From: Basidiobolus meristosporus CBS 931.73
Lineage: Eukaryota; Fungi; Basidiobolomycota
Direction: 5' to 3'
Assembly (NCBI GenBank): GCA_002104905.1
Contig: MCFE01000180.1
Location: 1-64,000 of the forward strand
DNA: 64,000 nt
Within the stretch, counting starts at the first letter, position 1, and the number at the start of each line of letters is the position of its first letter. This document shows, piece after piece, positions 1-64,000 of this stretch. The notes under the pieces are model-generated. The model was not told the origin of the DNA. It saw only the letters and a list, made by a program, of their open reading frames with translations, and did not search any database. The position numbers and the translations under genes were made by a program.

Positions 1-679
1 GAGAGATCGTTACTCTCAAGATTTACTTCGTTTATCAGAAACACCCCGTGTTACCCACTTTCTGCAAGATTATTGTATATCCAAGCCTATTTATTCCATT
101 CTCCAATTGCCCTGAACTCCAGTGTAATTTGGGATACTGCCTTGAGTTTAGCTTAGAATTCTATTTCATATTTTATTTAGTTTTACTATGGGAATTTGGA
201 GTTCCCAGCTTGCCTCTTTATTTGTAATTTGACTTGAACTAATTCAAATTAAGGCTTGACCTACATTAATGACTTTCCCACACTCATGAAGAACCTAGCT
301 TTCTAGCCACTCTTTGCAGTACTTTGGCTTCTTTAAACGCTGATATGGGAAGCTTACATATAACCAGCATTGATTATGATGCTCTTGGGCGTTCACTGCT
401 TCATCACCGGTGGATGATGAGAGGTTAGGGAGGCATTGGATAGTCAAACGATGAAAATTCGCAAGGAGCGGCTACGGATCTATCAAGCCGACCAATCCCA
501 GTTATTGGGTACTGTGGCGTTACGATGGATGCGCTACTGCGGAATATGCTGCTCGAAAGCCACACACTGGTGGATCATCCACGTCACCAAATGTGCCACT
601 ACAAAAGCTGCCTAATTACGAGTCCACACCCTTAACCACACTAAAACTAATAGCGTACTTCAGCTCCTCATTGACCACA

Positions 680-1519
680 ATGGCAAACGCCTCAACCGAA
701 TCCGATAGTCTTGTCTTTTACGACATTGCCATGCGTCCCCCGGTTACCAAAACTTGTTGTTCGCCGAATCCTTGGAAATCCCGCTATGCGCTTAACTTCA
801 AAAAAGTCCCATATTCTACCACATGGGTCCAGCTGCCGGACATCACAAAGGTGCGTCGCGAATTTGGCCTACCTGCTTCGCGCAAGTTAGCCGATGGATC
901 TGACTTCTACACACTTCCGATGCTCTCCGATCCCGCACACAATGCCAAACTCGGCGACTCCTTCGATATTGCCATCCACCTACAGAAGACATACCCGGAT
1001 TCCGGCTCAGGTGACCTGTTACCTCCCCAAAAACTCGACTACCGCTTCCCGCACGATTTGACAATGGTTGTGCCGCTCTCAGAACGTAATGACATCGAGT
1101 TCGCAGATTACTCTGTGTTCAACATGCACGTTGATGCAGCCTTCACAATACATTCGCAGCTCATGGCTCACGGTATCCCCTTCGATCCGACTATCGAACA
1201 CCTAGCCAAAGCGGAGTTCGTGCGCCGTGCTAACGCCACGTCCTGGGATGATCTAGCTTTGCGTGGCGAAGAGCGAGAAAAGCTCAAGAAATCTTTCTGC
1301 GACACGCTGGCACCGCTTGCAGACCTCTTTAAAAGGGAACCCAGTGGGCCGTTTCTGCTTGGGACACAGGCCAGCTATGCCGATTTTATTGTTGGCGGGT
1401 GGTTGAAAATGATGCAAGGAACCTTGCCTGAGGCAGAATGGGAAGAGGCAAAGGCGTGGCACGACGGCACCTTTGGCAAATTGCATGATGCTTTGCAGGT
1501 ATTTGCTGAGGTAAAGTAA
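680..1519 (+). CDS. Glutathione S-transferase, fungal GTE/LigE-etherase-like class (Fhb7-like), 279 aa, intronless
   Basis: First in-frame ATG of the 593..1519 ORF is at 680. Thioredoxin-like N-domain FYDIAMRPP..CCSPNPWKSRYALNFKKVPYSTTWVQLPDI, then TLP and GDSFDIAIHLQKTYP. C-domain GPFLLGTQASYADFIVGGWL..WHDGTFGKLHDAL. These match the LigE-like/fungal GST family as I recall it. Confidence 0.9.
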   Translation: MANASTESDSLVFYDIAMRPPVTKTCCSPNPWKSRYALNFKKVPYSTTWVQLPDITKVRREFGLPASRKLADGSDFYTLPMLSDPAHNAKLGDSFDIAIHLQKTYPDSGSGDLLPPQKLDYRFPHDLTMVVPLSERNDIEFADYSVFNMHVDAAFTIHSQLMAHGIPFDPTIEHLAKAEFVRRANATSWDDLALRGEEREKLKKSFCDTLAPLADLFKREPSGPFLLGTQASYADFIVGGWLKMMQGTLPEAEWEEAKAWHDGTFGKLHDALQVFAEVK

Positions 1520-2446
1520 TACACCGGAATCGATTGGCAAGATATATTTTCAACGCCCTTTGGCATATTGTAATGCTATATATTTCACTGAAGTAAATGG
1601 CCAGCCAGTCATCCTTATTATAGAAGAGAGGATTATTCGTTCATCAAAATAAACAAGTGAACTATCTGCGTTGGTTTAGTCCTGTCTAGTTCCCTGACCA
1701 AGGATAAATATGTCCGGTTTCTCCAAATCCCTCTTCCATTGGCCTTATTGCCATCCGGTTCTTTTCTGGTAGGAATGGCGCTCCCTTTGTGCCTTGTGCA
1801 GCCCTTCGTGCCAACATTTTGGGCACCGCCAACGCCATTTGTATTGGATTTGGAAATATGGGGATCCCTTTAGTGTTCAGTGTCCTGGCCCACGTTTTGG
1901 TCCAGAACAAGCATGACGTCACACAGCTTTGAACTAGCCCACATATTTCCACTGTTGCACTCGCAGAAGTGCCATTCTACTCTGGATTAACCTATCAGAG
2001 CGGTGCGATCTTTTTTATAAGCTTACTCGCATTGCCCCAACCCCATTTTGTGTATGTTATGTTGTAAATATTCAGTTTACACCTAAACCATTTATATAAC
2101 GTAAGATTCTACTTGGCTCAATACAGCACCAAGTGAATATCACGCATTTCTTCTAGTTCTCGAAATCACTTCCAACACTCCCTAGAATCTTGCAACATGT
2201 TAGACTTTGATTTGTAATGTATTTGGCTTGTTTTTCAAGGTCAATTGAAACAGTGATTGGATAACTAGGCATTGTCTTCTTTGATGTATGTCTGAGCCCT
2301 GTTTGTACCGGTGGCCAATAGGCCATAAGCTTTATGCAGTCATCATATCTTGGGTATCTTGTAAGAAAAATATCAAATATGCATTGATACCCAACATCAA
2401 AATCCACCGCACACATTAAAGGTGATAATAACCAAGTTGATCCTGT

Positions 2447-2793
2447 TGTTGTAAGAGCTTTGGAGATATTGGAAGTGATTGGGAGAACAAGCAGATTATG
2501 TGGTTTTCACTTAATGATTTATTGAATGTAAAAGTGGTATTTATACTTTTACATGGTCTTGGCAAAACAAACGCGTAGAATATGTTTAGGAAGGTCCCAA
2601 GAACATGTGTGCAAAGTTTGGTGCTGGTTGGACATCCTTGAGAAATTTCATGTTCTGGGTACCTGATGTTTTGGTGAAAATATTCCAAGTAAATCCCGAC
2701 AAGGAATTTGGTCAGTATTCTCTAAGATTTGTAGGTAATGATCTGTGACTAAGTTAGGTGAATATTTAGGTGGAGTTCCGAATTTTTACAACA
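2447..2793 (-). mobile_element. Solo LTR, Copia family A
   Basis: TGTTGTAAGAG...TTTTTACAACA, about 347 bp, colinear with the LTRs at 40487 and 44820. No clean TSD; GATCC/GATAC would fit if the start is 2444. Confidence 0.9.
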
Positions 2794-3079
2794 GATACCA
2801 TGGTGTTTGCTTAGTAACGGGTTACTTTGACTGGAGAATGCCTTCTCTAGCCCCCGGAACTTTGTCCACATTCACTTGGGATCTTCCTAAGCATACTATT
2901 TGTTCTTGTTTTGCCAAGACCATGTCAAAGTATTTATACCACTCTGCATCCAATCAATCACTTAGTGAAGACCGCAAAATCTAATTGTACTCCCAAGCAC
3001 TTCTGGTATCTCCAAAACTCTCAAAACAAATAGAAGCATGTAAATATCTAGCTAAATACTGCCTTAATCTATTGATTTG

Positions 3080-3200
3080 AATGTTCATATGGAAACAGAT
3101 CTATAATGCCAATTTGATGTATCTCCAGCTAATATACAAAGAGTTTGTAATGGGACTTGAGCAGCTTTGACAAGCATAAAACTGAATGCATTGATCCCTA
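3080..3200 (+). pseudogene. Short relic of CACTA/En-Spm transposase
   Basis: AATGCCAATTTGATGTATCT..AAGAGTTTGTAATGGGACTTGAGCAGC aligns by eye with the reverse complement of about 23180-23290. Confidence 0.55.
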
Positions 3201-5888
3201 AGTCTTTAGAATTGTGAAGCCAAGTGGTTCAAATGTGTGTATAATAATTTGGGTATGGGTAGACAGGGTCTGATTCAAGTGCCCGGAAAACACTTTCAGG
3301 ATCTTATCAAGATATTGGCAAAAAGACCATGAATGCCAAGGTGCCGGTGTTCTGAAAGTGTCTTGATGGGATCCTGATGGTCTGATCCAGGTCTCCTAAG
3401 TGCTTCCAGTATCTCCAAAATCACCGCAGTGAGGTTCACATGTCTTTATTTTGCAGTAAAAATTGTAGTTGTATGCATTTGTGAGACCGCGCTGATACAA
3501 AAAACATAATAACACTTATCTAATCCTTTCAACCAAAAAATCCATGCTTAGGTGGGTTAAACCCTCCAGTTCATGAATATTCGGGCTTCCACGACCTGTC
3601 GAATTTCTATAACCATTTGATAAAAGCAAGCACAATCGATTTCCACCAGCACAAGCTAGAAAACCATTCTGCTGATAACTGGAGTGCGATCGATGGATCG
3701 CTTATACACCTGCTGACGAGCATTTCACTAGTAACCTGAGGGGTATTCCCACCTGTGTGACAGTTTGTATCTTATGAGATAACTGACACAAATGAATATT
3801 ATCACCATGACGCAGCGTAGAGATAAAGTAGAAAATCACAACAAACGGTATTATGGCACATCGAAATTCGGTGGGATACGATAGTCTGCCGATGGATGGA
3901 CCGAAAATCACGACGTCTATGCGTGAGCACGGGATGTTCGTATACAATTGTCACTTCATACAAACTGCAAGCTCGCTACCGCGGCTCCATATGACGGGAT
4001 TGTTGGCCTAGCGAAGTCCACTGGATTCAGAACCCCAGGTTGGGACCAACCCATTTATTGATTGATAATGGGGCTACTGACGATGCATGCTAGCCCCCGC
4101 ACCAGCACCATGTCCATCCCATGAAGCGGCACGAGTACCCTCCGACACATGGACTGATGACTACCATCATAAATGTCAGTTGGCTGTTCTTCACTTACCA
4201 TCGACGAATAAAAATCCGGCGTTTTCCACCTGGAGATCCTACTAATGCAAGGTTGGACCGACACTCGGCAAGGTGTTGACTTCAATTGAGGTGAATCTCC
4301 AAAATTCCTCGGGATTCCGATTAGATGCACTTGGCTAGAGTGGTCGGGGGTTGGCCTTTCCACCATACGTGAGCTTGGTCACACCAATATCAATGCAGGT
4401 TAGAACTTGGCAAAGTTGATGCTTTTGACAACCTCGATGACTCTTCGTAAACGCGGAATTACCGAAAGGATAGAGTTTCTCGAAGATATGCACCTGACGG
4501 ACCACATGATTTCCGCATTTATCGGCGATTAGAAACCAGCCCATTTATAGGCAACAAAGCGCGCACCTCTGTCCAAGTTTCAGCGCACTCCATCCCAACA
4601 GTCTCGCCACCTGTAGAGGCTCACAATCCTACCTAGTAGTACATTGCTTTGACCTGGTTGAAACTATCCCATGGCATTCCCGGTATTAACCAGAATACAA
4701 CATTTATCTGGATTGGATATTTCACAAGATAGGCCGCTGTCTGGTATGTGTCTTTGAATCCCATTTAGCTGACTGCGGGCATTAGAACAATCAGCCCCTT
4801 GTCGGAAGCATTGTATCAAGGCCCTTCTAGTATCTAGCCAGCGGAAATCGTTGATGGACAATCAGAATACCTTACAAATCTAATGTCAGGTGCCACATTG
4901 GCGTATACAACGCTTTGTTGATGGTGATCTTCATCCACCCTCATCTTATGCAAAGTATGAAATCCAGCCGTTGATTCGCTCACAAATTATGGGCAATCCC
5001 AAAATTTTCGCCAGAAGTGATGTAGAATAGCATCATGTGGATGGGGTAGAAGAGCCAGTAGAAATACCGCCAAACACCCAAGTTCGAAATTGTCAATGGG
5101 GGTTAGTTCGGTTACTCTGTCGGCCGAAGGTCCACAAGTTGCACGGCTCACCATCACGCCAGCAATCGATCCTTTCTTGGGAGCATGATATCCAGAGTCG
5201 GCTCGCGGATCGTGGATGAGAGACCAGGCGGTTGCACACCGCGCTACAAACAGCATCAAGTGAGTGCCGGAGTACCGACGCGTGGCCTGCACGCTTATGC
5301 CGTGTCAGAATGTTGGCCGGCAATTGATTGAAATCAACCATGTAATAATTCCGCAATCAATGACCTTCAAACAATTTAAAGTCCCCGAATGTAGCCCGAT
5401 CAATATGTGGGAGAGTGGCTCAGGCTGATTCAGGCCCAACTGTTGAGTCCAGTCTCAGAGCACTGTAACAACCTGGGTAGAAGCCAAGCATCCAATGGCA
5501 TGGATCAGGCTAGGTACACGTTGCTAGCAGAAGTGAAAAGCAATGGGCTACGACGAGCTTCTGGACCGAGATATGCCAATCAAAGTTCGGTTCGAAGTGA
5601 GCCAGTAGACTAGACCTGGCGAGGAATCCAATACAAAGTTTGGATTCTGGCACCCAAGTATCGCCCGACGTGAAACGCCATCACGTGATCGCCTCCTCTG
5701 TAACCCAAGTCCATGTCCAAACCTGCCTGGCTTTAAATATCTGAGCATGCGCCGCGCTTGATATCAACAATCCCTAACTGATTAGTTCGCACGCCAATCT
5801 ATTTATTTATTTAGTTGCAGCCGGCGCTCCATTGTACCGACCCCTCCCTTTCCAAAGATCCTGTTCATTGTCCAGAGTCTTTGCGGCG

Positions 5889-7392
5889 ATGAGAACGCCT
5901 ATTGTCGTGATCCTCGTGCTAGTCTTTCTGGCCCACCTGGACATCGTGTGCAGCCAAAATGGGGATTACATTATTGTCACTGAATCCAACGCGGACTATG
6001 TATATGCCACTGTAACCGAGGGAGTGCCCGAATATGCCACTGTTAGCGGTGAAGGGTTCGAATACGTCACTCTGAATGGTCCAGAAAAGACGACCATGGA
6101 GACATCTAGTGTAGCGCAAGCCATGCCCACAAGTTCGCAGCTGCCGTACCAGCTCATAAACTACCACGGTGAACCTATGCTGGCATCCCCGAAGCAGGTG
6201 CTGGACCACGAAGCCGTAAAACAGGGAGAAAAGCTCCAGGAGGCCACCGACAAGGATCTGCTGGCCGGCGAGTTCGACGGGGTGGAGAACGAGAACACCG
6301 ATGAGTTGCTTCGTTATGCCGAGCAAGTAGCCAAAGAACGTGAGTCCAAGCTACGCCTGGGCCAGCAGTTTCTAAACGGTACCTGGGTCAGCAAGCCATA
6401 CAACACGACCTTCATTGATCCCAGGGTCCAGAAGTGGTTGAGGTTGCACGCGAACTACGCTGCGGCCGCCTACTGCTTCAAATTCAGTTTGTTGGACTGG
6501 TCCTGCCCGGACAAGTGCGTAGGGAACATGAATGTGCTGCAGTATTTCAGTAGCTTCTTGAGCGGGGTTGCTGGCTATGTGGGAGTCGATCGCGATCTAA
6601 GGAAGATCGTGGTCGCCTTTCGTGGGTACGTGTTGGACTGAAGTGACTTTCCTCTCCACTGAGATTAACCAATTTCCATCCACCAAAGCTCCCTGAATCT
6701 GCGGAACTGGATCTACAACACGGATATCATCCGATTGCCTCTGCACTACCCGGGCGCCTCTCCTGGGGTTCGGGTCCACGGGGGTTTCCTGAAGGCCTAC
6801 CAGGGCTTGAAGAACCAGGTCCGACAGGGAATGGAGAAAGTGTTCGCGCTGATCACCAAGGACAACGAGGACGTTTCTGACTACCAGGTGATCGTGACCG
6901 GGCACTCATTGGTACGTTTCATGAGCCTAGCAGCTGTGTACGTCTGGAATACTTAACCACTATGAATAGGGAGCAGCGGTTGCCGTACACGGCGCCCTCG
7001 ACATTAGGCAATACTTTCTGCTAAAATACCGGCTAGATCCGGAGAAGTTCTTCCTCCACACGTACGCCTCCCCACGAGCCGGTAACAAGGCATTCGGCCA
7101 GCTGGTGCTGGAGACCTTTTCCAATGGCGAGCCTTCCCTGAACCTGATCCGAGTGACCAACAACGCGGACCCAGTGCCGCATGTACCGCCCGTCCTGTTT
7201 GGCTACTCCCACTACCCACACGAAGTCTGGGTAAGGAACGTCTCGAGCACCGAGGCGCAGACCATCGATTGCAAAGACAAACTCCCCATCGGGTTTCGTG
7301 AAGACCCTCACTGCAACGGGGGGAAGCTGGCCCTGAACATTGCCGAGCATACACGCGCGTGGGACCTTATTTTCAGTAGCAGCACTTGCTAG
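5889..7392 (+). CDS. Secreted class 3 triacylglycerol lipase with long pro-region; exons 5889-6625, 6689-6911, 6970-7392 (460 aa)
   Basis: Signal peptide MRTPIVVILVLVFLAHLDIVCS. Two GTACGT..AG introns (63 and 58 nt, TTAAC branch sites). Splicing restores VAFRG|SLNLRNWI, VHGGFLKAY, GHSL|GAAVA (nucleophile elbow), TYASPRAGN, RVTNNADPVPHVP (Asp) and EH (His). Confidence 0.92.
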
Positions 7393-7822
7393 CTTGGTCT
7401 AGCGGCACACCACTCATGATATAGACATAAATCCAATAAACTTCACCCGCTTGCAGCTTCCAAGGCTGTGGCAGGCACATGCATCCCGGTTTAGCAACTT
7501 ACTGATAGATAGCCGACACCTATCCCTTTCCAAGACGAATTTCATTGGTCGTCGGACCGAGGGGATCATGTGACTCGGGGGAGGGGTTTCATCATGGAGT
7601 AGGGCAGGGCTTATTAGGTAATAATGATTATGAGATGAGAATCCCCACGACATGAATCGACCATGTGAATATGAAGTCAGTGGGAATCTATCCCTCGCAC
7701 ACGCACGGTTTCTCTTTAAAGGCCCTCTCACCAAAGGTATGCTTCGCAAGTGTTAGTAACGACCACCTTCTTCGATACAACTTTTCCCACCTACCCTTTC
7801 CACACCACAACCCAGCTCCAGT

Positions 7823-8360
7823 ATGGCCAGCTTCGAGGCAGTAGAGGAGGTGCTCCGTGAAACCCAGCGGTACGAGATGTTCGGCGGACATACCTGGAGA
7901 AGGGTGAAACTACTCTCAGTGTCGCCAGATTGTTGCGTGTTCCAATTGACAGTACAGCCGGAGGATGCGAACCCGATAGGTGGTCTGCATGGGGCGTGCA
8001 TTGCCCAGTTGATCGATATGGGCACTTCAGTACTGGTGAAGTGCATGAGCGGTAAGGACCCCTGTCTAAGCGTAGCGCTCATTCCCTAGCTAACCGGTAG
8101 CTCTTTTTTCTTTCTACGCACACCCAGAGACCGGGTTCCAGTACGGTGCCGGGGTATCCACAGAGCTGAATATCTCCTTTGTGACCGGAGCGGTCGTAGG
8201 GGACATCCTAGAGATCGAGTGCAAGGTGGTTAAACGCGGGAAATACCTGGCCTACACCATGACCCAACTGAAGAGGGTCACCCCCAACAAGAAGCCTGCA
8301 GTGGTGGCGTTCGGGGGCCACACGAAATTCAATCTGGACACTCGACCCAATAATCTATAA
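7823..8360 (+). CDS. Hotdog-fold acyl-CoA thioesterase (ACOT13/THEM2/PaaI-like); exons 7823-8051, 8128-8360 (153 aa)
   Basis: NPIGGLHGACIAQLIDMGTS motif. GTAAGG..CAG intron of 76 nt. Exon 2 reads GVSTELNISFV..ECKVVKRGKYLAY..VAFGGHTKF, stop TAA at 8358-8360. Confidence 0.9.
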
Positions 8361-8714
8361 CCTCGCCAGCCTTGTATATTTATTTTAAAAACGAACGAAC
8401 GGCGTACAATAAATAGGGATGTTTTCAACCTGGTGGTTACAGGAACTTGGCATGTCGATGCGGACCAGTGACAAGGAAGGGTCGCTTGGTCACCAGGATA
8501 GGTCGATCAGCATACGCTACTACCAGTCTTGGCAAAGAAGTGGTGGCGACCGGGATGGAGGGTCTTGCAACTGACGTGTATTCCAAGACGCAGATTCGAG
8601 GTGGCGGAAAGTCCGAATATGATTACATGGGCCCTGGCTTGGCGGCTAACGAATAAATAAATACATGTACAAATAACTATAAATATAGCGGCATCTCTCC
8701 ACGTTCACATTATT

Positions 8715-9710
8715 CTACAGTGCTCTGAGCTGTTCGTCAATCGATAGAGTATCGAATCTACTAGATGTGTCCAGATGTAAGCGCATTGCAAGGGACGGCT
8801 GCTTGAAGCTGTCGGACGAGGCGGTGTCGCAGCATTTAGTCTTGGTGCTATGGTACAACGCCCATAACGCAGGGTCGAACGTGAAGGCGATGGCGTTCAG
8901 CACGCCCTGCAGGCCAGGTCCGGTGGCAGCCATGATCAGGATTGCAAACGGGATTTCGCCGTGAGTGTATCCGTACATAGAAGCAACAAATATCGAGGAC
9001 TGGGTGATGATCGGCACTATGGCGTAGGCTAGGATCCTACTTACGGCATAGTTGACCAGCTTCAGCTGGTGGCATTGCTCCACAGTGAGCTTGCTCTCCA
9101 TGGAAAACTGTTCCTGAGAAATCTGCCGCTTGCGTATCAGCAGTCTTCGCGCCACAAAGATCACAACCAACAGGCTGTAGATGACACTGGCGACTACCCA
9201 GAAATAGAACGTGCACCACAGCCAGATCAGCGTTAGCCTGTCGTCCTGGTTCAGGTACCAGCAGGAATTGAACTTGGGGTCGAAGCCGAACTTCCCCAGC
9301 ACCAAAGGCCAGCCACTCAGAAACAGCGCTGAGCAGACGGAGATGAGGACGAAGGTGGTTTCGAATTGCCGGATGTTTTGCTTTCCGTGGATGAAGACGA
9401 TCTGCAGGTTGAACGCGATGGTGGCGGTCAGGAAGATGAACATCAGGTTGAAGTACACCGATCCCCAGGTACTGTACACGCATGAGAAATCCGACTTGCT
9501 AGAGTGGTAGCCGGCCATCATGCTCGTGTGGTAGCCTATGTCCGACAGCGCGATCAAGAACGCCAATCTGAAGGAAACCCGATCGGCAAACTTTCTATGA
9601 AACAAGAAGATCGCCAGTACCGTGAACACTATCAGCAATGACGCAACGACCGACAGCCCATTGAGGGAGTATGCCAATTTGTTGTATGCGAATTCCTGGC
9701 TCTTTTCCAT
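8715..9710 (-). CDS. Seven-transmembrane GPCR, Git3/cAMP-receptor-like family (331 aa, intronless)
   Basis: First ATG of the ORF is at 9710. Seven hydrophobic helices, RxSFRL..LIALSD in TM2, Cys at the top of TM3, ECL2 ..SCWY, RILAYAIVPII (TM6), LQGVLNAIAF..DP (TM7). Confidence 0.85.
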   Translation of the reverse strand: MEKSQEFAYNKLAYSLNGLSVVASLLIVFTVLAIFLFHRKFADRVSFRLAFLIALSDIGYHTSMMAGYHSSKSDFSCVYSTWGSVYFNLMFIFLTATIAFNLQIVFIHGKQNIRQFETTFVLISVCSALFLSGWPLVLGKFGFDPKFNSCWYLNQDDRLTLIWLWCTFYFWVVASVIYSLLVVIFVARRLLIRKRQISQEQFSMESKLTVEQCHQLKLVNYAVSRILAYAIVPIITQSSIFVASMYGYTHGEIPFAILIMAATGPGLQGVLNAIAFTFDPALWALYHSTKTKCCDTASSDSFKQPSLAMRLHLDTSSRFDTLSIDEQLRAL

Positions 9711-11043
9711 AGCTAGATGTAGCAAGATTACACTACCTCGGTCAATCGCAGATCCCAAATGGAAGTTCAACCGCAGAGGTGGTTTGTGGTGTAGGCAGGT
9801 CTAAGCAGCAAGAGGAGGGTGGGCTTTGGGATTACGGCTCTGAGCCTGACGGCAACTAGTCTTTATAGAAATTGCGCTGGTACGATGTGAGCTGCCGTCC
9901 ACCATTACCAAAACCCACCTGTTGCCTTCGCCACACCTGCCAATCACCTGGCCTGGCGGAATCCCACTCTGCCGGATTGGCTGCAGATGACACCGATGAC
10001 AGTTCGCCTCAAGTGCAGCATCTCCACAGAACTAACCATTGATGAGCACACATGCCCTGGCTGGCCAACCAGGTCTCCATGACGTCCCATTGCATGAACG
10101 GCTTTGCGCACTCCTCTCGAGAGAAACCGTGTGTGGATCGATTCCAGACCAAGATTTGCCCATCCGTTGGTGCCCTCAGGCTTCTGCAATGTGTATGGCC
10201 CACCACCATGTCCACTCTGACCATAGCTCCCCGGGCGATCGCTGGATCCTGTAATTCACCTTGATCTCCACCACACCAATCATCGTCGGTGTGAAAGTGC
10301 TGCCCCCTACCTAACCTGGCCAACGCCGAAATTGTGACTTTACTTGCACCAGACATTGTGACTGTATCAATCCCAGCAGCACACGACCAATGCAGTAGCC
10401 CGACGGTGTTCGAGAAGTGGTACGACTTCCACGAAGCCCTTCGACGGGTGCACCTTCCATACATCCCAACCACCAATCAAACCCCACCCCCGGTCGGGTG
10501 CTCACCATTCACCGGTCATTCCAGGCGGGCCAGAGGGATGCTCCCCACCAGCTTATCTATGCCAAGGCTCTGGCTCGAGATTGGCATCTGGTCGTCGCAT
10601 GTTTACAAACCGACCCACCACATTGGCCACCCATTGACACTTAACACAACGAGTGTTTCATGCAGCGGTGTTGTTTTTCGAGAGGCTGGAATTTGCCATG
10701 GGCCATCCCGGTAAAGTACGCTGGACAAAAATACCATGTGCAATGATGATGGATGTTGAACAGATTAGGAAATGAACAGTATATTTATATTGATTAATGT
10801 GCAATTAGATGGTCCTCTACCTTTCACCGATTAATCAATGTTGGGCGAGGATGAGTAAAGCCGATGAAGGGACATTAATGGAGGTTGGCTGGACGACCAA
10901 CACACCTGGCCCACCGAGAGTCTCTCTTTCATCACAAGGATCGTGGTATCTCGGTGAGTAAGGCATAGAATGAAAAAAGGGTCAACCAAAGGGTTTGCTA
11001 AGGTGGAAAGCTCTAGGTACAATAGCCACGGTTCGCTTCAGGC

Positions 11044-12855
11044 CTATTTGATGATCACTCCCGACTGATAATCATTGAACCAAAACTCCTCTTTGGAGAT
11101 GGTCATGCCTACCTCACACTCTTTGGTGCTAACTCTCACTCCTAACATGGGGTGAATCGGGAGGTCAATCTTGACGGGGAATCCGCTGGGAACCTCCCCA
11201 TCCTTGTGCACAACGTTGCATAACCTTGCGAATCCAGCCCAATCCAAGATCCCTCCTCCGAACAAATACTCCAGGACGGGCGCGATCTGGCTCAGAGAGA
11301 TGGGGAATCCGTTGTTGCCGCTGCTCAGGTTTTTGCTCTTGCTACCACCATTGGGTTGCGCCCAGCAAACCTTTATCGCCTGTTTACACTCGAATTTGAA
11401 CATTTGGGTGCTGACCTTGGCTTTGGAGAAGGAGATGGCCCCGGTGTTGCTCTCGTCGAAGTAGTCCTCGTAGTTGTCCGCCGCCGCTACTGGCATCAAT
11501 TCCTGCTCGGTGGAGTGCTCCTCTCCTAGTTGGTCCATGTTCACCTCATCCCAAGCCACCGATTGCCGTTTGCTTGCCATGTCTGACTTCTCGTTGCGCT
11601 TGAGGAACTTCAGTCTCGACCCCGACGACTTACCGTTTGAGTGAGTGCTATTTGTGTCATCATCGGAGTCCGACCCTAGGTCACTGTCCGAGTCTAGTGC
11701 TTCCTGAGGAGTCGTCTCTCCGTTAGGATGGTGAACAGTGCCCCCCAGATCATCGGAGAGCAGGGTGTCTAATCCGCTGAATCCTAATGAGCGAAGCTTA
11801 CTCAGAAGGGCATTGGAAGAGACTCGGACAGTGCGGCCATTGGGACTGGTCCACAGGTTTTCCACCAACTCGCGGACCAAAATGGATATGGAGACATCTT
11901 TGATCTTGTAGATGGTGGAGCCGTTCTTTCTCTTCAACAAGGATAGCTTGGTCTTCGACTCGCTTTGTTGCTTGATGGAAACATTCTGCAATGGCAGCCA
12001 CCACTTGACCATGGGTGAGCGCAGATAGTTCGCCACCAGATCGTTGATCAGGAACTCGGTCGGGTTCGGGTAGATCTCCTGAAGGCATTCCCGCTCATGG
12101 TCTACGATGAGTACCGTGGGCGGAAGTGGAAATGCTTGCGGGATATTTGGGTCGTCGGCACGCAAGATCAAGCTGAACCTACTCTGGTTGCTTTTCTTGA
12201 GGAACTGTCGACGTTTTTGGATCACATCGTTGGTCCTGTCGTCCTGTTGGTTAAACCCCCCGCTCAGCTGCATCGTTGTCTCCCCGAAATCCAACCTAAA
12301 AAACGACCCCTTCTTACGGATCCTTATGGCATCTCTGGGTAGGGCATGCCTGGCCAACATGTTGGACAGACGACTGGTGAACTTCCAGTGTAGCGTCATG
12401 TCCAGTGTCTCCCCCAAACGCTGATTCAGCAAGGCTAGCGGACCTCCCTCTGGTGGCGAGCTGGTCGCATATGTACACCCGTTCATCTGAGATGCGCCTG
12501 TGCTTCCTGGGTTCGCCAATGTGGGTGGGGCACACCAGTCTCTGGTTTGCTGTTCAATGGATTTTAGCATGATTTTCTTGACTAGGTCCCGATTCTGGAG
12601 TGCAACCGCATCATCTAATGGACTCCAGGACGGTATGCCGTTCCGATCTTTACGATGGCCAACACAGTCCGCTCCTCGGTCCAGCAAGAGGTGAGCGACT
12701 TCTGTGTGTCCCAAGAGCAAGGATAGTTGGAGTGGGGTGTTTCCGTGGTGGTCTCTTTGGTTGATTTCATTGTAAAGGGTGCCGCCTAGGGCGTTTTCCA
12801 GACCGCTTAGGTCGTTCTGGAAAACGAATCTATGTAAGGAATATTTCAACTGCAT
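11044..12855 (-). CDS. Ankyrin repeat domain protein 13-like (ANK repeats plus GPCR-chaperone domain), 603 aa
   Basis: Ankyrin repeats LHRFVFQND, GNTPLQLSLLLGHTEVAHLLLDRGAD and WSPLDDAV. ANKRD13-type segments LHWKFTS..PRDAIRIRKKGSFFRLD, FPISL and PSGFPVKIDLP. Start codon uncertain. Confidence 0.82.
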   Translation of the reverse strand: MQLKYSLHRFVFQNDLSGLENALGGTLYNEINQRDHHGNTPLQLSLLLGHTEVAHLLLDRGADCVGHRKDRNGIPSWSPLDDAVALQNRDLVKKIMLKSIEQQTRDWCAPPTLANPGSTGASQMNGCTYATSSPPEGGPLALLNQRLGETLDMTLHWKFTSRLSNMLARHALPRDAIRIRKKGSFFRLDFGETTMQLSGGFNQQDDRTNDVIQKRRQFLKKSNQSRFSLILRADDPNIPQAFPLPPTVLIVDHERECLQEIYPNPTEFLINDLVANYLRSPMVKWWLPLQNVSIKQQSESKTKLSLLKRKNGSTIYKIKDVSISILVRELVENLWTSPNGRTVRVSSNALLSKLRSLGFSGLDTLLSDDLGGTVHHPNGETTPQEALDSDSDLGSDSDDDTNSTHSNGKSSGSRLKFLKRNEKSDMASKRQSVAWDEVNMDQLGEEHSTEQELMPVAAADNYEDYFDESNTGAISFSKAKVSTQMFKFECKQAIKVCWAQPNGGSKSKNLSSGNNGFPISLSQIAPVLEYLFGGGILDWAGFARLCNVVHKDGEVPSGFPVKIDLPIHPMLGVRVSTKECEVGMTISKEEFWFNDYQSGVIIK

Positions 12856-15800
12856 TCTCAAGTCGTTGGCTATATTTCAAGTGGGCCTTGACCGGACGCT
12901 TTTGGGCTTGGCGGTTTTCTTGGGATTCAAGAAGGAAGTTGATGGAGTCGGTTCAAACACTCTTTTGTTTATCTTCTTCACTCCACTGTTGGATAGACAG
13001 GGTTCCTTTGGCTGGAGCCTTGTGAAGCGGTTGAAGCGTTGGTTTGAGTGGTGCGAAAGGTTGGGAGAGGGCTGCTGCCTACTGTAACCTAGTAAGTAAG
13101 GAGGAAATCACGGACGCTTCGCCTACTTGAAAGATTCTCAACTGAAGGCCAAAAAGAAACCGAAGCTAAGTTAGAAGAAATTCACTTGTGTGGTAGAGGT
13201 GCGTCTAGATGTCCAAGGTTCTGAGAACCTAGCTTAGATACTTTAAGTAAATGCACCTCATGTGTAGCAGTCGTAGCCAATCACCGACGGATCCAGTGAA
13301 TACCTGATCTAATCCTCTGAGCTCAGATGGTTTCTCCATAATTACTGAGGTACCACCACCATGACATAAACTCGACAAATCCGAGAACCGATTCAAAATT
13401 ATGCATTGTGGCCTATGTTAGGGGACTTTATCCTTGTGCTGCTTGATGCTTAACCTGACCAATCCCCAGGGTCAACCTCGATGCTGCTTTGGGTAGGTTG
13501 GGTTATTTCGGGCATTCGTTTTTGGTAGTGCTTTATCCCAATATGGATTCATGCTCGAACCCAGGTGTGATCTCAGGTCAGGATCCCCATATGATCTGCT
13601 CATCAGCCTCAGCACCACTCTCAGCAAGTACTAGATCCCTCCTAATCTAACTTGAAACGCACCTTATACTACAGTAATAAAATTCCAGCGCTGATATTGG
13701 TGCCGGGGAAGATGTGTTTCCCAAGTGTCACAGTGATGCGAATGTTTGTTTCGCGAGGAGCGGACACAACATCAGTGTTGTGTATCGAGGCGACTGCGAT
13801 GCGCCCCCCAAAATGGTAAAAATCCTCCAAAGGGGAGCGCTAGCACCTGGGTGCTGCGAGATCCAATCTTGGTGCATGCTCGGTGCAGGGATGGTCAGCA
13901 ATCGCCAGTGTGCTAAGAACATCCACGGCTAGTGCCCGGTTTCTCCATCAACCTGGCCTTATGTATTACCATTAATTCTATGCCTGATATGCTCCTTAAT
14001 CCTCCCTCCATCTAGAATGGACACCACACATCACTTCGCCTGCAAAATCACCAGCGCTGTTGTGCTGCAGTCATTGCCAAATCCAGCCGTCGTAAAATGA
14101 ATCCGTTGCCAAATGCAGTCGAATTGCCATTTCCGGTGAGGAACTGATTAGACAAGCTCACCTCATCACGAAGTGACTCACCCTCCCTGGTCAGAATCTT
14201 TCTAGCAAATGGGACGGGTTCCTAGAAACGAGGGCCAGGCCCCAGATACATTCTCCCGGGCTTGACCGCCAAACCCTCTGCCCACTTGACACCATGGCCA
14301 CCTAGACCGAGCGAAGCATCCCTCTCGATAGGAGCATCCGCACGCTCGCCATATACGACCATATGGGTGCAACATCAGACGCATCTGGTCAGTGTACAGC
14401 CGACGCACCAATGCGACCACGATGAACACATCATATAGGGACAAAATCAGGCGAACGTTTGACCAAAGCTCGATCGTTACGGAGATACCCGTCCATTTAG
14501 CATCTCAGCATCAGATCTCCACCCGCCTATCCTAGGAACCATTCCGAAACCATTAAATTGCCGATTCCTCTGCGTCCCCAGCCTCCACCTCCTCCCCCTC
14601 TCGGATCAACCAAGATGGGACGGTCAGGTTTTCGGGTGGTTTTAGCAGGCTTTTCTGCATCCAGCGACGTCCTTGGCAAGCACCAATAAGTCTCGAGAAA
14701 TCTGCCCTCCAGTGTACACCCCAGATCACATCCCCTATTTCCCTTGTGATACCCATTGGCATCTTCCCAAACCGCTCAGCCATGAGGGAATTCGGCCGGC
14801 GGTCTTGACGATGCGCGCAACACCATCCCTGCGATACGGCCAACCTCAGTGCCACGGACGTCTTGCCGAGCAGCACTGCCATACAGCACAGCTGGCTTCC
14901 TCTCGCAAGCATTCCAACCTGGCATGATCCTCGGATCCCAGGCCGGGATCGCTCTGCATAAGACATCGACGTGCACACCTCCTAGAATGGTCAGAGTTGG
15001 AGCGGTTTCGGTTTTGGTGACAGGAAGGCCTAATTCCCCCTTGGATCCGGTGGCACAGATAAATGGCTTGCCCTGGGCTATTGGTGGAAGCATTTTTGGC
15101 TGCTGGGTAGGATAGCGCCAGAGGTAGTGGTGGTGAATTCCGAGGGTGCCATCACCCCTGGTGACAGGCCGATGACGTCAGCGACCGACCCAGCAGATCC
15201 AAAAGAGTCGGGATTCGTTCTGGGATTCGGAGGGGCCATCTTTTGGAGATAGGTGCCCTTTGTCCCTCGCTTTGGGTACTTGGATGCAAAGGTATCATGC
15301 ATGTACATAGGCCATCTGTGGTGGGGGCACTGACTTGCGTGGAGGCGGTGATGTTGCTGCTGATCAGTGGATCCACGACTCGCATATGGATCTGCACAAC
15401 AATCCCGCAGCGGTCGCGAGGTACTGAGGTGATCTCGAGCCAAACGTTGGCAGGGGAAACCCGGGACTGGCTCTCGTGGACGGCAATCCGTATCCAGCGA
15501 TCCGCAGAACTACTATTCCAAGATAGGCTAACGGCTACAAGATTTCGCTTGGGAACGGTGTAGTCCGGAAGCGGTGGTGATCATGGTGAGGGGCGATTTC
15601 CAGCTCGTGGCACTTGGGCAACCATCCAGACCGGTTAATCTGATCCATGTTTCATTAACGTGCCCCCGACACCCATCACACTAAGCTAAATGGCATCTTG
15701 AGCGTGCTTGGATAGAGACGCTTGCTAGACATTCCGTCACCAGTCCCTAACCGGTGCTCTCCATTAAGGTTAGATTCGCCAATCCGTGGGTTGGACTTGG

Positions 15801-18800
15801 CGCAGCTAACCTCGCGAACACTTTTGCCGAAACGGACCACTGCTGTGGGAGTATACCAATCATAAGATCTGGTCAAGTGAAGCAGCTCGGTCTTATTATA
15901 GACCGGGCCGTAGCATTTTTCCCAGTTGGACTCCCGTGGCGAGGTTGGGTTTCGGCGCACACCCGCAGGGTTCTAGAGCAGCTGCCATCCGAGTTCCCTT
16001 GGCACAGGTCAACCTGCCATCCATGTAAACCCGTCTCTGTGCCTGGCACGCCAAATGTTATTTGTGCGATGCGTCGGCACACTCCTTAGACCTGGCTTGT
16101 TTCCTGATTTGATCCAGAAGTCCTTAGGCTGCTGTGCGATGGGTGTGGCGTGAATGCCGTGCTGCTTGCTGTGGCAGATGAATGAGGGGGTGAAATCTCT
16201 CGGCAACTGTGGTCCAACTTGGTGTTGAATCTGGAATCTGTCGATAATGGTACACCGCAACTCACATTCTCTACTGGGCTTTGCCAACATCTTGAAGCGC
16301 TCCATCCCTATTTCGATTGGCATTGGTGTGATTGGTGGTAAAATACAGACGGGTGCATCGCCCCGATTTCCAAACCCCTCATCCTCTACAAGGGCCTTTC
16401 GGCAGCTGGTATCGTTCCGTGAATATCGAGCGGTCCAACTCATCCGGTCTCACCGGGGGTTGGCAATATGCTTCATGCGAGCCATCAAGGCTTCTATGGA
16501 ACCGTCGGGCGTAAATTGCTGCCCACCGTTAGTCCACCCGAATTTCCAACCTCCAGAGCGCGCCTTTAGTCTCCTGGCTTGGAGCCACCATTTTGTACTG
16601 TCTTCGGACGGTTCGTCAGGATTCCGGGGGCGTGAATGGATGCGGATTTCCGGGGTTTGGACCTCCGCCAAATCCGGTCGACATCCTCGAGTGCAACCTC
16701 ATCGCATGCGAAGCAATCATTGTTGAGGATGGTAGGTAGCCAGACAAGTACTGAGTCGTGGGCGGTTGTGTTCGCCTTCCTCGGTCACCTCGAAGATGCC
16801 ACCAAGAGAATTATGCACATCGACTCCAGTCACCTCGTCACTGGCGAACAAATGATATGGAGAGTCAGCCGAGGTATCAACGGCGAACGACGGGAGCCTC
16901 GCTAGTTTGGCCCAAAAAGGAACATTCAGGTTTCATGCATCCCAATGCAATGCTCTTTTATTACATCTCCATGGTGTCTTGGAAGATCTGATATTTGATG
17001 GATCTAGTGGGGGGGGGTCTTCGCAAGTCAACACGAGATGAAGGATTCCTGTGCTATCCAGGATGCATATGTGATTACTGTTGGATGCGACTATCCATCA
17101 GGGATATGACATCACAATTGACCATCAAAAGGGCAACCTCGACTGTTGCGTGGAGGGGGAGTGACTCACTTTCCGATTGCCGTGCATGGGGACCTGCACA
17201 TTAACGTGGTCGACAGCTGAAAAAAGATCTTCCAAGTTAGAAGCGGCTGAGACCAGTGATAGGTTGGCTACAACCCGCAGGGTAGAGTCCGGCAGGCAGA
17301 CATAAGAAGCAGGCATGTAAATCAGTGGGCCACTGAAAATAGGTAGAAGCCAGGCAGAATATACATTATTCCGGTTACTGCTAGCTACACAGTCCACCAG
17401 AGTGAAACTGTATCAATCTAGCTGGGAGGTTGCATTTCATCCCTGTAAGTTCCTCTCTTCTTGGCTTGTTTCCCCGGCCCTGGAGTAACTTAACTCTCTA
17501 GGTCGATCATTTCATCTCTTATCGGCCTTTTCTTTCCGATCGCCTAATCTAGCATCAAGGAAATGGAATATTTCCGTCCTAGCTATCCTCTGATGGATCA
17601 TTCTTCATATACCCATAAACTCTGGCTATCCCAACATTCTTGGAACCTCCCCTTTCATTTGCTCCAACTGTTGGGCCTGTTCACCAACCCCTTTACTGCT
17701 CCGTTTTCAGCAGAGGCGAGGATGTGGCATTTTCAATTGCAGTGGTTATGCCAAGGAAGAAAGGCTCATGATAGTGCATGGTAATCACTATCTTCCCGGG
17801 TCTAAATTCCTTGTGGACCCCTTGAATGTTAGACAAATGCGGCCCAGAATCCAACCTGGATTTGGTTGCAAATAGCTGGGTGCCAAGCTAGTGATTCGTG
17901 TATTTAGATGCGGTACTTTCTTTATTGGGAAATCCACGACTTGAAATATTATGGCCACCAATTCTTCAAAACAGTGGATATACTGTAATATACAAAGCCT
18001 TTCAACCACCCCCATACAACTCCAAACGCTGGGTACCACTTCTGGGCTATTATCCTCGAAGCAGATGTGTCATTGCCATTACAAAGGTCTGCCGGCTAAA
18101 AATTTCACTTTTATATATTTTAAATTGCTTCCAGTTCCTTACTACCACCTGAGCAACCTAAGAGTCCTAGGCTATCATTGAAGGGCTTGTCTGGCATATC
18201 TATTAAGTTCAGAAGTTTGTATGGATGCGGATATGTTGGTAGTGACCAAGTGAATTTGTTGATAACAAGATTCCAACTTCATCATATACTGGATGTAAAA
18301 GTCCAATTCATACTATTGCAAGGTCTAGGTAGCAAAAGCATATATACCATCTCTTGGAGGGAGTTGAGAGCATGCTTTCCAAGTATGAAGGTGCTTAGAC
18401 TGCCTTGAGAGTTTGCATATCTTAGGCACTTGACATATTGGTGAAATTAGTGGTGTACTGATTTGCTTAATATGCATACATATGTACCAGTGCAAAATTA
18501 AGATGCATGGTAGGTTGGAAAATAATGGCACAGTAAAAGATAAATCACAAGTTAGTACCTTGCCACTGGTTCAACAGCCTGTCCAGAAGGTCACTTAAGG
18601 CCTGTAGTTTCCAGTATAAGATAAGGGGAAGTAAAAGTTAGGTCCTGTAAAGCCATAATATCAGGAAAAGCTTGAAATGGAATCAATGCTGCCAGCTGGG
18701 ACTAGATAACCCCTTTCATGTATGACCCAGAGTTTTACAACATAACTACAAGTATTACAGTCAATATCATTGTCAATTAACCACATCATAAGCTTGCAAG

Positions 18801-18889
18801 TCTAGTGCATTATTAGGCACTGTTAGAAATAGTCATGGAGAGACAGAAGTGTGAGAAAAAAGCCATAGTTCTCACAAATTAATGCAGTC

Positions 18890-19750
18890 ACCCTAGAACA
18901 TCCAGAGCCTCATGATATCCAAGACAAATTAAAAGTAAGACAACAAGTGTTCTCACCAGAGTATGAAGTACAGCCAGTTGGGCTACCTTCCAGTGAGGCT
19001 GATGAGGGGGATTACCACAGTCCCTACAGTAGAGTTTTGGAACAGAAATAGGCACACCAAGAGGTTGCAGCACCTCTCCAAGAGGAGTACTCAAAAATCA
19101 CATTTGCATACTACAAGGCTATATTCCAAAGACTGGCAAATGGGGTGCTAGATCTTGCAGTGTCATCAGAGAACCAGGATATATGGGAGCCAATGAACAA
19201 GAAATGGGATAAAGCCAAAAGGTTCCACAAAAGTCATGGACAAAGGGTGTCATAGCAGACACACTAATTGAATGGTGGCTTTTAATGGAGTTACTTGCTA
19301 GGTGTGAGGTAGGGCTCAACGTTGGTGGTGCATATAGGGACTAGAATTGATCAGTAGTATCTTCAATTGAGCTACAAATGAAAGTTCAACAGAAAGATAC
19401 TAATGCAGATGAAAGAAAGTTATAGTACTGGCCAAGTCAGCAAGTAAGCAGTGTGCAATAGAGGCAATAGTCAATCAATGTACATAAGCATACAAGGTGA
19501 TAGTGTGTCTAGGGCTGGAAAGTGAGAGAAGTATCCAAGAACCAATCAAAAGCAACATAATGACTGTTGTGATGAAACATTTTGACCAAGTTTTTGGTGG
19601 AATCTGTAGTGCAATTTTTTCCAACAATATCACAATATCATCAATGCCTCTTAATCATGAGATTTAAATATCACAGAGCTTGACAGGATCATTAAATAAA
19701 TTTTCTTTAGGCTCAATCTCTGGTATGATGCCCAATCTCACTACACTTGG
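18890..19750 (+). pseudogene. Decayed copy of the CACTA-associated accessory ORF (C-terminal part)
   Basis: Colinear with about 26040-26970, e.g. VEFWNRNRHTKRLQH versus VEFWNINRHTKRLQH. Many stops. Confidence 0.7.
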
Positions 19751-20949
19751 CTCCAGCATGAGAAATCTGATCTCCATCAAGCTGTATATTTCTTTGATTA
19801 TTTTGAAATGGAATAGTAGAGAAATTTAGACATAAACCTTAGTCTTGGAAAAGCATTCTTAGACATATTGCGTATTTAGTAGCCTCACAGTCTGTCATAT
19901 GCTCAGCCACTGTGGTGGTAAGTGCTAATACAGTGAAAGTTTTGCAATTACACCAGGATAATTACCTGACACAATTGCTTAGAGCATTGGCAATATATCT
20001 TAGAGAACTTTGTCCAAATGACTTATTGGATTTATGTGGATTATTTTCACAAAAATATTAGGTATCCCAAAATTAGAAGCTGCAGAGTGGCCCAAACAGC
20101 CCCAGACTTTACACACATGATCCAGAGATCTTCCTGGACATACTCTACATACATGTGTGGCCAAGACAATGTAAAAGTATAGATATTATATTTCCATTCA
20201 ATAAATTCATAGTTGAACACCACATACACTACTCTTTCTGCTAATCAATTTCCCCTATGAAAAATGATTTGGTCTAGCAGGTGTATCCAATGCAGCTCAG
20301 CCATTGGGATCCTGCAAGGGGGTGGTCATTCTGCCAGCAGCTTAGAATTAATGACCCACTACTCAATCTTGTGATGGGAATGTAATGGTGTTTTGCTGAT
20401 TTTACTGTAAAATAAAGTTAAAAACTTGACAGTATTTAAGCAGTCTTTTGACAAGAGTTGCATGGAATTGGAATGGTCTTCATGCACACTACATATATTT
20501 GAGTAGATCTAACTGGCCAATACATCCAGCAGTCTTTTATGGAGAGAAACTTGAGGGTGTTCTGACAGCCTCATTGCAGGCCTCCAATGGCATTATTACA
20601 GCAGTACAGCAACCTACAGCAACCATCAACTAGTACTGTATAATTCTACCATACCAATTTACCATATAGTACTTCCTTTTTCTACCTCCCCTTTCCCTGT
20701 TTATATTTTCACTGTAGAATCAACCCTGTTTATTTGATTGCCTACTACTACCTTGACTATTCCACATAAATTTTGAATCATAATAATATATGGCCTCCTG
20801 CTTACCAACTTCAACATACCCACACACCTGTCACAATTGGCCAACTTCTATCACCTTGACTTTATGGCTCTTTAGTTTGATACTTGGAAAGTTGTCATAT
20901 ACCTTATATTGCTGTCAGCATATACATCTTGCAAGCATATGCTTAGTTG

Positions 20950-21655
20950 CCACCACTTTTTCCATGAATATCTCCTGAATATATGTAAAGAACTTCTGTA
21001 TATTTAGCCATTTTACATCATCTACCTGCTGAATTTCAGTCCATCTGATAGGTGTGTTCTGGCACTTGTTTGGGTGAGTGCTGTATTGAATGATGTAGAA
21101 ACTGGCTTGTGACCAAGAGCAACCCATCATACTTTGGTAGGGTTGTCCTGATAAAAAATAGTTGCTTGCTGTGCCCATCCCAACTTTGCATCACTTAACT
21201 GATCACCCACACATTAGGGCTCCTAGCTTCTTAATGTCATAGGTGTAGGAGTCTCCATGTGCACCTCTGTTCTCAGCATTTTCCAACTCTTCCTGGCTGT
21301 CCTCCCTGTGCCAGCTCATCACATCCATGACAGACATGAAGGTAATATTCTTGATGAGATTGGGATATGGTAGTACCTGCAACTTGACTTGTCTCCCTAT
21401 ATCCTCACATGTCTGCTCCATAGGAAACTCCAAAAGGTAAGCAAGGTTCAATATTCTCAACACACCAAGCAAGATTGAGTAGCAAATAGATACAGTAGCA
21501 GCAGAGATATATGCATTCAGCTTTATGTTTGTAGTATAGCCGCTATGTTGCCACTTCTGCCATGAATACCTCCTGAATATCGGCAAAGAACTTCTTGGTA
21601 TTTAGCCAGTATATTCCTTCTCCTTGCTGGATTCTAGTCCCCCTAATTGGTGCGC
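20950..21655 (-). pseudogene. CACTA transposase 3' fragments (tandem partial duplication)
   Basis: EFPMEQTCEDIGRQVKLQVLPYPNL repeats the 22865-23134 segment (DUF4218-like W.FPMER.CG motif). Confidence 0.75.
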
Positions 21656-22723
21656 TGTGGTGGTGTATAGGTCAAAGGGAGAGATACGTCCAACACTTCT
21701 CAAGTGTTTTGTGTGTGGGGTGTTCACTGGGTGCAATAACCTCTGGCAAAAGCTTGCTAGGAATACTTGGGTTCTGTCTCTAATCTAATGTGAAGGGGAA
21801 TAAAGCCACAAGCTTGTCAAGGGAAAACTATTCAGCTACAATCCCCAACTAAGTTGGCGTCTTAACAAAAGTATGTGCTGGGTTCAGCATCCTTTGAGAT
21901 GACAATGTACTAAAGCTTCCAAAGTCAAAGCAACTGTAAACTCCACCAGCAGGGACTTGATAAGAATGCAGCTGTGGTTAATAGTTACAAAGACAGAAAA
22001 GTATCTTTGCCTGTACAAGAACAAACTTGGGAAAGAATCAAATATAATAAAAGATACCTACTCTGGGTATTCCTCATAAGTAGTGCCTCCAAGGTCAGTT
22101 GGCTGTCAGCACAGTTTCCTGGGAGTTTCCTGTGGTCTAGGGTTGGAAGTTCAGGTAGCAGCAGGTAGCAGTGATCACACTAATCAACAAGTTGGAATAT
22201 TGATAAAAGGGATGATGATTTATTGTTGAAGGATAGCCTCCCTTATATACTTTTCTCACTTGCTAAGTGATTACTAATCATGGTGTTCCAGAAGGTTCTG
22301 GATATCAATAGAAATCTTAATGACATCAGAATGACCTAAGAATGTTCTAAGTATGTGCTGGAAGGTTCCAAGAGGCACAGCACATCCAACTATCAGGATC
22401 AGTATTCTGAAACCTGTGTAACATAGGGATACCATATAGGGTATGGAAATAGTAGTGATGGTGACATAGGTTGATCATGTGTCACGGGTACTGGTGCGGG
22501 TACTTGCCTAATATAGAAGCACTTATAGCTAGTAATCTTACATAAAGTGGGAGTAACCTATGCAATAAGGTAAGCAGGTGTGATAGTCCACTGGCTTATG
22601 GGATAGTACTGATTGGGTAAGACAAATGGGATAAAACTAAAATAAGTATAGTAGGGATATAGGGAAGTAGAAAATAAGGGAATGAGCACATCTGTCAGTG
22701 GGTGTCACTGTCACCCCACTACA
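21656..22723. mobile_element. 1068-bp TG..CA element (family C, probable long solo LTR)
   Basis: Termini TGTGGTGG..CCACTACA. Flanks GCGC/GCAC (4-bp TSD with one CpG-type change). Interrupts CACTA sequence. Inverted homologue at 31171-32242. Confidence 0.8.
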
Positions 22724-24450
22724 GCACTCTGGCTTTTGTTTGTGTGAATTCCATATTGAATGGTGTAGAAGTTGGCTTGTGACCACAAGAAATCTGGCAT
22801 ATCTTGATGGAGTTTTCCTGATAAAAATTAGTTGCTTGTTGCACCCAACCCAACTTTGCATTACTTAACTGATTACCCATGCATTGGGGCTGCTTGGCTT
22901 CTTAATGCCATAGGCATAAGTGTCTCCATGTGCACATTTGTCCTCTGTATTTTCCAACTCTTCCTGGCTGTCCTCCATGTGCCAACTCATCACATCCATG
23001 ACGGACTTGAAGGTAATATTCTTTATGAGATTGGGATATGGTAGTACCTGCAACTTGACTTGTCTTCCTATCTCCCCACACATCCTCTCCATAGGAAACT
23101 CCCAAAAGGTGAAGCAAGGCCCTTTATTCTCCACATACCAAGCAAGATGAAGTAGAGAATGATAGAGTAGAGGCAGAGATCTACATGTTCAGCTTTATGC
23201 TTATAGTATAGCTGCTCAAATCTCATTACAAACTCCTTGCATAACTGCTGTAGATGTATCAAGTTGGCATTGGTGGTCCACTTTCAGATAAGAATTTCTA
23301 CAATGTCCAAATATGATTCCCAATGCTTCCAATATACTCTTGGTAGGAATGACTTCAGAACACCACTGGAATACATACACATCCAGCTCTTCTAGTCTTT
23401 GCATATGCATTGTCACATAGGCATATGAATATTGAATGGAGGACATGAACAGTGCTTAGGGTAGCAGATACTTGGTAATATCTTGCCAATTCTTTCAAAT
23501 TTCTCAGGTAATTTGAAGGGCCCATTTAGCTTGAAATGCCGGACTGCATGAATCTCTTTATATGAGGTACTACCAGAATATATCTGGAGTGTGAACAATA
23601 TTTTCCCTCAATGGTGGTGGATTCCTGACAATTTGGACACGTTGCAATGGTATCATTTTTGGATGTGAATGCCATGCAACTGTTAACACATGCTGGAATC
23701 AGGACAGTCTCTGGATCATATGTTGCTAGCCGCATGACAGTTGTCCACTTGTACCATGTACATGGTAAGTTGCATCCCAGTATGATTTTGGCAAGAAGTA
23801 GTAATAAATCCTCAAAGCCCCCATTACTGATATTAGTGGAAACGCACCACTTCTCTACCCACAATATCACATCATTCACCAGTAGATGGATTACTGGGCT
23901 CACTTGGCTCCATAAAGTATCCTTGGCATTTGTCTCAATGGGTGTTTTCTCATTGCATATAGGGATTTGACCAGGCTCATACCTGGTACTGTTGTTAGGG
24001 GCAATAGGCTCAAAATCCATTAGTGAACCTTCTTTGTCAGAGCTATCACTCTGCATGCCATATTCAGAAGGCTGAGGTGAGCTTAAAGGTGTCACAAACT
24101 CACCTGACTCAGTTTGCACAAGGTGACAAAGATGGCCAGGTGCCAATATGGAAGTATCAACTGGCCGGCAAGATAATGTTGGTACAGTAGTGACCAATGA
24201 ATGGTCAAATATGACTTGGGTGGCAAAACACTGGCGGTGATCCTTGTAATACTTCCTATGCTATCTGCGTGCTTCATGGCTGAGAGGCTTGCCACAATAG
24301 CCACATGGTCTTTTTTCTCTTCTCTTACGGTGTTGAGTCAAAGTAGTCTTGTCTATGGGGCAAACAGTTTGACCTTCAACAACATAACGCTATTATATCA
24401 CTTTTTGGTCAATACTCATGTGAACTTAAGACAGTCTTGTATTTGAGACA
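22724..24450 (-). pseudogene. CACTA/En-Spm transposase pseudogene, central Transposase_21 core deleted
   Basis: Order on the minus strand: CGYCGKPLSH; CVNSCMAF..TCPNCQE; YILVVPHIKRF; then directly FKLNGPF..PPFNI..YSSGVLKSFLP..YWKHW..EFVMRFEQLYY..FWEFPMERMCG..PYPNL. These are typical fungal En/Spm motifs. Confidence 0.8.
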
Positions 24451-24578
24451 TTGCACCTACATGAATGTAACATTCAATGATGACCTGCCATAGTAAGCAT
24501 TATAAATAAAGTTGTGGCACCACATACACATGTATATGTAACACTATTTCCCCTTTGGTTTGACTCACTTCCATATAT

Positions 24579-26935
24579 ATGCCGCCAAAAAATAAAGCCA
24601 AGTTGTCTGGTTCTCAGCCAAACCCCACCGCTGACGGCAACAGAGGAACGGTTGGACAACAGCTTGCTTTGACATTCAGTGCAACAAGCAGGGCTACATC
24701 CAAAAAAGGCCCTGTGGATAGTGTACCCATTGAAGGTAATAATGCAGACTCCTCAGGCTCTCAGTCAAGTAGGCAATTGAGAACCTCTGCGGAGCCACAA
24801 GCTGACCGTTATGCTCAGGCAGATGAGAATGTAGCAAACACAGTACCCTCTGTTAAAGATCAGCAAGTGGCCATGACAACATCACCACCACCCATATTAG
24901 CAAGTATGTTATCAGCTAATACCAAAGCATTAATGAATCAATTAGGTGCAGTGGCTGATAGGATAGATGCAATGGCCCAGAGAAATCAGCAAGTAGTCCA
25001 GAAACAGGATGAGCGGATAATACGTGTAGAGCAATCAATATCCCAGGTAGAGAAAGCAGTATCTTTACTGCAAAGAAGGAACTCAAGTAGCTCAATGTCA
25101 CAGCCAAGAATTGAGCCATTTCCTGATGTAACAGCAGAGGAAAACTGTACAGTCTTTGAAGCACAACAACAGTGCCCAAAGATAAAGCCCCCAGAAACAC
25201 CTATCACAGCATGGGAGGGAGACAATGTGGTGTTTATACCAAAGCCTAAAAATCAAAAGACATCGAAGATTGGTGAAGCTGTTGAGTGCAATAACAAAGA
25301 GTGGGCAAATATACAAGAGGCTGTCAGAAGTCTACATGCCATCACCTTAAGGCCGGCATACCATGGGGCCATCAGGAACTCAATGCCAAGCAGAATGCAC
25401 TTGACTTGTTCCATGAGCATTATCCAGGATTCAAATGGGCAAACAGATTTTGGGCCAGCATTGGTATGCTAAGAAAGTTTCTTAAGTATAGCAGAAACTA
25501 TTAAAGCAGAAGAACAAGGGTGCCATGGCTAAAAACCAGTGGCTTCCCCAAGAGCCTGTTACAAGCAGGGCCAAAAGCTCCAGACAAGCATCAAAGAGAT
25601 GTCAGGCAGCGGGAAGAGTGCCAATTGAGGACAAGCAGGCAGATATGGATGCACCCACACAACATTTTTCAAGGAAAAAGCGTAGTACCACTCAAGAAGC
25701 ACCCAGTCAAAGTAGCAGTGAATGACCTGGCAGTAATAAAAACCAGCTGCTTTTACAGCAGCCTGTCACAACTATGGTTGAGAGCTCAAAACAAGCTGAA
25801 AAGAAATGTCAGGTTGCCAGAAGAGTGCCAGCAAGGGACAAGCAGGCCAAAACAGATGCGTCAGAGCAGAATTTATCCAGGAGAAAATGTAGTTCTTTAC
25901 AAGAAGCACTCAGACAAAATAGCAGTGAAAGACCTGGCAGTGATAAAGGAAAAGGTAAAGGGAGAAATATCTACCCAAGCCTGAGACAGGGAGGCATGCA
26001 AAAAAAACTGCAGTTCTTGCCAATTAATGCCACAAGCCAGGAACAGACTGAATCCCATCATAGCCAAGAAGAATTACCAATAAGAAAACAGCTGTTTTCA
26101 CAAGAGCTGGAAGCACAGCCAGTTGAGCTACACTCCAGCAAGGTAGATGAGTTTGCTGAAAAAGGCAATTTGTCTACCGCAGCCTCCACAGCCTCCATTA
26201 TTGACAGAGTGGAGATCCCACTGACAGAAAAGGCTACAACATCAAGCGCTTGAAAGACCATCAAAATGCCATCAGTGGAGTTTTGGAATATTAATAGGCA
26301 CACCAAGAGGCTGCAGCACTTCTTCAAGAGCAGTGCTCAAGAAAACACACTGGAATATTGCAAGGATTTATTGCAAAGACTGGCAGATGAGGAGCTAGAC
26401 CTTGCAGTGCCAGCTGAAGACCAGGATGTGTGGGAACCAGTGAATGAACAGTGGCATAGAGCCGTTGGGTTCCTGCCAAAGTTGTGGAACCAGAGTGTTA
26501 CAGCAGAGATACTTATTGAGTAGTGGATTTTAATGGAGTTACTTGTTGAGTGTGGGGTTGGGCTTAATGTTAGTGCAGGGTATAGAGACTTGTATAGGTC
26601 AATACAATTGGCAATTGAGGTACAACTGAAGTTCCAACAGAAATAAATCAATTTGTACGCATGAGATGTAAGAGAAACAGCTGAGTCAGGAAGTAAGGAG
26701 TGTGAAAAAGAGGCAATAGCCAATCAATTCACACAAATGTAGGAGGCAATAGAGTGTCCGGGATTAGAGAGTGAGCAAATTGGCAGGGAACCAATCAAAA
26801 GCCACTTATACATTGTTGTGATGAGAAATTTTGACAAAGTTTTTTGTGAAATCTGGGGTGCAATGATTTTTAAACAGTCTCTGGACGGAGTCCTGACAAG
26901 ATCAGTACCTCTCAGTCACGGGACATTAACTTTGT
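24579..26935 (+). pseudogene. Large accessory pseudo-ORF of unknown function, divergent from the transposase
   Basis: ORFs 24579-25472, 25301-25504, 25525-25725, 25774-26253 and 26266-26523 chain together across frameshifts and stops. Content: disordered region, coiled coil, W-rich helical block, an internal repeat of about 210 bp, and a C-terminal helical region. Homologues at about 18.9, 27.0, 30.5 and 32.3 kb. Confidence 0.6.
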
Positions 26936-26979
26936 GACAGCCTTTTGATGGAATCATCTCAAGAATTTTTCATAGGGCC

Positions 26980-28611
26980 AGACAACTGCTTGCTTTAACA
27001 TTCAGTGCTGCAAGCAGGGCTACAGCCAAAAAAGACCCTGTGAGCAGCAATCCTACCAAAGGTATAATGCAGACTCCTCAGGCTCTCAGTCAAGTAGGCA
27101 ATTGGGAATCTCTGCAGAGCTGCAAGCTGACCATATTGCTGTGGTGGATGAGAATGTAGCAAAAGCTGTACCTTCAGTTGATGGCCAGCAAGCTGCCATC
27201 ATAACATCACCACCACCTGCATTAGCAAATAAGTTGTCAGCACATACCAAAGCATTAATGAGGCAATTAGGTACAGTGGCTGAAAGGATAGATGCAATGG
27301 CCTAGAGATGTCAGGAAGTAGTCCAGAAACAGCAGGAGTGGGCAATAGGTGTTAAGCAATCAATATCACAGTCAGAGAAAGCAGTATCTTTGCTGCAATG
27401 ATGGAACTCAAGCAGTTCAATGTCATAGCCAAGAGTTTATTTATATCCCAATATAACAGCAGAGGAACACCATAAAGTCTTTGAAGCATAACAACAGTGC
27501 CTAAAGATGAAGCCCACAGAAAAACCTTATACACCATGGGAGGGAGAAAATGTTGTGCTTCTACCAAAGCCTAAAAGTCAAAAGACATTAATGATGTGTG
27601 AAGCAGGTGAATGCAATGATGAAGAGTAGACAAATACTCAAGAGGTTGTTAGAAGTCAAGAATGCCAACACCTTAAGGCTGGCATACCATGGGACCATCA
27701 GGAGCTGAAGGCCAAGCAGAATGTGCTTGACTTGCTCCATGAGCATCATCCTGGATTCAAACAAGCAATTGGTTTTTGGGCCAGCATTTGTATGTTGAGA
27801 AAATATCTCATGAATAGCAAAAGCTATCAAAGGCAGAAGAACAAGGGTGCAATGGATAAAACCAGTGGCTTCCTCAAGAGCTGGTTATATGCAGGGCCAA
27901 AAGCTCATACAAGCATCAAAGAGGCATCAGGTAGCTGGAAGAGTACCAATAAGGGAAAAGCCAGCAGAAACATATGCATCAGCACTACATTACCAAGGAA
28001 AAGCATTGCTCTACTCAAAAGTACTCCTTAAAACAAATTGAGAAATGGCTGGTAAAATACCATCATAGTATCAGCTGGTTTCTAAGTTTCCCAAAATTGA
28101 CAACTCACAATATTGCTATTCTGAGCTGATGGGCAGGCAAGCAAACAGGTTGTCTACAAAGAGACAAGGTAAACCAGCATCCATACCAAATTTGGTAATT
28201 AGCTGCCCATTGCTTCCATCAAAAATTGCATTGAAACCCAAACACCAGCTGAATACCTGCAAAATACCATCACAATACCAGCAGAATACCAGCTAAAATC
28301 CAATGAATTTCAAGTTTAAGATTTTCCATAGGGTACTCAGTCAAAATAGCCATGAAGGACCTGGCAGTGATAAAAACAAGCAGCTATCTCTGGTGCCAGT
28401 CAAAGCAAGGACTGAGAGCTCAAACAAGTGGGAAAGAAGCTTCAGGTTGTCTGCAAAGTGCCAGCAAGGGACAAGCTGGCCAAAACATATGCTTCAGTGC
28501 AGCATTAATCAACAAGAAATCATGGTTCCATGCAAGAAGCACTCAAACAAAGTGGAAGTGATAAAGGAAAAGCTAAGGGGGAGAAGTCCACCTAAGCCAT
28601 AGACAGGGAGG
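26980..28611 (+). pseudogene. Second, tandem, more decayed copy of the accessory ORF
   Basis: Colinear with about 24655-25995 (LANKLSAHTKALMRQLGTVAERIDAMA; LDLLHEHHPGFK). Confidence 0.75.
28027..28332. mobile_element. 306-bp insertion, possible MITE
   Basis: Absent from the 25.7-kb homologue. Bounded by a GTACTC direct repeat (28021-28026 and 28333-28338). Internal AAAATACC/CCAGC motifs. Confidence 0.4.
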
Positions 28612-30487
28612 TGTTCTAGTAGATTACAGTGACACTCACTGACAGATGTGTTCATTCCCATATTTTTTACTTCCCCACTCTTCTAATACCCTTATATTAG
28701 TTTTATCCCATTTGGCTTACTTATTCAGTACTATCCCATAAGCTGGTGTACTATTGTACCTGCTTACCTTATTGCATAAGTTATCCCTCACTTTATGTAA
28801 GATTACTTAATGTAAGTGCTTCTATATTATGCAGGTACCCATGCCAGTACCTGTAGCACATGACCAATCCACATCACAATCCCTACCATTTTCATACTGT
28901 TGTGGTAGGGTAAACATACCTCCCACAGACAAGTTTATTCATATAGTCATTATGATATACTTATCCATATTTTATCTTATCAGTATTATCCCATTCTTCT
29001 TTTGCCCATATTATCAGTATTATCCCCATATGATGTTTAACCTGATTAGTTATTAGCATTAGTTATCCCAGATGTTATTCAGCTTTGTGATCATTATATG
29101 TATCTACATAAGGCAAGTACCCGCATCAGTACCTGTGACACATGACCTAGGTCTGTGTTACCATCCCTACCATTTCAATACCAGATATGGTATTTCTATG
29201 TTGCACAGGTTTCAGACTACTGATTCCTGATTGGTTGGATGTGCTGTGCCCTTTAGAACCTTCCAGGACATTCTTGGCATATTCATAGCTCTTAGTGATG
29301 TCATCAAGAATTCCACTGATGCCTAGAATCTTGTAGAACATTGTCATTAGTAAACACTTAGCAATCAGGAAAAGTATTTAAGGGAAAGCAATCCCTCATC
29401 AATAAATCAACTCTTCTATCAGTAACACTTCTACCTTATTGATTAGCAGTTGATCACTGCACCTGCCTTCAACAGTACATCTCAGACCTGCCATCAAGAA
29501 GCTTTTCAGGGTAGTGCACAAGACACACAGAGGCCTTTGGAGACACTTGGAGCACCTAGGAAGCTAGAGAAGCAGGAGCTTTTACCATAGTGACATATTG
29601 ACAAATACACCAGCAGTTTAGACCCAGAGGTTATTGCACCCATCAGACACCTGACACACCTTGAGTTGTGTAGCTTCTCCCAGGAGTACCTCTACACCAC
29701 AACACCATATATAATATTCCTATGTTACATAGGTTTCAGAACATGGATCCCTGATTGGTTGAGTTTGCTGTGCCTCTTAAAGACTTTCAGCAGCTACTTG
29801 GAACATTCTTAGCTCATTCTGATGTCATTAAGATATCTATTTGACCACTGGAACCTTTTGGAAAACCATGATTAGTAATCACTTTGTCAGTGAGAAAAGT
29901 ATATCAGGGGGCAATCCCTCTACATTAAATCATCATCCCTTTTATCAATATACCAACTTGTTGCTTAGTATAATCACTGCTACCTGCTACTACCTGAGCT
30001 TCCAATCCCAGACCACAGGACAATCCCAGGAGTCTGTACTGACAGCCAACTGACCTTGGAGGCATTACTAGTGAGGAATACTAAGAGTAGGTATCTTTTA
30101 TTATATTTGATTCTTTCCCAAGTTTGTTCTTGTACAGGCAAAGATACTTTTCTGCCTATGTGACTATTGACCACAGCTGCATTCTCATCAAGTTCCTGCT
30201 GGTGGAGTTTACAGTTGTTTTGGCTTTGGATGCTTTAGTATATTGTCATCTCAAGGGATGCTGAACCCTGCGCATACTTTTGTCAAGATGCCAACTAAGT
30301 TGGGGATTGTAGCTGAATAGTTTTCCCTTGGCTAGCTTGTGACTTTATTCACCATCACATTAGATTAGAGACAGGACCCAAGTATTCATAGCAAGCAATT
30401 ACTAGAGGTTACCCAGCAAACACCCTACATATATAACACTTGAGAAGTGTTGGACAAATCTCTCCCTTGGTCTTATACACCACCGCA
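28612..30487. mobile_element. Rearranged, internally duplicated family C element
   Basis: Colinear in parts with 31171-32242 and ends CACCACCGCA. Segments near 28840, 29100-29400 and 29700 are repeated. No TSD. Confidence 0.65.
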
Positions 30488-30687
30488 ATGTATGAGGACC
30501 AGTGAATGAACAATGGCATAAAGTTGAAGGGTTCCTGCCAAAGTTGTGGAAACAGAGTGTTACTGCAAAAGTACTATTGAGTAGTGTATTTTAATGGAGT
30601 TAATTGCTGAGTGTGGGATGGGGCCCAATATTGGAGAAACGTAAAGGGACTTGCATATGTCAATACAATTGCAATTGAGGTACCATT

Positions 30688-31035
30688 TGTTGTAAGAGTC
30701 TTGGAGATATTGGAAGTGATTAGGAGGACAAGTAGATTATGTGGATTTCACTTAATGATTTATTGAATGTAAAAGTAGTATTTATACTTTTACCTGGTCT
30801 AGGCATTATAAACATTTAGAATAGGTTAAGAAAGGCCCCAAGAACATGTTTACAGATTTTGGGGCTGTTTGGGCAACTTTGAGCATTTTCATGTTCTGGG
30901 TACCTGGTATTTTGGTGAAATATTCTAAGTAAATCCCAACAAGGAATTTGGTCAGTATTCTCTAGAGTTTGGGAGTAATGATTTAAGTGATTAAGTTAGG
31001 CTAATAATCAGGTGGAATTACGGATTTTTACAACA
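30688..31035 (-). mobile_element. Solo LTR, Copia family A, with TSD CCATT
   Basis: TGTTGTAAGAG..TTACAACA, 348 bp, perfect 5-bp TSD CCATT. Host accessory ORF continues across it. Confidence 0.93.
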
Positions 31036-31170
31036 CCATTAAAGTTTCAATGGAAGTAAATCAATATGTATGTGTGAAAAGTAAGAGATACAATTGTGTC
31101 AGGTAGTAAGGAATGTGAAAAAGAGGCAATAGCCAATCAATGCACACAAATATAGGAGGTGATAGAGCAT

Positions 31171-32242
31171 TGTAGTGGGGTCACAGTGATACCCACTGAC
31201 ATTATGTGCTCATTCCCATATATTCTACTTCCCTATATCTCTACTACACATATTTTAGATTTATCCCATTTGTCTTACCTGATCAGTACTATCCCATAAG
31301 CCAGTTGACTATAACACCTGCTTTCCTTATTACATAAGTTATCCCTAACTTTATGTAAGATTACCAGCAGCAAGTGCTTCTATATTAGGCAAGTACCCGT
31401 GTCAGTACCTGTGACACATGATCAACCTGTGTCACCATAACTACCATTGCCATACCATGTATGGTATCCCTATGTTACACAGGTTTCAGGGTATTGATTC
31501 CTGATTGGCTGGATGTGCTGTGCCTCTTAGAACCTTCTGGCACCTACTTAGAGCATTCTTAGGTCATTCTAATGTCATTAAGATTTCTATTGACATCCAG
31601 AACCTTATGGAACACCATGATTAGTAATCACTTAGCCAGTGAGAGAAGTGTATCAGGGAGGCTATCCCCCAACAATAAATCATCATCTCTTTTATCAATA
31701 TACCAACTTGTTAATTAGTGTGATCACTGCTACCTGCTGCTATCTGAACTTCAAACCCCAGACCACAGGACACTCCCAGGAAATTGTGCTGATATTCAAC
31801 TGACCTTGGAGGCACTACTTGTGAGGAATACTCAGAATAGGTATCTTTTATTATATTTGATTCTTTCCCAAGTTTGTTCTTGTACAGGCAAAGATACTTT
31901 TCTGTCTTTGTAACTATTGGCCACAGTTGCATTCTTATCAAGTCCCTGCTGGTGGAGTTTACAGTTGTTTTGACTTTGGAAGCTTTAGAACATTGTCATC
32001 CCAAAGGACACTGAATCCAGCACATACTTTGGTTAAGATGCCAACTAAATTGGGGATTGTAGCTCAATAGTTTTCCCTTGACAAGCTTGTGGTTTTATTC
32101 CCCATTACATTGAATTAGAGACAGAACCCAAGTAGTCATAGCAAGCTTTTTCCAGAGGTTATTGCACCCAGTAAACACCCCGCACACAAAACACTTGCAA
32201 AGTGTTGGACATATCTCTCCCTTGAACTTATACACCACCACA
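31171..32242. mobile_element. 1072-bp family C element with TSD GCAT
   Basis: TGTAGTGG..CACCACCACA with perfect 4-bp TSD GCAT. Host sequence matching about 26740-26780 is restored on removal. Confidence 0.85.
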
Positions 32243-32465
32243 GCATCTGGGATGATAAAGTGAGAACATTGGCAAAGAACTGATCAATAGCCAGTTTTGT
32301 ATTAGTTTGATGTAAAATTTTGAGTAAATTTTTTACAATATCTGGGGTGTATTTGAATATGGATGGTCTTTGCACACTGTCTAGATGGAAACAATACCTC
32401 TTAGTCACAGGACTTAGAATCTGTGATTGCCTTCTGATGGGATCATCACAATAACTTTTTGTTGG

Positions 32466-35400
32466 GAAGACTTTCTTAAATTCATATGAGTATTGTCAAA
32501 AAAGTAATATAATAGCATTAAATTGTTAAGTACAGTTCTGTTTGCTACATGGAGAAGACTACTTTAATTCAACACTGTAAGAGAAGAGAAAAAGACCCTG
32601 AGGCTATTGTAACAAGCCTCTGAGCCATCAAGCACACAGCAAGCATAAAAAGTATTACAAGGAGCACAAACAGTGTTTTGTGTAATAAGTCATATTTGCT
32701 CCTTCATCAGTCACTTGGTACCATGTTTATCTTGCTGGTCATTTGATACTTCTACAACAGCACCCAGGCATACTTATCACCTAGCACAAATGGAGTCAGG
32801 TGAGTTTGTGGCACCTTTAGCCTCAACTGTGTTGTAAAAATTTGTATTTCCACCTAAAAATTCACCTAACTAGGTTACTTATATCATTACCTCGCATATC
32901 CTAGAGAATACTGACCAAATTCCTTGTTGGGATTTACCAAGAATATTTTTACCAAAATACCAGGTACCCAGAACATGAAAATCCTCAAAGTTGTCCAAAC
33001 AGCCCCAAACTTTGCACGCATGCTTTTGGGACCTTTCTTAGCCTATTCTACGTGCTTGTTATGCCAAGATCATGTAAAAGTATAAATACTACATTTACAT
33101 TCAATAAATCATTAAGTGAAAACCACCTAATCTACTTGTTCTCCCAATCACTTCCAATATACTCAAGACTCTTACAACAGGTTATGATCCTCAAGCTCTC
33201 ACTCTCTGCAATGTCTACTACTGCTGTTACTGGAATTTTTCCCTCTGCTGAAAAGTTGAATGGATCTAACTACCAAGTGTGGAAGGTGAAGATGAAGATG
33301 CTGCTACAAGAAAGAGGCCTTTTGGATGTTGTCATGGGAGAATAATGCCCTCCTAAAAATGTGGGAAAGGAAACCTTGAAGTACCAGAAGAAAGAACAAA
33401 GTGCCTTTAGCGGCATTTGCCTCAATGTTAAAGACAAATTACTAATTCAATGCTCAAGAGCAAAAATAGCAAAGAATGCCTGGGAGGTATTAGAAGACAC
33501 CTACCAGTCATTTTCAGCTGCTAAGAAAATGTATCTGAGACAAAAATTCTTTATTACAAAGATGCTGCCAGGAGAAGAAATGAAAAATCTAATTAATAGA
33601 ATTACCTTGCAGGTAGATGAGATGGAATCTGTGAGCGTACCAGCTACTGATGAGGATGTGATAGCTACCATCCTGAATAGCCTGACAGAGAAGCTTCAGG
33701 GCCTTGTATCAGCCCTAGAGCCCAGAACTGAAGATTTGACCTTAAATTATGTATATGGAAGGCTTGTTGATGAATAATTAAGAAAATCAAGTGCCAATAA
33801 GAAGGAAGAAAAAAATGCTTCAATAAGGATTGATAACCAACAAAGGAGGTACCCAAGACCCTACAAAGGCAACAGCAACCTGTTTTACAACTACTTCAAA
33901 AGGAAAGGACACACATCAGACCAGTGTCTCAAAAAGAAAGATAATCAGCAAAAGAAATCTGAATATGGAAATGCTGCAACAACTCAAGATAGACTATATA
34001 TATCTGCACTAAATATGACCACAAACAAGGATCCTCTGACGTAGTGTATTGACTCTGGAGCATCTCAACACTTTACACACCAAAAAGAATGTTTTACCCA
34101 ACATCAAGAAATTCGAATTAAGAAGGTTTTTATGGGTGACAATAGAACACTTGATGCAGTGGGAGAAGGAACTACCCAAGTAAACCCAAGAAGTAGTAAA
34201 GGAAGCCATACACTGACCTTTAAAGAAGTACTCTATGTACCAGAAATAGCCAAGAACCTACTATCTGTAAGCAAGGCCACTGCAGAAGGACTCAGTTTCA
34301 GCTTTGACAATTCTGGATGCAGGATCACTGATCAAAATGATGCCCATATTGCTTTGGGTATCAGAGATCAGAATCTATACAAGTTGACTTATATTCTATC
34401 ATATCTGGAAGCCAATATAAGTGACTTAACTGAAGAAACACCAATGCTTTGGCACAGGAGATTTGGGCACATCAATTTTGACTATTTGTGCAAAATGATC
34501 AAAGATCAGCTAATTTCAGGAGCAAAAATTGATCCCCCAGCCAATTTGGAGCACTGTGAAGCCTGCATATATGGGAAACAAGCCAGACAACCGTTCAAGA
34601 GCTCTGGGTTAATCAAAACTAAGAAAAAATTAGATCTAATTCACTCAGATATGTGTGGACCTATGCAAAATATATCCTTTGGTGGGATGAAGTATTAAAT
34701 CACTTTTATTGATGATTATACAAGATACACATTGATCTACTTCATGGAGAGAAAGGTAGAAGCTCTGTCTAAGTTCAGGGAGCTTAAAGCCATGGTGGAG
34801 AGAGAAACTGGTGAAGAAATCAAGAAAATCTGCTCTGACAATCATGGAGAATATACCTCAAAACTCTTCATCCACTTCTGCAAAATTCATGGGACAAAGC
34901 AAGAGACTACTGTACCATATTCCCCACAGCAAAATGGAGTAGCAGAAAGTGCTAACAGATCAATAATTGATATGGCAAGATCTATGATCCATGATCAAAA
35001 ATTATCCTATGATTTTTGGGCAGAATCAGTTGCCACTGCTGTATATCTTAAAAATAGAAGTTATAACAGAATGCTTTGTGATTCTACTCTACTTGAAGCA
35101 TGGTATGGATACAGATCAAGTGCAGAACATCCAAGAGTATCTGGGTGTACAGCATATGCCAAGAAACTGCCCGGAAAGCAGTCAAAATTTGAGCCAAAAA
35201 GTGTAAAATGCTTTTTTTTTGGGCTACTGCAATAAGAGTAAAGCATACAGACTCTACAATACCAAAGCAAAGAAGCTAATCAAGTCCAGGGATGTGTTGT
35301 TTGACAAAAATTCAAAATTTTTACAAAAATGACATCAGATGATGACAAAAGTTTGATCTCAAGTCCACCAATAGTCAGGTTTGAAATGGAGCAAAATTAT

Positions 35401-38400
35401 GAAATTGTTTCACTCCAGAGGACTCTACAACTGTGGCTCAGCCAGAATCAGTTCCCAGGAATATCCCAGAAATGATCATTCCAGTATCAAATTCCCAGGG
35501 ATCAAATCAGACAAGAAATAGACCAAGTCACCATATCAATGAGGGTACAAACTTAGCCTATGCCTATTCAGTCCATATATATGAGCCCCAGACTGTAAAA
35601 GAGGCCCTAAATAGCCCTCAGACAAAGTTTTGGAGATCTGCAATGACTGAGGAATATCAGGCCCTGATGGAAAATCAAACTTGGGACTTAGTCAAATTAC
35701 CAATCAACCAAAAATCAATTGGATGCAGATGGGTCTTCAAGACAAAATAAAGGCTGATGGTACAATTAAAGATACAAAGCAAGACTTGTAGCCAAAGGAT
35801 ACTCTCAAACAAAAGGACTTGACTATACTGAGACCTTTGCACTGGTAGCCAAGTTTAATTCTATCAGATTAATATTGGCTATTGCAGCCAAATATAAGTT
35901 TTTTACTCATCAAATGCATGTAAAAACTGCATTTATGAATGCAGAACTTGATGAGGATGTGTATATGAACCAGCCTGATGGGTTTGTTGACCAAGACAAC
36001 CCCCAATTGGTCTGCAAGCTTAAAAAGTCACTATATGGTCTCAAACAATCACCAAGGGCCTGGAATTGCAAGATAGATACCTATTTGGAATCTTTGAGTT
36101 TCATAAGGAGTAATTCTGACTAGAGTATACAGTATAAGCCAGATAGAGCAAATCCAGCTCTGTTAGCTCTATATGTGGATGATCTTATTATAGCCACCAA
36201 TGACCTAGAAACATTGGAAGAGACTAAATCCAGCCTATCTAAGGAGTTCAAATGTCTGATCTAGGAGAACTTAGTTACTACTTAGGGATTAAGTTCTCCA
36301 TAGACAGAAGTACCCAGACTATCACCCTAAGTCAATCCAAGTATATTCAAGATATACTAAAGAAGTACAAAATGGAAGACTGTAAACCGGCAGCTACCCC
36401 AATGGAGACAAACCTTAACTTGGTCAAAACTCAACCAAATCAAGAGAGCTTGGTGCCATCTGAAAGCCCTGACTTTCCTTATCAATCTATGGTTGGCAGT
36501 CTGATGTATATGATGCTTAGAACACGTCCAGATATCTCATATTCAGTGAGAGTTGTCACCAACATAATCAGAACTATGGATCTGATCATATTGCAGCAGT
36601 TAAGCCATTTTCAGATACCTAAAAGGAGCTGCTGATATCTGCTTAAGATAAACATATAAGAACTCAGAACAGGACCTTATGGGATATTCTGATGCTGACT
36701 GGGGACAAAATTTAGAAGACAGATGATCCACCACAGGATACATCTTTCTGTACTGTCAGGGAGCAATTTCACGGAATTCAAGAAAGCAACCAACTGTAGC
36801 ACTTTCTATCACAGAGGCAGAGTAAATGGCAGCCTGTGAAGCTACAACAGAAGCAATGTGGTTAAGAAAGCTGTTCACAGACTTAGGTCAATGTCAAAAA
36901 ACACCTAATACTTTATTTCAAGATAATTAAGTATGTATACAATTAGGTAGAAATCCAACTTTTCATGCTAGAACCAAGCACATACATATTGGACATCATT
37001 TCATACTTGAAGCTATAGAGAATAACTCAGTTACCTTAGTTTACTGTCCTACAAATGAAATGATTGCTGACATGTTCACCAAACCATTAGCTAGAGACAA
37101 GTTTGAATATCTTAGGTCAAAATTAGGACTAGTCAGTATGAACATTTAGCTAAGTGGGAGTGTTGTAAAAATTTGTATTTCCACCTCAATAGTCACTTAA
37201 CTAGGTCACTTAGATCATTACCTCTCATATCCTAGAGAATACTGGCCAAATTCCTTGTTGGTATTTACCTAGAATATTTTTACCAAAATATCAGGTACCC
37301 AGAACATGAAAATCCTCAAAGTTGTCCAAACAGCCCCAGACTTTGCACACATGTTCTTGGGATCTTCCTTAACCTATTCTATGTGCTTGGTATATGCCAT
37401 GACCATTTAAAAGTATAAATACTACATTTGCATTCAATAAATTATTAAGTGAAAACCACACAATCTACTTGTTCTCCCAATCACTTCCAATATCCCCAAG
37501 ACTCTTACAACAGACTCAACCTCCTGACTATGGTGCACAGAGTGATAGCAACAAAGCAGAAGGCTCACTGATGGACTGTGAGTCTATCTCCCCAGGTCTT
37601 GGTATCCTGCATGAGCCCAGAAAATCCTGATATGAAATGAGATATCACAAACAAAAAAAAACACCAAGGATACTCTATGGAGACAAGTGAGTCCAGTAAT
37701 ACATCTAAAGGTGATTGATGTGAAGCTGTGACTAGACAAGTGGTGTGTTTCTGCAAATAACAGTAATGGGGGCTTAATTTGCTGCCTATCTTTTGGTATC
37801 CAAGCAGAAATCTGATGGTAGCCTCACTGGCATCTGGGCCTGAATTACCATCCAACCTGGATAGCTACATGTATACATTGCTGGATGAGTCTTGTATGCT
37901 TTCCAGTGGGATATTACCAAATGGCCATCATGTCAAAGTGCATATTATTGGCTACATTATAGATACCCCAAACATCTGCAAGATAGCCGGCTTTTCTGGG
38001 CACAATGGATGGTTTACTGACCAATGTGTGAGCTTCAGGGGATTTAATCCATAAATTGCACCATTCTGATTATCAAAACACCCACAAAAAGAGCACCATA
38101 TTCCCATCAAGGGATGCACAGAAGTCAGCATGGAATTGTAGCAAAGTTGCCAAGCTACAAGCAATTGGCTGGAATATGAAATGACCAGAGAACCAGAGAT
38201 ATTAAAATAGAGTGTATTAGTTGGATCAAAAGCTACACACAAGGGGCAATACATTTACTTTCAACTATATTATTATACTAACTACCAGGTAGTACACAGG
38301 TCATTTCAAGTTAAATGAGCCCTTTGAGATATAAAATTTTGAAAGAATAGACAAGATATTACAGTGCATCTGCTACCCAAAGTACCTCACATGGGCACCA

Positions 38401-38745
38401 ACCAATATTGATACACATTTGCAACAATACAAATGCAAGGACTGAATGGAGTGGATATAAAGCTATTAAGGTGACCTTGTGAAGTCATTTCTACCAAGAG
38501 TACCTTGAAAGCATTGGGTGTCATGTGTTGACATTATAGGAATATTTATCCAGAAACAGATCACAAATACATCTTAACACATCTGCAGCTTTTATGAAAG
38601 GAGCTAGTGACAGGATATAGCATCTATAATACAAGTGTAAAGCTGAGTGTGTAGATCTCTGCCATTACTACATCCATTTTCTACTCCCTCTTGCTTGGTA
38701 TGCTGAAAATTATGTGCCTTGCTTCACCTTTTGGGAGTTTTCTCT
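32466..38745 (+). pseudogene. Second CACTA transposase copy (32466-32829 and 37513-38745), split by a Copia insertion
   Basis: N-terminus matches the reverse complement of about 24100-24445. Contains the Transposase_21-like core SRNLMVASLASGPELPSNLDSY..HIIGYIIDTPNICKIAGFSGHNG, then HFKLNEPF. Confidence 0.7.
32830..37512 (+). mobile_element. Full-length but decayed Ty1/Copia element, family A
   Basis: LTRs 32830-33179 and 37161-37512 are visibly diverged. PBS GGTTATGATCCT, PPT AAGTGGGAG. gag ATG at 33211; domain order gag, PR (DSGAS), IN (HRRFGH, DMCGP), RT, RH, with many stops. TSD degenerate (AACTG/GACTC). Confidence 0.93.
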
Positions 38746-38767
38746 AGAGCAGATGTATGGGTGGATA

Positions 38768-39572
38768 TGACAGCTTGGGGCTCATAACCTGTTGTAAGAG
38801 TCTTGGGGATATTGGAAGTGATTGGGAGGACAAGTAGATTATGTGGTTTTCACTTAATGATTGATTGGATGTAAAAGTAGTAATCATACGTTTACATGGT
38901 TTTGGCATAACAGACATATAGAATAGGTTAAGGAAGGTCCCAAGAGTATGTGTCAAAGTTTTGGGCTGTTTGGACAACTTTGAGAATTCTCATGTTCTGG
39001 GTACCTGTTATTTTGGTGACAATATTTGAAGTAAATCCTAAGAAGGAATTTGGTCAGTATTCTCTAGGATTTGAAGGTATTGATCTAAGTGACTAAGTTA
39101 GGTGAGTATTTGGGTGGAATTACAAATTTTTGCAACACTCCCACTCAGCTAAATGTTCATACTGACCAGTCATAATTTTGACCTAAGATATTCAAACTTA
39201 ATGTTAGCTAGTAGTTTGGTAATTATATCTGCACTCATTTCATCTGAAGGACAGCAAACTAAGCTAACTAAGTTATTCCCTATAGCTTCATATATGAAAT
39301 GATATCTAATATCTATGTGCTTAGCTCTAGCATTAAAAGTGGGATTTTTACTAATTGTATACATCCTTCATTGTCTTGAAATAAAGTAAATGGCATTTTT
39401 TGACATAGGCCTAAATCTGTAAAAAGCTTTCTTAACCACATTGCTTCTTTTGTAGCTTCACAGGCTGCTATATACTCTGCCTCTGTGGGAGAAAGTGCTA
39501 TGGTTGGTTGCTTTCTTGAGTTCCATGAAATTGCTCTTTTACAGTAAAGAAAGGTGTATCCTGTGGTGGATA
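38768..39572 (-). mobile_element. Copia A remnant: RNase H end, PPT, LTR (38790-39137), PBS stub
   Basis: LTR has CTCCCACTCAGC (PPT) on the right and GGGCTCATAACC (PBS) on the left. RH motif SWNSRKQPTIALSPTEAEY. Confidence 0.85.
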
Positions 39573-42500
39573 TAATAAGGTTAAAGTAATCAAGAAGCTG
39601 CAGCAACCCCATGGCATACTTGAACACAGATCAACATTTGGAATTGGTTCCCACAATTGGAGATTTGTCAAGTCCCTTGCCAGTATTGCAGCCCCTTTAA
39701 CTGATATTCTCAAAAAAGATGACTCCTTGAATTGGGATGCAACCTGTGAAACCGCATTTGAGATGCACAAGATTAAACTTGCTAAGCTGCCAGGCCTAAG
39801 AATACTAGAATTTAGAAAAAAGTTTACTCAGTGCACAGATGCTTCTAATTATGCAATTGGTGGAGTACTGAGCCAAGGATCTGTTGGAAAGAACTACCTA
39901 GTTGCTTTTGAATCCAGGAAGCTGAATTCAGCAGAATGGAACTATCTAGTTCTAGAGAAGGAGATGATTGCAGAAATACATGGCTTGAAAACCTGCAGAT
40001 ATATATTGAAGGAGTCAAGTGCACTGCAAACACTGATTATGCCTCACACATGTATACATTCCCTCAGAAGGTACCATCCAAAGGAATGATAGGATGGAGT
40101 GAGCATACCCAGCAATTTTACTTGAGAATTACCTACCATCCTGAGAAACAACAACACTAATTTTTTTTCAAGACTAGAACAAGTTGTGCAACTCAATGGA
40201 GTGCATGAATCAGATTGGCCTAGTTTATGACCAAAGTTCTTGGAGTGCCAATCCATTCCTGCTAAGATGGAATAAGAGATCCAGAAGATAATCCAGGATG
40301 AAGCCAGCAAATTTTTGGTACAGGATGTAACAATTTACTGAATTGCTGATGGAAGGCCTATTGCCTATTGCACTTATATTGCTTCCCTGAATTTAATATA
40401 TAAGCTCAAGAGTGAATAAGAATATCTTAGGATTGAAGGAACCTATAGCCTTGTAAAAGCTTGACCATAGTGGGTCAGAATGAAACTGTTGTAAGAGTCT
40501 TGGAGATATTGGAAGTGATTTGGAGAACAAGTAGATTATGTGGTTTTCACTTAATGATTTATTGAATGAAAAAGTAGTATTTATACTTTTACCTGGTCTT
40601 GGCATTACAAACACGTAGAATAGGTTAAGGAAGGTCCCAAGAACATGTGTGCAAAGTTTGGGGCTGTTTGGACAGCTTTGAGAATTTTCATGTTCTGGGT
40701 ACCTGGCATTTTGGTGAAAATATTCTAAGTAAATCCCGACAAGGAATTTGGTCAGTATTCTCTAGGATTTGAAGGTGATGATCTAAGTGACTAAGTTAGG
40801 TTAATATTTAGGTGGAAATACAAATTTTTACAACACTCCCACTCAGCTAAATGTTTATACTGACTAGTCCTAATTTTGACCTAAGATATTCAAACTTGTC
40901 TCTAGCTAATGGCTTGGTAAATATGTCTGCAATCATTTCATCTGTAGAACAGTAAACTAAGCTAACTAAGTTATTCTCTATAGCTTCACATATGAAATGA
41001 TGTCCAATATGTATGTGCTTGGTTCTAGCATGAAAAGTTGGATTTCTACCTAATTGTATACATCCTTGATTATCTTGAAATAAAGTAATAGGCGTTTTTT
41101 GACATAGGCCTAAATCTGCAAACAGCTTTCTTAACCACATTGCTTCTTTTGTAGCTTCACAGGTTGCCATATACTCTGCCTCTGTGGTGGAAAGTGCTAC
41201 GGTTGGTTGCTTTCTTGAATTCCATGATATTGCTCCTTTACAGTAAAGAAAGGTGTATCCTGTGGTGGATCTTCTGTATTCTAAATTTTGTCCCCAATCA
41301 GCATCAGAGTATCTCACAAGATCCTGTTCTGAATCCTTATAAGTATATCTTAAGCAGATATCAGCAGTTCCTTTTAGGTATCTAAAAATCCGCTTAACTG
41401 CTGCAATATGATCAGATCCATAATTCTGATTATGTTGGCTGACAACTCCCACTGAATATGAGATATCTGGACGTGTTCCAAGCATGATATACATCAGACT
41501 GCCAACCATAGATTGATAAGGAAAGTCAGGGCTTTCAGATGGCACCAAGCTCTCTTGATTTGGTTGAGTTTTGACCAAGTTAAGGTTTGTCTCCATTGGG
41601 GTAGCTGCCGGTTTACAGTCTTCCATTTTGTACTTCTTTAGTATATCTTGAATATACTTGGATTGACTTAGGGTGATAGTCTGGGTACTTCTGTCTATGG
41701 AGAACTTAATCCCTAAGTAGTAACTAAGTTCTCCTAGATCGGACATCTTGAACTCCTTAGATAGGCTGGATTTAGTCTCTTCCAATGTTTCTAGGTTATT
41801 GGCGGCTATAATAAGATCATCCACATATAGAGCTAATAGAACTGGATTTGCTCTATCTGGCTTATAGTATAAACTATAGTCAGCATTACTCCTTTTGAAA
41901 CTCAAAGATTCCAAATAAGAATCTATCTTGCAATTCCAGGCTCTTGGTGATTGTTTGAGACCATATAGTGACTTTTTAAGCTTGCAGACCAATTGGGGGT
42001 TATCTTGGTCAACAAACCCATCAGGCTGGTCCATATACATGTCCTCATCAAGTTCTCCATTCAAAAATGCAGTTTTTACATCCATTTGATGAATAAAAAA
42101 CTTATATTTGGCTGCAATAGCCAATATTAATCTGATGGAATTAAACTTGGCTACCGGTGCAAAGGTCCTAGTATAGTCAAGTCCTTTTGTTTGAGAGTAT
42201 CCTTTGGCTACAAGTCTTGCTTTGTATCTTTAATTGTACCATCAGCCTTTATTTTGTCTTGAAGACCCATCTGCATCCAATTGATTTTTGGTTGATGGGT
42301 AATTTGACTAAGTCCCAAGTTTGATTTTCCATTAGGGCCTGATATTCCTCAGTCATTGCGGATCTCCAAAACTTTGTCTGAGGGCTATTTAGGGCCTCTT
42401 TTACAGTCTGGAGTTCATCAATATGGACTGAATAGGCATAGGCTAAGTTTGTACCCTCATTAATATAGTAATTTGGGTTATTTCTTGGCCAATTTGATCT

Positions 42501-45327
42501 CCAGGCATTTGATACTGGAATGATCACTTCTGGGATACTCCTGGGCACTGATTCTGGCTGAACCACGGTTGTAGAGTCCTCTGGAGTGAAAAATATTTCG
42601 TTGTTTTGCTCTGATTCAATCCTGACAATTGGTGGACTTGGGATCAAATTTTTGTCATCATCTGATGTCATTTTTTGTGAAAATTTTGAATTTTCATCAA
42701 ACAACACATCCCTGGACTTGATAAGCTTCTTTGCTTTGGTATTGTAGAGTGTGTATGCCTTACTCTCATTGCAGTAGCCCAAAAATATGCATTTTACACT
42801 TTTTGGCTCAAATTTTGACTGATTTCCGGCCAGTTTTTTGGCATATGCTGTACACCCAAATATTCTTAGATGTTCTGCACTTGGTCTGTATCCACAACAT
42901 GCTTCAAATGGAGTAGAATCACAAAGTATTCTGTTATAACTCCTATTTTTAAGGTATATGGCAGTGGCAACTGATTCCGCCCAAAAATCATAGGATAATT
43001 TTTGATCATGGATCATAGTTCTTGCCATATCAATTATTGATCTGTTAGCTTGTTCTGCTACTCCATTTTGCTGTGGGGAGTATGGTACAGTAGTCTCTTG
43101 CTTTATCCCATGAATTTTGCAGAAGTGGATGAAGAGTTTTGAGGTATATTCTCCACCATTGTCAGAGCGTACTTTCTTGATTTTTTCACCAGTTTCTCTC
43201 TCCACCATGGCTTTAAGCTCCCTGAGCTTTGACAGAGCTTCTTCCTTTCTCTCCATGAAGTAGACCCATGTGTATCTTGTATAATCATCAATAAAAGTGA
43301 TTAAGTACTTCATCCCACCTAAGGATAAATTTTGCATAGGTCCACACAGATCTGAGTGAATTAGATCTAATTTTTTCTTAGTTTTGATTAACCCAGAGCT
43401 CTTGAACGGTTGTCTGGCTTGTTTCCCATATATACAGGCTTCACAGTGCTCCAAATTAGCTGGGGGATCAATTTTCACTCCAGAAATTAGCTGATCTTTG
43501 ATCATTTTACGCAAATAACCAAAATTGATGTGTCCAAATCTCCTGTGCCAAAGCATTGGTGTTTCTTCATTTAAGTCACTTATATTGGCTTCCAGATATG
43601 ATGGAATATAAGTCAACTTGTATAGATTCTGATCTCTGATGCCCAAAGCAATATGGGTACCATTTTGATCAGTGATCCTGCATCCAGAATTGTCAAAACT
43701 GAAACTGAGTCCTTTTGCTGTGGCCTTGCTTACAGAGAGTAGGTTCTTGGCTATTTCTGGTACATAGAGCACTTCTTTAAAGGTCAGTGTATGGCTTCCT
43801 TCACTGCTTCTAAGGTTTACTTGGATAGTTCCTTCTCCCACTGCATCAAGTGTACTATTGTCACCCATGAAAACCTTCTTAATTGGAATTTCTTGATATT
43901 GGGTAAAAAGTTCTTTTCGATGTGTAAAGTGTTGAGAAGCTCCAGAGTCAATATACCACGTCTGAGAATCCTTGTTTGTGGTCATATTTAGTGCAGATAT
44001 GAATAGTCTATCTTCAGTTGTTGCAGCATTTCCATATTCAGGCTTCTTTTGCTGATAATCTTTCTTTTTGAAACACCGGTCTGATGTGTGTCCTTTCCTT
44101 TTGCAGTAGTTGCAAAATAGGTTGCAGTTGCCTTTGTAGGGTCTTGGGTACCTCCTTTGTTGGTTACCATTGCTTATTAAAGCATTTTCTTCTTCCTTCT
44201 TATTGGCGCTTAATTTTCTTAATTCTTCATCCTGGAGCCTTCCATATACGTAATTTAAGGTCAAATCTTCAGTTCTGGACTCTAGGGCTGATACAAGGCC
44301 CTGAAACTTGTCTGTCAGGCTATTCAGGATGGTAACTATCACATCCTCATCAGTAGTTGGTACACCCACAGATTCCATCTCATCTACCAGCAGGGTAATT
44401 CTGTTAAGTAGATTTTTCATTTCTTCTCCTGGCAGCATCTTTTAGTAAAGAATTTTCTTCTCAGATACATTTTCTTGGCAGCTGAACATGACTGGTAGGT
44501 GTCTTCTAATGCCTTCCAGGCATTCTTTGCCGTTTTTGCTCTTGAGCATTGAATTAGCAATTTGTCCTAGACATTAAGGCAAATGCAGTTAAAGGCACTT
44601 TGTTCCTTCTTGTGGTACTTTAAGGCTTCCTCTGCCACGTTTTTAGGAGGGCATTCTTCTCCCATGACAATATCCCAAAGGCCTCTTTCTTGTAGCAGCA
44701 TCTTCATCTTCACCTTCCACACTTGGTAGTTAGAGCCATCCAACTTTTCAGCAGAGGGAAAAATTCCAGTAATAGCAATAGTAGACATTGCAGAGAGTGA
44801 CAGCTTGGGGCTTATAACCTGTTGTAAGAGTATTGGAGATATTGGAAGTGATTTGGAGAACAAGTAGATTATGTGGTTTTCACTTAATGATTTATTGAAT
44901 GTAAAAGTAGTATTTATACTTTTACCTGGTCTTGGCATTACAAACACGTAGAATAGGTTAAGGAAGGTCCCAAGAACATGTGTGCAAAGTTTGGGGCTGT
45001 TTGGACAACTTTGAGAATTTTCATGTTCTGGGTACCTGGCATTTTGGTGAAAATATTCTAAGTAAATCCCGACAAGGAATTTGGTCAGTATTCTCTAGGA
45101 TTTGAAGGTGATGATCTAAGTGACTAAGTTAGGTGAATATTTAGGTGGAAATACAAATTTTTACAACAGAAACAAGATATTGAGATTTTGGTGAAAACAT
45201 GTCCAAATTGCCAAATCTGCTGAGGGCAATTGCAGAGAATTGCTAAGTTCTTTCCCTTGAAGTATGCAAGACCATTTGCAAGATGGGAAATTTACTTTAT
45301 TGGAAGACTGCCCACAATCTGGAAATG
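39573..45327 (+). mobile_element. Old Gypsy family G fragment (39573-40486 and 45169-45327), host of two insertions
   Basis: RT/RH remnants ([26 protein letters not shown]). Integrase [22 protein letters not shown] is continuous across the Copia insertion. Confidence 0.85.
40487..45168 (-). mobile_element. Young full-length Ty1/Copia element, family A (4682 bp)
   Basis: 349-bp LTRs 40487-40835 and 44820-45168 differ at 4 positions. TSD GAAAC. PBS GGTTATAAGCCC, PPT AGTGGGAG. gag ATG at 44788, CCHC CNYCKRKGHTSDRC, PR DSGAS, IN, RT YVDDL, RH. One TAG and three 1-nt deletions break the ORF. Confidence 0.97.
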
Positions 45328-48300
45328 TGTTATGATCTGCCGCTTGAATGTTTGAGTTAGATCAGTTTTTAGTCAAATCAATTAGTGTATGTTTAGGTTA
45401 TCAGTATATCAATATTATCTATCAAATCAGTAGCATCAGTCAGCAAATGAATCAGCAGATCCTTATCAGGCAGAAATAGATATATTAAGTAGGATCTTAT
45501 TGGGTGATGATGATGCAATCAAATGAGTCATTAGCCACAACCTACATTAGGAAATACAATTAGCCAGCAATTGATCTGGCAAAATGTACATAAGGAGCTG
45601 CTGGAACCTCAATAAAAATCAGTTCAAGTTTTAGTGAATACAATACTAGCTAAACTCCCTATTCCTCTACAACTCTTATACCAAGACTTGTAACATTGGT
45701 AGCAGCAATAACCAGAAACCTCCCTCCTCAAGAAAGAAGAAACCACCCTCAAGATGCTGGACAATCAAGAATGGAAGAATGTCATACAGCAAATCCTGGC
45801 CCAACAGCAACAGTTACTCCAGATCCTCAGCCAACAGCAACAAGGAATGACTACCATGGCTCAGAGCCAGCAAAGCCCTGTCAAGAGCAACTTTAGTGTG
45901 AAGGTCAACCGGTACCATGGCAGAGTTAATGAAAACCTGGGAACTTGGCTCTTTCAGATTGAAGAAGCTTTTAAAGCTAAAGGAATTGCTCCAGAAAGCA
46001 AGTTGCATTATGCAGCTTCTTACCTGGCAGATGCAGCTTTACAGTGGTACCACAACAAGATCAGGTCAGCCACTATGATGTGATGCTCTACAATCTCAAG
46101 CTGGGATGAGTTTGTGTAGGAAATTCAGTATGCTTTTGAACCTCCACACCAGCAGACACTACTGAGAAGGAAGTTGAAGACACCCAGACAGAAAGGAATG
46201 GTGCAAGAATACATCTATGAGTACAGATGTCTACTTGAACAAATTGAAAGAATGGACCCCTTGGATCAAGTTGAATACTTTATTGATGGGTTGAAAGAAA
46301 GAACTCGCAAGGAAGTCAATTACCAAAGACGTCAGACTATTGAAGAAGCCATCAAGATTGCCATTGACTATGACTCAGCTATGTTTGGAGTTGGGAAGCC
46401 TACAGTGACTAATCAGAAAGGCTACAATCATTATGAAAGAAGACAATCAGAAGCAGTATGGACACCAGCCATCAAGAACCTTTAACTGTATTGAGGCCAT
46501 GGAGCATAGTAACATGGAGGATGAGCTTGAAGAAGACTCAGAACTCACCTTCCACATGACAGAAGAATACCTATCCCAGATGACCTCAAACTCAGGAAAG
46601 CTATTATACTTGAATGGAGTAATCAATGGAGTACCTGCCAAGATCATGATTGACTCAGGTGCATTGCATGAGTACATGTCAGAGCAATTTGCTCTAAAAG
46701 CTGGAATCAACTCAGAACCTACCAAATCACCTTCAGTCTCAACAGCTGATGGGAACTCTCACATAATCAACTGTATTACTCAGCCAGTAAGAGTGAAGAT
46801 CAATGACTATCAAGAAGACCTACAGGCTTATATATTTGGGAACTGCAAGTTTGACCTTGTGCTTGGAAAAACCTGGCTATTTTGTCAAAATCCATCAATC
46901 AACTGGAGAACCCATGCTACTCCAATCCAAAAAGACAACAAGACCTATGAGCTATTACCTGATCCAAAAAGAAATAAGTCCTATGAGCTATTACCTGCCA
47001 GGCTGGATTTCAACTTGGTCAATTCCAGTATGTGTGAGACAAGTGAGCTTAGCAAGACCCAGTTCTGTAGAGTGCTTAGAAAAGGTACCCAGATGTTCCT
47101 CATTGCAGTATTACAGGAGTATTCTGCTACCCCAGCACCTCAGCAGGTCCAGACTATCTTGAAGAAATATTCAGATGTGTTTCCAGATGAGCTTGTAAGC
47201 TTACCGCCAGTCAGAGACGTGGATCATGCCATTGACACAGGAGATAGCCCTCCAGTAAGCAAGACACCTTACAGAATGAGTTCATAGGAATTGGAGGAAA
47301 TGAAGAGACAAATTGAGCAGCTATTGGAGCAAGGATACATCAGGCCCAACAAGTCACCTTGGGGAACACCAGTGCTTTTTGTGAAAAAGAAGGATGGAAC
47401 ACTTAGGATGTGCATTGACTACAGAGCCCTGAACTCAGTTACCGTCAAGAATAAGTACCCCATACCTTGGATTGATGAGCTTTTGGACCAACTTAATGGA
47501 GCCACTATTTTCAGCAAGATTGGCCTCATGTCAGGATACAACCAGATAAGGGTGAAACCAGAAGATATCCCTAAGACAGCATTCAGGACCAGATATGGAC
47601 AATACAAGTACTTAGTCATGAGTTTTGCCTCACTAATGCCCCTACAACATTCATGACGCTGATGCAGACTGTCTTTCAGGAGTACTTAGACAAGTTTGTG
47701 ATAATCTAACTGGATGACATATTGATATACAGCAAGACAGAAGAGGATCACCTGGTGCATACTGAAAAGGTCTTGAAGAAACTAAGAGAGAACAAGCTAT
47801 ATGGCAAGCTACCTAAGTGCGAATTCTTCAAGGAACATGTTGAATATCTGGGACACATAGTGACTAGCACAGGAGTGACCTTAGACCTCAAGAAGGTGGA
47901 AGTAATCAAAAATCTGAAGCAGCCCCATAGCATATCAGAGCTCAGATCATACCTTGAAATGGTTTCCTATTACCGGAGATTTGTCCAGTCATTTGCAAGT
48001 ATTGCAGCCCCTTTAACTGATATCCTCAAGAAAGACAATACCTACAAGTGGGACATAGCTTGTGAGACTGCCTTCCAGATGCTCAAGAATGAACTTGCTA
48101 AGCTGCCAAGCTTAAGAATACCAGACATCAGAAAAGAGCTCACTTTGTGCACAGATGCTTCAGATTATGCAATTGGTGGAGTGCTGAGCCAAGAAAACAA
48201 GGGAAAGGACTACCCTGTTGCCTTTGAATCCAAGAAACTGAACTCAGCAGAACAAAACTATCCAGTCCATGAGAAGGAGATGCTTGCTATAATACACTTT

Positions 48301-48453
48301 TTGAAGACATGGAGATACAGTATTGAAGGAGTTAAATGCACTGTGAAGACTGATCATGCCTCCCTCAAGTAAATATTTACTCAGAAGGTACTCTCTAGAG
48401 GAATTACAAGATGGAGTGAATACATTCAGCAATTTGACCTGGAGATTGTCTAC
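45328..48453 (+). mobile_element. Truncated, decayed Gypsy family G copy (G2)
   Basis: 5' LTR 45328-45695, PBS TGGTAGCAGC, gag-PR-RT-RH fragments near-identical to G1. Ends at LEIVY, where the Copia B LTR begins. Confidence 0.92.
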
Positions 48454-48807
48454 TGTTGAAATTTAAGAAGTGATATGGATTTAAGGAATTTACCAAGAAA
48501 TAGTGATAATAGTTGAACTGTTGTTTATTCATAAAGAAGCTCAGTATTTATACCTTTGTAGAAGTGATACAGCTGCAACACTAAGTAGGGAGGGTTTCTC
48601 AATATTCAGGAGCATTGTGTAACAGTTTCAGGATTAGTACATAATATTTGGTAATAGTGCTAATTTGATCCTGACTATAAGGGAATAATAATAAGGTCAT
48701 ATATCTGGAGAAAGTGGCAAAGTTAAGGCAGTAAATGAGTCCTATAGTGACTAACACTAGTCTAGAACTGTTAAATAAATTTTTAGCTGCTGAATGATAC
48801 TAAATAG

Positions 48808-51800
48808 TGTTACAAGTCTTGGTATAAGAGTTGTAGAGGAATAGGGAGTTTAGCTAGTATTGTATTCACTAAAACTTGAACTGATTTTTATTGAGGTTCC
48901 AGCAGCTCCTTATATACATTTTTGCCAGATCAATTGCTGACTAATTGTATTTCCTAATGTAGGTTGTGGCTGATGACTCATTTGATTGCATCATCATCAC
49001 CCAATAAGATCCTACTTAATATATCTATTTCTGTCTGATAAGGATCTGCTGATTCATTTACTGACTAATGCTACTGATTTCATAGATAATACTGATGTAC
49101 TGATAACCTAAACATATACTAACTGATTTGACTAAAAACTGATCTAACTTAAACATTCAAGCGGCAGATCATAACATTCTCCCCTACTAAAGTTGAGAGG
49201 GTTCTCCTGAATCTCTTTTCTTGTGATACCAATATCTTGATGGTTCAGTATTATCAGCAAGTCTTGCAAGCTTGAGTCTGTCCCTATGCACTAAGTCTTC
49301 CCGGATATTGCCTTGTTTGTCCACCAGTTGGTAAGTTGCAAATGGACATTCTCTGATGATCTTGAATGGTCCTGTCCATTGTGGCTCAAACTTCTTCCGA
49401 GTGTTGTTTCTTAGCAATACAAAGTTCCCAACTGTCAATGCTTCTGGTGCTATAGTCTTATCAAATCTCTGCTTCATCTTTTCTGCACTTTGAGATACTT
49501 TGGTCTGTGCCTCTTGACGTCTTTGTTCCAGTTGCTGGTGTCTACTTGGCTGACTGAGTTCATCTTCTAAGGTGTCTGTAAGCTTTGGTTGTGTGAGATC
49601 TCCTGGAATCCTTGGTTCACATCCATAAACTAAGTAAAATGGTGATTGCTGGGTGGTGTTGTGTACTCTGACTCTGCATGCAAAGAGTGCTTGGTCTATA
49701 TACTCATCCCATCTACTGACAACTCCATTTGCATACTTGGTCAGCATTTTTCCAAATAATCCATTAAACCGCTCAGTGACTCCATTAGTTCTGGGGTGAT
49801 ATGCCAAGGTTTTCAAGTGTCTGATCTGCTGCATTTCCAGGTAAGCCTCTAATGTCTTTGCCATAAAGTTTGCACCTCTATCGGATAAGATCTCCACAGG
49901 GCATCCAAACTTCATCAGGATCTCATGGTAAATGAAACTTGCAACTTCTTGTTCACTGGCTATTGGTACAGCTTTAGCAACTGGCCATTTAGTGGCATGG
50001 TCAATTGCTACTAGGATCCAACGGTTGCATTTCCTGGTAGTTGGCAGTCTTCCAATAAAGTCAATTCCCCATCTCTCAAATGGTCTTACAGGCTCCAAAG
50101 GGAAGAGTTCGGCAATTCTTTGTGGCTGGCCTTGATTGATTTGGCAGTTTGGGCATGTTTTTACTAGCTTCTCAATGTCTTGTTTCATTCTGGGCCACCA
50201 TGCTCTGGCTTTTACAAGGCTATAGGTTCCTTCAATCCCAAGATGTCCATATCCATTGTGTAGCTTATGTATTAAATCCAGGCGAGCAACATAAGGACAA
50301 TAGGCAATAGGGCTTCCATCAACAATTCGGTAGAGTGTTTCATTCTGTACAACAAATTTGCTGGCCTCATCACGGATTATCTTCTTGATATCTTCATCCA
50401 CCTCATTAGGAATGGCTTGGTCCTCCAAGTACTTTGGTAATAGGCTAGGCCAATCTGATTCATGCACCAAGTTGAGTTGTGCAACTTGATCTAATCTTGA
50501 TAAGGCATCAGCAACCGTGTTGTTTTTTCCAGGACAGTAGACAATCTCCAGGTCAAATTGCTGAATGTATTCACTCCATCTTGTCATTCTTCTAGAGAGT
50601 ACCTTCTGAGTAAATATATACTTGAGGGAGGCATGATCAGTCTTCACAGTGCATTTGACTCCTTCAATATAGCATCTCCATGTCTTCAAACAGTGTATTA
50701 TAGCAAGCATCTCCTTCTCATGAACTGGATAGTTTTGTTCTGCTGAGTTCAGTTTCTTGGATTCAAAGGCAACAGGGTAGTCCTTTCCCTCGTGTTCTTG
50801 GCTCAGCACTCCACCAATTGCATAATCTGAAGCATCTGTGCACAGAGTGAACTTTTTTCTGAAGTCTGGTATTCTTAAGCTTGGCAGCTTAGCAAGTTCA
50901 TTCTTTAGTGTCTGGAAGGCAGTCTCACAAGCTATGTCCCACTTGTAGGTATTGTCTTTCTTGAGGATATCAGTTAAAGGGGCTGCAATACTTGCAAATG
51001 ACTTGACAAATCTCCGATAATAGGAAACCATTCCAAGGAAGGATCTGAGTTCTGATATGCTATGGGGCTGCTTCAAATTCTTGATTACTTCCACCTTCTT
51101 GGGGTCTAAGGTTACTCCTGTGCTAGTCACTATGTGTCCCAGATATTCTACGTGTTCCTTGAAGAATTCACACTTGGCTAGCTTACCGTATAGCTTGTTC
51201 TCTCTTAGTTTCTTCAAGACCTTTTCAATGTGCACCATGTGATCCTTTTCTGTCTTGCTGTATATCAATATGTCATCCAGGTAGATTATCACAAACTTGT
51301 CTAAGTACTCCTGAAAGACAGTCTGCATCAGCGTCATGAATGTTGCAGGGGCATTAGTGAGGCCAAAACTCATGACTAAGTACTCGTAATGTCCATATCT
51401 GGTCCTGAATGCTGTCTTAGGGATATCTTCTGGTTTCACCCTAATCTGGTTGTATCCTGACATGAGGTCGATCTTGCTGAAAATAGTGGCTCCATTAAGT
51501 TGGTCCAAAAGCTCATCAATCCGAGGTATGGGGTACTTATTCTTGACGGTAACTGAGTTCAGGGCTCTGTAGTCAATGCACATCCTAAGTGTTCCATCCT
51601 TCTTTTTCACAAAAAGCACTGGTGCTCCCCAAGGTGACTTGCTGGGCCTGATGTATCCTTGCTCCAATAGCTGATCAATTTGTTTCTTCATTTCCTCCAA
51701 TTCCAATGGACTCATTCTGTAAGGTGTCTTGCTCACTGGAGGGCTATCTCCTGTGTCAATGGCATGATCCACATCTCTGACTGGTGGTAGGCTTACAAGC

Positions 51801-53747
51801 TCATCTGGAAACACGTCTGAATATTTCTTCAAGAGAGTCTGGACCTGCTGGGCTGCTGGGATAGAGGAATCCTCCTGTAATACCGCCATGAGGAACATCT
51901 GGGTACCTTTTCTAAGTGCTCTACAGAACTGGGTCTTGCTAAGTTCACTTGTCTCACACACACTGGAATTGACCAAGTTGAAATCCAGCCTGGCAGGTAA
52001 TAGCTCATAGGTCTTGTTGTCTTTTTGGATCTGAGTAGCATGGGTTCTCCAGTTGATTGATGGATTACGACAAAATAGCCAGGTTTTCCCAAGTACAAGG
52101 TCAAACTTGCAGTTCCCAAATATATAAGCCTGTAGGTCTTCTTCATAGTCATTGATCTTCATTCTTACTGGCTGGGTAATACGGTTGATTATGTGGGAGT
52201 TCCCATCGGCTGTGGAGACTGAAGTTGATTTGGTAGGTTCCGAGTTGATTCCAGCTTTCAAAGCAAATTGCTCTGACATGTACTCATGCGATGCTCCTGA
52301 GTCAATCATGATTTTGGCAGGTACTCCATTGATTGCTCCATTCAGGTACAATAACTTCCCTGAGTTTGAAGTCATTTGGGACAAGTACTCTTCTGTCATA
52401 TGGAAGGTGAGTTCCGAGTCTTCTTCAAGCTCATCTTCCTCATTATTGTGTTCATGGGACTCAATATGGTTGAAGGTTCTTGTTGGCTGGTGTCCATTTC
52501 TTCTCTGAGGGCAGTACCTTGCAATATGTCCCTGCTGGTGGCAATTGAAGCAAAGTCCTCTCTTCTTGCATTCTTCTGAGGAGGGATTCTTCTGCATAGC
52601 GTCTATTTCCATTGGTACTGCTTCTGATTGTCTTCTTTCATAATGATTATAGCCTTTCTGACTAGTCACTGTAGGCTTCCCAACTCCAAACATAGCTGAG
52701 TCATAGTCAATGGCAATCTTGATGGCTTCTTCAATAGTCTGAGGTCTTCGGTAATTGACTTCCTTGCGAGTTCTTTCTTTCAACCCATCAATAAAGTATT
52801 CAACTTGATCCAAGGGGTCCATTCTTTCAATTTGTCCAAGTAGACATCTGTACTCATAGATGTATTCTTGCACCATTCCTTTCTGTCTGAGTGTCTTTAA
52901 CTTCCTTCTTAGTAGTGTCTGCTGGTGTGGAGGTTCAAAAGCATCCTGAATTTCCGACACAAACTCATCCCAGGTAGAGATTGTAGAGCATCCCATCATA
53001 GTAGCTGACCTGATCTTGTTGTGGTACCACTGTAAAGCTGCATCTGCCAGGTAAGAAGCTGCATAATGCAACTTGCTCTCTGGAGCAATTCCTTTAGCTT
53101 TAAAAGCTTCTTCAATCTGAAAGAGCCAAGTTCCCAGGTTTTCATTGACTCTGCCATGGTACCGGTTGACCTTCACACTAAAGTTGCTCTTGACAGGGCT
53201 TTGCTGGCTCTGAGCCATGGTAGTCATTCCTTGTTGCTGTTGGCTGAGGATCTGGAGTAGCTGTTGCTGTTGGGCCAGGATTTGCTGCATGGCATTCTTC
53301 CATTCTTGATTGTCCGACATCTTGAGGGTGGTTTCTTCTTTCTTCAGGAGGGAGGTTTCTGGTTATCGCTGCTACCAATGTTACAAGTCTTGGTATAAGA
53401 GTTGTAGAGGAATAGGGAGTTTAGCTAGTATTGTATTCACTAAAACTTGAACTGATTTTTATTGAGGTTCCAGCAGCTCCTTATATACATTTTTGCCAGA
53501 TCAATTGCTGACTAATTGTATTTCCTAATGTAGGTTGTGGCTGATGACTCATTTGATTGCATCATCATCACCCAATAAGATCCTACTTAATATATCTATT
53601 TCTGTCTGATAAGGATCTGCTGATTCATTTGCTGACTAATGCTACTGATTTCATAGATAATACTGATGTACTGATAACCTAAACATATACTAACTGATTT
53701 GACTAAAAACTGATCTAACTTAAACATTCAAGCGGCAGATCATAACA
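48808..53747 (-). mobile_element. Intact, very young Ty3/Gypsy element G1 (4940 bp)
   Basis: 369-bp LTRs 48808-49176 and 53379-53747 differ at 1 position. 4-bp TSD ATAG. PBS TGGTAGCAGCG, PPT AGGGGAGAA. Confidence 0.98.
49187..53320 (-). CDS. Gag-Pol polyprotein (gag, CCHC, PR, RT, RH, IN), 1377 aa, single ORF
   Basis: [14 protein letters not shown]; IDSGAS; YLDD; [12 protein letters not shown]; HHCC-like H..YGH..CPNC; IDF/SDRG/ERFN catalytic residues; GPF motif. No chromodomain seen. Confidence 0.97.
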
Positions 53748-56700
53748 ATAGTCCAATATTTCAACACTCCCCCTCAACTAAATAATTTCTTAATCCCAAT
53801 TTCCCTTTAAAGATATCAAACTGTGGCCTAGCTAGTGGTTTTGTCAATATGTCTGCCACCATTTTGTCAGTTGGGCAGTAAACCAGCTCCACTAAGTTGT
53901 TTTCTACAGCTTCCCTCACAAAGTGATGCTGTATATCAATTTGCTTTGTTCTGGCATGATTAGTAGGATTTCTAGCTAATGAAATACAACTTTGATTATC
54001 CTTGTAAATACATGTTGGTTCACCTGAATTAAAACCTAAGTCGTTGAATAATTTCCCTAGCCATATAGCCTCCTTAGTTGCTTGACATGCAGCCACATAT
54101 TTGGCTTCAGTTGCAGATAGTGCCACAGTAGGTTGTTTCTTGCAGTTCCAAGTAATAGCTGCACCAGCATAAAGAAATACATAGCCTGTGGAAGAGCATC
54201 TGTCAATCAGATCCCTACCCCAATCTGAATAACTATAGCCATCAAATTTTTGCCTATTAGCTGCTCCAGAGTATTCCAGTACCATATTTATGGTACCTTG
54301 TAGATATCTGAAAATCTGCTTAACTGCTGCAATTTGATCTGATCCATAATTCTGCATGAATTGACTGACTATTCCAACTGTTACTGCAATATCTGGACAT
54401 GTAGACACCATCAGGTACATTAGGCTACCAACCATTGATTGATAGGGAAAGGTTTGGTCCATATTTGAGCCATTTTCATCTATAACTGGCTGAGATTTGC
54501 TTAATTTCAGGTTATTGTCCATTGGGGTTGCTGCAGGTTTGCAATTTTCCATTTTGAAGTGTCTAAGAATGTCCCTGATGTACTTAGACTGATTCAGCAC
54601 AATTTTCTGCGTAGGTATGTCAAATCTGACCTCAATTCCAAGAAAATAGCTCAATTTTCCAAGATCTTTCATCTCAAACTTGCTGAAGAGATCTGATTTT
54701 GTCTGTTTAAGTGCCTCTTGATCACTTGTAGCTATAATTAGGTTGTCCACATAAAGAACTAGTATGATCACACCCTTTTTGAGCTGTTTCACATATACAC
54801 TGTGATCTGAAGTGCTACGAGAGAACCCAATTTCCTCTATATATGTGTCAATCTTGTTATACCATGCTCTGGGTGCCTGCTTAAGCCCATACAATGATTT
54901 TCTAAGTTTGCACACCTTATAGGGGCCTATTGGATTGGTAAGACCTTCTGGTTGCTCCATATATATAGTTTCTTGCAAATCCCCATTTAGAAAGGCAGTT
55001 TTGACGTCCATTTGGTGTAGATCTAGACTGTGTACAGCTGCCAGGGTTAGAGTTGTCCTAATAGAGTTAAACTTGGCAACCGGAGCAAATGTTTCCTTAA
55101 AGTCTAGTCCCTGGATCTGGGAACAGCCTTTAGCTACCAATCTAGCCTTGTACTTACCAACGGCACCATTTGAGGTTATCTTGATCTTGTAGACCCATCT
55201 ACATCCTATTGGCTTTCTCCCATTTGGTAAATCTACCAGTTCCCACATTTTTGCCTTGATCAGTGATTGGTACTCCTCCGGCATGGCTTGTTGCCACTTA
55301 GTAGCATCTGGACCTTGCATTGCCTGTTCCAGATTCTGAGGTTTGGCACATAAGGCAAGATAAGCTTCTTCATGATCATTAGATGTCTGCCACCAGGATC
55401 TAGGGGTACTTCTTATTCTGGTAGATCTCCTAACTGGGATAATTTGTTCTGATCTGGAACTGGTAGAAGTATCTTCCATCTCTGGCTGGATTTGGTACGT
55501 ATCTTCTTCATTTGTGTTGATTGCATCATCAGGCAGCTGGCCAATGATTTCTGTGGCCTTCTGATCTGAATTCTCCTCAAATACAACATCCCTGCTCTTG
55601 ATCAGCTTCTGAATTCTGACATCATACACTCTATACCCTTTAGTATCTTCACAATACCCAAGAAAGATCTCTTTCCTACTCTTTGGTTCCCACTTTGAGT
55701 GTTTTTTGTCAGGAATGTGATAAAAAACATCACTGCCAAAGATCCTGAGGTGCTGGAGATCTGGTTTTTTGTCTGTATACACTTAAAGGGTGTAAAATCA
55801 TGTAGTTCTGTTGTTGGGCATCTGTTCTTGATGTATACAGCAGTAGCAACAGCTTCAGCCCAAAACTTGTAGTCCATTCCCTTGTCATGTAGCATAGATC
55901 TTCCCATCTCTACTATTGTGCTATTTGCACATTCTGCTACTCCATTTTGCTGTGGAGTATGAGGAACTGTGGTCTGTTGAAGTATACCAGTAGACAAGCA
56001 GTATTTTGCAAACTCCTTTGCGCAGTATTCTCCTCCATTGTCACTTTGTAGTACCTTCAATTTACACCCAGTTTGTGTTTCTGCCATGTTCTTGAAGTGC
56101 TTAAACGTCTCTAAAGCTTCATCCTTTGTTTTGAGGAAGTACACCCACGTATATCTTGTCTTGTCATCAATAAACGTCATAAAGTATCTCTTGGCTCCAA
56201 AGGACAGTGTTCTCATGGGGCCGCATATGTCTGACTGTACAATAGCCAATATTTTTGGTGGTATTGATGCCTTCAGAGCTCTTGAAACGTTGTCTAGCTT
56301 GTTTGCCACATGAACATCTCTTATAAACATTCAATTTGATTGGAATTGAGTATTCTAGGCCCAAAACAAGCGGATTTTCACCAATTGGCTCATTTTCTGT
56401 TCCCCTATGTGTCCTAGCCTTCTATGCCATGTCTCCCAGTTTGTTTCATCAGTTTCAGCAATGTTGACATACTCAGGACACAATGATCTTGCATTGAAAC
56501 TTGTATATATTGTGATCTCTGATTCTCAAAGCTAATTTTTGTTCATTTTCACTCAATATTGTACAGCTCAGCTTAGTAAAAGCAAATTTCAGTCCCTGAG
56601 TAGTTGCTTCACTGACTGAGAGTAGGTTCTTAGCTATTCCAGCTATATAGAGTACGTCAGTCAGTTTTGCTGTTGTTGCCCCTGAGTTATCACTCATATT

Positions 56701-58093
56701 TAGTTGTATAGACCCACTGGCAGTAGCTTCCAATGCAAAGTTATCTCCCAGATGAACCTTTCTTACAGGAACAGTCTTTAAGTTGCTGAACCAATCCTTT
56801 ATACCACAAATATGCTGTGATGCTCCAGAGTCAATATACCATTCATTACTTTGGTTACTTGCACTCTCTTGTACAGTTACAAATAACTGTTCATCAGTAG
56901 TTATAAGGTTTGCCTGCTCTAGTTTCTGTTTTTTGTCTGCTTGTTTCTTCTTGCATTCTCTTGCTCAGTGTCCTGGCTTCTTACAGTAGTTACAGCAGCC
57001 AGGTTTTCTTTGGTTTTGTTGCTTTCCCTTTTTTTCTGAATGCCTTTCTGAGCTGAATAAAGCATTATCTTCAATTTTCTTTGCTTGGTCCTTACGTCTG
57101 AGTTCTTCATGGAGAAGTCTTCCTTTGACATAATCTAAAGTCAAGTTGTCTTCTCTGCTTTCAAAAGAAAGTATGAGTGGCTCATACTTGTCTGGTAGGC
57201 TGCAAAACAGACAGAATATCTTTTCTTCATCATCTACCCCAGCATTAATACTGGAAAGTTCTTCTGCAAGTGCCTCCATTCTGTCAATGAGTTGTAACAT
57301 GTCTTCATATGGCTTCTTCCTCATGTTGAAGAACTTTTGTTTCAAATAAAGCTTGCTTAATACTGACTTTGCTCTGAAGATCTTCTCTAAGGAATCCCAT
57401 GCTGCTTTGGCAGTATTTGAGGCCTGGATTTGTCCAATGAAGGAGTCTTGCACATTGATGCATATGGCATTGATGGCCTTTCTCTCCTTCTCTTGAAACT
57501 TCTCCACATCTTCTGCTGTTCCTGTGGGCTCAACTTCCTTTCCTGTTATTATGTTCCAAAGCCTTCTTTCCTCAAGGTGGATCTGCATCTTGATTCTCCA
57601 AAGTCTGTAGTTCTTCCCATCAAACCTCTCCTTTACAGGGAAGATGTTGGTATTGCTTTGTTTGCTGGTAGAAGTCATCTTTAGAATAGATTAAGGCAAT
57701 TGGGGCTCATAACCTGTTGCAACTTAAGAAGTAATTGGGATATCAAGAATTTACCAAGAAATAGTGATAATAGTTGAACTGTTGTTTATTCAGAAAGAAG
57801 CTCAGTATTTATACCTTTGTAGAAGTAATACAGCCGCAACACTAAGTAGGGAGGGTTTTTCAGTATTCAGGAGCATTATGTAAGAGTTTCAGGGTTAGTA
57901 CATAATGTTTGGTAATAGTGCTAACTTGATCCTGACTATAGGGGAATAATCATGAGATCATATATCAGGAGAAAGTGGCAAAGTTAAGGCAGTAAATGAG
58001 TCATACAGTGACTAAGACTAGTCTAGAATTGTTAAGTAAGTTTTTAGCTGCTGAAAGATACCAAATAGTTCAATATTTCAACAATATATACTC

Positions 58094-58464
58094 AGTTATG
58101 AACTGCCGCTTAAATGGTTAGGTTAGATCAGTTTTTAGCCAAATCAATTAGTTATATGCTTAGCTTATTAAGTACATCAGAATTATCTATCAAATTAGTA
58201 GCATCAGTCAGCAAATGAATCAGCAGATCCTTATACAACAGAAACAGATATATTGAGTTGGATCTAATAGGGTGATGATGATGCAACCAAATGAGTCATC
58301 AGCCATGGCCTACATTAGGAACTACAATTAGTCAGCAATTGATCTGGCAAAAATGTATATAAGGAGCTACTGGAACCTCAATAAAAGTCAGTTCAAGTTT
58401 TAATGAATACAATTCTAGCTAAACTCCCTATTCCTCTACTACTCTTGTATCAAGATGTGTAACA
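58094..58464 (+). mobile_element. Diverged Gypsy family G LTR
   Basis: Colinear with 45328-45695, ends TGTAACA, first base mutated. Confidence 0.85.
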
Positions 58465-61400
58465 ACACAGCAGCAGAGCATCCTTCAATCAGATCCCTGC
58501 TCCAATCCGAGTCACTCTAACAATGATATTTTTGCCTATTAGTGGCTCCAGAGTATTCTGGTTTGATATCTGAAAACCTGCTTATCGGCTGTAATTTGAT
58601 CTACTCCATAATTCTGTATGAATTTACTCACAATTCCGGCTTATATGGCAATATTTCAACATGTAGACACCTTCAAGTACGTCAGACTACCAACTGTTGA
58701 TTCATAGGGCACGTTTTGGTCCAATTTTGACCCATTTTTACCTAAAACTGCCGGAGATTTGCTTAATTTTAGATTTTTGTCCATATTAGTAGCTGCATGT
58801 TTGCAATTTTCTATCTCATAGAGTCCAAGAATGTCTCCAGTATGCTTAAACTAATTCAGCACAACTTTTTGCATAGGCATGTCAAGTCTCACTTCAATTC
58901 CAAGAATATAGCTAAATTCTGAATATTCTTCATATCATGCTTGCTGAAGAGATCTCATTTTGTCTGTTTGAGTGCCTCCTGGTTACTTGCAGGTATTATT
59001 AGGTTGCCCACAAAAAGAACCAGACTGATTACACTGTTTTGAGCTGTTTTACATATATACTATTATCTGAGGTGCTACATATGAACCCTATATTCCCTAG
59101 ATATGTGCCAATCTTGCTTTACCATGCTCTTGATGCCTGCTTAAGCCCATGCAACAATTTTCTAGATCTCAACACCTTATGGGGGCCTTTTAGATGGGTA
59201 AACATTCTAGTTGCTGCATGTAAATAGTTTCATTCAAACTTTGATTTAGAAAGACTGTCTTAATATCCATTGATGTACATATAGACTGTGTAGAGCTGCC
59301 AGGCTAGTACTGTCCTAATGGAATTAAACTTGGCAACCGGAGCAAATGTTTCCTCAAAGTCTAGTCCCTGGATCTGAGAATAGCCTTTAGCCACCAATAT
59401 AGCCTTGTATATATCAACTGTATCATTTGAGGTTATCTTGATCTTGAAGACGCATCTAAATCCTATTGGCTTTCTCCCATTTGGTAAATCCACCAGTTCC
59501 CACTTTTATGTCTTGATCAGCAATTAGTACTCACCCCGCATGGCTTGTTGCCACATAGTAGCATCTGGACTGTGTATTGCATGTTCCAGATTCTCAGGCT
59601 TGGTGTTTAAGGCAAGATGTGATTCTTCCTTATTATTACAAGCCTGCCACCAGGATCCAAGGGCATTTCTTATTCTGAAAGATCTACTAACTGGGATAAT
59701 CTGCTCTGATCTGGAACAGGTAGAATTATCATCTGTACCTGGCTGAATCAGGTGAAAATCTTCTTTATTGGTGTTAATTGCATCATCAGGCAGCAGGCCA
59801 ATAATTTTGGTTGTTTTCTGGTCTGAATACTCCCCAATTACAACATCCCTGCTCTTGATAAGCTTTTAAAATCTGCTATCATAAACTCTACCCTTTGGTG
59901 TCCTCTCAAAATCCAAGACAAATCCCTTTTCTACCCTTTGGTTCCAGTTTTGAGCATTCTGTGTTAGAGATATGATAAAAGACACCACTGCCAAAAATCC
60001 TGAGGTGCTGGATGACTGATTTTTTTGCCTGTATATGCTTCAATGGGTGTAGAATTACATAGTGCTGGTGTTGGGCATCTATTCTTGATGTATATCACAT
60101 TAGCAATAGATTCAGCCTGAAAGTTGTAATTCATTTCCTGATCATGTAGCATAGATATTCCCATCTCTTCAATTGTTCTATTTGCAGGTTCTGCTACTCC
60201 ATTTTGCTGTGTAGTATATGGCACAGTAGTGTGTTAAAGTGTACCAGTAGTTGAGTAGCGTCTTAAAAACTCCTTTGAGCAGTATGCTGCTCCATTTGCA
60301 TTTTGAAGTACATTCAATTTGCTCCCTGTTTATGTTTTGGCCATGTTTGTGAAGTATATTTATGTCTCTAAAGTTGCATCCTCGGTTTTGAGAGAGTACC
60401 CTAAGAATATATTGCCCAGTCATCAATAAATCTCATAAAATTATCTCTTTGCTCCCAGGGACAGTTTCTCATGGACCCAAATATGCCTGAGCGTACAATA
60501 GCCAATATTTTAATGTTTTGGATGCCTCCTGAGCTCATGAAACATTTTCTAGCTTGTTTTCCACATAAACAACCTTTACAGATGCTTAATTTGACTGATA
60601 TTGTGTAATTTAGTTCTGAAACAAGCTGTTTTTGCATCAATTGGCTAATTTTCACTTCCCCAATGTGTCCCAGCCATTAATGCAATATCTTCTAGTTAGC
60701 TTCAATAGCTTTGGCATTGTTGGAATATACAGGTTCAGTTAGCCAGCATTGTAAACAGTATTTATTGTGATCACTGATTCCCCAAGCTTTTCTGTCCATT
60801 TTCACTTAAAATTGAACAGTTCAGCCTAGAATAAGCATATTTCAGTCCCTGAGTAGTTGCTTAACTGACTGAGAGTAGGTTCTTAGCTATTTCAGGTACA
60901 TAGAGTATGTCAGTCAGTTTTGCTAGTGTAGCCCCTGAGATATCACTAATATTTAGATATATAGACACACTGGGAGTAGCCTCCAGTGCAGAGTTGCCTC
61001 TCAGATAAACCTTTCTTACAGGAATGGTCCTTGAGCTGTTGAGCCACTCCTTTATACCACATATATGCTGTGATGCTCCAGAGTCAATATGCCATTCATT
61101 ACTTTGATTACTTGCGCTCTCTTGTACAGCTATAAATAATTATTCATCAAAAGTTGTGTAATTAACCTGCTGCAGTTTCTGTTTTTTGTCTGCTTGATTC
61201 TTCTTGCATACTCTGGCCCAGTGTCCTGGCTTCCTGCAGTAGTTACAGCAACTAAGTTTTCTTTGGTTTTGTTGCTTTCCCTTCTTTTCTCTGCACCTTT
61301 CTGACCAGAATAAAGCATTATCTTCAATTTTATTTGTTTGATTGTTATGTCTAAGTCCCTTATGAGAAGTTCATCATCTGGCTTCTGCCTTATGAAGAAC

Positions 61401-61950
61401 TTTTGTTTGAAATAAAGCTTGCTTCATACTGACTTTGCTCTAAATGTCTTCTGTAAGGATTCCTTTGCTGCTTTGGCAGTATTTGAAGCTTATATTTGTC
61501 CAATGAAGGAATCTTGCACATTGAAAAATATAGTATTAAAGGCCTTTCCCTCTGTTTCTTGAAATTTCTCCACTTCCTCTGCCATTCTTTTGGGATCAAC
61601 TTCTTTTCCTGCTACTATGTTACAAAGCTTTCTTTCCTCAAGGTTGGTCTGTATTGTGATCCTCTAAAGTCTGTATTTCCTACCATTAAACCTCTCCTTT
61701 GCAGGGAAGATGTTTCTATTATGCTAATTGCTGATAGAGGTCATCTTTAGAATAATTTGTTGCAACTTAAGAAGTGATTTGGATGTAGGGAGCTTATAAG
61801 GAAATAGTGATAATAGTTGAACCATAGTTTATTCATAAAGAAGCTTAGTATTTATACCTTTGAAGAAGTAATACAGCTGTAACACGGAGTGAGGAAGGTT
61901 TCTTAACATTCAGGAGCGTTCTGTGACAGTTTCATGGCTAGCACATAATA

Positions 61951-63054
61951 CACTTGTTCCATTGGATAGTGCAACATTGAGCCATGAGTGCCAAATGATG
62001 CCATAGTGTGCCAGAGAGGCCAATTGAGCCTCTACCCGGTCACAGAGTGTGAAACATAGCTCCGCATCTTCATGCAAAGCAGCCCCTGTGTTTCACCCAT
62101 TGTGTTGGAGAAAATCCATTTTTTGATCTTATTTTTTGGATCAATGTTGTGCAGGATGTGTTAGAGCACAAGCAGATTGAAGATATGCATCTGGTACTCA
62201 TGTTATGATCTACCGCTTGAATGTTTAAGTTAGATCAGTTTTTAGTCAAATCAATTAGTATATGTTTAGGTTATCAGTATATCAGTATTATCTATGAAAT
62301 CAGTAGCATTAGTCAGCAAATGAATCAGCAGATCCTTATCAGACAGAAATAGATATATTAAGTAGGTTCTTATTGGGTGATGATGATGCAATCAAATGAG
62401 TCATCCGCCACAACCTACATTAGGAAATACATTTAGTCAGCAATTGATCTGGCAAAATGTATATAAGGAGCTGCTGGAACCTCAATAAAAATCAGTTCAA
62501 GTTTTAGTGAATACAATACTAGCTAAACTCCCTATTCCTCAACAACTCTTATACCAACACTTGTAACACTCAATACCCATGGCACTCTGAATCTAGCTCC
62601 TGTAGCTTGTATCATGTCACAAAAATGAATGGCACTATCTTGGTCCACTGGTACTATCTGGCACTATATTTAATTATTAGCCCTAAAGTAAGATCTATAC
62701 AAAGCACTTAGAGTGCCAGATAGTACCAGTGGACCAAGATAGTGCCATTCATTTTTGTGACATGAAACAAGCTACAGGAGCTAGATTCAGAGTGCCATGG
62801 GTATTGAGTACCAGATGCATATCTTCAGTTCTCCTGTGCTCTTACACATCCTGAGCTACATTGATCCACAAAAAAAGGTCAAAAAATGGATTTTCTCCTG
62901 CGCAATGGGTGAAACACAGGGGTTGCTTTACATGAAGATGCAGAGCTATGTTTCACACTCTGTGGCCAAGTATAGGCTCACTTGACCTCTCTGGCACACT
63001 ATGGCATCATTTGGCACTCATGGCTCAATGTGGCACTATCCAACGGAACAATTC
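61951..63054. mobile_element. Foldback (long inverted repeat) non-autonomous element
   Basis: Arms 61954-62665 (excluding the nested LTR) and 62712-63051, about 340 bp each, with a 46-nt spacer. Flanks TAATA/TAATG. Inserted in the B2 LTR. Confidence 0.85.
62201..62568 (+). mobile_element. Solo LTR, Gypsy family G, TSD CTCA
   Basis: TGTTATGATC..TTGTAACA with perfect 4-bp TSD CTCA. Removing it restores the foldback arm. Confidence 0.95.
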
Positions 63055-63239
63055 TAATGTTTGGTAAAAGTGCTAATTTGATCAGACTAAAGCAGAATAA
63101 TCATAGGATCTGACATCTGAAGAAGCTGGCAAATTTGGGGCTCTATGTGAGTGCTACAGTTATCAAGACTAGTCTAGAATTGTTAGGTAAGCTTTGAGCT
63201 GCTGAATGATACCAAATAGTCTAATATTTCAACAGTGCT

Positions 63240-63680
63240 TGCTACTCAACTGATTATCCATGCATAGGACCTCCTATTAGTACCTGCAACTTCACCTGTC
63301 ATCCCATCCACCAAAATATCTGCTCCATAGGAAACATCTAAAAGATGAAGCAATGTACAATTTTCTCCACACACCTGGAAAGATGCAATGGAGAATGGAT
63401 GCCGTAGTGACAGTGATTTAGATGTTCAGCTTTAGGCTTGTGGTATAGCCTGCCAATGACTGTGACAAATACTTGAGATACCAAATGCTCTCCAATATTT
63501 GCCAATTCCGCAAACTGTCCAGTATCTTGGAGATCACATTGTGCTTCAAGTGCCCTGATACAAGTTGCACATTAATATTGAAATATTGTTTGAGTGCAAA
63601 TGCATACTCCCAGTGGGAAGATTTTGCTCTAACACATTCTTTACATCTCAAGTATCTCTACTTTGTAATACATTTCATAT
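63240..63680 (-). pseudogene. CACTA transposase C-terminal relic
   Basis: CTGCTCCATAGGAAAC..AAAAGATGAAGCA matches the FPMER-encoding segments at about 21410 and 23085. Confidence 0.65.
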
Positions 63681-63685
63681 TTAAG

Positions 63686-64000
63686 TGTTACAAGTTTTAG
63701 TGTAAGAGTTGTGGAGGAATAGAGAGTTTAGCTAGTATTGTATTCACTAAAACTTGAACTGACTTTTATTGAGGTTCCAGCAGCTCCTGATATACAATTT
63801 TGCCAGATCAATTGCTGACTAATTGTATTTCCTAATGTATGCTGTTGCTGGTGACTCATTTGATTGCATCATCATCACCCAATTAGATCCCATTTAATAT
63901 GTCTATTTTGGTCTGATAAGGATCTGCTGATTCATTTGCTGACTAATGCTATTGATTTGATAGATAATGCTGATTTACTGATAAGCCAACATTACACCAA
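63686..64000 (-). mobile_element. Gypsy family G LTR, cut by the window end
   Basis: TGTTACAAG.. colinear with 53379 onward. Confidence 0.88.

Follow-up and report, generated by a model that had tools for sequence, protein, structure and literature searches.

The best-known fungal gene giving crop resistance to Fusarium toxins is Fhb7 of Thinopyrum elongatum, which was acquired from an Epichloe-like fungus. To our knowledge, the natural history of Fhb7 in fungi is poorly described, and transfers between fungal phyla are rarely backed by unsaturated synonymous sites. Basidiobolus has so far been known for bacterial gene imports, and a literature search found no paper covering both Fhb7 and Basidiobolus. 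Among the Fhb7 homologues, CtGST, PsGST, NgGST and the one from Mortierella sp. GBA30 all detoxify DON (PMC10900206). The locus described here lies in Basidiobolus meristosporus CBS 931.73, near the start of the window, i.e. the whole stretch of DNA analysed (64,000 nucleotides, positions 1 to 64,000 of contig MCFE01000180.1). We assign a probability of about 0.72 to the reading that it carries a working Fhb7-type glutathione S-transferase (GST) gene, gained from a Mortierellaceae-type fungus, duplicated, kept and apparently transcribed.

The gene and its predicted product

680..1519, + strand: predicted Fhb7-type (Asn-type, GTE-subfamily) GST gene, 279 aa, intronless, stop included (ORF, Pfam and full-length structure matches)

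The reading frame is intact, with its ATG at 680 and a stop ending at 1519 on the + strand. A 308-aa ORF starting at GTG 593 is only an in-frame upstream extension of it, and the homologues all begin at the ATG. Two Pfam domains, GST_C_7 (51.4 bits, cut-off 27) and GST_N_2 (27.7 bits, cut-off 25), give a two-domain architecture with a thioredoxin-like N-terminal and a helical C-terminal part. The best match among solved structures is CtGST (PDB 7yp0; E 3e-118, query 4-279). The alignment with Fhb7 (PDB 7yoc; E 3e-110, query 1-279 on chain 3-283) is collinear throughout, with two 1-residue gaps, and the long alpha2-alpha4 loop (Fhb7 105-140) is covered by the collinear alignments to both proteins. 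An earlier note on this DNA had described an intronless 840-bp Fhb7-like GST following the Fhb7/Pezizomycotina motif pattern; the ORF and the domain and structure matches bear this out, and every motif that it listed is visible in the CtGST and Fhb7 alignments. Judged from its sequence, the product is an Fhb7-type enzyme.

The catalytic residues were scored with a published list (PMC10900206). Twelve of the 14 residues probed by mutagenesis in Fhb7 are kept: N30, K33, R68, D93, S94, N148, D152, F180, R183, Y233, W241 and M244 are identical to their Fhb7 counterparts, and alanine mutants at the corresponding 12 Fhb7 residues lose activity (PMC10900206). Asn30 stands in the place of the usual Ser, and the N30-K33-W241-N148-D152 network is complete (N30-K33-W243-N150-D154 in Fhb7), its positions varying little or not at all among 121 family members. 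D93, S94 and Y233 are present as well, corresponding to the D93-S94-Y235 network of Fhb7 at the GSH glutamyl carboxylate. Arg68, the epoxide activator of Fhb7, where R68A is inactive (PMC10900206), is also present and is invariant in 121 of 121 family sequences. Within the DON pocket, V161, L168, F182, M246 and R185 of Fhb7 correspond to S159, I166, F180, M244 and R183, so that three residues are identical and two changed. The V161 and L168 positions are variable across the family; at these two positions C. tofieldiae P0115, taken as the DON-active CtGST, carries T and F.

Residue conservation and the published homologue assays suggest that the enzyme would function in trichothecene-epoxide conjugation. 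The gene would encode a working cytosolic enzyme with a predicted mechanism as in Fhb7. Asn30, inside the Asn30-Lys33-Trp241-Asn148-Asp152 network, would steady the glutathione thiolate, Asp93, Ser94 and Tyr233 would grip the glutamyl end of glutathione, and Arg68 would polarise the epoxide oxygen. The thiolate would then open the ring, as on the trichothecene 12,13-epoxide, giving a non-toxic glutathione adduct. The adaptive value of the gene may lie in protection against trichothecenes or other epoxides from competitors in litter, soil or gut.

Relationship to the GSTs of Mortierellaceae

A collection of 5.8 billion proteins was searched for homologues, and the best 120 of 606 matches, all with at least 60% identity, were listed. 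Among these 120, the closest relatives are from Podila, Linnemannia and Mortierella (74-78% amino acid identity), and Pezizomycotina reach at most 68%. The Basidiobolus and Mortierellaceae sequences form a clade with UFBoot 100 and SH-aLRT 98. No GST of Mucorales, Glomeromycotina, Kickxellomycotina, Zoopagomycotina, Entomophthoromycotina or B. ranarum is found in the best 120 of 606 matches, and the proteomes of these groups are in the database. ISU1, among the most conserved eukaryotic proteins, is 73-79% identical to its Mortierellaceae counterparts and has matches in all zygomycete groups. Short GST-like pieces are present in runs X4 and X5, which carry the same species label but come from a diverged isolate, so that annotated proteomes may understate how widely the gene occurs in Basidiobolus.

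The coding sequence is 81-83% identical to those of Mortierellaceae at the nucleotide level, with pS of 0.34-0.41 and dS of 0.46-0.60; in the comparison with Penicillium the synonymous sites are saturated (pS 0.79). At sites with identical amino acids, the same codon is used in 69-76% of cases between the GST and Mortierellaceae, against a null of 35% at saturation (z 10-12.6, 0 of 2000 simulations). The controls sit on this null, both within the family (GST versus Penicillium, z 1.1) and for a native gene (ISU1 versus L. zychae, z 0.7). Two genes, ISU1 and ANKRD13, served as the yardstick of native divergence. Between B. meristosporus and B. ranarum, ISU1 has a pS of 0.73, and ANKRD13 has a same-codon fraction of 0.44 with 60% of its 4-fold sites different (these pairs could be paralogues, the genus being duplicate-rich). 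On this yardstick, native genes are more diverged between two Basidiobolus species than the GST is from Mortierellaceae. The DNA of the GST is far too similar to that of Mortierellaceae for normal inheritance, and therefore a transfer between two distant fungal groups seems to have taken place. The gene was very probably acquired horizontally, independently of the Epichloe-to-Thinopyrum event.

The earlier note had proposed a horizontal transfer, and this part stands, the unsaturated synonymous sites making it very probable; the partner, however, appears to be Mortierellaceae, and a direct import from Pezizomycotina seems improbable. As counter-evidence the same note had named orthologues that occur across early-diverging lineages and follow the species tree. 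Half of this was found: one early-diverging lineage does have orthologues, but at a divergence much too low for the species tree.

Codon usage was considered as proof of foreign origin and was rejected. The gene has a GC3 of 0.57 against 0.66-0.74 in three neighbours, and an RSCU correlation of 0.08-0.28 against 0.46-0.50 among those neighbours; this contrast was discounted because host genes vary too much, native ISU1 having a GC3 of 0.41. When positions 1-6000 of the window and L006, the locus of a second copy, were compared with four Mortierellaceae loci by blastn and tblastx, only the ORF and about 15-20 nt of leader were shared.

Probable origin and direction of the proposed transfer

The GST would not be an old Basidiobolus resident. 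Its source would be a Mortierellaceae-type fungus, or a carrier of a gene very close to theirs, and its arrival in the B. meristosporus lineage would postdate the split from B. ranarum. There it would have become established together with flanking DNA of its own, as a unit of about 1.7 kb, and duplication would then have raised the number of loci to two at least and probably to three. The direction from Mortierellaceae to Basidiobolus is favoured by the distribution of the gene and by branch lengths. The GST occurs in at least seven Mortierellaceae species, and its two paralogous lineages in at least three genera suggest a long residence there. Counted from the central node, synonymous change on the Basidiobolus branch is about three times that on the main Mortierellaceae branch (hand-worked from dS values), in line with adaptation of the gene to a new host.

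Alternatively, an unsampled lineage, e.g. a soil ascomycete or another early-diverging fungus, could have been the donor to both Basidiobolus and Mortierellaceae, in separate events close together in time. The branching order leaves room for such a common donor: in DNA and protein trees alike, a trichotomy joins Basidiobolus, the b paralogue of L. zychae and the main lineage of Mortierellaceae, and in the DNA tree it persists with all sites and with codon positions 1+2. In addition, the clade is placed in the basal polytomy of an otherwise mostly Pezizomycotina family, beside the Penicillium decumbens group, P0046 and P0014. The Mortierellaceae copies lie at non-syntenic places, no synteny having been found among these loci, which may be paralogous. 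However, all named clade members among the best 120 of 606 matches from the 5.8-billion-protein collection are Mortierellaceae, the two members from metagenomes are nested with L. elongata and Mortierella sp. AM989, and the nearest outside sequence, P0046, is just 65% identical. Together with the two paralogous lineages in at least three genera, these observations make a third donor unlikely.

A transfer in the reverse direction, from the Basidiobolus lineage to Mortierellaceae, is more improbable still. The topology is compatible with either direction and at least three diverged copies were counted for Basidiobolus, but B. ranarum, whose proteome is in the database, is absent from the best 120 of 606 matches (at least 60% identity), and both the two paralogue lineages spread over at least seven Mortierellaceae species and the roughly threefold synonymous change on the Basidiobolus branch oppose it.

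There is very little chance of vertical inheritance from the zygomycete-Dikarya ancestor, the gene having been lost from almost every early-diverging lineage and having evolved unusually slowly. The clade does lie near the base of the family, and a species-tree-like constraint, with all non-Basidiobolus sequences as one clade, was not rejected by the AU test (delta lnL 30.5, p-AU 0.083), so the protein topology by itself is not decisive. Against this, synonymous codon sharing is twice the saturation level (z 10-12.6), with both the Penicillium and the native ISU1 control saturated, and native genes of two Basidiobolus species have diverged further from one another than the GST has from Mortierellaceae; the other zygomycete groups, all found by ISU1, are absent from the best 120 of 606 GST matches. 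Hardly any weight can be given to a direct transfer from a pezizomycete to Basidiobolus, with the likeness to Mortierellaceae incidental: the family members are mostly Pezizomycotina and the gene is intronless, as in Penicillium, but identity to pezizomycetes is at most 68% against 74-78% to Mortierellaceae (best 120 of 606 matches), the Basidiobolus and Mortierellaceae clade is supported at 100/98, and pS is 0.79 against Penicillium and 0.34-0.41 against Mortierellaceae. No pezizomycete sequence more than 80% DNA-identical to the Basidiobolus GST was found.

Integration, duplication and apparent expression

243..1920, + strand: CpG-retaining unit of about 1.7 kb, comprising the gene with about 440 bp upstream and about 400 bp downstream (blastn match to MCFE01000023.1; CpG o/e)
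1..242, no strand assigned: high-copy repeat poor in CpG, between the contig end and the GST unit (X1 depth 17,667 against about 157 for single-copy DNA; 76% to L006:1578-1851; CpG o/e 0.40)
2447..2798, + strand: solo copia-family LTR (85-92% to 30687-31035, 32830-33179, 37161-37512, 38790-39137, 40487-40835 and 44820-45173)
2858..3029, - strand: partial inverted copy of the solo LTR (79% to 2446-2618 reversed; 75-77% to other LTR copies)

The GST is physically integrated in the B. meristosporus genome. Exact X1 short-read contigs cover 1-691, 1432-2103, 2082-2476 and 2750-6000, and both GST junctions are reproduced in X1 contigs at a depth of about 137-178, compared with about 157 in the single-copy flanks. 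The neighbour genes on the contig are Lipase_3, a 4HBT thioesterase, a 7-TM-like ORF and ANKRD13_C. The ANKRD13 neighbour has close relatives only in Basidiobolus, among them B. ranarum proteins with identities of 81% and 76%. The B. ranarum contigs with the ANKRD13 and ISU1 orthologues stop short of the place where the GST would lie. The earlier note had named ANKRD13, a pro-peptide lipase and a divergent GPCR as neighbours, in agreement with the ANKRD13, lipase and 7-TM-like genes present. Its further views, that the host is an early-diverging non-ascomycete and the gene no contaminant, also hold: the host is B. meristosporus CBS 931.73, in agreement with the ANKRD13 placement, and exact read contigs join the gene to its flanks. 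Contamination or mis-assembly, with a foreign GST joined onto a Basidiobolus contig end, is practically negligible: no more than 680 bp separate the gene from the contig end, and it departs somewhat from three neighbours in GC3 (0.57) and codon usage, but independent short-read contigs give both junctions exactly at single-copy depth, a second copy is found 7.7 kb within another Basidiobolus contig with gelsolin and DAO genes on either side, nucleotide identity to any known Mortierellaceae gene is only 81-83%, and a host copia LTR is 0.9 kb away.

That second copy, ORY05671.1 on MCFE01000023.1, is intact and 95% identical at the amino acid level. The unit aligns with MCFE01000023.1 (L006:7282-9067) by blastn at 88% over 1449 bp and then at 83% over 236 bp, and the edges of the CpG patch are exactly those of the duplicated segment. 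CpG o/e is 0.88 in 243-1920 and 1.02 in the ORF, compared with 0.40 in 1-242, 0.48 in 1921-2446 and 0.34 in the LTR, in accordance with the CpG-retaining patch of about 1.8 kb amid CpG-poor DNA that had been described before. Past 3 kb, the next 14 kb are CpG-normal gene DNA, and strong depletion (o/e 0.10) starts at about 18 kb. The reported link to a solo LTR recurring in the window was also recovered, with at least six further matches; the copies at 40487-40835 and 44820-45173 bracket copia ORFs at 40847-44438 (element 40487-45173). The unit was also considered as transposon cargo, and this was rejected: there is no TIR or TSD at the edges near 243 and 1920, and the two copies share nothing outside the unit, which points to a plain segmental duplication. 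Basidiobolus has at least two GST loci, and probably three.

668..1512, + strand: coverage by contigs of run X3, a run labelled 'DNA?' that resembles a same-strain transcriptome and is presumed to be one

Around the GST, the X3 contigs are confined to 668-1512, with depth 0 on 1600-2000 and 179 on the lipase. The exact window-copy contig spans 914-1237 at a depth of 2,102, and variant contigs have depths of 9,840-15,743, contig depth being a rough measure. The GST appears to be transcribed. The dN/dS between the window GST and the second copy is 0.095, and on the evidence of the coding sequences the gene is kept under purifying selection.

Wider pattern and significance

In the tree, GSTs of the bdelloid rotifer Adineta vaga, the chytrid Quaeritorhiza, Zygosaccharomyces/Torulaspora yeasts and a second Mortierella lineage nest among Pezizomycotina. 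Tentatively, the Basidiobolus gene could mark a more extensive and fairly recent exchange of genes between Basidiobolus and Mortierellaceae, itself part of a repeated passing of an ORF-sized Fhb7-type gene across phyla and kingdoms. The locus would be a case in which the Fhb7 enzyme type, after moving between two early-diverging phyla, was retained, duplicated and, it appears, expressed; as a second case independent of the first, it would again indicate a gene useful enough to outlast transfer. With its unsaturated synonymous sites and its in-family and native controls, it offers a clean inter-phylum test case, as well as a lead towards Mortierellaceae as gene-exchange partner of Basidiobolus. 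The Basidiobolus copies are new natural enzyme variants with consensus residues known from stabilised, engineered Fhb7, and an ecological hint is that a litter and gut fungus may need protection against trichothecene-type epoxides.

Comparison with known GST systems

The classical GTE or Ure2pB-like GSTs (Phanerochaete GTE1, 4f03; Ceriporiopsis CsGST83044, 6j3h) belong to the same superfamily and have a similar G-site, matching the Basidiobolus GST at E 1e-19 to 1e-25 in the N-terminal domain; however, they align over the N-terminal ~100 residues only, and CsGST83044 has neither the long loop nor DON activity (PMC10900206). All catalytic residues are common to the Basidiobolus GST and to CtGST (Colletotrichum tofieldiae, 7yp0), PsGST, NgGST and MsGST, the enzymes from which DON activity is known. 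Identity is about 61-62% to P0115 (C. tofieldiae) and P0055 (MsGST, Mortierella sp. GBA30 lineage), and the MsGST clade adjoins Penicillium alfredii, separate from the Mortierellaceae clade that contains the Basidiobolus GST. The GSTs of that Mortierellaceae clade (Podila minutissima BG006_002500, P. horticola BG003_007687, Linnemannia gamsii BGZ96_000655, L. elongata and L. zychae) are likewise 279 aa long and intronless, with no indels relative to the Basidiobolus GST, to which they are 74-78% identical in amino acids and 76-83% in nucleotides, at a dS of about 0.5. They differ in phylum, in neighbour genes and in GC3, which is 0.65-0.68 compared with 0.53-0.57 in the Basidiobolus copies.

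Fhb7 and the Basidiobolus GST have in common the Asn30-type thiol activation, the D93-S94-Y235 network, Arg68, the long alpha2-alpha4 loop, the intronless structure and a horizontal acquisition, which is very probable for the latter. In contrast to Fhb7, the Basidiobolus GST has two 1-residue loop deletions and, in the DON pocket, S in place of V161 and I in place of L168. It also carries Pro29, Tyr77 and Phe95, residues of the family consensus by which engineered Fhb7 is stabilised; Pro29 is found in both Basidiobolus copies, and Tyr77 and Phe95 in the window copy. The recipient was a grass in the case of Fhb7 and would be a fungus in that of the Basidiobolus GST, whose nearest relatives are the Mortierellaceae.

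The gene and its host

The analysis refers to the following features (window coordinates unless a contig is named):
680-1519, forward strand: Fhb7-type glutathione S-transferase (GST), 279 uninterrupted codons from the ATG
2447-2798: solo LTR of a copia family, 85-92% identical to at least six other sites in the window
11044-12861, reverse strand: ANKRD13-like neighbour, whose close relatives are only from B. ranarum (81% and 76%) and B. meristosporus paralogues
MCFE01000023.1, 7733-8572: second intact GST copy (ORY05671.1), 95% identical in amino acids to the window copy and 7.7 kb inside its contig

The product of 680-1519 scores over the Pfam cut-offs for both GST_N_2 and GST_C_7. Its full-length matches include CtGST of Colletotrichum tofieldiae (PDB 7yp0, E 3e-118) and Fhb7 (PDB 7yoc, E 3e-110, with two single-residue gaps), and the Fhb7 motifs listed in the earlier note can be read in both alignments. 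The structure of Fhb7 has been solved and 14 residues probed by mutagenesis: N30, K33, R68 (R68A is dead), D93, S94, N150, D154, V161, L168, F182, R185, Y235, W243 and M246 (PMC10900206). Twelve of these are unchanged in the Basidiobolus GST, which departs only at S159 and I166, positions that vary across the family, including the C. tofieldiae member taken as CtGST (P0115). It also carries Pro29, the stabilising consensus residue. CtGST, PsGST, NgGST and a homologue from Mortierella sp. GBA30 are reported to detoxify the trichothecene DON (PMC10900206). Residue conservation and this published activity make glutathione-dependent opening of trichothecene-type epoxides the best-supported putative function.

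Exactly this protein is encoded by MCFE01000180.1 (141,690 bp; GCA_002104905.1), at whose first base the window starts. This location, the assignment of its 95%-identical cluster mate ORY05671.1 to Basidiobolus meristosporus CBS 931.73, and the ANKRD13 relatives identify the host as an early-diverging non-ascomycete, as had been guessed. Logan contigs of X1, a genomic run containing 91% of the words sampled from the window, match 1-691, 1432-2103, 2082-2476 and 2750-6000 with zero differences, which links the GST at one end to the upstream repeat and at the other to the LTR and the lipase side. Depth on the junction contigs (137-178) equals that of the single-copy flanks (~157), and bubbles from paralogous variants are the sole cause of the break inside the gene. 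The exact junction contigs, with the second copy inside another contig, rule out a contaminant.

Relatives and synonymous sites

A collection of 5.8 billion proteins yielded 606 homologues. Among the best 120 of these, the closest non-self matches are all from Mortierellaceae (74-78% identity, 278-279 aa each): Podila minutissima, P. horticola, Linnemannia gamsii, L. exigua, L. elongata, L. zychae and Mortierella sp. AM989. Next come Aspergillus and Penicillium (66-68%) and other Pezizomycotina (60-65%). In a maximum-likelihood tree of 62 rows (LG+C20+F+G4), the two Basidiobolus copies unite (100/100) and form one clade with Mortierellaceae and two soil-metagenome sequences (UFBoot 100, SH-aLRT 98). 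The order within this clade is a polytomy, and the clade itself branches from a polytomy at the base of the Fhb7-type family, alongside a Penicillium decumbens group and a large, mostly pezizomycete remainder. The topology test proposed in the earlier note was run: constraining all non-Basidiobolus sequences to one clade costs 30.5 lnL units, but the constraint is not rejected (p-AU 0.083).

The decisive evidence for transfer comes from synonymous sites. The codon alignment with four Mortierellaceae copies is gapless. Against L. elongata, L. gamsii and P. horticola, the Basidiobolus GST has DNA identity of 81-83%, pS of 0.34-0.41, dS of 0.46-0.60 and differences at 33-40% of 4-fold sites. The same codon is used at 69-76% of identical amino acids, where a null with synonymous codons drawn anew according to the usage of each gene gives 35-36% (z 10.0-12.6; 0 of 2000 simulations). 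Against Penicillium hispanicum the corresponding values are 65% DNA identity, pS 0.79-0.80, 67-70% of 4-fold sites different and 38% same codons (null 34%, z 1.1). Although the usual fungal tree places Mortierellaceae nearer to Dikarya than to Basidiobolus, they are saturated against Penicillium at the GST's synonymous sites.

ISU1 (intronless, adjoining the second GST copy) and ANKRD13 served as native controls. ISU1 of B. meristosporus is 72% identical in protein to that of L. zychae, with pS 0.83 and 40% of codons shared (37% expected, z 0.7); against B. ranarum its pS is 0.73. ANKRD13 shares 44% of codons between the two Basidiobolus species (471 usable sites), with 60% of 4-fold sites different. 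The GST is thus far less diverged from Mortierellaceae than ordinary genes are between two Basidiobolus species, a divergence too low for vertical descent to give.

Both Basidiobolus species hold several diverged paralogues of ANKRD13 (66%, 50%) and of ISU1 (90%, 82% in B. ranarum). Such paralogues and the synonymous saturation between the species indicate that Basidiobolus is old and rich in duplicates.

Elsewhere in the tree, GSTs from a bdelloid rotifer (Adineta vaga, on a 16.9-Mb contig), a chytrid (Quaeritorhiza haematococci) and two yeasts (Zygosaccharomyces bailii, Torulaspora delbrueckii) are nested among Pezizomycotina, and another Mortierella lineage (sp. GBA30) groups with Penicillium alfredii at 100/99 support. 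These proteins (P0080, P0039, P0041, P0093, P0055) are candidates for further transfers of the Fhb7-type gene. On the L. zychae contig JAAAHV010000474.1, a ~70-bp fragment (2900-2971) matches the GST 3' end (window 1451-1518) at 79% DNA identity (71-86% in translated matches); the intact L. zychae b copy lies 3 kb downstream, and the fragment resembles the remnant of a further copy.

Copies, apparent expression and surroundings

The second copy is flanked by gelsolin and DAO genes. The two GST loci share only window 238-1917 (DNA identity 88%, then 83%), which coincides exactly with the CpG-retaining unit. The copies differ by dS 0.25, and a dN/dS of 0.095 places both under purifying selection. 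Genomic reads also contain, at single-copy depth, a third variant that diverges by 12-14% from the window copy and is missing from the annotated protein set. Reads of it appear in X1 (record 2, on 843-1404) and in X3, a run of the same study (records 9 and 11, on 668-981 and 1061-1344). It has the Mortierellaceae base at 21-22 of 34 printed sites differing from the window copy, suggesting that it is probably an earlier-branching paralogue, perhaps the oldest of the Basidiobolus copies.

Around the GST, X3 contigs cover only 668-1512, with depth 0 just downstream. Depth is 2,102 for the exact window copy, up to 15,743 for the third variant (the highest) and 179 for the lipase. X3 therefore has the character of a transcriptome and hints at strong GST expression, the run kind being guessed and contig depth a rough measure. 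Exact X3 contigs (depth 48-87) also lie on 3914-5010, between LTR and lipase, a region with no gene call, and could reflect either an unannotated transcript or a lipase mRNA with a long 5' part.

The CpG-retaining patch and the recurring solo LTR of the earlier note are both real: CpG o/e is 0.88 at 243-1920, against 0.40 on the left and 0.48 and 0.34 on the right, and the LTR also matches both LTRs of a copia element at 40.5-45.2 kb. Summed X1 depth over 2401-2800 is ~2.1-2.2 million, against ~157 for single-copy sequence, so the family seems to number thousands of copies. Depth also reaches 17,667 at 1-200, and the contig probably ends there owing to a repeat. From 18000 to 64000, nested copia and gypsy elements occupy 46 kb and include an intact 1377-aa gypsy polyprotein (49187-53320). 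CpG o/e there is 0.10 with GpC normal, a sign of CpG-directed decay of repeats, linked to methylation, beside a CpG-normal gene block.

Direction and relation to known transfers

Similarity to the Mortierellaceae loci ends at the ORF and ~20 nt of leader, and no common flanks were found in the loci compared. We favour Mortierellaceae as donor and Basidiobolus as recipient, because the gene occurs in at least seven species, three genera and two paralogue lineages of the former, and because no B. ranarum GST is among the best 120 of 606 matches, though the database includes that proteome. Calculated by hand from dS, synonymous change from the central node is also ~3 times greater on the Basidiobolus branch than on the main Mortierellaceae branch, as would be expected of a gene newly arrived in a genome. 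An unsampled donor common to both, or passage from Basidiobolus to Mortierellaceae, is possible.

The Fhb7 enzyme class and the acquisition of Fhb7 by a grass through transfer are already known. So are the spread of the class across fungi, with an active homologue in Mortierella (PMC10900206), and bacterial gene imports into Basidiobolus (PMC7466969). We found no paper linking Fhb7 with Basidiobolus. What is new is a well-controlled case for the movement of an Fhb7-type gene from one early-diverging fungal lineage to another, and for its later duplication. In view of the probable GST transfer between Basidiobolus and Mortierellaceae, fungus-to-fungus exchange would be worth considering for the genes of PMC7466969, as an alternative to two independent imports from bacteria.
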